A stretch of DNA of 60,000 nucleotides from Lytechinus pictus (lineage: Eukaryota), in contig NC_087251.1 of the NCBI RefSeq assembly GCF_037042905.1, forward strand, positions 44,828,001-44,888,000, given 5' to 3'. Shown piece after piece: positions 1-60,000 of the stretch. Position numbers and translations under genes: made by a program. How positions within the stretch are numbered: position 1 is the first letter of the stretch; every line of letters begins with the position of its first letter. Under the pieces are notes generated by a model. It saw nothing but the letters and a program-made list of their open reading frames with translations, made no database searches and had not been told where the DNA came from.

Positions 1-663
1 TGTTTAGTCTGCAGTAGTTGAGCTCCTTGTGGCACCATTTACATAAAAGCTGTTTTGACTCATTGACCTATTTTCCCCTTCAGTTTGTCTGTTTCTTACA
101 TTAGTAATGTAAGTTCTGCTGTGTACATTACTGGTACAAATGCAAAGGTTATCCCAAGCACGTATGTATTGATATAGGCTGTTCCAGTAATGGCACATTT
201 TAGAACATGTTTTATCTGTTACAGAAAACCTTTAATTTGCAATGAAATGTTGAGTTCATTTATTAAAAGCCCAAGTCACCTAATATTATGTTCAAGTGGA
301 TGAAATGAGATATTATGCAAAGAAATGCCATGGAATATACCTTAAATATCTTGAATTCTCTTATTTTACATTCGATTTAGATGATATTTCCAACATTGAT
401 CATGTAAGATTTGTCTCTATTGAAATAACCTTGTCGTTGAAGTGGAACTTCAATTTCATTGTTGGAATAAGGATGTGAACTGATTTTTCCAACAAGAAAA
501 AAAATCATTTTAACTGCCTTTTCGAAAATTTGATATTTTGAACTTTGCAATAAGCAAATCATTAATTGTAGTTATTGGAAGAGCATTTTATGTTTTTTAA
601 TAAAAATTAAAAAACAAGGAAATTCCAATATTATGAGTTGTCTATTAATTTGTTTTTTAATAG

Positions 664-1797
<1,134 letters not shown>

Positions 1798-3300
1798 TCA
1801 ATTTCCAAGAAAGTAATTTGAAAAAGTATTGATGATATGAGGCTGAACATAAAGGCCCGTTTTCACAAAAAAGGTTTCAATTATACCGTGGTACAAAATC
1901 ATGGATTATGCAGATTTCTTGTATTGTCGCGCTTCCCTTTTAGCGCCCTTTGCGAAAAGCGCACATTAAGTTGAATTATTCGTAGTGTTTGAGGTGAAAT
2001 AAGCGTAATTATGTACAAAAATCTGCAGTACATGGTAATGTACCATGTTATAATTGAAATTTCTTTCGAGAATACGTGCCAGATTTCTTGATGTATCTGT
2101 TCAAATTATGTTAACACTTGTATGAAAGGGATGTTTTTTGACTGATGCTGCATAGTTTGCTATTTTTCTTTCTCACAGCTGATGTGGGTAAAACTCATTC
2201 TTAGAAAGGAGACTCCTTGATGAATATGACTTGATATCAAATTACAGGTCTTCTGTCGTGAAATATTATGAAAGGGTTACAGCTCAGTAAACATGATCAA
2301 GACTTATGTGAACTGAGGCAACAAGAAGTGCTTATTTAGTAGTGGGAGAACAGTGTAAAAGACTGCATCTACTGATTTCCTAAAATATATTATGTGTTTT
2401 TAAGTTGACTCTTTTTTTAGAACTTATGGATTTGGAATGGATAGTAGTCTCACTGTGTAAACCTCACATGACTGCCTTACAATTTATTCTGCTGGAATAA
2501 CAATTCAACTACCAGTATTTTATTGTGTACTGTAAGCAGGGTACTTCATAGACAGCTGAAATCCGTCTGGACGAGTTTTTTCCACATTTTTTTTTCTTGT
2601 ATGGAGAGATGTAGTGTGAAGATTCTTCATTTGTTTTCACTACGTGGGCGCGTTGTAGTCTACTGGTTCTGACTCTCGCCTTTTAAACAGACAGTTATTT
2701 TGGTGTAGCAAGTAATTAAAAAATTAAAACAGTACTACATTTCTTGTTTTTGCTTTCAACACTGAAATATATTTGATGATGTATAAATGTGTTACTCATT
2801 CATATCCCTTTCTTAGAATAATAATTTATACATTCATTATTCAGTTCAGTCATTGTTTTTACATGTATATTCTTTTCATTAAACTGCGCATCATGTTTGT
2901 TTTTTGTTTTTAAAGTATAAAGTCTAGTGGTGTTTCTTTGTGTATTTATATTATTTACTAATTTAAGGGCAGGTAGACATTGTTCCTTACCAAGCTATCT
3001 TGTGGCTTTTAATCAATAATAGATGAAGTTGTTTGTGCCTTTAATGGTTCCACAAAAGATTAAAAAGAAATAAGTGGGGAATAAATTCTTGTTTATTTTT
3101 CATTATTGAATTGAAGAAAGAAGTGAGTGTGAAATGATTTTAAATTACTTTTTATCATGAATTTCTATCATGGATAAATAAGTGGAATGAATTCTTATTC
3201 AGTTTTCATAATGAATATTAAGAAAGAAATAAGTGTTTGGTGTTGACCCTCTGCAGCTTCATACTCGAACCAACACAAGAGGTCATGCACACAAGCTTTA

Positions 3301-3532
3301 CAGTGGTGCTCAACAGTTAGTGAACCCCACTCGAATATGAACATATTTAAAGTGTTTCAAGTTCTGACATTGTTTAGATATTTAATTGTGAATTCAGGTG
3401 ATAAAATATTACATTCAATGAACTTTGTTTCTCTGGGCACGCTGTACATTGTAGTCTTTTCATCTACATTCAACAATTGAAATGAAGGAGTGTATTTTGT
3501 GATGGAGGTTCACTAACTGTTGAGAACAACTG
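3301..3532. mobile_element. Tc1/mariner-like MITE
   Basis: TIRs cagtggtgctcaacagttagtgaacc / ggttcactaactgttgagaacaactg, with a CAGT terminus preceded by TA. Confidence 0.65.
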
Positions 3533-5741
3533 TGTAAGATGAGAGCTAATAAGAATATTCACAAGAATCAACTCTTTACTTTGAGGATCTGTGATTTATG
3601 GAATAGTGTACCCGCTCACTGTTATTATTAAATAGGAATCTTCCTTATTTGGGAAAGAAAAAAAATCTGTTTTTAACTTTTCTGTTTCTGTTTTCAAGAA
3701 AACTTGTATGTAGTATTGCATAGGAAATCTAAGGATGTTCCTATTTCTTGGCTCTCAGGGATGGCAGGTATGGAAAAGTCTTCCTGAGATTGTTTGTATT
3801 CTAAGGATGTTATACAATAAAAAAAATTACGATTTCATAGTGTAGAATTGAAATTTGCTCATAAGATATTCTGTGGACTATTCAGATGTCACTTTATACC
3901 ACCAGGAGCTGGAGAAACTAGAGGAACCTGCATTCGTATACATGTACGGATGTACCTGTAACGGAACCTATAAAATCTTTTTTTTTGTATGAGTCTAAAG
4001 AATCGGCAATTCACAAGATCTAAACCGTCATCAATCACAGAGGTGTATCGTATATTGTTGTTGGGTATCAATGGAAGTTTGATATGAAATGCCGCATGAT
4101 GCACGGACATGCGCCGCTGCGCGCAATGTCAGGAGTTTTCATTGCGCTCAATAAAAATGATATTCATATCTTACTTTCACCAATATAAGAAGCCTTTATT
4201 TGTGTGTGAAATAAAAATCTTGACTTGGAGCAATTGGCAATTACCGGTACATTTAGCCTGGTGGTCTTGTACTGTTCTTTGTACCGATATTTTAGTTTTC
4301 ATCATGGGGTTTTGGTTTTAATTGTACGACTATTGTTTTGTTTTTAGCTTAAAGCAATAGTCCATAGTATATGAAATATTAATACTTAAAAGCTAAGTTG
4401 TTTGTCTTTGGTTTATCTTTGTCATTTTATGTGGGTTAAAAACATTAGTACTTTTTCGTTTTTAAAGGTGTTTGCCTCTTTCATGTACTGTTCATGTAAT
4501 ATTCACTTCTTGAATGTGAAACTAGTAGTAGATGAAGAGAATTGTGTTCTTTGTCATCTTTGAGCAATAGAATTGGAGTGGTAGATAAAAAAGAGAAAAT
4601 ATGATCGATAAACTAGAAAGTGCAAAGGGATGGCAGCTGTTCTCTGTTGCAGTGTCGTAATACTTTGATTGATAGATGGAATAATTGATTGATTGATTCA
4701 GATTCAGATTTTATTTCCAACAGAAATGGCATAAATATTGATACAAATCATTTTCATACATTTATAACAAATATTTACGATACAAATCATTGTCATTACA
4801 ATTATATTCAAAAACATATCAATGATAATTAACATATAAAGATATATACAAAATATGGTGCATTTTGTAGACAAATTATAAGATATAATCTAAATAGAAA
4901 AAAGGGTATCAGTGGAAATGGGAGATTCACTCAAAAGCATAGCTTGTATCGATAGATTGATTGATTGATTGATATGATGGATGGATTGGTTGATTTGCAG
5001 TGGTGTCATATGTTTGAATTTTATTGTGAAATACATGTATATGTGTATAATACATGTATTTCCATGCAAACGAGGTGTTGGGAAGAGTGAGTATTGCGAT
5101 AAAACTTGATTTCTTAAAAGGGGGAAGTCAGGAAAAGAAGAAGTAGAAGAGTTAAGATGAAAAAAATTAAGGAGATTAGAGACAAAAGGAGGAGAAAAGG
5201 GAGGGGAGAGAGAGAAGGAGGAGGAGAGAAGAAGAGATCGACCAAAGAGAAATAGAAGGAAGGGTAGGAGAGAAGAAGAAGAAAAGATGAACCTAGAGGA
5301 GATATGTCAGGAAGAAGACAAAAAAAAAAGGGGGAAAAATATTTTTATAATAAATTCCCAACATTTGATATGCATAGTAAACTTATTATCAGTATTATAA
5401 ATAAAATATATCCAGAGCCGGGGAGGATTTATTAACATCCGATCTTTCATCAAATAAAGTTCTTACATGAATAATTTAGAACAAACGAGGTCTGAGATGT
5501 GGCACGATCCTCAAAATAGTGTCTATATAATATTGGCACTTAAATCAAGTTGACACTATTTAGGTCGATCTACATGAGTAGAAACTAGAAGCGCTCGTGT
5601 TGTTACTTAATTGCCCCTCCCTTATATAAAAGCCACTCCTAGATTTTTCCCCCGAGGCTTTTTTCCCCCGGTATGTTTTATGTCCCCTTTTTTTTTTGGG
5701 GGGGGGGTGGAAATAGAATACATCCATTCAATCATACTGTG

Positions 5742-5752
5742 GCGCACGCGCA
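5742..5752 (+). promoter_or_regulatory. Candidate NRF1/P3A2-type site upstream of the SPTSSA-like gene
   Basis: GCGCACGCGCA matches the GCGCAYGCGC core and lies ~130 bp upstream of the ATG in a local CpG-containing patch. Confidence 0.35.
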
Positions 5753-5877
5753 GCATGCTTGCAAGGGCGTGGTTCTGAAATAGAATAAAACAAAACAAAC
5801 AACGTAAACAACTAGCAAGCAACGCGCCGTTTTGGAGAGAAGTAATTTACCGGCACTAAATTTACAAGAAGTCTATA

Positions 5878-7281
5878 ATGGAAGTGTTTCGTCGTTTGAA
5901 AGAGTACATTTGTTGGTTATATACTCAATACACCCTTGTGACTGCTGTTTATATGCTCGAACCAGCAGAAAGATATACTTTCAGTATCCTTTTCAACAAG
6001 CATAAAAAATGCATTGTCCCACACATTTATAATTATGTGGTGGTGGGAAATTTGCAACTCTCACTGCACTGGAAATCCAGTCTGCCACTGCCGGTCTCTC
6101 ACGCGGGCGCCACGGTATGTGGTGCACAGTTGGCATGGCTGGGTTAATAACTTAACTTGAACTTGACTTAAGAGTTAAGGCTGTCAGTATTAAGTTTAAT
6201 TTCTTTTATTGATTAAATAGACTTTAAAGGCCAGTAATTACCAGAGATGATATTTTACTTGGCGGAACAAACATACATCGGCAACTATTTTTAATTCTAA
6301 AAAAAAAAAGATTGTTTTTAACCTAATACTTAGTCGTTAGTACTTTGTTAGTTGATCTAACTGTTTTACGGCATATACCTGATTGTATTTGTTTGTCCAG
6401 ACAAAATGGCAAATTCAGGAACTTTGCGATCAATATTTCATCAAATTATTTATAAAATACACAACAATTATTAAAGAGCTCGAATTTCACAATTATTTTT
6501 GTTATTTAAATGCATGAGATATGAATTTTGAAAAAAGTCTTGAGCAAAGATGATGTATTTATCTGCTTATAAGTGTCTGGATATCAGACCCCCATCCTGT
6601 AAGTTTAATATGCAACCAGTCTGTTAGTTCGCCATCAGCAAATCAATTGCTGTATCGCTCATCTGTTACTCTGACCGTATTGGTTTTTTGAATTATTGGC
6701 AGTGTTAAAGAAGGATGTCTTGTGACATTTGATATTAATCCTTGAATGTTACAGCATTTGGAAAAAGATCCAGCAAAAGAAGGACTTTAGTGCAGTCATA
6801 GTTTGACTTGCTTGCTTCTCATTTGGTCCTTACTGTCCGAATATTAGCAGCCAAGTTTGCTTGGATGACGGTTTGAGAAGCCCCTACTCTGCAATCAAAG
6901 TGTTCCAATCTGCTGTTTGATGCAAGTTACCAATAGTTGACCAGTATCAAATTGGAGTTTAAATTACATATCATAGGCCTACCATTTTGAAAGAAGGGGT
7001 GATAGTTGTTATCAAAATAAGAGGGGTGGCATACTAAAGAAGATCTCGGTGCACGGAGAGGCTTTAATTACCCTAAAAATAATTAAATTTGATGCCTGTT
7101 TTCATTAAATTTCCTGATTCCCACAAGACTGATTGTTTTCCTTAACGATGGAACCTCAGATTCAATCATCGTGCTGACAATTCTAACTGCTGCCTACACC
7201 ACCTACATCTACCTGCCATCTCACTGTACCATGGTACTTGGATACCTTGGGTTGCTTGATGCCGCCTCTCCAACAACATGA
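5878..7281 (+). CDS. SPTSSA: Serine palmitoyltransferase small subunit (SPTSSA/B-like), 75 aa, 2 exons
   Basis: Exons 5878-5983 and 7160-7281 give MEVFRRLKEYICWLYTQYTLVTAVYMLEPAERYTFNSIIVLTILTAAYTTYIYLPSHCTMVLGYLGLLDAASPTT*, with the family motif W.Y.QY.LVTA.YMLEP.ER..FNS...Y.P.H. Confidence 0.92.
5984..7159 (+). other. U12-type (minor spliceosome) GT-AG intron
   Basis: The 5' splice site is GTATCCTTT. The branch point TTTTCCTTAAC (7136-7146) sits 13 nt before the 3' splice site, with no polypyrimidine tract. Confidence 0.9.
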
Positions 7282-10200
7282 CAGAAGATTGGATATGTGG
7301 GACTGGTAACAAGATGGCCGAGGATGAGATGCATTTGATTACAGACTCTGAGGGGTTTATTATGTCATGAAGAGGCTTAATGCTGATGGATGACGTTAGT
7401 GTTTCATGAAAGGACTTGTCGAAATGTTCTATCCGTTATGTCCGACAGTTGCCATAGGAACTGTGCTTCTCAGCCAATCATTATCAAGGGAAGTTGGCAG
7501 ATCTGACAACTTGGTCGGGCGGAAAGTGTTGATGAAATCAGCAGCTGCTCTCAAGTGCGACTGTGTTCTCCAAGAAATAGCTTACTGAATCTCCAATGAA
7601 ATATGTTTCATAGCCTCACTCACCGGATCGGAAAATGCATTGCTTAACGCTTATTGTGTCAACTCTTTTTTAGAATTCAATATTTTCAAACGAAAAGAAA
7701 GAAACAAAATTCCAAAAGGTACTTCCTCTTCTTTCCTCGCAATGTACAATTTTAGAAGATAGCCGTCTTTCTTTCACCATCCCCCTTTGCTTGCTTTGAA
7801 CTGTTTGTTTTCCAGTATAAATATCAAGTTCTTTTCCAAGAAATTTTTTTGTAGGGCTCTAGGCTAGAATGGGCTGTCTTTCTAATAAAATTCCAAGATG
7901 CTTCCTTATTCTTAGTTATGAATGTAATTTACCTTTCAGGCCTCTCCTGTAATGAATGTCATGATATTATTATAATTGTGTAAACGTATTGACCAGGGGC
8001 TCATTGCATAAAAGTCTTCATTATGGTTGCCCCGGGGACCTCGACACGTCTTAAGACAGTGTCGAGTACACTGTACACAGTACGTGTTCGGGCTGCCGCA
8101 GTAATCATTATGGTAACTTGGCCATGCGATTTTAACTTGCATCATACATGTAGAATCATTGATTTTGATTAGCTGCTGATCAGTGTTACCATGGTACATG
8201 TAGTTACCATTGGAGGGCAATTTTACCATATTTGTAGTAAGTTTTATGCAACAGGGCCCTGGGCTGGTATTCAATTTGATACCTCCGCCATAATTTTAAA
8301 TATTTTACTCAGTGTCTTGCTTAATTAAAATAGTTTTAAATAGGGCTTCAGCCTTATAGTTATAAATATGCTTCAGAATGGAGGCCTGGCTCTGAGGTCA
8401 GTAGTGCACATGCAGTCCTCCCTGGATGCTCACGGTGCTATCCTAGCAACAGTTCTACATGTAGTAATAATGGAGAGTGCAGACTGAAACACAGCACCGA
8501 CTATAAATTGTAGTACTGCTAATTCTTCCTTTAAAACAAAAATTTTCCTTTGTTTAAACAATACTGGGGCCCGATGCAGAAACAGTTGCGTTTAAACGTT
8601 ACGTAAGCCAAAAAATCAATCGCAAGTTCCAAATGCACGCTGGTTGAAAATCAAGTTGCGCATGATTTTTATAGTTGCGATTGATTGCAACTCTTTCTGC
8701 AATGCGCCCGTGAACATGTACCTGTACGGTACCTTTTAGTTTTCTCAATGATATCCATTTGACCATGTGAAGACCTAGATATTGATGATTACATGAAATA
8801 TCTTTCAAAAGTTAGCGAGTTTTAATAGAATGAAAATTGTACTAGGTCTGATGAAAAGTGCAATTTGGATTCTAGTGCGATACATCTTTTTATATAAAAT
8901 AAGGGGTAAATTATGGGTACATATTTGGATATTCCAAAATATATGTCCTTGTTGAAGAGAGTGAGAGGTGAATGGTTTTTTTTTTACAAAGTGACTGTGG
9001 TTGTCCATTTGGACTTTCACAGTGAATAGAATGTTTTCTTCCAAGTCTCTATGCCGTATGAAGTGTAATGAATCCATGATGCATACAAGTACAGTTGTAT
9101 GTGAATGAAGGTCATTTGCAGGATGTTGAGATCTTATAGTTATAATTCTGTTTTATTTCTTGTTCCTTTTTATGGTAATGGTAACGCAAGACATTTCTTA
9201 TATTGCTTTGTGATTCGACAGGGCTTTTTATGTTCAGGAGATATTTTGGGCCTCATTTCTCTGACTAGCAAATTTATTTAAATTATTTTTTTTTTGTAAT
9301 TTGCATACTATGGCAAATTGCTGTAAACAGATTGAGAAATCATTATAAGAAATTATAATACACAGCGAGGGATTTTTAGTTCTAAGTTCCATATTGCTTA
9401 CAAGGTGAACGGCTATCGGTATATCAATATAAAAGTTTCAACTTGCAGATTGATATTCTTAGAAAAGGGACTCGTGCTTTTCTGATTTTCATCTGGAAAC
9501 AGTGGAAATATTTTTTTTTTTAAGAATTCATTAACAGCTATTTGCCACACTGTTAAACTCCTACTCTTTTATGTCTAAATACTGGTACCTGTCAACTGAC
9601 TCAGTAGCAAAGACATTCTTCCATCTTGAAAGCTTTTAGAGGTCTCTGGGTCATACACGGAGCAACACATAACGCATGCAAAGTGATATCCTTTTAACTT
9701 AATATCCCAGTTTAGCTCGTTGCAAGAGCTTCTTTAGGGATTTCTTCTACAAGGATCAAGGTATTTAAGTACTGGTATTCTCACTCTTAAAATGGTATCT
9801 TCAGGCGTGTAGAATGTAAATTTTAACAAGGTCTTATGTTAAATTAAACTTGTCAACGTGTAGTGTAAATCTTCAGGATGCGATGCAAACAAAAAGAATT
9901 GAATGCAAATTCATAATGCCCTTGTACGAGATTTAATTGTAAATGTATCGTATCATGCATTTATTATTAATTGATGAACAATAATTCATTTGGATTAATG
10001 ACATCTGAAATACATATGGAAACATTTTCTTTTTTATTTCTCAAATTTCTTGCATTTGAAAGACGGATGTCAGCTACATGTAATAATACAAAATAGTATA
10101 TTTTTGTTGTTGTCAATGAAGTTTTTCATTATGTTTGGGTACTGGTTATAATTGATTTATGAGATACTTGAATGTGTATTTATAATAAATTTTCATATGA

Positions 10201-11289
10201 CAAGGAAAATATCTTGTTTGTTTCTTTTTTGTTGTTTCTTAAATTACATCCAGATATTGATTTTTTAAATAAATGTATCTATTAAAAAAATGTTTTTTTT
10301 TCTTATCATGTATTCCACTCTTGTTGTGTGTGTGTGTGAGGGTGTATGTGTAACTGATTTCATTGTTTTCTTTTAAGATATATATGATTCATTTTTATAT
10401 TAAGTTAGTGAAAAAAAAGTAAAAATATAAAATGTAAAGTATTATATGTGATTTGAAATGTTAAATTGAAATGTTATGTAACTATTTGTTCATGAAATCA
10501 TAATAAAAACAGTATTAAAAAAAATGTATGTGTACTCGGTCTCCCTTCTCCTTTCCCATCGTTATCTGTCTCTCTCCCCCTGTCTTTCTGCCTTCTCCCC
10601 TCCCTCCATCCATTCCCACCCCCCTCTCTTTAATTGGTAACTTAAAATGCTAATGAGATCATGTGTCCCCTCCCCCTTCTCTCTCTCTCTCATTTAAATT
10701 ATGTTTAGATCACTTGGTGAAGAGTTGGAAAACCATCCCGTGTAAAGACCTTGCATTTTCATCAAAGGGAGAAATCCTCCCGATTTTTGGTTGGTTCTGA
10801 CCTAAGTAAAACGAGAGAAACTTGTAGAGTGTTTGGCATTAGCTTTTTACCACATTGTTAAAATCCTGCTTGTTTTTATGTCTTATACTCTGCTTGAATG
10901 TGATTTTAGTTTTTGAATTTTAATTTAATGTGATTTTACTTAAGTAAATATTTGTAGTTAAGTATATAGTTTTAAGTTTTTTGTGTGTAAATTGTTATTT
11001 ATATGTATTTGTTTTTTATCGTGCAGGGCCCCTTGGTAGAGCAGTTTTGTAACTGAAAGGGCTACCCTGCTGAAATAAAACGGAAATAAATAAATATTTA
11101 ATTACCGGTACTTGTAAACTGACTAGGTAACAAAGAAGAATTGTCTTGCATTTCTTTCTCCGATTTCTGGTTCTTTTGACGGTCGGTAATGTTCTCAAAG
11201 GACAATGACTTGGTCCCGGACTTGGTCAGTTTATGAAGTGGCTTGAGAAAAATGTCTTGTATTTAAATATTTTTTTCAGGACAGTGTAG

Positions 11290-11902
11290 TTTTTGTCTCG
11301 CCTGCATAGCAGAGCGAGACTATAGGCGCCGCTTTTCCGACGGCGGCGGCGGCGTCAACAACATCAAATCTTCACCCAAGGTTCTGGTTTTGAAATGACA
11401 TCATAACTGAGAAAGTATATGGACCTAGTTCATGAAACTTTGACATAAGGTTAATCAAGTATTAGTGAACATCCTGCACGAGTTTCAGGTCACATGACCA
11501 AGGTCAAAGGTCATCTAGGGTCAATGAACTTTGGTCAAGTTGGGGGTATTTGTTGAATTACTATCATAACTTTGAAAATTTATGGATCTAGTTCATGAAA
11601 CTTGGACATAAGGTTAATCAAGTATTAGTGAACATCCTTCCTGAGTTTTCAGGTCACAAAACCAAGGTCAAAGGTCAGTTAATTGAAAGTTTATGGACAG
11701 AGTGAATGAAATGTGGACATGGGTGTAGTTGACAAGTCTTAAGTCACCGTTCAAATGTCATCTATGGTCAATGAACGTGGTTATTATGTCATTATATGAA
11801 TGGTGTTTTAGTGAATGATTATTTTATAGTAGTTTTCTGTAGCACCGCTGCTATATTAAATCGCGTAATGCAGGCGAGACTGCCAGAGGCGTTCCACTTG
11901 TT
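11290..11902 (+). mobile_element. Non-autonomous Helentron/HINE (DINE-1/pearl/Tsp-like) element with internal tandem repeats
   Basis: Starts tttttGTCTCGCCTGC, followed by (ggc)n and repeated core units containing aggtcaaaggtca. Ends with GCAGGCGAGAC (inverse of the 5' motif), a short GC-rich stretch and ttgtt. A second copy lies at 20451-22235. Confidence 0.75.
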
Positions 11903-12038
11903 TAGTTTTTGACGGCACTGCGAATTGTGCTCCCTCATAATTATGTTCTGATACATGATTTTAGCCCTGTTGTTATGATGGATAAATGAATTTTTTTTTT
12001 AAATGAAAATCAAGGATACGTCATAGTGGACTTCTTAA

Positions 12039-12610
12039 AGGGATGGTCCGGGCTGAAAATATTTATATCTTAATACATAGAGTATAATTCACTGAGCAAA
12101 ATGCCGAAAGTTTCATCAAAATCGGATAAAAAATAATAAAGTTATTGAAGTTTAAACTTTAGCAATATTTTGTGAAAACAGTCGTCATGAATATTCATTA
12201 GGTGGGCTGATGATGTCACATCCCCACTTTCCGTTTTCTTATGTTATTACATAAAATCATAATTTTTTCATTATTTCATACTTTTGTGAATAATATGTTT
12301 CCCTTATAATGAAATAAGTTGCAGCAATAAATATCTAATGCACTAAATCAGTTGTCAATCCAATTTTTCTAGTTCTTGGAGGAAAACAATTCAATAAACC
12401 TAATTTCATATAATAAAATACAAAAGAACAAGTGGGGATGTGACATCATCAGCCCACCTAATGAATATTCATGACGACTGTTTTCACAAAATATTGCTAA
12501 ACTTAAAATTCAATAACTTTGTTATCCGATTTTGCGGATGAAATTTTCGGCATTTTGCTTAGTAAATTCTACTTATTAAGCTATACATATTTTAGCCCGG
12601 ACCGGACCAT
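12039..12610. mobile_element. Long palindromic MITE (TTAA at left end, Kolobok/piggyBac-like target)
   Basis: The two halves are near reverse complements (agggatggtccgggctgaaaat ... attttagcccggacc, and gtcgtcatgaatattcattaggtgggctgatgatgtcacatcccc with its inverse). Confidence 0.8.
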
Positions 12611-13475
12611 ATTTAGGTGAGCTTTGTGTATATAAATGGCGCCCAAAAATAAGTCAAATTTTTTTTTGAGGGGCCAGACACGGAGTAAGGGGGAATATAT
12701 ATATCCCTATATCCCCCTTTTTTCTTAGTCGTGATTTTTTTTTACTCTCAAGTCCAATTTCCATTATAGGTTTCCTCTATTCCAATGCCTTACAGTCCGG
12801 GTTTTTTTTTTTCTTTCAAAAGAGGGTGTAATCACGGACGGTACAAGACGAGCTTTGAGATGCGAGTTTGGAATAATGAGAAACGAGGAACGAGCCACAG
12901 GGATGACGCAGATTGTGAGATAAGATTTGACAATGAAACGATGGTTGGAAAGAGATGAAACAAAAGTATGAGATGAGACATATAGTTGAGCTTTGTGGAC
13001 TTGGTGTAAATTATAATCCCAGTTTTCTTAGTTACATGAGCAAAACATTTTTTAATTCAAATTCGGGGAAATTTCATAAAAATAAAAACTAAGTGAATTT
13101 TGCCTAAACCTATAGCCCCCCTAATTTTTTTCACTGTAAATCTGTAGCGCGAAATATCGTCCCAAGACACCTCATGACTATTTTTCAAGTCTTGCATGAC
13201 TGTTTTTCAAGTCTCTGGGACGCGGTTTCGAAGTTACGTAACATTTTTAAGTGCATGTCAGACAGAAAATTATTCATAAACTGGGAAAAATGCACTCATT
13301 TCGAGCCCGTTTCGAGCAAAAAAGTCGCCTAGATATACCGGTACCGTATCTCGCCCACTGGCCTTGCGCCCTCTGTCGATCTGTTGTAACGTGACTAGCA
13401 TTTTCTGAGCCGATTCTACATTCTGCGAACAAAACTGACGTCGTTTTATCCAGATTTTGTAGCACTAACATCACT

Positions 13476-16400
13476 ATGAGCTCGATAGGAGCAGGGGTGA
13501 GTCGATCTATATATGATTTTAAAAGTTAATTAATGTTTTCATCACCTAGAATAAACAAAGAAGCAAGAATCGACCTTGAACTAGTGCACGATGTATTCAG
13601 TGTCTCCTTATTTCGGTCCCACCTGTTTATTTTCTCGTAGGATCAGGGCCCTTATTAATTTCAGTGATAATATCAGTTTTTTATCACTGAAATTAATAAG
13701 GGCCCTGATCCTACGAGAAAATAAATAGGTGGTATTATCCTCACAATTAATGTTGTAAATCGGATCAAAAATCAGATCGAAAATCGGATCGGCAGTTAAG
13801 CTTCTAAAATCGAAATCGAATCGAAAATCGAATCGGCGATGTTTAAAAACAAAGGAATACATCAAAATGTTGTTCGCGGTCGCGCGCATCTTCCTGACAA
13901 AGTCACAAAGACGAATGCATTGGGATGGAAGTCGCCAACATGCGCGATCGTTTTAAAGCCAGGGGTTTTGAGGTGTTATTGCTTTAAAATAAACCGAGTG
14001 ATTTTTATTAGAAAGATAAACGAAAGACGCATCTTCCGAGCAAAGGCGCAAAGGAAAATAAAATGAAAATATTTCTCATAGATCACAGGTTAATGAACGA
14101 TCGGCGGGACATCTTTTAGAAGTATTTTTAGGTGCTAGCGATTTAGAATTATTGGAATGATCTCTTACGACGCATCATCTAGTCGCAAGTGCAATTAAAA
14201 TGAAGTAGAAGACGCAAGCACGCACGATGATTTGAAATATGTTATTAAAATGTTTTGGGTAGCTAGCGTTTTCAAATCAATTTGAAGTTCACGGCGGTGT
14301 CCGCTATCACCACGAGGTTGAAAATAAAATGAATATCATCATAAACGATGTAAGAGAGTAACGCAATAAGCTCCGTCAATAGTACAGTTTTTAAAAGTTT
14401 ATGGCGGGGTCCGCTATCACCACGAGGTTGAAAATAAAATGTATATCATCATAAACGATGTAAGAGAGTAACGCAGTGAGCTCCGTCGGTAATACGACCT
14501 TTCAAATTTCACGGCGGCATCCGCTATCACCACGAGGTTGAAAATAAAATGTATATCATCATAAACGATGTAAGAGAGTAACGCAATAAGCTCCGTCAGT
14601 AGCACGATCTTTAAAAGTTCACGGCGGGGTCCGCTATCACCACGAGGTTGAAAATAAAATGTAAATCATCATAAACGATGTAAGAGAGTAACGCAGTGAG
14701 CTCCGTCGGTAATACGACCTTTCAAAGTTCACGGCGGCATCCGCTATCACCACGAGGTTGAAAATAAAATGTATATCATCTTAAACGATGTAAGAGAGTA
14801 ACGCAATAAGCTCCGTCAGTAGCACGATCTTTAAAAGTTCACGGCGGGGTCCGCTATCACCACGAGGTTGAAAATAAAATGTAAATCATCATAAACGATG
14901 TAAGAGAGTAACGCAGTGAGCTCCGTCGGTAATACGACCTTTCAAAGTTCACGGCGGCATCCGCTATCACCACGAGGTTGAAAATAAAATGTATATCATC
15001 TTAAACGATGTAAGAGAGTAACACAATAAGCTCCGTCAGTAGCACGATCTTTAAAAGTTTATGGCGGGGTCCGCTATCACCACGAGGTTGAAAATAAAAT
15101 GTAAATCATCATAAACGATGTAAGAGAGTAACGCAATGAGCTCCGTCAATAGTACGACCTTTCAAAGTTCACGGCGGCATCCGCTATCACCACGAGGTTG
15201 AAAAAAAAATGTATATCATCATAAACGATGTAAGAGAGTAACGCAATAAGCTCCGTCAATAGTACAGTCTTTAAAAGTTTATGGCGGGGTCCGCTATCAC
15301 CACGAGGTTGAAGAGAAGATTTATATCATTATAAAGGGGGTAAGAGAGTAGCGCAGTGAGCTCCGTCGGTAATACGACCTTTCAAAGTTCACGGCGGCAT
15401 CCGCTATCACCACGAGGTTGAAAATAAAATGTATATCATCATAAACGATGTAAGAGAGTAACGCAGTGAGCTCCGTCGGTAATACGACCTTTCACAGTTC
15501 ACGGCGGCTTCCGCTATCACCACGAGGTTGAAAATAAAATGTATATCATCATAAACGATGTAAGAGAGTAACGCAATAAGCTCCGTCAATCGTACAGTCT
15601 TTAAAAGTTTATGGCGGGGTCCGCTATCACCACGAGGTTGAAGAGAAGATTTATATCATTATAAAGGGGGTAAGAGAGTAGCGCAGTGAGCTCCGTCGGT
15701 AATACGACCTTTCAAAGTTCACGGCGGCTTCCGCTATCACCACGAGGTTGAAAATAAAATGAATATCATCATAAACGATGTAAGAGAGCAACGCAATAAG
15801 CTCCGTCAATAGTACAGTCTTTGAAAGTTTATGGCGGGGTCCGCTATCACCACGAGGTTGAAGAGAAGATTTATATCATTATAAAGGGGGTAAGAGAGTA
15901 GCGCAGTGAGCTCCGTCGGTAATACGACCTTTCAAAGTTCACGGCGGCATCCGCTATCACCACGAGGTTGAAAATGAAATGTATATAATCATAAACGATG
16001 TAAGAGAGTAACGCAGTGAGCTCCGTCGGTAATACGACCTTTCAAAGTTCACGGCGGCATCCGCTATCACCACGAGGTTGAAAATGAAATGTATATAATC
16101 ATAAACGATGTAAGAGAGTAACGCAGTGAGCTCCGTCGGTAATACGACCTTTCAAAGTTCACGGCGGCATCCGCTATCACCACGAGTTGGAAGAGAAGCG
16201 GAACTGCGGAAGAGAAGATATCTATCCTCTTAAACATCGCCATAGATAATACCGCGTCTTTCTCCCTGAATAATGCGACCTCTAAATAGCTAGCACCTCA
16301 AAAACAATCTTGAAATATGTTCTGAGCGATCACGCACTGTAACCAGATCTACGCCGATTTTTTATTTTCGATTTTTTCCTTCAAGGGGCATGATCGAAGA

Positions 16401-19400
16401 TCGGCAAGTGATTGCCGATTGTGGTGAAATCGAATGGAATCGGTTGCCGATTGCAAAATCGGTTACAAGCTTACTCACAATACAATTCACTGATTTCTCA
16501 ACGAAAAGAGATGCAACATGGGCAATAAAAAATACTGAATTTTTTTTAAAATAATTTACTTTTGCTTAAAAATAATTTAGGGCCTACTTTTGCTTGAAAT
16601 TGCTTTTTGGGGGGCTTTTCTCTATTTGAATGTATACTTCGTATACATTCAAATACTACTAACTTCGTTATGTGTGGAGTCTAATGATACTTTCAATGAC
16701 AAGATTTTTAACTCACCAATTTTTTTACCTCCTGATTTCCACAACTTCCTGCAACTTATTTATGATGACTTTTTAAATTTAGTACACATGTAGATCTAAC
16801 AAGTTACTTTGATTTTTGGAATTTAATTTGCATGCTTGTATCAATGTTATAGATCTAATTCATATCATGGACTCTTACTATTCTTCGGTTTCTTGTACAT
16901 GAATTCAACAAGCTGAGCTGGGGTCCGTTGCAGAAGAGTTGCATTTAAACACAAGTTAAAAAATAAATCGCAAGTCCCAAATGCGCGCTGTTGATTGGTT
17001 GAAAATCAAGTTGCGCATGATTTTTAGAGTTGCGATCGGTGCAACGCTTTCTGCAACGGGCCCCTGATCCTACGTTAAATTACAATTTTAGTTTTTAAAT
17101 GTTTCTCCGTATTTTCATTCTTTTGTCCTCAGTATGATTTATCAGCTTCACAGTTCTCTCCAGATGGGAGGGTGTTCCAGGTGGAGTATGCCATCAAAGC
17201 TGTCGAGAACAGTGGCACGGCCGTAGGTCTACGATGCAAAGATGGCATTGTCTTTGGCGTCGAAAAGTTAGTCACATCAAAACTTTATGAGCAGGGCTCC
17301 AACAAGAGAATATTTACAGTCGACAGGCATGTTGGAATGGTAAGCTACATCTGGCCTTTATTGAATACAGATCAATCAAGCTTTAGTCCAATCCGAGGCT
17401 TTTGTATAATTGATTCTTTTGATATTTGAGCTAAGAAAATACAACTAAGCAAAACGAAACTACCAACACTGATCAAGAGAAACAAATAATATTTCTGAAT
17501 GGGGGCTTTTTTCCAACATCTTCCCATTCTAATGACATATTTTATCGAAAGCAATCTCTATTTTCTATGGTTAATTAGCAATTTGTAATTTTTGACATTT
17601 TTTAAAAGCAAGAATTGCCTTTTGCTGCCAGCAATAGATTCCATCTGAGCTATTCTTTATATAGAATATGTATGCTATGCCTTATATACACCCTTGAAAT
17701 TGGAATTCGCTACTTATGTATATTTGAAAGGGTGTTTCTTTTTTATAGATTTTAAGTCAACTTTGAAAAGTATGATTACATGTCTCCTCTTTACTTTATT
17801 TGACAGGCTGTTGCTGGTCTCATTGCTGATGCAAGGCAGGTGAGTAAATTGCTGCTACTTGTTAATTAAACCAATAGGGTATGCCAATTTGACCCTTTCT
17901 TTGCACAAAATTTGCATATATTGCAATTTATGTAACAAAATATTGCTAATTTGACATATTAAGCCATTTGAAGTATATATTTACTCCTACAAATTCAGTG
18001 ATATTAAAAATTCTGTATCACATTCAGTCATAAAAACAATGAAATATACAAGGAAAAAAGTAATATTTAGAAATTAAATAACTGACTATTAAAACTCAAG
18101 TTTGACCCTTTTTTTATAAACTGTAAAGTTGGAAATGCTTTCACTGTGTTTTTTAAATCAACTGATAAAATTATGATTATTCTTTTGATTATTTCTTTTG
18201 AACTGCAAGATTCTGGGAGCATTCAATGAAACAAATGGTGATTTTCACTGATAACTGTTATAAGCTACTGAAATCCTGCATCTGATTGGCTGAGAGCAAA
18301 TTAGTCAGTGAAAACTGCTAACAAGATGCGTCATTAAACACTTCCCAGAAGAATTTCAATGAGCAGTCCACACAATGATATCTACGTTTCTTTTCTTTTT
18401 TTTCAGGTTGTTGAGATTGCAAGAGATGAGGCATCAGATTACAGGGCATCCTATGGTACTCCTATTCCTGTTAAAGTAAGTTTCAATTGATTAAGATTAA
18501 ATGAAACGTTTGGAACAAGATAGCTTGTGTGAAAACAGAAAAATTAAAAAAACAGATCAACAAAAGTTTGAGAAAAATTGAATGAATAATAAAAAAGTTA
18601 TGAGCATTTGAAGTTTAGATCATTATTATAATTTCTACAATGCGACAAAGATGTGTGATATCACATGTGAACAACTTTCCCATTGCTTTTTTATATATTT
18701 CACTTAAAATGCCTCTTAATAATAATAATAATATGTCCATTTATATAGCGCAGTTACTATGTGCATATACTCAACTGCGCTTTTGATACTTGGTATCATA
18801 TTATTACCCCGGCTGTAGCTGAGCCGCCATATTAATAGGCGCTAAAGCGTTCAAGGAATAAATCCTACCGGGTACCCATTCACCTCACCTGGGTCGAGTG
18901 CAGCACAATGTGGATAAATTTCTTGCCGAAGGAAATTACGCCATGGCTGGGATTCGAACCCACGACCCTCTGTTTCAAAGTCCGAAGACTAATCCACTGG
19001 GCCACAATGCTCTTTTATCACATCTATCAGTAGATCATTAATTCTTACTATAGAAGGGCTTGTAATACAGATTTTCAAAGAATATATTGTGGATAAATAG
19101 TTTGTATCATCATAAGAAAGAGCAAAAGGATACATTTTGGGAGTATATTAGAGTCCATCAAAGGAAAAGTTGTTCACATGTGACATCACACATATCTGTC
19201 GCATTGCCAATATGAGGATCTCTATAGCATTAGTGATCGCAATATTCAAATGCTCATAACTTTCTCATTATTTGTCCGATTTTTCTCAAACTTTCTTTGA
19301 TCTTATTCTTTGTTCCAAGGGTTTCATTCCCCTTTAAAAATGATAATGATAATAATGATGATGATGATGATGATAACAACAACAACAATAATAATAGTAT

Positions 19401-22400
19401 GCAACATTTATGTAGTGCTTAATACAAATGTTTCTAAGCACTGCATACTCTTACCATGGTTTTGGCATGGCTACCCTGATCGGGCGCTCGAGCATTCATG
19501 GAATTCCTTCCAACCTGGTACCCATTTACTACACCTGGGTGAAGAGTGGCAAATGTAGATAGATGCCTTTCCAAAGGACGTTAGTGCTGGGTGGGATTGA
19601 ACCCCGGTGGGTGTTTCATAAAGCTGTTCGTAAGATACGAATGACTTTACGCACGACTGGTGATCCTCTCTTGTGCTATGCGATATCCCTATGCAATTGA
19701 GTTATGACCTAAGAACAGGTTCCAGACCTTCTGGTTCAAAGTCAGCAGACTTATCGACTGAGCCACAACAAATATGAGTTACCCATGTCCTGCTCTCGCT
19801 TCAATTCAGGGGGGTCTTTCATAAAGCTGTTGATGAGTTACAAGCGACTTCACGAACGACTGGTGATCCTTCATGTATCTTTCGAGAAATTATGTCCACC
19901 AAATTTTCATTGGTGCTGATTGAGCTCTTAAGAAAGAACCATCAGTTAACCTTACCACCAGTCGTTTGTAACTTTGCTCTTAAAGGAGAATGAAACTCTT
20001 GGAACAAGTTAGCTTTTGTGAAAGCAGAAAAACAAAGAATAAGATCAACAAAAGTTTGAGTAAAAAAGGACTAGCTATAGAAGAGTTATGAGCATTTGAA
20101 TGTCGAGATCACTAATGCTATGGAGATCCTCCCATTGGCAATGCGACCAAGATCTATGATGTCACAGATGAACAACTCTCCCCTTTTGGACACTGAAAAT
20201 ATACCCCAAAACATCTCTTTTTGCTCATTCTAATCATATGACAAACGATTCATCAATGATATAATGTTGTGAAACCTCTGTACTTGCCCTCTCATAAAGA
20301 GAACACCTCACCTTGTGATAGACTCTATAAAAGTGAGAATATAAGTGAAATAAGTACTAAAGTAATGAGGGAGTTGTACGTGTGTGACATCACAGATCTT
20401 GGTCGCATTGCCAATGGGAGGATCTACATGGCATTAGTGATCTCAATATTCTTTTCCGACGGCGACGGCGGCGGCGGCGTCAACACCAAATCTTAACCTG
20501 AGGTTAAGTTTTTGAAATGACAGCATAACTTAGAAAGTATATGGACCTAGTTCATGAAACTTGGCCATAAGGTTAATCAAGTATTACTGAACATCCTGCC
20601 TGAGTTTCATGTCACATGACCAAGGTCAAAGGTCATTTAGGGTCAATGAACTTAGACCATGTTGGGGAATCAACATCAAAATCTTAAAGATCCAGACCGG
20701 ACCCGAAAATGAAATTGATAAATCATATACCAATCGAAAGCTTATAAGCTACTAAATACACCAAGGTATGCTTTATGCATTTTCACCGCTTCCCAGCTGA
20801 GTATTTTGCTTAAGAATATTCCAATTATCGGGTTTCGAACCCCGCTTAGAAAATAGGCTTTATTGTGCTTTTCACCTGCCTCGAGACCGTGACGTCACGT
20901 TGTGTAAGAAGCGTCGTGATTCCATAGGTTTGTACACAGAAATACTGGGTGATTTTTTTGCTTTCCAGATAACGCATTTCATTCTCTTCACTTCTATCAC
21001 AGAGGGATATCACATATATTTTTACCCACAAGCTTGAATTTATGAAATCTGCAGTTTTGAACTAGTTTTTGCCATATTTTATTTCCTGCTTATTTGGCGC
21101 AGATTTCAATTCTATCTGCATTTAGATTATGTATAACAACTTTTCCTGACATAGCAATTTAGGCCCAATAAGAGCCAAACAAAGAAATCACAAAAAAGGT
21201 AGTGAATAGTTGTAGGTTTACAACAATTTGAACAGTGAATAATTTTGAGTGCCATTTTCATCTGAAAACGAAAAAAAAAATGGATTCATAACATGGAAAT
21301 GGAAGAAAATACCCAATGCTTTTGTACACAAACCTATGCAATCACAACCCTCCTGACACAACGTGACGTCATCATTTCCAGGCGACGTGGGGGTGCTCAA
21401 TCGAAGCGTACTTTGGAGGAGCAGTTTCTTTGATTTTTATTTAATATTTTTAACTATTGGAAAGAGATATATGTTATATTTTTGGTATATTCGTATTGTA
21501 TGAATCATTACCTTTATTTTGATATATGATTGTTTTTACACCGGTCAGGGTCTTTAACCTAAGGTTAAGTTTTTGAAATGTCATCATAACTTAGAAAATA
21601 TATGGACCTAGTTCATGAAACTTATACATAAGGTTAATCAAGTATCACTGAACATCCTGCATGAGTTTCACATCACATGACCAAGGTCAAAGGTCATTTA
21701 GGGTCAATGAACTTTGGCCGAATTGGGGGTATCTGTTGAATTACCATCATAACTTTGAAAGTTTATGGATCTGATTCATGAAACTTGGACATAATAGTAA
21801 TCAAGTATTACTGAACATCCTGTGCAAGTTTCAGGTCACATGATCAAGGTCAAAGGTCATTTAGGGTCAATGAACTTTGGCCAAATTGGGGTATTTGTTG
21901 AATTACAGCCATAAATTTGAAAGTGTGTTGGTCTAGTTCATAAAACTTGGACATAATAGTAATCAAGTATCACTGAACATCCTGTGCGAGTTTCAGGTCA
22001 CATGATCAAGGTCAAAGGTCATGTAAGGTCAAAGAACTTTGGCCACGTTGGGGGTATTTGTTGAATTGCCATCATATCTCTATAAGTGTATTGGTCTAGT
22101 TCATAAAACGTGGAAATAAGAGTAACCAAGTATCACTGAACATCTTGTGCGAGTTATAGTAGTTTTCAAAATCAGCACTGCTGCTATATTGAATCGCGTG
22201 ATGCAGGTGAGACGGCCAGAGGCATTCCACTTGTTCTCTTTGATATGGATTCTCCTGGTTTCAAGGGTTTCATTCTCCTTTAATGTACTACCAACGGCTT
22301 TATGAAACGCCCACAATGTCGTGTAAAATACTTCATGCCCTCCGTCTAGATATCTGTCAAAGTTTCAGCATTTTTAGTCATTTTAAACAACACATTTTCT

Positions 22401-25400
22401 TGACAATATCTATTCTTATTAGTTTTCTTGTTGATCAAGCAATGAATTGTGATAATTGATATTAATTCAAATGGATATTGAAATTGCTATAATGGATTGC
22501 ATGTTTTCAAAGAGATGCTTTCAAAAAGATTCTAACTTTGCCAATTGTATACACATATTTCTTTTTCTGATAATTTCAAATAATGTTGGAGTTATCTCAA
22601 AAGATGACATTGCTGTTGGTTCCTTTGATATGGCTCATGGATAATGATATGATATAATATATGTGATTAAATTGTGAGTGTAATTTATATCTATCCATAT
22701 AATTGCTTATGTGAAAAAAAATAATGACTTTGATTGTCTTCCACAGCACCTGACAGATCGAGTCGCCATGTATGCACATGCCTATACCCTCTACAGTGCA
22801 ATCAGACCGTTTGGAAGCAGGTAAGATAAACTTGGTCCATTGCCACTTGGTCTAATTATCATTTGGTCCCCTCCCACATGGTCTAATCCTAATTCGTATA
22901 CAACAGGTTGGTTTACTAGCCATTCGATCTCATTACCATTTAGCCCATTTATCATTTTCTCTACATTCTAGTTAGGCTAGACACATTTATAATATAATAT
23001 CTGCTTGATCTAAGACCACTTAGTGTATATGGGTAGATTAATTTTTTTATTGACCAAATTTCTAATTTGTTCAAGTGAAAAGTAATTATTGGAAAAAAAA
23101 AGTGGGATTTAGACCATCTGAGCATATTAGACTAAATGACAATTAGACCAGGTGGGTGTCAGACCAATGTTTGTGTAGACCAAACGGCAATTATAGCAAA
23201 TCAATAGTTGGCCAAATGGGTTTAGCCCATGTGGGAAAGAATATCTGAAAAGTAGACAAACTGCTCGCAGAGACCTGGGGCCCGTTTCATAAAGAGCTAC
23301 AACCGTTGTAACTGTGCCATTATGGCAACTACCCTGGTAAACTTGATTTTGATTGCCTGCTGAGCCCTGTTACCATGGTAGTTACTATAATGGCAAAGTT
23401 ACCACAGTTGTAAATTTTTATGAAACAGGCAGGTGAATTTAAACCAGTTACACCTTATTGTCTCATGTAAACAGTGTTCTTATTTTTTTTATCAATCCAT
23501 AGTCTTATCAATTCAATTTAGGCTTGAGAAAGTTTCTTAACATTCCTATCTCAAAGAACGTGGGTTAATTGTATTACAAATATCAATTGGGAGCTTAAGA
23601 TGTATTAGTCTTCACTTTTAAGGAAGTGTCCACAGGTGAATTCAATGAAATTTGATATATGAAGGCAGTTGGATAATTTTACAAGGATAATTCAATAACT
23701 TAATTCATAGCATTTAAAAATTCAGGTATGTTTTGAAGTTAATTTGGGCGCAAATTGTAGATCCCCTATTATTTCAGTTAATTCCATAAATCTTTGAAAT
23801 GTATTTTTTAATCAGTGATAAAAGGATTGAATATTTTTGTTTCTCGTATATAGAATAGGTGCAGAACAAGTTAGATACATGTGGAAACAATTATTTTTAA
23901 AAATCAATACAGATCAAAGATTAACCAATTGACATTTTAGGTGTTTCAGTCTTTTTTGTATTATGATATATGAGTACATTATGTAAAAATTCTGTCTCAT
24001 GCAACTTGAAGAATCCACTGTCATATATTGTTGAACATGCATGTTCCACATCAACGACTGAAATGCTTCCAGTATTGTCGGCTTCAGATCTTCCCTAAAA
24101 CATAGCTTTTCCAGTATTGTCGGCTTCAGATCTTCCCTAAAACATAGCTTTTCCAGTATTGTCGGCTTCAGATCTTCCCTAAAACATAGCTTTTCCAGTA
24201 TTGTCGGCTTCAGATCTTCCCTAAAACATAGCTTTTCCAGTATTATCGGCTTCAGATCTTCCCTAAAACATAGCTTTTCCAGTATTGTCGGCTTCAGATC
24301 TTCCCTAAAACATAGCTTTTCCAGTATTATCGGCTTCAGATCTTCCCTAAAACATAGCTTTTCCAGTATTATCGGCTTCAGATCTTCCCTAAAACATAGC
24401 TTTTCCAGTATTATCGGCTTCAGATCTTCCCTAAAACATAGCTTTTCCAGTATTATCGGCTTCAGATCTTCCCTAAAACATAGCTTTTCCAGTATTGTCG
24501 GCTTCAGATCTTCCCTAAAACATAGCTTTTCCAGTATTGTCGGCTTCAGATCTTCCCTAAAACATAGCTTTTCCAGTATTGTCGGCTTCAGATCTTCCCT
24601 AAAACATAGCTTTGCTTTCCCTCATTAATCTATTTCTTTATTTTTCTTGAATGACTGATTGCGGTTATCATTGTAAATTATATTATTATTGATCATAATT
24701 ATTATCTATGCATTGTGCACACTATGGTACTTCTTGAATTTAGCACTGTCTGAATAATAATGATTATTACTGTTATTTTTATTATTATTATTATCATCAT
24801 AAACTAAACATAACCATATATTGATAATTATATGGTTATCTCTTCTCTTTTGTTATCTGTCATCAGTGTATTATTAGGATCCTATGAGAAGGACACACCC
24901 AACCTATTTATGATAGATCCATCAGGAGTCTCATGGGTATGTATCCTTGACCCCGATTACAAAGAGTTACGTTTGATCCGATCAATTGCAACTATGGACG
25001 GCCAGCAACATCAACATGTATTATTCATGTTTGTTCAAAATATTTTCTAACTATGAAGTCTATGATGCATATTCATGCATTCATAGTTTTCTTGAAAATT
25101 CACTGTGCTTCTCATTGTTTACAAAGGACATTGTGCAGATTTCCTATAGAAAAAAATTATGACACTGATGATTTCCATAGTTACGATCGATTGGATCAAT
25201 CGTAACTCTTTGTAAGACGGGGGCCCTGGGCCCCAATTACAAAGAGTTACGATTGATAGGACCAATCTCAAGTATATGGAAATCCATCAATGTCATAATT
25301 TTTTCTTTAGGAAATTTGCTCAATGTCCTTTGAAAACAAAGAGAAGCATACTGAATCGTCAAGAAAACAATGAATGCATGAATATACATCATAGTTAGAA

Positions 25401-28400
25401 AAATTGTTGAACAAACATGTATTTTAGATGTTGACGTTGCTGGCTTTCCATAGTTGCGATCGATCGGATCAATCGCAACTCTTTGTAAGACAGGCCCCAG
25501 TTCTCTCTGTCTCTCTATTTCTTTCATTGGCTCATTCAGACATGGCATGACAAAGCACTGCAAATTCTGTGTACTAAGTCAATGGGTGGTATTCTAATAG
25601 ATGTGGTTTAGCTAAGCATGGGTAAACTTTGACCACACTTTTGATTGATTGGTGGTGATTTTTTTTTACCTGATTGCTAACAAAGCATGAATGCTTGTAA
25701 GCAAGCAACCAGAGGACCGACGGCTTAAGGTCCCCTCCGAAGGACCTGGTACTGAGGATTAATGCCTTACCAAAGGGCACTAGCGCACCAAGTGGGAATC
25801 GAACCCGGGTCACCGGAATACGAGTCCCCCGCTCTACCGACTGAGCTATCGCGCCTCCACTTTTATGGAGTGTCAGTTGTCAACTCATTCGCCAACTCAT
25901 TCTAATCCTAAAGTGAAAAAATTAAAAAAAATAAAAAATAAAAAATTAATTATCTTGTGAAATTAAAAGAATAGGAAAACATGAAAATACAAGCAAAAGA
26001 TTGTCGAAGATTAATTATCTTGTGAAATTAAAAGAATAGGAAAACATGAAAATACAATGATTTTTAAGCTTTTAATTAGTACATTATCTTTGTCTTTAAC
26101 ATGGAAAAAATCTGAATAAAACCAGCATTCCATAGAAGTTTGGTCCAAAATTCTAGTTTAGACTAGGGATAACCTATATTTTTGTATTCACAATACCACC
26201 CATTGTCCGATGGGATAGAAGCCATCAATGAATGTTGGAGGCATTGTTTTTATCGCAAGACGGCCAGAAACGTAGACCAATAAAATTCTTTGGATAGTTA
26301 GTGTAAAACAGACAGAGCCAATAACATGACTAATGCCATGACATTGAATTATTTGACATCATATAACATGTCTCACAACATTGCCTTGTTTGGTTACCGG
26401 CATGTAATTTGTAATTGTAGCAAAACAAATTTCTCTTGTCATTTCTATTTTTCGAAGACTTGTTTAATATTGGATTACTTGATAACACTGTCCAGTGCTA
26501 GTGGCATGGATCTCAAACAGCTTTATAAATAATCTTTTGACCGTGGTTGTCTCCGATAGGGATACTATGGATGTGCGATAGGAAAAGCAAAGCAAGGTGC
26601 AAAGACGGAGATTGAGAAACTTCTGACGGGAGGTAAACAGCTCAAGGACCTCACGTGTGAAGAAGCCCTCAAGGAGGTCGCCAAGATGTAAGCACGAGAT
26701 TAGTGAAAACATATTCATCACTTTGGTAGAACCATTCTTGAAAATCACGATTGGTGAACAAGTTTTAAAAGCTTCTTCTTCCATTTATTGTACAGACCAC
26801 CTTATTTGGTGTATTTTCGTACTGTTGAGTTTTTGCCGTGAACCGGCATGTGCAATACACAGGGTTAACGCCCTACTGTATGACGAATATTGTACTAGTT
26901 TTTACATGCATAGGTTGCAGGTCTCCTATACACAGGACCAGCATTTGCGTACTTTTCGATGAACTGAGTGTTTTTTTTTTCAACTGCATTCAGAATGTTG
27001 AGGCACGCTATCACAGAGAGCAATAGCATGATTTTTTTGGTAGACTTCTTTCTGTATGAGCGGGACCTGAACCCACTCACGTTGAGATCATACTATGCTG
27101 CCACCTTGTAGCAGAAATGCATGAATGGTTATCTGTTGACAGCGAAGACTAGATTCTTATCTTTCCTTTCAAATGTTAAATGAAACAACATCTTGTTAGA
27201 ACAAATTGCAATGATCAGAGTGAAAAATTGATTAAAGACAATTGTAGTACTGGTAAACTGTCATACGTCAAACTTCCATAAGTTGAATATTCGCTCAAGT
27301 TGAAGCATATTTTTTTTACCATATTATGCAAAAAGTGATTTATACCTCTTCATTTTTTTTCTTCCAAATTTCTCCCAAGTCAAAAAGATTTCTGTTGTCC
27401 CAAAGATTCAACTTGGTCAAAGTTTCCTTTATTTTATTGTAGGAAATTACTTAAGGATTACACTTTTTCTTGCTCTGCACAGAAACGCTCAGTTCTTGAA
27501 TATTGTTCATAATTATTTTCTTTTCCAGTATTCACATAGTACATGACGAGATCAAGGATAAGGCCTTTGAATTAGAGCTTAGCTGGGTTGGAAAGGTTAC
27601 AGATGGTCGTCATGAATTAGTTCCAAAGAAGATCGCCGATGAAGCCATCAAGTATGGCAAGGTAAGCTAATTTTTTTTTTTTCTTTTAACATATTGGTGA
27701 CGGAGCCCACGTATATGCACGCTGGGGTCTGAATAATTTGTGTTATATCTTAATTAGCCTGTCTCCATTGGGTTAAAAGTATTTGCTACTATTTAAAGCA
27801 AGAGCAGGACCTATAGTTTGAAATATTGTTAGAATACTAATATCGTACAATAACTGTCATATCCAAGTTTTTTATAATCGTGGAAATTCCATGCCCCCTC
27901 CCCGCAATGAAAATAAGATATGGATGATATAAGAGAAAATTGAAGAAATGAAAATGAAATAAACACAAACATCGAAACTCCCAAGCAATTACAAGAATGT
28001 GGATGTGACATGTTTCACCTTCTAGGACATGCAAACAAATTTTCAATACACAATGAAGTGCTTTGATTGAAGTCTAAAACTTTGATAATTTTGTCTCTTA
28101 AATTGTTCATTGAAAAATAAAAACTACATATGGAATATTGAAAAAATTATAGTGATATTCAGTAAAAGCATACCCGGTAATTACAATTTTCTCTACTTAT
28201 ATTATGTGATAAAGAACTACTTTTCAGAATCGATTCCATTTTAAAACAGGAAAATTAAACTTTACTAAATCCGCTCGTTGTATTAGAAGTATAATGGAAG
28301 ATTAATTAGATTTGTTTTTGCGCGGGAATATCTCAGTATCAGTGGCCCCCCATGTATTCTTTTCATAAAATAATCAGAATTTTCAATGTCAATTTATTTT

Positions 28401-28509
28401 AGATTCCAATTTAACTCTTCTCATCTTGTTTTTGTTTTGTTTTGTTTTTCTTTTTGTACAACAGGAGGCATTAGAAGAACCATCAAGCTCTGACGAGGAT
28501 GACTTGTAA
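13476..28509 (+). CDS. PSMA3: Proteasome subunit alpha type-3 (alpha7), 259 aa, 9 exons
   Basis: Exons 13476-13496, 17133-17339, 17807-17839, 18407-18475, 22747-22820, 24867-24936, 26560-26687, 27529-27661 and 28465-28509 total 780 nt; all introns are GT-AG with consistent phases. Protein: [27 protein letters not shown]...[13 protein letters not shown]...[18 protein letters not shown]...[18 protein letters not shown]...SSDEDDL*. Confidence 0.97.
13619..13732. repeat. Near-perfect hairpin: 52-bp arms, 10-nt loop
   Basis: 13619-13670 is the reverse complement of 13681-13732 with one mismatch. Confidence 0.9.
14285..16196. repeat. 110-bp tandem satellite array (~17 copies) in PSMA3 intron 1
   Basis: ccgctatcaccacgag recurs exactly every 110 nt (14301, 14411, ... 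16171), with alternating unit variants. Confidence 0.97.
16918..17066. mobile_element. Short palindromic MITE
   Basis: Ends ctggggtccgttgcagaa ... ttctgcaacgggcccctg. A related copy lies at ~8565-8710. Confidence 0.65.
18497..19337. mobile_element. TTAA-type palindromic MITE interrupted by a SINE
   Basis: Ends aatgaaacgtttggaacaag ... ttgttccaagggtttcattcccct-ttaa. Same family as 19984-22279. Confidence 0.7.
18718..19012 (-). mobile_element. tRNA-derived SINE (SURF1-like family)
   Basis: On the minus strand: tRNA-like head with A/B boxes (ggcccagtgg ... ggttcgaatccc), a conserved body (cacattgtgctgcactcgacccaggtgaggtgaatgggtacccggtagg) and a (tat)n tail. Homologous to the SINE starting at 44730. 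Confidence 0.8.
20451..22235 (+). mobile_element. Helentron/HINE-like element, 5'-truncated, with expanded core repeats
   Basis: Collinear with 11290-11902 (ttttccgacggcg...gtcaac...gcaggtgagacggccagaggcattccacttgtt). Confidence 0.75.
20688..21553. mobile_element. TTAA-target DNA element nested in the HINE-like element
   Basis: TTAA TSD at 20684-20687 and 21554-21557; TIRs agatccagaccgg / ccggtcagggtct. Removing it restores aaatcttaacct. Confidence 0.8.
24067..24612. repeat. 42-bp minisatellite, 13 copies, in PSMA3 intron 5
   Basis: Unit ttccagtattRtcggcttcagatcttccctaaaacatagctt repeated head-to-tail, varying only at one G/A position. Confidence 0.97.
24948..25500. mobile_element. Two adjacent copies of one palindromic MITE family in opposite orientation
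   Basis: Each copy is bounded by ttacaaagagttacg ... actctttgtaagac. Another copy lies at ~38770-39047. Confidence 0.7.
25640..25858 (-). mobile_element. tRNA-derived SINE (second family)
   Basis: Minus strand reads ggaggcgcgatagctcagtcggtagagcg...ggttcgattccc (A and B boxes), then a non-tRNA body gccctttggtaaggcattaatcc. Confidence 0.75.
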
Positions 28510-29596
28510 CCATAGCAACCTTTTTTTTTTCCTGTGAATATTTCCATTTTTGTACAGCTATTAGAATTAAACACTAATGGTCGAGTACCTCGTTTTATTA
28601 ATATGTTTTTCAGCAGTTAAACTGTCCAACACTAATGGAAATCTAGTGTATAAATACAGCAAAGACTTGCATGAATATATTATTCTATAAAGATAAATGA
28701 ATGGTTGTTCAGTTTCTACTCAACGTATTCATTCTGTCAATTCAAATATATGAGTATTTTGCAGACGGCTGAGAAGAACTGCTATATTTTGCAAATGAAA
28801 AACCTGTAATTTCTATTCATCCAAGTTATGAGTATTCATGCCCTGGGGCCGTTTCATAAAGCTTTTCGTAAGTTAAGAGCGACTTTAAGAACAACCGGTG
28901 ATCCTTTCTTGTGGTAAATGATATTTACCATTAAATATTTACCATTAAATATTCATTGGTGATTATTTACCACTTAAGAGAGGTTCACCAGTTGTTCTTA
29001 AAGTTGTTGCTCTTAACTTATTAATATGAACAGCTTTATGAAACACCCACCAGGGGTGCATAACACAAAGCTTAGCAATCATCGTAGAAGAATATTTGTA
29101 TGATTGATTGCATTTACCACAATGTAGCATCAATCATAAAAATCAATCATATGATCAATTGCTAACCTTTGTGTTACTGGACCTGTTATACCATGGAGAA
29201 ATTATGAGATGGTTATAAGTTTTCATGAATCATTTCATTTTATGAATGGACCTACCAGGGCCTGTTGCGCAAACCTACTTAGCTTGTTGTATGCGAGCAA
29301 ATGGGAGACTGAATGTCAAACATTCGTACTTTTGCACACACGACGTACCACCCAAAATGTACCGTTGCACGGCTTTAGGAGGTGACATCACAATACGATT
29401 TAATTCATTGCGCTCAGTAAAAATGAAGGTGAAATATGCGTATAGCCTGCTGGATAAATGCGCGATGCTGCCCGAGGCATGTGCGCTTGTTGGATTTTGC
29501 CTTTCGCTTTCAATATTTTTGCTCCCTTTTCATAGATTCCTGCAGGGAAAACTCTTTGTTTTTTTCATAAATTCGCTAAACTCCGAGGTGTTGTAC

Positions 29597-29765
29597 AACA
29601 CAAATAGCGAATATTCTTATTCGTGCAATGGTGCGAGATTTCGCATTCGGTGAAAGAAAGAAACACTATTCAACTCGGCTCACGCCTCGTTGAATAGAGC
29701 ATCTTTCTTTCACCTCATGCGAAATCTCGCACCATCGCACTCATGCCTCATTCGCTATTTGTATA
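29597..29765. mobile_element. Palindromic MITE
   Basis: acaaatagcgaat ... attcgctatttgt, with inner arms gcgagatttcgcat/atgcgaaatctcgc and ctattcaac/gttgaatag. Confidence 0.65.
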
Positions 29766-32700
29766 TTGATTTTAAGTTGTGTTGAAATTGAAATTTACAC
29801 CAGCACAGCCTAAAAGACCTTCCTGTAGAGGGAATCATAAAGTCGGACCTTGTTTATCTGACCGGCCGTCTTGCATTCAGGGTCCCCTTCTCCTGGCGAG
29901 CCCCTTCTGTTATTCATCCAATTCACTTAAAATGGGTCATGTGGTCGAGTGGTTAGAGCATTGGATTTATGATTGTGAGGTTGTCAGTTCAAATTCCTGC
30001 TGGGCCATTATTCAATTCAATTCATCTAATAATAATAATATAATAAAGGGTATTTATATTGCACACATATCCACCTTGTTAGGTGCTCAAGACGCTCCTA
30101 TATTACCCGGCTAAGCTAGGCGTTCATAGCGCACACAGCTTTTTAAGGAATTACTTCCTACCGGTACCCATTTATCGCACCTGGGTTGAGTGCAGCACAT
30201 TGTGGATCAGTGGATTAATATATCTATTAAATTAATTTATTTGATTCCAATAAAACATACATATATCATGCAATGATTGCTTGAACAATTTAACTTGAGC
30301 GATAAAAATTAGAATATAATATGCAATGTAAGATTAAAAAGAACACATTGGTGGTCACATTGGTTACCTCCACTTTAATAATAAAAAAGGCCATATAGTA
30401 ATTTCTGTTGCCTATAAGGCTAGCCACTTCGACCGATTAACTAAAATGAAGATTTACGTAAAATATTTTCAATGTAATTGTTTATAGCCAGCTTGGTGTT
30501 GATGCAGCAGAAAGCTACAGAGTTCCTGTGAGAGTTACTTTATCAGAATCAGAAAAACTTAAGAGCCTTGATTTTTTATATTTTTAAACTATATTTCCAT
30601 CTCAGAAAAACACTAAAGATATTACTGATTATTCATAAATAATAATAAATATATGTTACAAGAAGTAGTCCTTAAACACAATCCATTTCATGGGCGTAAA
30701 TCCGTGACGTCATGCTATTCAAGTGGGGGGATGGAACAATAGATCATCTCCCCCTGAAAAAGGTGTGGCGCAAGGATTTACGCCAGTGATCCATTTCCAT
30801 AGGAATGGTTTCTTAACTGTATTACCCTTAACTCTGGCCAGATCGCCAAATGCAGATGGGCAATGCTCCACTATAGGGATTTGTATATTAATTTCACATT
30901 CTAAAAATGTACATTTCCTGTTCATATTGACCCAATTTCAAATCATCTGTTTCTATTTTACTGCTTCCGAACATGTTAAGTTAATTGCAATGCTTAGCTT
31001 GTCCTTTAATCCTTTGAAATTATTTTGATTCAATTTATCAGGAAACGGTAACATTTGCATACAGAAGCAAGCCCTCAAAAAGTGAAGATATTTATTTGAC
31101 TAAACAAGATTTTGTTTGTATCATAGGCCATTCAGATCTTGTTTTCAAGAACCTTTCATACTGATTTACCAATAAATAGAGGGTGACAAATAGTACATGT
31201 TATTTTGATGAAAATGTGATGTTTTCTATCCTATAAGTTCCCATAGTGTATGTAAAGTTAATCATTTTTGGAAGAGAGTTTTCTGGATGTAAGGCTTCAG
31301 GAATGGCAGTTGTAATTCAGATTTCTTGGCCATTCCATCTAAATATATGTTTCAACATTAACGTACATTTAAATGGGATGTTCATTAAACTATAAACTTA
31401 TAATGGGGATTTTGAAAAATAAGGTCCCATATCCACACAAACACTTCTATGATTTTCATGTACCTGTGTTAAAAATATTATTTGAAATAAATCACTGCAA
31501 ATCATTGTACAGTATCATTTTGTCTATGATTTGAAATATGAGTGGAAGTCATGTGTAGTACAAGAGAGCTTTTTACATTAATGTTTTTTTTCTATAATTT
31601 GAAATTTGTGTAGAGGTCCTGTGTATTATGAGAGAGCTTTTTGATTCATTGTAATGACATTGTATTTTGGAAACTGGAAAGTTTTTTTTATCATCCAGGT
31701 GTTTGGTTGGGCCAATGAGAAATTCTCATTGTAGTTAATATCACATTTATTACATGCAACAAAGGAATAAGATCAATCAGACAAAACATCAAAATGTGAT
31801 ATATGTTTTATTTGAATACCCACTATAACAAGAAGAAAAACATGACTTCATATTTATTTACTTATGACGCATAGGCTATCATAACTACCTCTAACTCCCA
31901 TAAAACAAGTTTTGAACTTTGATGAAATATAGATAGTACATGAAACAAGAGTTGCTTACTTCTCATCCATATATCCCTATTGACAAGCCTACAACTTATT
32001 TACTATATACAATCAAAATCTAACAAGAAGCAAATATAATGAAAGACATTTTCTATTCAGAATATTTCAGATAATAAAGATTGAATTGCATAAGAGTTTA
32101 TAAATGAAGAAAATAAATAATGAATCTGTGCCAAATGATTCATTCATGAGTTGCAGAAGCATATATTTATAGCAGAAATACAGAGTTAACTCAGACTTTC
32201 ATTCTGGTTGGATTTTGAGATAAACTTAATCGAGTGAAAATTATACATGCCAATAAAATCAAATACAATCTTTAACCGTACAAAACCACCAATTTTTATG
32301 GTGAAATTGGATCTGTGGGTGTGTATTTCTCCATTGTAACTCGATCATTACTTGTTATATGAATTGTGTGATGGATGATGAAATTTGCATATTAGTCCTC
32401 AATTAAACATTGATTTTGATAGATAAAGAAAAATCACACAAGCATAAAGTTGAAAACATGATAGGAATAAGATTTAATTGTTCTGTGATTAACAAAAATA
32501 ATAACTCGTGTGAGTTTGATAAAATCTTCAATGTAATGTTTCTCCGTATTCTTTCTTTCTTACTATTCAAAACAACCTTTTGTTCGGATGGACTTGGCAT
32601 TCAACAAAACTTTATCAATCATGAAATGGGCATACGCTACAAGAAAAATGATATCAATGTCTTATTTAATTAGACTATCCTTGACGACATTTCATATAAC

Positions 32701-33413
32701 AAAGTTCTTTTATCACAGATGGCATTGTAATATTTTAGTATGACAACAAATTTGTAGAGACTGCATTAAATGAATATAAATTTGACAATTACATAATTAT
32801 AGGCCTATCACACACTAAATAAATGAACTGAAAGACAGTAAAATCAGGACAACTTTATATATCTCTTCGGAGAGTCGTGTTGGATATTCAAATCACATGA
32901 TCATGCACATTGGTAGGGGGATGCTAGGGTATTTTGATATTGGAGCGGGGGTGATGAGCCAAAAATTTTGAGGGGGCTCGGTCTGGCATATCATTTAAAA
33001 TTAATAAGAAGTTGCGAGCGAGCAAAAATTTCAACAGTTTTATTCCAAAAATCCTATTTTGTTATAGATTTGGACATAATATTCAGAAAATAATATATGT
33101 CCCTCTTCTTTTCTTTCCTTTTCTCTCTCTTTTTTTTTATTGGTCATGAAAACTTTGTGGGGGGAAGAGCCCCCAAGCTCAGTAACCTGTACGCCAGTGG
33201 TAGTAGTGTTCAATATCTCTCTTTTTATATAATAATAATAATAAATAAGTCTTATATAGCGCTTTTCATGAAATCCATATCAAAGTGAATAACAATGTAG
33301 AACACAAGAAATATACAAACAAAAGTGAATTAGAAATTATATATTAAAACAAAATCAAAATATCAAGGACACTGTAAATGGGGCTATGTTGAATATGCTT
33401 TCTCCTTGCTTTA

Positions 33414-34016
33414 AAGGACAAGTCCACCCCAACAAATGGTTGTTTTGAATAAAAAGAGATAAATCTAACCAGCGTAACACTGAAAATTTCATCAAAATCG
33501 GATGTAAAATAAGAAATATATGAAATTTTAAAGTTTCGCTTAATTTCACAAAACAGTTATATGCACATCCTGGTCGGTATGCGAATGAGGAGACTGATGA
33601 TGTCATCCACTCACTATTTAATTTGTATTTTATTATATGAAATATGAGATATCCTATTTTTTCATCATTGTCAAGTGAAACAACGATTAATTCCTGTCTG
33701 AACATGTAAAATTAGCATTGTTTAATACTATATGGTTCAGTGAAGTTGGTTCTTATTGTCAAATTTGTATTAAAAAAATGAAATATTGTTTAATTCAAAC
33801 AATTAAAAAAAAGAAATAGTGAGTGAGGAACATCATCGACTCTCATTTGCATATCACTTGGTTGTGCATATCACTGTTTTGTGAAAAATAAACGAAACTT
33901 TAAAATGTCATAACTTTCTTATTTCACATCCGATTTTGATGAAATTTTCAGCGTTATGTCAGTTTAATTTTTGTCTATTCATTCAAATCAACATTTTTCT
34001 GGGGTGGACTTGACCT
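33414..34016. mobile_element. TTAA-flanked long palindromic MITE (Kolobok-like)
   Basis: TTAA|aggacaagtccacccca ... tggggtggacttgacct|TTAA, with subterminal regions (gaaaatttcatcaaaatcggatg) also inverted. Confidence 0.85.
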
Positions 34017-35401
34017 TTAAATTTGATCTAAACGATGTGATATTTGGGATACAATGAAGGGAAGCTGGAAGAGTATTCTAAAGACGTGGGGCAGAGCTTG
34101 AAAAGGACCTGTCGCCAAAAAGTATAGTTTTTGCTTTTTTGACCGTTAAGAAATGTTGATTTGCAGAACAAAGGGACCTACTGGGAGTGCATGCCTGGAT
34201 TACTTCAGTTTCTTCACATTCTTATCTCATTCTTTTTCCTTTCTCCTTCACTCCGGGATCCCTCCCTTTTTCAGTAAATGAAGAAAAAAAAAACATTGGA
34301 GTGGTCACACTCTACCAACTGTAGCATCAGCCCTGGACATGCATATGCTTTCAGAATAAATAATTTGGCGTTTTCCTCGTCACGAAATGTATCTCTCTTT
34401 AAAGTTTGTGCACAGATTTGCCCTTGCATCATCATTTACATGCAGGAAGCGATATACATTGCGAATCTAAAGAGGATTCTGCAAGAAACGTAGCCATACA
34501 AAACTTAATACAGCAAAATATGTTTTCATTTTTTCGTATTTCCTCCTTTGTGCCAGTTCAAGACTTTGGTATTCATGAATAGAATAAATCTGCCCAAAGA
34601 AGTACGCCTCTTATATACAAGTTTTGTGTAAGTTAATATTTTGCACATGATAAAGGAAAGTCAAGGTGTTAATGAATTAAGCTTATACAAGGAATAAAAA
34701 CAATACATATACAGGCTGTTTCTTCAGTAGGCCTATTTGTATAAAAACGTATATCAGCTAAAATATAAAAATCATGTTTAGTTGTAATTTCCATTTATTC
34801 AAATACCATGCATCCTTGTGATTAGCAATGATAATAGGACCATAAGAATAATATTTTATGCTTTCTGTTATACAGTGTTTTCCTGATATATAAGTTACTA
34901 TGGTTACTGAATTATGTGGCATAATGAGCCAAAATTTGTGAGGGGGCTGGATATGGCGTATTGCATAATATTTATTAAAAATTGTGAGCGAGCGAAGCAA
35001 GCGAGTATAAATTTCGACGTTTTTATTGCAAAACTCCAAATATGTGATAGATTTTGGCATAATACTCAGAAAATAATATTATATTTTACCCTTCTCTCTT
35101 GCCTTTTCTGAATCACGACCTTCGTAACTTACATTACCCATTTACAATTTTATTGTTTTTGCTCATTGATGATCTGTATTGCTTTATTTCTGATATACAT
35201 GTTGAAAATGGAAAAGAAATAAAACAACCAGATAACTTGGCAAACCAACGAAACAAACAATAGAAAATAAAAATAGACCCATGGAACATATGATTTGCAG
35301 TAGTATAATAAGTTTGATCTGTATGTGGTCGATTTTGTTGGACGCTGTGACTGGGAAAGAACCTTCACAAGAGATCTTCAGAAACGATTTGACCCAGTTT
35401 T

Positions 35402-38400
35402 CTAGTAGGATCCAGGGATAGAACGTCCAGCTTTGAATGCCTTAGCTGCTGTCGTAACTCGCTTCAATCGTCTCTCCTGGTCAATCAAGCTTTTATGCTC
35501 CTCTGAAAAAAAAAAGAGAAACGAAAAACGATTGGGGGGTTACAATGGTGACACTTGATTGTTATGCTCCTTATATATCATGTTTCATGTAGATCTTTAT
35601 AAACGAATATATTCCAAAACGTTTTAACACATCTTGAACTATATTGTTTAGGAAGGTTATTATTAAGATTCTATTTCTTTATAGATTACAACGAGTGACC
35701 ATTACGAAATCAATTTTGAAAATTTCCGTCGAATAAAAGTCATTCTTTTCTTAATCTAATTTGGGATTTGTTCGGATTTCCAATCGGAAGTTAGAGAATT
35801 TAGAGGCGCCTGGCTATACATGGGAAGTCCGGGGTTCGATCCCCGGCCACGGCACCTATGCCCTTTTATCCTGCATTCAAATAAATGAAAATTATTGGTC
35901 ACTAGGTGTGCACTTGTTAATAAAAAAAAATAAAAAATAAGAGGCATAGTGAGACTTCTAATTGACTTTTTTAAAATACAGTTTTAAATGAGATTTAGTG
36001 AAATGATAATGGTTAGGAAGCAATAAAATGTTGAAATATTTTATGTGCACATCAGATAAAGGCACTAACGTACCTAAGGGGGGGCAGACTGCCCCCCCCC
36101 CCTGACGAGTCACAACTCATGCAGGGGACGTACCCCTGCCCCCCCCCCCTGACGAGTCAAAACTGACCGAGGGGACTATCCCCCCTTTGAGAAGCAAAAT
36201 TAATAATTTGTAATGTAAATATGCAAAGAAAACTGACGTGTGCCCCCTCTTTTGAACTTGGAGACCTTTTTTTTTTTTTTTTTTTTTTGCTTGTCAATTT
36301 TTTTTCTGGTACGAAATCGTTTATTTGTGGTTGAAGACCTTTTTTTTTTTTTGCTTGTCAAATTTTTTCGCGGACGAAATATCCTCCAAAAAAATTGCCC
36401 CCTTTTGGGAAATCCTGGGTACGCGGCTGGAAAAAGGTGATTGTGACGTCACGATCATGCGCACGAAGCGCGATCATCGTATAAACACTGAATGCCTTTT
36501 GCATTGATGATATGAATTTTCGATATGAAATTATTTTGAACGTGCAGCATACCATCATCGTCAAAAGGTAATTCTTATTCTTACCGTTATTATCATGGTA
36601 AAATATCAAGCAAACAATTAGTTTACTTATTAATAATACAGTTCAGCAAATGTTGCAACCAATCCATCATGCATCAGAGCAAATTTGACAATTTTGTAGT
36701 GATTGAATATTAAGACAAATAAATTTGACTGTTTATTATCATTTTGTTTGAAACCATAAACTACCGTTTTTGTTATGTCATCAATTTTTCAACCAAAAAA
36801 ATGATTACAATGAATAAGCATAAGTCGAAATTATTTGTAATCTATTATATCTAAAGTTGATACAAATAAGATAATTTTGTGATTTCGTTGATTATTATTT
36901 GTTTGAAACAAATAAACTACCGTCTTTGTTATGATATCAATTCTTTGAAAAATAATGATTGGCGTTATTCGAAATTTGTTATCTATTAGATCTAGATGTA
37001 ATATAAACATGATGAAAAATAAGATAATTTTGTGATTTCAACGATTTCTGAACATTTCAAAGCCTCATTTGACCAAGTTTTTCCATAGCAAGTTGCCCAG
37101 CAGCTTGACAACTTAAACTGCGGAGATGGCTAATAGAACGCCATGTCCGGTGATTTTAAAGCCATTGACACCAGTTGCCACGGTAACAAGAGATAGCATC
37201 ATCAACCGCCGTATACAGAGATTCAAACCAGATGTAAGTCAAAATGATATGTAAAGAATCTATTCAATAATGATATGTATTTGTCTATAGATTTAGAGTT
37301 TTGGTCTAACAATAATTTGTGTTTATTATTTTATTTATTTATTCTTAATGAAATCTTTAGTAGTATCATTGTTAATGATGTATTCATCCTCTTCCTTATC
37401 ATAATCATCATCGTTTTCATCATCATCATTTATTTATTTATTGGTTTTCTTTATTTTATACTGCACGGTAGGCATGCAAAACTGCCTTTCAAAGGCGCCC
37501 TGCAGTTTAACAAATAACTCTACATCAATAGCAATTCAATGTATGTAACAAAAAAATAAAGTAAAAACAGAATACACTACATATAGAGTGAAATCAACAA
37601 TTATCATGGAATCATTACATCTACATCAAGTGTACGTATGACAGTCAGAATTTTAATGATTTACAGTGTTTTTTTAATGCATGGAGGGACGTGCATTTTA
37701 GTATATCACAAGGGAGCGAATTAAATAAGACGGCAGCAACATAATTATTCAGAAGATTTTCTTTATCCGTCCTTGGGCAGTGTATTTGAAGGGGACATTG
37801 TTCGGAATATCGTTTTTATAAGTTACATTACGTTTGCAGATAAGTGGTCCCAGACAGACTGGGGCTAAATCGTTTTGTATTTTGAAAGCAAGAACACAAA
37901 ATTGATATTTGATACGTTCCTCCACTGTTTGCCATTTGAGTGTAGACAACAATTCATATGGGGAGTAAGATAGTCTTTATTCAAAATTATTCGGGCATAC
38001 TCATTCTGTAGTTTTTTAAAACTTACTTTTGTTGGTTTTTGCACAGCTTCCCCAAGATGTACACCAATAATCAATGTAAGGTCAAATCATGGCAAAATAT
38101 AAATTCTGAAGAATCCTAGGCGGAAGGAATTGTTTCATTCTCTTTATACAATCTATCGTACGAGATATTTTAACAATGATACTAGATACATCATCATACA
38201 TCATACCGGTACATCATACATCATCATCATCACCATCATCATCAGTCATCATTATCATCACATCATCATTGTCATTATCCTCCTCATCATCATTACTCTC
38301 ATCATCATCATTATCCTCATAATCATTACCATCAACATCCTCCTCCTCCTCCTTGTCGTCATCATCATCATCATCATCAGTATAATGTTATCAACGAAAT

Positions 38401-41400
38401 ATTGCACATTTGTTTAAAACAACATACGTTATTCAATTTTCATTACCATGATTACAGGATGTGAATGCTTTGATTGAGCTCTTATTAAACACCCTTGGTC
38501 TCCCAAGCAACGCCACCCCGGCTGATATAGTTTGTAGGCTACAGCTGAAGATAACTGATAGTGATCCAAAGTTCAACGATATCAAGGTACAATGTAAATG
38601 ATAAATAGTCGATTTTTTTTTCTATTCACTTTTAGGTTTTTTTTAAAGTAAGATATTCATTTTTATACTCCATAAAACCAATTCGAATCAGTTGAGAAAA
38701 TGCTGAAAAACATATTTTGAAAAGTATTTCTTCTGGCGTACAATTTCTATCTTACGGGGAGGGGGTGATCAGGGCCCCGTCTTACAAAGAGTTGTGATTG
38801 ATCAATCAATCACACAACTATGGACGGCCAGCAACGTCAACATCTTAAATGCATGTTTATTCATGTTATTTTCTAGATATGATATATATTCATAAATTTA
38901 TCACAGTTTTCTTGACAATTATGTCACTCTCTTGTTCACAAAGTATATTATGCAAATTTTCTGAAGAAAAAAATTATGACATTGATGGATTTCCATATAG
39001 ATGAGATTGATTGGATCAATCGTAACTGTTTGTAAGACGGAGCCCTGTTGTATCACCCCCCCCCCCCCCCACCATCTACTTAAAAAATAGATTGATTCAG
39101 TAACGCAAAATATTGCGTATAAGAAGATGCATTCAGATGATGAAAGCCCTCAACTATTATGGGTCTTGCCCTTTACATACAATATTGGACACTTTCTCTT
39201 TTTCCAGTGTGAATGGGCCATTGTCATCGTTGAAATTCTGCAAATATAACCGCCTTTCTTGATGAATATTCACAAATTCCTTCTTTTTTTTCTAACAGAA
39301 TCTCGCGACAGACTTGGGTATTGGAAGCGCTGGAAATATAGATGATGATGACTCAATAACCTGCCAACTCAGACGAAAGTTTGTTGAAATAAAAACCAAT
39401 TACCTCTTACAAAAGAAGGATTTAAAAAACATGCGGAGAAAAGTCCTACGACAAAACACGACGATTAAGGTACGTGATCATACAACCCAATGGTCTACTC
39501 GCTTCACCATAAACGATAATCCGAGGGGCAAAGCCACTCAGAAAATCGTCAGATCAACCTCACCTTTCTCAAACTCAAAACCAAGTATATTTGTATACTC
39601 TTTCCGACTCTATCTACCAAGGGACAGACGTAGCACAGCCCACCCCCCCCCCCCCCCCTTCTCCATGTTCAAAGTTGGCTCCCCCATTTTGAAAGTGAGA
39701 TTTTTGACTGAGTACTATTTTTTAATTTTAATGATTTTTGGTTGGATAATATACATTTTGGAAAGGTTAACATTTTTTTTATTTGCAAATTGATCTAATA
39801 CATGTGCCCCTCCCCTTATGTTATGAAATCCCGGATCCACCCCTGCTGCATATCTGTCTATTTACTATCTACATGTATATTCTGTACGTTTTATCTTTCT
39901 CATAAATAGTCATTGCGTATGAAAGTGGAGGAGGCAGATAAATCTATTCCAAAAATGGAGGAGGAACTAATGCTATCGAAAGAAAGAGAGACTTCGTTAA
40001 TTTCAGATCTAAAGGTACTTTTTCGTATTATTTAACCTTCTGTACCTGTTCGTAAATGTCAATGCCTGTAGATCTGATTTTGAAAAGTGTAAGTTTCTGA
40101 TTAACAAAATTGAGAATTACATGAAAACGGTAAGTTCAGTGTTACATTCATTATATAATTTCATCAGAATTGGAGATAAAATAATATATTTTTTCTCGTG
40201 TTATCCAGATCTAAAATTAACTGAATTAATGAATATCAGAGTAAAACTCCGTTCAAGTGAATAATTTGAGATTTTTCTTAATTATCACAGATAGTGGAAA
40301 AACAAGTTTTAGAAAAGAGTAAAAACATCCACAAAATAGAGACACAGTATCTCGGGGCGATCAAATCAGCTGGCGACTTGAAATCGCAACTAGAAGTAAG
40401 CCGAGTTATTGTTTTATTGGTATATCAGTGTATCGAGATCATTGCTTAATTGATGACGAAAAATATTGGAAAAGAAAAGTAGAATAAAATGATAAAAGAA
40501 ATTAGGAGGTGCCGTAGCTGAGTGATATGACATCCAGAACTCCTCTGAAATATTATCTTATGCCCTTTTTGCAGATGATTCAAATGTACTATACTCTCAT
40601 CCTAACCCCGATATTTTAATAAATGTACTGAACACTGAACTGGATAAATTGGTACAATGGATTAGGGCTAACAAATTGTCAATTAATGTACAAAAAACGA
40701 AATGCATGCTTTTTAGCAATTCTTTAGAACAATTGCCATCTAATATCAAATTGGACAATAAAGACATTGAAGTTGTTACTACAACAAAATTTTTAGGTCT
40801 CATAATAGACAACAAATTATCTTGGAAAACACACATTGACTTTATATGTCGTACAATTTCACGCAATATTGGTGTTATTAACAAAGTCAAATTTTTTCTT
40901 CCAACTTTCTCCCTAAAAATGCTTTACTCAACATTAATTTACCATATTTAAATTATGGAGCAATTGTTTGGGGAAATACACACTCAACCTACCTTGATAG
41001 AATATTACTTTTACAAAAGAAGGCATTGCGTGTTATTTTCAACTTGTCCTGGAGATCTCACACAGATGAGTTGTTTTTTAACAACAACATTCTAAAAATA
41101 AAAACACTGTACCAATATAACTTAGGTCAATTCATGTATCAGTTAAACAATAATATGTTACCATTCATATTTAATTCTTCATTTAACAAAAACAAAACTC
41201 TTCACAAATATCCCACACGTCAATCAGATGAATTCCATTTACCACTACCCCGGACCATCCTTGCAAAATCTATTTTTACTTTTGAAGGCCCTAGACTCTG
41301 GGGAACTATTAATAAAAACATCAAAGAATCACCAAGCCTTAATTCTTTCAAATATAAGTTCAAAACATTTCTCCAAGATAACCATTGAATTTAACTCTTC

Positions 41401-44400
41401 ATCACTCAAACTCTTGTATTTTTTTTTAAAATCAAACATGATTATCATGTCACGTACGCTTTTACATCTCTTTCGTTTTCCTGTCGATCAACGAGGTCCG
41501 TCTGTGAGTGCTGGGGCTGGATTCTGGAGACCTTTAATCTCTCTTTTTCTTATTTCCTTTTCTATTTTAATTTCCCCTATTTCCTTTTAATTTAACTGGT
41601 TCATGCTCTAGTTGTTATTTTGATTTTTATATGTTATGCAACTACAAGAATATTTATTAGGAGGCTGCACTCTACAAGCTCCGCTTTTTAGCAGCCTCCT
41701 CCATTTCCAACCTGATATGTAATAATCTTGAATATAATTTTTGTACAGGAATACTTGAAATATGTTTTGTTATTTATATGTTAAAATGTACAAAATAAAC
41801 TGTAATTGTTGAAAATGGAAATAAACGAAATGAACGAAATGAAATATCAGGCGCCTGACTATGCCATGTATAGTCAAAACGAAAGTTTGGGGTTCGAACC
41901 TCGGCGACTGCATGCACCTATAGATGCCTTTAACCAAGGCATTGTATCTACACGCATTGATCTTTTACCATATTAAATTGAATAATTGAAAAACGACATA
42001 TAGGCAGGCATCATCGTATTCACGCTTTTAGAGATATGATTGCAATTGAACAGACCGACATCAGACCTAATGTCTAATGAACACAGTTTTATGATTATAT
42101 TATGCTTTTATTACAAATGATTTTGTGTACCCCGTAAAAATGATATTCAATGACAATGAAAGAATATATATATTTATTTGAATGAATGAATGAATGAAAA
42201 AATGAGTCGACTTGAGGTCAATTTGACTTGTGACGGTCTGATGACAGGAGAGAGTAATCCGACAATGATGTAATAGCTAATAATGCAAACATAAAAGTGC
42301 GTAGATGTACGAGTATAATTCAGCATCAGCATACTAGTTTAACATAAAGGGGGCGGGGGCGGTAAACACATATTGCAATTATATACATCACTTCAAGAAG
42401 TTAGTTCTTTACGTGTATGTGAAGAAGATTTGAAGTTACAATATTACTTTTTTGTGTGACAGGCTAGTCAGGACCAAAACGTGAATTCTACAAGTAGAAT
42501 TGCTGAAATGCAAGATGAAATCGCTCGTTTAAAATTGGAGAAAAAGCAGTTTGAATCACAATTAAAGGTATGTTTTAAAAAGCAACTATCATTTATATCA
42601 TCATCTTTGGTCATGATGTTAACAAAAGATAACCTTGATAACATAAGTTAAAACGGATTGAACTGAAGTAAACCAAAAACGAGAAAAAGATGTACTCAAA
42701 GGATGCATTGTCATTACCAAATTTTATTCCCCATCTCCATCAGATGAAATCAATCAAAATAATACCACCGACTGTCACTGATGGGATCTAGCGATCAAGA
42801 TAATGAGAAGGATTTCATATTTTAATACTGAAGGGTTTTTTTAGAGCATTTTTTCACATTTCCTTTACATAATGGTTAAGATAGGCTTTATTAAATGAGG
42901 CGGGGAATGAAATCAATCTCCCACCCCCACTTAAATTGGTAGAAAAAAAATCAAACCCAATGTGGAATATGTCATTTTTTCTTATCATTTTTACTTAATT
43001 TGCTCGCAGGAAATGGAATTAAAATTGTCAAAAGCAGAGAGTGATGCCGATGATGCAATAAAGGAAGAGAAGAATCAAACCGATGAAATAAAGAATGAGA
43101 TGACATTAAAAATAGAGGTAGGTCTATATAAAGTGGGGGTGCATTTGAAATTTACACTCTTTTCAAAACTTCTATCAGACTATATACAGCTCGTATATTT
43201 TCCATAGACGACGCATTGCACATTTGCATTATAACGCACCATTCAATATTATTAGTGTGCACCATCTTAACCCCATGAAATATGGCGGGTAACTGGAAGA
43301 CTGGCAGACGTGCAAATAATTATATCATGGTTCAAATTGAGGAATCTGTGCAACCTTTCGTAATTCGACTTTTGCCTCAAGTTTCTTCGTACTTTTCCAA
43401 TTCTGACTAGATTTCTAACCATCGTGAACAATAAATTTCTTGTCCATGAATCAGTTTTCAATTTATTAAATAATTATGCTAAACCCGCAATAGGCTTACC
43501 GTTACTGAAAATATATACTGTACATGTAGAGAATAAAAGGCCGTTAGAATATTGTAATATTGTTTAATCTAAAGCATTGGAGTCGGAAATCAGATGGAAT
43601 GGAGAAACTTGTCAATCAACTTGAGAAAACTCTTTCAACTCTGGAGACAGAAAAAGACGAATACCAACAAAAATTACAGGTATCAAACTATAATGATTTC
43701 AATCATTTGATATCTCCCATCCTGAAAAGCTTGTATCCTCGGATTTTGTTCTTACATTATGATCCTCTCCTGCAATGACTGTATTTCACAGGGGCCGCAG
43801 AACCTAGGGCAAGGGGGTGGGCTTCAGCCGCCCCATTTTTTTTCAATAAATGAGCACTGAAACGTGAAAATGACCATCTGATTGTGATTTTTTTTACATG
43901 GTTATAGCCCGTCCTCTTTTCCCCATACTTTCAAATCCACGACCCCCGTTTCAACTGTTCAACCTACACATTAGAACCTATTTGCGTTTAAGCGTGAAAT
44001 ATGAAATAGTATAATGGTCCTGATGGTATTTTGTCATCTTCTTTAATGTGTAATAATTTGCTTTGTTAGTATTGTTGAGAAATGAAATAATCTTGAATTT
44101 CAAAACTTGAACAGTCTATTGGGAAAGTACTGGAATATGGAGCGTGTTTAAAACGTATGCCTTTATAATAATCCGCCAATTCGCACTCAGTGTCTTCTAT
44201 TTGATTCCAAACAGATAACGTCTGAAAAACTGACTGAAAAAGCTAGGCGTCTGCAGGATTTCGAAAAGATTTATTTTGAAATGGAACAGGAAAATACAGA
44301 TCTCCGCTCCATACAAAAGGTACGGCTATACTGGTAAAATAATTATTATACACGAATTGAAAATAAAATCTGATAGTTGTGGTACATACTATGTAGTTTG

Positions 44401-44526
44401 ATCTTTTACGCTACTTTTCATAAACTTTTGATGTGAAATATTCATAAAGCATGTAGTTTCAAAATGTTATGAAATGAAACCTAATTAAAATGGCGACGAC
44501 AGCAGCTATGAAGAAGATGATAATGT

Positions 44527-44558
<32 letters not shown>

Positions 44559-47500
44559 GAAACGACGCGTCATGCAGTACCATTGTCGCGACGATGATAC
44601 CGATGCTACTGCTGATAATGATCTTGTTTATGTCGTTGATGGCGATGATGATCATTATTCATTATATTTATTACATGACCATGTCCACATCACTTGCTGG
44701 AGGCTATACTCTTATTGAGGAAACGTGATGGAGCGTTGTAGCCCAGTGGATTAGTCTCCGGACTTTGAAACAGAGGGTCGTGGGTTCGAATCCCAGCCAT
44801 GGCGTAATTTCCTTCGGCAATGAATTTATCCACATTGTGCCGCACTCGACCCAAGTAAGGTGAATGGGTACCCGGTAGCATGGGTGTCGATCAGTATTCT
44901 TGGTTGGAGGGATGATGACACAAAATTTCTTGTGGATGGGGATCTTTCAGCATTACCCCCACTAAAATCACAAGTTAGGACATTTGGGAGTGATTGATAC
45001 GCATGGTGTTCTTGGAAATTCCTTCATTGTTGTAGTGTACTGTACTTATATAATTTTTTTTAAATTCAATTTGTGTTACAAGTAAGCCTATTCTAAACTC
45101 ATACGAAATAAAAAATGACAAAAATTATCTGGAACATGTACATAGTGATCTGTTGATTGAGCATGATGTATACACAGGGGCATCGATCCATTTTTCAGAT
45201 TGGGGGGGGGCAAAATCATGAATCAACGTTCCAAAGACGCTCGATCATATAAAAAGAACAAACTCACCCACACACCCCTACACCCCCACACATAGGCCTA
45301 TATTATATATATATATATATATATATGAATCATGAGAAAGAGACACATATCTCAACCTCACCAACAATGCGAGCGCGAAGCGCGAGCTGAAAAATTTTAG
45401 TATGACATGAAAACAGGAAAAATGTACCTGTTTAGGTTTGCTTGTAGTAACTCATGAGGAGCATAGATACATGTATCTCACTAGAGAGCGAGCTAAAATT
45501 TCTTTATATTCTGACGTGAAAGCTTGATATTCTAAGCACTTTTGGTACCAATGATTAACATGGGTATCTAGAAGAACAATAGATGCGAGCGCAAAGCGTC
45601 AGCTGAAAATTTTAATATTTCGATCTGGACAAAAAGACAATTTAATGGACGCTTTTTAATAAAGAACAAGATATATATCCAACAAAAGATTATTGCAAAT
45701 CGAAGCGGGAGTTCTTTTGAGGTATAGAACTGAAAACGGGACATTCTATTCACCTATTTAATCATGAAAAGTATGGGGTTTTGGTACAGAAATGATGCGA
45801 GCGCGAAGCGCGAGCTGAAAATTTTTATATTCCGATCTGAAAAGCAGACATTTTGAGCACGATTTTAGATCAAAATCGAGTTGGTATCTTAATCTCGCTT
45901 GCTGGTTTCAGTGTAGCATTACAATCTTATTTTATTTTTAGTTGCACATGCGGAATTATTGGGAGGGGGGTATAACGATATGTTCCCCCCAAATATTTTC
46001 ATTGGTGGGGCTATTACTCTAATAGCTATATGGTCATTCCTTAGACGATTTATCTTGCCACCCTTTTACTCCCGTTTGTTTTTCCACCCTTTTGAATTAA
46101 TTGATTTATTAAAATTAATTCATTCACCACTGGTGGGATGGAACACCCTATCAACAAAAGTTGTTTTTCGTTGGGGTCCTTTTATGTCATGTGTTAAAAA
46201 ATATCATATACATAAACATTTCATTCTTTTTCATCTTGAACTTCCACCCATCTGTTTAATAGTCCTGAAAAAGAATGTTTTCATTCATATATAACATAAA
46301 TAACAATATACACAAATTGCGAGGGAAACAAACTGATTGATGGCATACTATAATCATCACTATAATCATCATGATCAAACTTTTCATTTTTTCATCATCA
46401 TTATTATAATTTTTCTACCCTAAATTATTGGGGGGGGGGGTGATAATACAGGCCATCCCCCCACTTGAAATATTGAAATATTGGGGGGGATATCCCCCCC
46501 CCCCATCCCCCCGTGATCGACACCCATGCCCGGTAGGAAGCATTCCTCGAATGCTCGAGCGCCTGATCAAGGTAGCCGTGCTAAAACCGGGTAATAATAA
46601 TAGCAGGACCCGCTGGGAGAACAGTTTTCGGAACTGAAGTGGCTATCCTGGGTAAATATGCCGTTATTATTATTATCAAACATTTACCTCTGTAACAATT
46701 GAATAATAAGAAAAGTAACGCATCATGATACCATGGCTATTCTCAATTACATTGTAAGATAATTATTATGCTTTCCGTTTCAGAAACTTGAAATAGATAA
46801 CCGGCTGACTGGAGATAAAATGGAAGAAATGAAGGGCAATATTGGAAAAACTTTAGAGAAAAATAAAGAGCTAATGATCCAGTTAGATTCAGCCCACGAG
46901 GAGTGTTTGGTACGTTTAAAATCGTTTGTTAAAAAAAGGGGGATTAGTCTTAAGGTCCCCGAGATTTCATGTTTTTCTTCATCTTTTGATATGGTAATTT
47001 CTCATCATCCGCAATAATATAATATGGATAGAAGAAATACACAATATCACCTCTAAATGCTTGAAAGGGGCACACTTGAAACATGCTTAAAAGGGATTAT
47101 AAGGCAAATTAAATTCGTTTGTGTCCGGTTTAATATATGGATTCCAAATCAATATAGCAATATTATCTCAGATGTGTGAGATGTTGAATGCCGCTTTACT
47201 TCTTACAATCAGCAGGTATCAGTAATTAATTCCTTCGTTAAAATTCATTACAAATTTTTTTATAATAATTGTGTTATCATTGAAATTAATTGACTCAAGT
47301 TTATACGTTGTAAGATGATGTTGTTCTCAACAGAACAGCGACTTACTTTCATGGCTTCTTAGCTGGCCTCTTTTTTCATTTCTATCATTTTAAGCATAAT
47401 TTTATGTTTAATTTTTCTTAATTTTAAAATGTTGAATTCTTTAGGAAATGACATGAGTTTATTGTATTTGTTTATATTGATACAACGCAATTGCTACTGA

Positions 47501-50500
47501 AAGACCGTTGCTATTATTTTTTTTGGTTCATAATTTATTTGCATTTACGTATTTTCCTATTTGTATGTTGAAAGATGGATAGAGAAATTAAATAAACTAA
47601 TGATTCAAAAATTCAATGAATGAATGAATGAATGAATGAATGAATGAATGAATGAATGAATGAATGAATGAATGAATGAATGAATCTTTATTTCGTTTCA
47701 ATTCCGATATCAAACAACAATAATAACAACAGTAAATTATTGGGATACAAGTAAATAGCAAAGAACAAAAGTAAATAATTACAGGATAATTACAGGATAA
47801 TATACATAATACATGCACTACTTTTTATGGAACATTAGTAACACCCATGAGAAGAGATGGAAATGAAACGTGGTGACCTACTAAGAAGCTTAGCTTGTGG
47901 GCCATAGGCCACCAGAATGTTAAAAACTTACATTAGCAATCATTTTAAAACATCATAGAACAAGCAAACAAAAAATTGGAGTAAATAACCAAAGTACAGA
48001 TATACATATTTACAAAAGATACACTAAAAAGTAACAAAAAGGTGAAATGCAGAATGCAAGCATTCTATTAGACCTAAAGTATAAGAATCTGAAATTCGAA
48101 AAGAAGAAAGAAAAGAGGAAAAAATAAAGAAAATAGGCAGAGCTCTATTTTTGCATAGATAATTGTGGAAAGAATACAATTTATAAAGTTAGACGAGATA
48201 TAACAAGCAGGCATTTGTTTACTGATCTAAGTATTTCTTCAGTAAATCGGTCTTTAACTTGTTTCTAAAAACACTAAGGCTAACTGATTGCTTCAATGAA
48301 GAAGGAAGGGAGTTCCATAATTTTGGCCCTGTATAAACAAATGTATTTAGCCGAAAACTAGTTTTGACCAATGGCAAGTGGAGAAAAGAAACTTGTCTTG
48401 TATAGTAAGAATGGATTTGGTCATTTCTAACACATAATGAATCAAGGGCAAGTGGAAGTTCTCTTTTATTTAATCGAAGGAAAATTAAGTTATATATCCT
48501 TTCTGGTATTATAGGAAATGGAAAGAGAGGTCAAAACGAAAAATGAAGAACAGACCTCACTCCAGAAACATTGTCTTGATATTACACACGAGAATGAAAG
48601 ACTGTCAAATAAACTGAAGGTATGTTTTATTCACGATCATATTTCGCTTTTAGTTTGCATTTGGTTTCATTGTTCATGTTACTTTTTTGTACTTTGATGT
48701 GCGGATGCCCTTGTATAGAGACTATATAGTAAAAAGCGTGGGGGAATATCTGTAAAGTGACACAAATCCTATAAATCATACAAATTGACCGATAAACCTG
48801 TATGAACTTTATTAGTTTGAAAATTGACAAGGCTATTTATTTTGACTTCCAAGCTAATAGGGTTGGTCTATACACGAATATTGATATTTATGTATAGATA
48901 AATTGTTAATATTGAACACTTAAACAGATATTAAACGGATACTAATTTCCAATTTATTATATGCCCTTCCACTACTTTTCTGGCTGTTGTGTGAACACCA
49001 AAGTTAATTCTGATTACACTATTTTGTTGATTAGCCTTTACTAGATGTTTTCTAGTTCCCACTGCATTTTCTTTTTATTTCTTCTATTATCCGAACTTCC
49101 GAAGATTTCGTCTGATAAGCTGATTGAAACATCAAAAAGTGTACAAGAGTTTGAAAGGAAGTGTTTTGAATTGGAGCAGAAAAATGTGAAACTCTGCTCT
49201 AAACAAAAGGTAAGAATTCAGGAAAATACTAAGCTTGATTTTGTTTTCAAGAAAAATATTGCTAATCATAGTTGGACACAAAGAGAAGAGTCTTTATTCT
49301 GTACGATATTAGGGAGATTTCCCATCACTGGGACGCAGCACGCTTTCAAGAACATAGAAAATGTATTATCAAATACCCTCGATGACAAAGATGAACCAAG
49401 AAGTCTTTGTCGAAAATTGGTGAATCAATAACAGGGGCCCGTTTCATAAAGAGTTACAACTGTTGTAACTTTGCCATTATAGCAACTACCATGGCAACAG
49501 GGCTCAGCAGCCAATCAAAATCAAGGTTGCTATGGTAGTTGCCATAATGGCAAAGTTACAACAGTTGCAACTCTTTATGAAACGGCTCCCAGAAGTTTCG
49601 TCTGGGACACTAGACAAAGGACGTGTTTGCAATTTTTCGTCAGCTCTTTATTAGGACCAAACCGCTGTTCCCTGCAGTTTACCAATTCGACAAAGACCCC
49701 AGCTGTTCACTGTGATTTGAATTTGTTCTGCGTCACGGTGCAAAAAAAAAATCCCTAATATTATATGAGGCCACCAGCAATCTCAAGCTTCACCACTTAT
49801 AATGGCGGTCTCCTGCATTCATTAAATAATTTTCTTTAAAGAAAGGTTTATACTTTACATCGTTTATTCCATATTTATTAAGATTACAAAGGCCTAATAA
49901 GGTACATGAATCATGATATATGCAAACATAATATATGCATGTATTATACAACTAATTCAATGCAGAAATATAAGTAAGCAAATAAAGAGAAAAACAATAT
50001 TTTGAAAATTAAGTTTCATAAACGTTTTCCATATCACCATGCAGTCTTGGTGTTCATATCGTCACGATGATTTTTCATCTGACAGAAGTTTGTATATATA
50101 CAGCACCCACGTGATAAAGGCTCCATTAAAACAAATAATAATAACAGTTTGATGAAAGCTTTGTACTTTTCTTTTTTCATTTCTTATTCGTGAACAGTTT
50201 GGGGTTCAATGGCTCCGAAGACCCCCCCCCCCTCCCCATCTGTGTGCGATACATTTGGATTACCTGTAGGCTAACTAATACATTTTAATTTTGAATGTGA
50301 ATATCTCGTTTTTCAACTGTTTGAAATGATCTATTATTGTCTAGACTTTCCATCAGATGATGATAGCAGCTGGTATGTCCACTGGATTGATCACGTCAGA
50401 CGAACAAGAGATAGATATTGGAATGATAATTCAATCGTACCAAGAGTTAAAGGAACGGTGTTCGAAACTTGAATCACAGGTCGAGGATGGGATGATTTCG

Positions 50501-53190
50501 AGTATTATATCTCCATCGGTAAGTTCAATGGTATTATGCAGTTTTCCTTTAATTCTCGGCAGATTATCTTGTATTTCGTTAATTCTCGGTAGATTATCTT
50601 GTATTTCGTTAATTCTCGGCAGATTATCTTGTATTTCGTTAATTCTCGGTAGATTATCTTGTATTTCGTTAATACTATATAACTCTTCAACTTACATATA
50701 TTTGTCTATGTATCCAGCGCTTAGAAACAATGTGTATTAAGCCCTTTATAAAATGTATGCTATTATTATTAGTTCGCACAATTTAAGACCATAACTGGCA
50801 AATGGAGCTATACGGTCATGTTAATCAATACTTTCAAATTGTCTAGTTTTCTTCTTCGACAAAAGACAAGCATTTTATTTCCCCAATTATTTCCCCCATG
50901 CTTCATTCACTATCAAAATAATGTATAAAATCGTGATATCGTATCTTAACCTAAAATCTAGTTTTCCCATGAGACAGATACTTGAAAAACTTTATTCTGA
51001 ATGTGATAACATCTCGAAAACAATCATGTTTATAGTTGCTGGCTGGGGTGAGCAATATTTTCTTAGCGGCAGTATATATATTTCTTGGCTGTAGTAAACA
51101 GTGCACTAGTGGTGATAACATTTTTGTTTTTTAATATGTTTCTGTAATTACTATAATTTTGTAATCGTTGTTTTTATTCATATTTTATTCTCTTTTGAAC
51201 ATCATCATAGGATGGACAGTGCGGCTCTGAATTAGAAGCACTCAAATTCAAGATAAGTTGCCAAGATATTATGATCACCAAACTCCGGTACAGTTTATCA
51301 ACGTAAGTTCATCTCAAGGAAAATTAGAGTTGTCCGCATGATACAACCATAGTTCAGTGCCCCTGGATTTTTAAATCTCTCTTCAATAGGAGAGGGTCCT
51401 TTCAGCCCCCTCAAAAAATGGCGCGCGCAGCGCCTGGATAACGGATTATCTTTACTTTACAATTATATTGTCTAGTTGCAATAACGATTAATAAAAAAAA
51501 TGTGAAAGGAACGTTTCATATACAGTCATAGTTCATTTAAACTTTCTTGTTAGACAACGTGGAATATGCAAAATGATTTTTTATTATTATATATTTTTTC
51601 CATGAGTCTTTTGATTTCATCTGTCAATAATTTGGGAAAATCTTGTCAAGCATGCATTGTAGCCTTAAAATGATGATGATGATGATGATGATAACAATAA
51701 TAATAATAATACATTAACTATAATAATAATAAAGAGAAGAATAATTAAGCTTTTTTAACTTCTTTGTAAATTTGTTCTCTCGAAGGTTTCAACAGAGTGC
51801 ATTGTCAAACAAAGGATCTTTAGAAACAAGTGATGTTCCAACAGTAGACAGAGCTGTCTTGTCGTTGATACCTCCGGAAGAAATCCCAACCGTGATGGAA
51901 TCACAACTAGAACAATGGGACAAAGACGACACCAAGGCAATTGGCAAAGGTGCATTCGGAGTGGTCTTTCTGAAAAGACTGGAAAGCGATCCAGTGGCCG
52001 TCAAGGTTCAAGGTATACACAAAGGCAAGAAAGTCAACGAAGATGACGCCAAGAGAGCGATGTCCTTGAACCACGCCAGGACTATGAAGGAAGTGGCGGT
52101 ACTGCGTCTCCTTGGGGAACACCAAGCATTCCCAAGATGTCATGGGTACACCAAGTATACCAGTTTTCCAGGACTCGTCCTCGAGTTCCTGGGTGACAAA
52201 GATACAAGAGATGTGTATTCGCTAAGCAAGGCAATCAAGACCAAGAATCCTACATTGTCGGATCAAGAATGGTTGAGCATCGTTGTTGATATCACCGAAG
52301 GCATCCACGCCATGCATGAGAGAGACCTCCTTCACAACGACATAAAACCGAACAATATCCTTCTCCACAGAAATGACAGATGGAAGGCTTACATCATTGA
52401 CATGGGTAATGTCACCACGGTGACCATGGCACATAAGAATCGTAACCTGACCAATCACGAGATGGAAGGATACAGATTGGGGGTGGTCTATCAGCATCTC
52501 GCGCCTGAATATATCTTAGATGGAGAGTTCAGCAGCATTCAATCGGATATATTCTCTCTAGGGAGGATTATTCACTATATCTCTCGCGTCATCCATAATA
52601 CGGATCTATTTCATGTTGCTACATTGATGATCAACAGCTACCCTCATCTCAGACCTTCATGGAAAGACATTATTCGTGTCATCCAGAACACCAAGAATCA
52701 GCGGGCATGTCAATAGCATGTAACTATGGATTCTCCTGTATGAACTTATGAAATGTTCTTACTCGTTGATGTCGCAGTCACACCAACGAAACCGACTCAA
52801 GACCGATCAAATCCGTCATTTTATTTCCTATGGATCGATATTATCTATCAAAACTGATTTCGTCGGTGTGTGACTACGGCATGCATTTCGATTAAATAAC
52901 AAAGTCTGGCCTTACGATTGTGGCAGTCATGGGAAGTTTGTACGTTTGACATGTATTTACGACATAAGCGTGAAAAGGGAAAGTATTGTAATTGGGCTTA
53001 CTTGCAAAGACTACCATGTAGACTCCCCACGTGATGCTCCATATCCAGCCAATCAGGAGGAAGGTTACGGTGAAAAGCTGTGACACGCCCACGAAGATAT
53101 TCGTACAACACAGACCTATTTCATCATCTTGTTTGTTGTTCTGTTGCCGGGTTCCACAACATAGCATACTAATACCTGCCAGTATCGTAC
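35402..53190 (-). CDS. STUM: Protein stum homolog / Spec3-domain membrane protein, last two coding exons; no upstream exon recognised in the window
   Basis: Exon 53190-53002 (cag|...|gtaag, phase 1/1) encodes GTILAGISMLCCG...LCCTNIFVGVSQLFTVTFLLIGWIWSITWGVYMVVFA, the Spec3/stum signature Q..T...L.GW.WSI.WG. It joins in phase to exon 35502-35402 (t-rich cag acceptor) encoding KEHKSLIDQERRLKRVTTAAKAFKAGRSIPGSY*. The family call is strong; the long-range join is inferred. Confidence 0.8.
37126..52716 (+). CDS. Uncharacterised coiled-coil plus atypical protein kinase, ~857 aa, 15 exons, nested antisense in the stum intron
   Basis: Exons: 37126-37233, 38458-38586, 39299-39469, 39910-40014, 40291-40395, 42463-42567, 43010-43117, 43575-43679, 44215-44319, 46784-46909, 48515-48619, 49105-49209, 50345(or 50357)-50518, 51211-51302 and 51786-52716. 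All have AG/GT boundaries and splice into one open frame (phase 0 until the last, phase-2 intron). E/K/Q/L-rich heptad sequence is followed by a kinase domain. Confidence 0.75.
37174..37187. promoter_or_regulatory. Candidate RFX X-box in exon 1 of the nested kinase gene
   Basis: GTTGCCACGGTAAC differs by one base from the canonical GTTGCCATGGTAAC and lies 48 bp downstream of the putative ATG. Confidence 0.35.
37480..38100 (-). mobile_element. Degraded CR1/L2-type LINE 3' fragment
   Basis: Broken minus-strand frames (…WG…KKLQNEYARIIL…MLSTLKWQTVEERIKYQFCVLAFKIQNDLAP…) are typical of the non-LTR ORF2 C-terminus. Confidence 0.65.
38190..38380. repeat. Degenerate (ATC)n microsatellite
   Basis: Long run of catcatcat/cctcat triplets. 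Confidence 0.85.
40535..41824 (+). mobile_element. 5'-truncated CR1/L2-clade LINE (RT C-terminus, 3' UTR, tandem tail)
   Basis: Encodes LFADDSNV...LVQWIRANKLSINVQKTKCMLF...KFLGLIIDNKLSWKTHI..., then a frameshift near 40945, then ...GPRLW...FKYK. Ends aataaacgaaatgaacgaaatgaaat. Confidence 0.9.
44730..46676 (+). mobile_element. tRNA-derived SINE split by a hAT-like insertion
   Basis: Head ggagcgttgtagcccagtggattagtctccggactttgaaacagagggtcgtgggttcgaatccc runs to 44878; the element resumes at 46529 and ends in a (tat)n tail. Confidence 0.8.
44879..46528. mobile_element. Non-autonomous hAT-like DNA transposon
   Basis: Perfect 15-bp TIR catgggtgtcgatca/tgatcgacacccatg, with 8-bp TSD cccggtag at 44871-44878 and 46529-46536. 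Confidence 0.88.
47614..48476 (-). mobile_element. CR1/L2-type LINE 3' fragment with (TTCA)n tail
   Basis: The minus strand encodes an ORF2 end (...YTGPKLWNSLPSSLKQS..L..FRNKLK..L). It is followed by 3' UTR and aaataaagattcattcattc...; the (TGAA)n run spans ~47614-47685. Confidence 0.75.
49432..49592. mobile_element. Palindromic MITE carrying X-box-like and CCAAT motifs
   Basis: caggggcccgtttcataaagagttacaactg ... cagttgcaactctttatgaaacggctccc. A related copy lies at ~23276-23430. Confidence 0.75.
50548..50672. repeat. 30-bp tandem repeat, ~4 copies
   Basis: ttaattctcggYagattatcttgtatttcg repeated with alternating C/T. Confidence 0.9.
51786..52716 (+). CDS. Intronless protein kinase domain exon (terminal exon of the nested gene)
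   Basis: Motifs GKGAFGVV (Gly loop), VAVK, KEVAVL (helix C Glu), LHNDIKPNN (catalytic loop), IIDMG (DFG equivalent), HLAPE, SDIFSLG and RPS. Confidence 0.92.
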
Positions 53191-56100
53191 CTGTATGTAT
53201 GCAATCAAAATTAAAGAAACGCAATGATAAGACATCCCGTTTGATGTGGTGTTGTTTGATCTGTTTTGCCTTCATCAAATTTAGACTGCTCAAAATTGCA
53301 TTGAAATACATAATGAAATCTGATTTTTTTTTCCGGTAAACATATTTTGTGAAGCCACTAAATCTTGCTTTGTAATTACAATCAAACACAATTTTCAAAA
53401 GTCTATCAGACATGCAGAAAACCCCTCCCCCCTCATTAAATAAATGAATGAATGAATGAATAAATAGATGAATAAATAAATACATACATACACACAAATA
53501 AATAGACAAATTAATTAATTAATCAATAAATAAATAAAAGTAAGAAAATAAATAGAATTAAAAAGAAATGAAATATCACGACAAATAATTATGTTAGGGT
53601 AAGTAATTTTTAAATGAAAGCATGCTATTTCGCATGCATTTCAAAAGATTCATGTAATTTTTTTCCGGTAAAAATATTTTATGAAGCCACTAAATCTTTC
53701 TTTGTAATAACAATCATTATAAATTACGTGATCCTTTTTTAGGGGCGGCAGCAAGTTCATTCCAAGATTGGATTGCATCACTTTTCATATTCACCGCGAA
53801 TAAACATCATTGCTGAAGCATTTGTGCTTCATTAAGTGGATTGATATACATGCATGCATACAATTCGACAAGAGGATTCTGTTAAATATGCTCACAGCTT
53901 TTTTCATTATTAAAGTCGCATCTCGGCATCAATCTAACCAATGCTGGGCAAATAGATTCCACGGTATCCCCGCAAGGTGTTTGGTATCTCCATGCCAACC
54001 AGACTGATCACGTGATTCTGCAGTCCAATTTGATTATTCATGAGGGTTTGCTATCTGTACTTTATCAGAAATATTGTGAACACTGACTGGAATGGGAATA
54101 TTCCTACGTTACAAAATAAAAATGATTAACAACCGTAATTTTTTTTCCAAGGGCGATCATGGCATTGGACCGATCGAGACAGGGGAGGGGCGATCGTCCC
54201 TATATTGTTTTTAAGAGGTATGGGAGACCCCCCCCCCCCCCAAATAAAAAAAATAAAATAAAAAAAAGAAAAGAAAAGAAAAGAAAAGAAAAAGTATTTT
54301 AGAAAAAGACTATCAAAAAGAGAAGGTTTAGGTCATGTAACTTAATTTTTGATACCAGTAAAATCAAATAATCATTGAAAGAAAAATGACGTCGCCTTCA
54401 GTTTTTCCCCTATCAATAAACTACGGCGTCGCCCTATCCGCTATTTGATTTCACATGTTTATTTCCTTTGCAATGGTGAAGATGAAGATCCAATATGATG
54501 TTTGATACTCGTGTCCTTGGTATCAGGGACGATGTGCAGGGTATTCAAAAGGGATCAAGATTGCCCTTTTTGTGATTTATTTGCGTCATAAATATAAAAA
54601 AAAAACACAGAAAAATGGTAGCCTGACCAAGCCCCCTATATACAGGTATACATTCTCACTTCTCTTTTTATGTCCTTAGTTTTTAATCACTTATATACAG
54701 GTGTTTGGCCCTACCTCCCCCCCCCCCCCCCCCGTATAAATGTATCTGCTCTAAATTCTCCAAACATGCTTAGTGCTCAAAAGAATATAGGCATGGCAGG
54801 GGCCACGGAACGGTTTTCAAAGTTGGGGGCTGAGCCAAAAGTGGGGGGGGGGGGCAGACCATGCAAAAATCACAATCATATTAATAAATGGTCGTTTTTA
54901 CGTTTTTGTATAGGTTTTTGGAAAAGTAGGGGCTGAAGCCCCCCCCCCCCCCCCCCCGCTTCCGCAGCCCCTGTATAGAACTTTAAAAATGTACAAAGTT
55001 AAATACAAATAAGAAATTAACAAGTGCGGCGGGGTACAAGTCCTGCTTTCCCTTTTTTCGATGGAAAGCTATGGTTGTTGGGCAACAAGATGAGTGGAAA
55101 GTGCAATGAAACGAAAATAACGGAATATTATTAGAACATGATTATAATATGCATCGTTTGTTTCAATTTAGTTTGAAAGATGTCAGAATTTACAAATAAG
55201 CGATTAATATAATTTAAAAAACCTTGATCTCTGACATTTTAATTGATACCTCGGGCAACGCAAATTGTTTGAATCCGTGGGTAATTCATTTTTGATAACG
55301 TTATGACGGCCTCGTATCGAATTAATCGATGCATTCTCGCATGCATCAGATGATGCATGTTATTAAGGCGAGTTCTGCCAACTGTTCAAACACGAACAAA
55401 GTGCAAGCGAAATTATATGTAGTGCTATCGCTATGTAGATTTTTAATGTCCTGTGTAAGTTTGAAGTTTGCCATAAAACTGTCATTTTAATTTGTGACAT
55501 TATTGGTATAATACCGGTGTAATAATAATTCTTTTTTTGTGCCTTGTTTTGATGAAAATGGAAAATGGCGAACCAAACCTATATCAAATATGAAAAGGAG
55601 GTCGTAGAGCAGCAGGTAAAATGAACACTAGCAAAACCGACTATCCCAAAATATAATAAAATACAAATAAATAAATACTTGAATAAATGAAGACATTGAT
55701 ATATAAATGAAAAAATGAGTAAATGAATAAATAAAAAGATACATTAATAAATAGATTTAAAAATAATCAAAGCAAGCATTTTCATAAAAAATAGATTCTA
55801 AATCCATCATACTATGCGCCTTGAGCATTACGAGATGGTACCTTAGAAATTGTATTTATTTATTTATTCATTTATTATTATTGTTGTTGCTTTTGTTATC
55901 ATTATGGCCAAGCTGAAATTTGATTATTCTCTGTTGTATTCTGAAAGTAATTTATCATAGCCATTGATGATGTGGTATTGTTGCTTTTGTTTTTTGTTTT
56001 TTTACTCTCCAGCAAACTACCTCTGCCCCTTGGACATAGCATAATGGCGTGAATCCCGGGGATGGGGGATATATGCCCCCACTTTAGGAGAGGGGAGGTG

Positions 56101-56787
56101 GCTTGTACAATCATCATTGATCAAATCAGTGCCGTTAATGAAACACTCATCTTTACAAATTTATCAATTTATAGGGGACTTTAAATCATATTAATTGATA
56201 CAATAATGTTATTTTGCTAAAAATTTTGAATGTTGTATCATCTCAATATAATTCTTAAAGATTATTCAAAATCTTTCCTTATGCTTCATTGTCCTATTTC
56301 CACGTTTTTTAAGTTTATATTGTGGCCTGTGAGGGCCTATGATCATTTCATATGACACCAAATAAGCACCTTTTTTCCGATAATCATGATCCATTTTTTT
56401 GTTATTCCCATAAACCAGTGATCATATGATCAAACATTAAATGTTTGAATAAAACTCATTTGAAAAATTTTCTCGACTGTAATGAGTTTGTAAATAAAGA
56501 GGCTTTAATAGTACGAAATTATAATTTGTAAACAAATTTTCGTCATTACTCCTATGTTCAGTCGCTATGTTAAGTCGCTGCCTATGAGGCGCCGAATGTA
56601 CCAATATTATATAGAACAATTATTTGTTATATAATCATTATTTATTAAATAATAACTATTATTTATATATAATTTACATTTTATTTGTAAATAACTACTA
56701 TTATATAAAATATCATTTCTAATTATTTATATATAATTCCAAGTAATACTTCATTATTTGTAAATAATAATAGTTCGACATTCCATT

Positions 56788-57131
56788 ATAATGATTATTT
56801 GTTTTTCATTATTTATAAATAATGATTATTTGTTTTTCATTATTTACAAATAATGATTATTTGTTTTTCATTATTTATAAATAATGATTATTTGTTTTTC
56901 ATTATTTACAAATAATGATTATTTGTTTTTCATTATTTATAAATAATGATTATTTGTTTTTCATTATTTATAAATAATGATTATTTGTTTTTCATTATTT
57001 ACAAATAATGATTATTTGTTTTTCATTATTTATAAATAATGATTATTTGTTTTTCATTATTTATAAATAATGATTATTTGTTTTTCATTATTTATAAATA
57101 ATGATTATTTGTTTTTCATTATTTATAAATA
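56788..57131. repeat. 31-bp AT-rich tandem repeat, ~11 copies, with degenerate copies on both sides (~56620-57480)
   Basis: Unit ataatgattatttgtttttcattatttaYaa. Confidence 0.92.
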
Positions 57132-57717
57132 ATTTGTTGAGTTTTCCATTATTTATAAATAATGATTATTTGTTAAATAATGAAAACGTCTACTTCATTA
57201 TTTATAAATAATTTTTTCGAGTGCACCATTATTCTCATTATTTATAAATAATCATTATTTAATGTTCGAGTTTTCCATTATTTATAAATAAAGATTATTT
57301 GTTAAATAATGAAATATCTACTTCATTATTTATAAATAATAATTTTGTTTCAATATCCCATTATTTATAAATAATCATTATTTATAAACAATTTTTACAG
57401 TTTGCCATTATATACAAATAATCATTATTTATATACAAATAACCATTATTTATTAAATAATGCCATTATTTATTAAATAATGGAAAACTCGCTATAACAT
57501 GCAAATGTGGGACCGCCCATGATATGAATATTCATGATGCGATTTCCTTTTTCGTGATTTTTCTTCACAAATTTTTGTCCATTTCCTCTTCATAATGACA
57601 TTTCTTGAAGCAATTTTCTAGGGATATGGTCTGATTGTAATATTCTTCATTTTCTATATAACTTCGTCTTCGTAGAAATATCAAAAAGTGTAATTTTATT
57701 CGATTTTTCCTCCAGTT

Positions 57718-60000
57718 CACAATCCCCATAGGCGCGCGTGTACGGTAGGGACAACCGGTGAATCGACGGAGTGCTCTTCATCGAAATACTACGTTGGTTG
57801 GTCCCCGGAAGTGGCGGGCGGAATTTAGCCCGAATCCTCGATGGAAGTCGATCAAGTGCATATGAGCTGAGAGAGTGAAATATCAGTGTACTTGTACAGG
57901 CCCTTCTACTTTTTATAAATATTTCTTGTTGCTTTTTTTGTTAAGTTAATTTTTCCTGGTGTAGAGATAAGTTTCAGTTCTAATAATGCACTTCAAATAC
58001 ATTTTGGAGTGTCTGTTTGGGGCGATTTCACCCTGGCCCCAAAATGCTCGCAACAACAATACGGGGGCATATGATGACCCCTAAATTTTAAAAAACTTAT
58101 TTTTCTATTGAAAATTATCACAAAATTCACCAAAAGTGTGCACGAAAGCCTTCGTATTTCACTTTTAAAACTCCAAAAAGTGCCCAAATGACAAGCTTGG
58201 TCGCTTCGCTGACGGTGTCGCTTTCAACTTGAGAACGTTTACGCGTCTGCTTCCCCCCCCCCCCCCTCCTCCGAAAGAAATTCTGTATACGGCCATGCTC
58301 TAAAGAGCCTGGCACATTAATTTATGTATACTTTCATTTTCATTATTTTTATCTCATTATCAACATGGCCTTACGCAGAATTTTTTCCAGGTGGGCCGGG
58401 GCCGGAGCATGACGCGTAAACTTTCTCAAAAAAATCTTGAAAGCGAGACAGCCACGGGACCAAGCCCAAATGACAAGCTTGGTCGCTTCGCTTTCAACTT
58501 GAGAACGTTTACACGCGTCTGCCCCCACCCCCCGAAAGAAATTCTGTGAACGGCCATGCTCAAAAGAGCATATGGCACATTGATTTATATGTACTTTTCA
58601 TTTTCATTATTTTTATCACATTATCATCATGGCCTTACACAGAATTTTTACCGGGGGGGGGGGGGAGCAGCTAGGACGCGCGTAAAGTTTCTCAAAAAAA
58701 TCTTGAAAGCGAGACAGCGACGCGACCAAGCTCAAATGACAAGCTTGGTCGCTTCGCCTTTTCAAGATTTTTATGAGAAAGTTTACGCGCGTCCAGCTCC
58801 CCCCACCCCCCCGGAAAAAATTTTGCGTAAGGCCATGATGATAATGAGATAAAAATAATGAAAATGAAGTATACATAAATCAATGTGCCAGGCTCTTTAG
58901 AGCATGGCCGAATACAGAATTTCTTTCGGAGGAGGGGGGGGGGGGGGAAGCAGACGCGTAAACTTTCTCAAGTTGAAAGCGACACAGCAAATCGACCAAG
59001 CTTGTCATTTGGGCACTTTTTGGAGTTTTAAAAGTAAAATACGAAGGCTTTCGTGCACACTTTTGGTGAATTTTGTGATATTTTCAATAGAAAAATAAGT
59101 TTTTAAAAATTTAGGGGTCATCGATCATGCCCCCGTATTGTCGTTGCGAGCATTTTGGGACCAGGGTGAAATCGCCCCAAACAGACACTCCAAAATGTAT
59201 TTGAAGTGCATTATTAGAACTGAAACTTATCTCCATACACCAGGAAAAATTAACTTAACAAAAAAAGCAACAAGAAATATTTATAAAAAGTAGAAGGGCC
59301 TGTACAAGCCCGGGAGGGGGGGCACTCAGTATATAATGCATAGTGGGTATGTGCCGCGGAGGGGACCCCCATTTTTACACTCAAATTTCCGTTCCGAGGC
59401 ATAGCATTTGTGTCTTATTGAGAAAAAGAACAAAGAAAGCCGCTCCAAAGCATAGCATTTTCTTCTTCACGAGAAAAAAAGAAGAAAAAAATCCGCTCCA
59501 GGGCTTCGCATATTTTCCGTTACGCCGTTCCGGTTGCAATTTTGCGGCCGCAGCTCGCTGTCTGACCATCGCCTCTGCGCTAGCGCGCCCGGCAGTAGTG
59601 CCGAAGCCCAGCTGCGCTGCATGCACGTTCCATAGGGATGCATACGCACTCGCACGCAGGCGACCCGTTCCAAGGACCCCCGTTTTCACAAACATTTGTA
59701 GTTCCGAAGCCCGTTCCGAGGACCCTCCTTTTTACAATAAGCCCGCTCCAAGGCCCCCGTTTTTTGTCTCGCCCGCGGCACACCCCCACCACTTTTTTGG
59801 TCGAGTGCCCCCCCCGGGCTGTACAAGTACACTGATATTTCACTCTCTCAGCTCATATGCACTTGATCGACTTCCATCGAGGATTCGGGCTAAATTCCGC
59901 CCGCCACTTCCGGGGACCAACCAACGTAGTATTTCGATGAAGAGCACTCCGTCGATTCACCAGTTGTCCCTACGATACACGCGCGCCTATGGGGATTGTG
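57718..60000. mobile_element. Large foldback/palindromic element; the right arm runs off the window
   Basis: 57718-~58440 is the reverse complement of ~58760-59308 plus 59828-60000 at high identity. The centre carries a ~280-bp tandem duplication. Confidence 0.9.
59309..59818. mobile_element. GC-rich MITE with 9-bp TSD inserted in the right foldback arm
   Basis: TIR cccggg(a)gggggggcactc / gagtgcccccccc-ggg. TSD ctgtacaag at 59300-59308 and 59819-59827. The left arm retains the empty site. Confidence 0.9.

Follow-up and report, generated by a model that had tools for sequence, protein, structure and literature searches.

The window analysed here, a stretch of 60,000 nucleotides from Lytechinus pictus (C7:44828001-44888000), contains the whole coding region of a multi-exon protein kinase gene, which is antisense to a gene of the Spec3/stum family and enclosed by the last intron of that gene. 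The surrounding (host) gene is a three-coding-exon, membrane-protein gene of that family read from the minus strand. Exons 2 and 3 are in the window, and a search of the L. pictus genome placed exon 1 at C7:44890506-44891168 on the minus strand, 2.5 kb past the right end of the window, with its donor at the equivalent of window position 62511. The host features within the window, with the evidence for each in brackets, are as follows.

35402 to 35502, minus strand: terminal coding exon (exon 3), 33 codons including the split codon, plus the TAG (orthologue tail alignment; tblastn)
34844 to 35401, minus strand: 3′ UTR, at least 558 bases (contig X6 record 22)
35503 to 53001, minus strand: last intron, 17,499 bases, gt..ag, containing the whole kinase coding region (contig X6 record 22; paralogue donors)
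53002 to 53190, minus strand: coding exon 2 of the Spec3-like gene, second half of the Spec3 domain, phase 1 at both ends (PF15795; 100% identity to LOC129265691; contigs X6 record 22 and X2 record 13)

Host gene and its conserved C-terminus

Exon 2 was read directly in the sequence; an ag acceptor stands before it and its end reads GCA A|gtaagc, placing a phase 1 donor at 53002 exactly as proposed in the initial annotation. The 62 whole codons of the exon matched the Pfam Spec3 profile (PF15795) at positions 26-84 of 85 with an E value of 3.1e-19 and a score of 69.7 bits (gathering cutoff 27). The full-length L. pictus RefSeq protein, a read-through form considered below, and the L. variegatus orthologue both scored 106.3 bits and covered positions 1-84 of 85. 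The Spec3 domain comprises two transmembrane helices, and hydrophobic stretches are seen by eye in the sequence of the host protein.

A long pyrimidine tract followed by cag (tttttcag|) stands directly before position 35502, and the reading frame entered there through the split codon (A+AG, phase 1) is open to the TAG at 35404-35402. Exons 1, 2 and 3 joined by script encode a protein of 315 aa. A tblastn search with the S. purpuratus orthologue identified the terminal exon within the window at an E value of 2.8e-8, residues 290-316 being 85% identical to it, and when residues 282-316 were searched against the L. pictus genome the sole match listed was the same exon.

Identity of the exon 2 translation is 100% with L. 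pictus LOC129265691, 92% with S. purpuratus LOC100891868 and 87% with a protein of Diadema setosum. Alignment of the joined protein to orthologues, the check suggested by the initial annotation, gave 310 of 314 identical residues with L. variegatus XP_041468081.1, 259 of 316 with the S. purpuratus orthologue and 195 of 310 with that of D. setosum, and the tails align in all three. Each of these orthologues continues directly after ...VVFA with a tail homologous to exon 35502-35402, and that of XP_041468081.1 equals the tail encoded by the distal exon in the window but for one residue; the distal exon is used in the L. variegatus RefSeq model. The joined host protein resembles other members of the Spec3/stum family (PF15795; S. 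purpuratus LOC100891868, named 'Protein SPEC3' in UniRef, and L. variegatus LOC121418333) in that the Spec3 domain is likewise C-terminal, and it shares with the S. purpuratus and L. variegatus proteins the same basic tail after the domain. In contrast, the L. pictus RefSeq host models carry a read-through tail unlike those of the orthologues.

Guest kinase gene

The exon model of the kinase (guest) gene was obtained by mapping the L. pictus RefSeq protein XP_054757992.1 onto the window. The coding sequence extends from 37126 to 52716 on the plus strand in 13 coding exons, all with AG/GT borders, and gives an open frame of 2298 nt encoding 765 aa, of which 737 are identical to the RefSeq protein in a gapless alignment. 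The initial annotation had counted 15 exons, a number to be corrected to the 13 coding exons found by this mapping. The exons and one further element are listed below.

37126 to 37233, plus strand: coding exon 1, ATG at 37126, AG before and GT after (RefSeq-guided model)
38458 to 38586, plus strand: coding exon 2 (RefSeq-guided model)
40291 to 40395, plus strand: coding exon 3, 105 nt, phase 0 (RefSeq-guided model)
40526 to 41388, plus strand: retroelement remnant, a reverse-transcriptase fragment, inside kinase intron 3 (Pfam RVT_1, E 3e-6, 27.5 bits, below the cutoff of 29.6)
42463 to 42567, plus strand: coding exon 4, 105 nt (RefSeq-guided model)
43010 to 43117, plus strand: coding exon 5, 108 nt, the start of L. 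variegatus isoform X1 (RefSeq-guided model)
43575 to 43679, plus strand: coding exon 6, 105 nt, not in the L. variegatus isoform X1 protein (RefSeq-guided model)
44215 to 44319, plus strand: coding exon 7, 105 nt (model; X1 record 4)
46784 to 46909, plus strand: coding exon 8, 126 nt (model; joint 44317 to 46782, cut +2, in X1 record 4)
48515 to 48619, plus strand: coding exon 9, 105 nt (model; joint 46908 to 48514, cut +1)
49105 to 49209, plus strand: coding exon 10, 105 nt (model; joint 48615 to 49101, cut +4)
50345 to 50518, plus strand: coding exon 11, 174 nt (model; the arithmetic of X1 record 4 fits; joint 50517 to 51210)
51211 to 51302, plus strand: coding exon 12, 92 nt (model; joints 50517 to 51210 and 51302 to 51786)
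51786 to 52716, plus strand: terminal coding exon with the whole protein kinase domain, TAG at 52714-52716 (PF00069; X1 record 4 and X3 record 20, up to 52761)

Contigs of four runs (X1, X2, X3 and X6) were placed on positions 34800-54700. All are Logan contigs, which carry no strand information, and the RNA nature of the runs is a guess. Intervals in which a run has zero coverage, such as 51400-52727 in X6, were given no weight with regard to expression. Guest exons 7-13 follow one another in the same order in X1 record 4 (1727 nt, depth 138.4), which begins where exon 6 meets exon 7. GT..AG ends are given for five of its six joints; the remaining one (49209 to 50345) is deduced from the positions within the record. 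Coding exons 1-6 are based on the RefSeq protein and splice-site consensus, no contig being listed for them. Exon 6 is probably a cassette exon, as judged from its absence from L. variegatus isoform X1. The AG directly before the ATG exon makes one or more non-coding guest exons possible further upstream. Many high-depth contigs match the reverse-transcriptase fragment in intron 3.

Architecture and identity of the guest protein

The 765-aa product would consist of a short N-terminal part, a coiled-coil-like stretch encoded largely by phase 0 exons of 35-36 codons, and a C-terminal kinase domain contained in one large exon. Exons 3, 4, 6, 7, 9 and 10 are each 105 nt long, exons 1 and 5 are 108 nt and exon 8 is 126 nt, all in phase 0, and the middle part of the protein, rich in E, K, L and Q, looks by eye like a coiled coil. 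The translations of exons 7 and 10 are 47-50% identical, a likeness that indicates internal exon duplication in the guest as far as protein comparison goes.

The plus-strand open reading frame 51745-52716 matched the protein kinase family PF00069 with an E value of 1.4e-22 and 80.8 bits (cutoff 31.7). Protein kinases are characterized by a glycine loop, the VAxK lysine, a catalytic loop of the form HxD...N, and the DFG and APE motifs. The residues read by eye at these places are GKGAFG, VAVK, HNDIKPNN (with HND for HRD), DMG (for DFG) and APE, and are compatible with catalytic activity. The kinase exon is 96% identical to L. variegatus XP_041468078.1 (577 aa), annotated as 'dual serine/threonine and tyrosine protein kinase-like isoform X1', and the 765-aa L. 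pictus protein XP_054757992.1 falls in the same 90% cluster as this isoform. The RefSeq name of XP_054757992.1 is 'putative leucine-rich repeat-containing protein DDB_G0290503'. The two entries represent the same gene as the guest or its orthologue, and both names are automatic. A sequence search of the PDB with the kinase returned no match at E <= 1e-10; at E <= 0.001 the matches were generic kinases of mixed kinds, the best of them at 7e-7 (PERK, FERONIA). 'DSTYK-like' is thus a RefSeq name for the guest and, with the closest solved structure at E 7e-7, membership in the DSTYK subfamily is putative and not established.

Geometry of the nesting

The host intron of 17,499 bases accommodates a guest coding span of 15,591 bases, equal to 89% of the intron, with 1,623 bases separating the host acceptor from the guest ATG and 285 bases separating the guest stop from the host donor. 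The intron of approximately 17.5 kb reported by the initial annotation (35503-53001) agrees with X6 record 22, and the reported distance of about 285 bp between the kinase stop and the stum exon is exact for the TAG at 52714-52716 relative to 53002. In contigs of runs X1 and X3 the guest 3′ UTR extends at least as far as 52761, and the listed joints include one at 52792. Nesting is demonstrated for the guest coding sequence and the 3′ UTR up to 52761-52792, and it is for this extent (coding region 37126-52716) that the original description of a 15.6-kb plus-strand gene fully contained in the intron holds. Two candidate polyadenylation signals lie between the guest stop and the host donor.

52820 to 52825, minus strand: AATAAA, candidate signal for a short host read-through isoform, 177 bases inside the intron (consensus match only)
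52891 to 52896, plus strand: ATTAAA, candidate guest poly(A) signal (consensus match only)

The ATTAAA is present where it was first noticed but carries little weight, since AWTAAA is too common in this AT-rich window (350 matches against approximately 317 expected).

The direct evidence for removal of the intron is X6 record 22 (1825 nt, depth 34.3), in which base 53002 is joined directly to 35502. Positions 766-956 of the record correspond to 53192-53002 with no differing letters and positions 957-1615 to 35502-34844 with 10 differing letters. Its last 210 letters are unplaced, so that 34844 is the minimum extent of the host 3′ UTR. Its first 765 letters have no match in 34800-54700, as expected if they derive from exon 1, which lies outside that interval. 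The record skips 17.5 kb exactly at GT..AG borders, which is just what cDNA would give. Host and guest are both represented by spliced contigs (X6 record 22 and X1 record 4, respectively) from runs that are RNA by guess. The two genes would constitute independent transcription units on opposite strands, and splicing of the host pre-mRNA removes a 17.5-kb intron that carries an antisense copy of the guest.

Alternative 3′ ends of the host transcript

Both versions found of the L. pictus RefSeq host model (XP_054759631.1 and XP_063957590.1) read through the donor at 53002, add 37 further residues and stop at 52894-52892, giving a protein of 318 aa. None of the three echinoid orthologues has a tail that aligns with this read-through sequence. 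The RefSeq models themselves do not show the nesting. X3 record 21 (202 nt, depth 2.9) covers 52969-53169 and is unspliced across the host donor, and X2 record 13 (1658 nt) stops exactly at 53002. From the RefSeq models and these two contigs, the host may exist in a read-through form alongside the spliced one.

The same observations, together with the minus-strand AATAAA at 52825-52820, could be taken to mean that read-through past exon 2 yields the main host transcript in L. pictus, in which case the kinase would mainly be its neighbour downstream, arranged tail to tail, and the distal exon would be spliced in occasionally or as a minor form; two RefSeq releases do carry the 318-aa protein. 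We regard this as improbable. The spliced contig X6 record 22 runs through the junction at a depth of 34.3, the distal tail is kept in three other echinoid proteins where the read-through tail has no counterpart, the host donor is kept in four of four paralogues, and the RefSeq model of L. variegatus includes the distal exon. The initial annotation had named a different host terminal exon, between 52716 and 53001, as the outcome that would speak against the nesting. The L. pictus RefSeq models do end by read-through in that interval (52892-53001), but the conserved tail and the spliced contig lead us, as a matter of judgement, to favour the distal exon as the conserved host form.

The guest gene may end approximately 100-240 bases from the host splice donor, and a second alternative gives this proximity an active role: convergent transcription of the guest, or its 3′ end near the host donor, would drive read-through and premature polyadenylation of the host, with kinase expression switching the C-termini of the Spec3-like protein. 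Such an effect is conceivable given that the host is represented by a read-through model as well as by a spliced form, that the guest 3′ UTR extends to at least 52761-52792 and that an AATAAA lies on the minus strand at 52825-52820. It is nonetheless improbable at best: the link between host and guest expression, like the interference or co-regulation suggested in the initial annotation, is inference only, the read-through tail is without counterpart in the orthologue proteins, and the RefSeq read-through could simply reflect reads from unspliced pre-mRNA. If true, the Spec3-like protein would alternate between the conserved basic tail encoded by the distal exon and a lineage-specific read-through tail of 37 residues, an isoform switch driven by a nested gene in a protein family of cilia and mechanosensation.

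It is exceedingly improbable that the join of 53002 to 35502 is an assembly chimera and that exon 35502-35402 belongs to another gene or to none since, although the join was seen in one listed contig of one run and De Bruijn contigs can be chimeric, it falls exactly on gt..ag borders in the correct phase, the joined tail is present at the same point in the L. variegatus, S. purpuratus and Diadema proteins, and tblastn with the S. purpuratus protein identified the exon within the window (E 2.8e-8), while the genome search listed it as the sole match to residues 282-316. The positions that the initial annotation gives for exon 2, its donor and the terminal exon all hold. Overall, we consider it very likely that the locus comprises a three-exon Spec3-like host gene whose old, pre-existing phase 1 intron houses an independent plus-strand kinase gene of 13 coding exons.

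Comparison with other nested genes

Nested genes on opposite strands are common in animals, and the nesting described here is real but of an ordinary kind, with no new mechanism indicated. As far as the excerpts of the two sources go, 2mit is a nested opposite-strand gene in intron 11 of Drosophila timeless2 (PMC3786989), LRRTM genes reside inside alpha-catenin introns (PMC3933685), and intronic genes make up approximately 6% of Drosophila genes (PMC3786989). By the same excerpts, the L. pictus locus is like the 2mit/timeless2 and LRRTM/alpha-catenin pairs in that a complete gene with its own introns lies on the opposite strand inside one host intron. It is unlike them in having a Spec3-like host and a coiled-coil kinase guest, in occurring in echinoids and in the fraction of the intron (89%) occupied by the guest coding span.

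A literature search for Lytechinus nested genes, stum/Spec3 introns and Spec3 in sea urchin found nothing on this gene pair. Both genes were already known from RefSeq; what is new is this nested pair and the terminal exon missing from the L. pictus host models. The result matters mainly for annotation: the host models found for L. pictus terminate within the intron and lack both the conserved terminal exon and the nesting, and inclusion of the distal exon recovers the C-terminus common to L. variegatus, S. purpuratus and Diadema. In an embryo model in which both genes can be perturbed, the pair could also offer a modest natural setting for the study of transcriptional interference between host and guest.

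Origin of the nesting

At the homologous codon, each of the four other Spec3-domain exons of the genome (C7:13.9 Mb) carries a GT donor in phase 1. The donor common to these four of four paralogue exons indicates that the host intron is an old feature of the family that predates the guest.

A search of the L. pictus genome with the kinase exon returned 48 matches, among which are at least five paralogues of the exon: C5 has four (44-46% identity) and C3 has one (38%). In all five the aligned part opens between query residues 262 and 270, no more than about 8 residues from the boundary of the terminal exon. Judged by these matches, the guest is a member of a dispersed kinase family with a common exon structure. 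The initial annotation had entertained birth of the guest inside the intron as one of two origins; paralogues on other chromosomes that share the exon start make de novo birth there unlikely. A plausible origin, inferred and undated, is that a member of the dispersed family was duplicated or moved into the pre-existing intron. When the coiled-coil part was sought in the 10 kb upstream of three of the kinase paralogues, no match was obtained at E <= 1. Adjacency of RefSeq accessions was considered as a stand-in for synteny but discarded, since the numbers of the two L. pictus entries from this locus differ by 1639.

A word-based homologue search with the full kinase protein returned only Lytechinus proteins and two weak matches. 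In an exhaustive search the best relatives outside Lytechinus were an unnamed ENA protein at 56% identity and a Diadema setosum protein at 46%, values to be read with the proviso that clusters at 50% identity can hide orthologues.

Repeats within the kinase gene and the Spec3-like gene

Repeated sequence was found in introns of the kinase gene, in intron 1 of the Spec3-like gene and to the left of the latter:

40526-41388, plus strand: reverse-transcriptase fragment in intron 3 of the kinase gene (RVT_1, E 3e-6, under the Pfam cutoff)
56650-57480: AT-rich tandem repeats with a unit resembling 'aaataatgaaaaacaaataatcattatttat', first intron of the Spec3-like gene
57700-60000: large blocks, either inverted or duplicated, in the same intron
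23914-24628: long tandem repeat from the ORF list, with one open frame on each strand

The reverse-transcriptase fragment was covered by contigs from all four sequencing runs with many differences, as expected of a dispersed retroelement. Summed contig depth in the four runs was very high, up to ~95,000, at 38770-39010, 44730-45420 and 49460-49630, where loose contig ends and odd joints were numerous in every run. The three intervals probably represent dispersed repeats of high abundance, copies of which reside within introns of the kinase gene.

The sequence around 57720-57960 is seen again around 59830-60000, and the interval separating the two blocks holds repeated units bearing runs of G/C. 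The blocks at 57700-60000 likely represent a transposable element with terminal repeats. The tandem repeat at 23914-24628, composed of ~17 repeats of a unit of ~11 codons, is probably a minisatellite and not a gene.

The alignment of the 1825-nt contig joining the last two exons of the Spec3-like gene (record 22 of run X6) ended at 34844 on the minus strand with 210 letters left over, the compared stretch having reached 34800. The break could reflect a polymorphic indel, an intron in the 3'-UTR or a repeat.

Features left of the Spec3-like gene

17079-17429, plus strand: open frame carrying the N-terminal signature of proteasome alpha subunits (PF10584, E 8.7e-13) and the first part of a Proteasome domain (PF00227, E 3.1e-10)
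25783-25854, minus strand: tRNA-Thr, anticodon CGT, predicted by ARAGORN

The open frame belongs to a proteasome alpha-subunit gene, as one of its exons. The predicted tRNA-Thr could be a genuine tRNA gene or, alternatively, a copy of a SINE-like element.

Related loci in the L. pictus genome

Four more Spec3-domain exons (loci L003, L004, L005 and L007) were found clustered at 13.90-13.95 Mb of the same chromosome (G000:C7), with 31-42% identity to the S. purpuratus query; all four share the phase-1 donor of exon 2 in the window. At G000:C7:28966769-29009103, the own-genome search with the kinase exon revealed a tandem array in which a distant relative of this exon (32-33% identity) is present in no fewer than 11 near-identical copies spaced ~4 kb apart.
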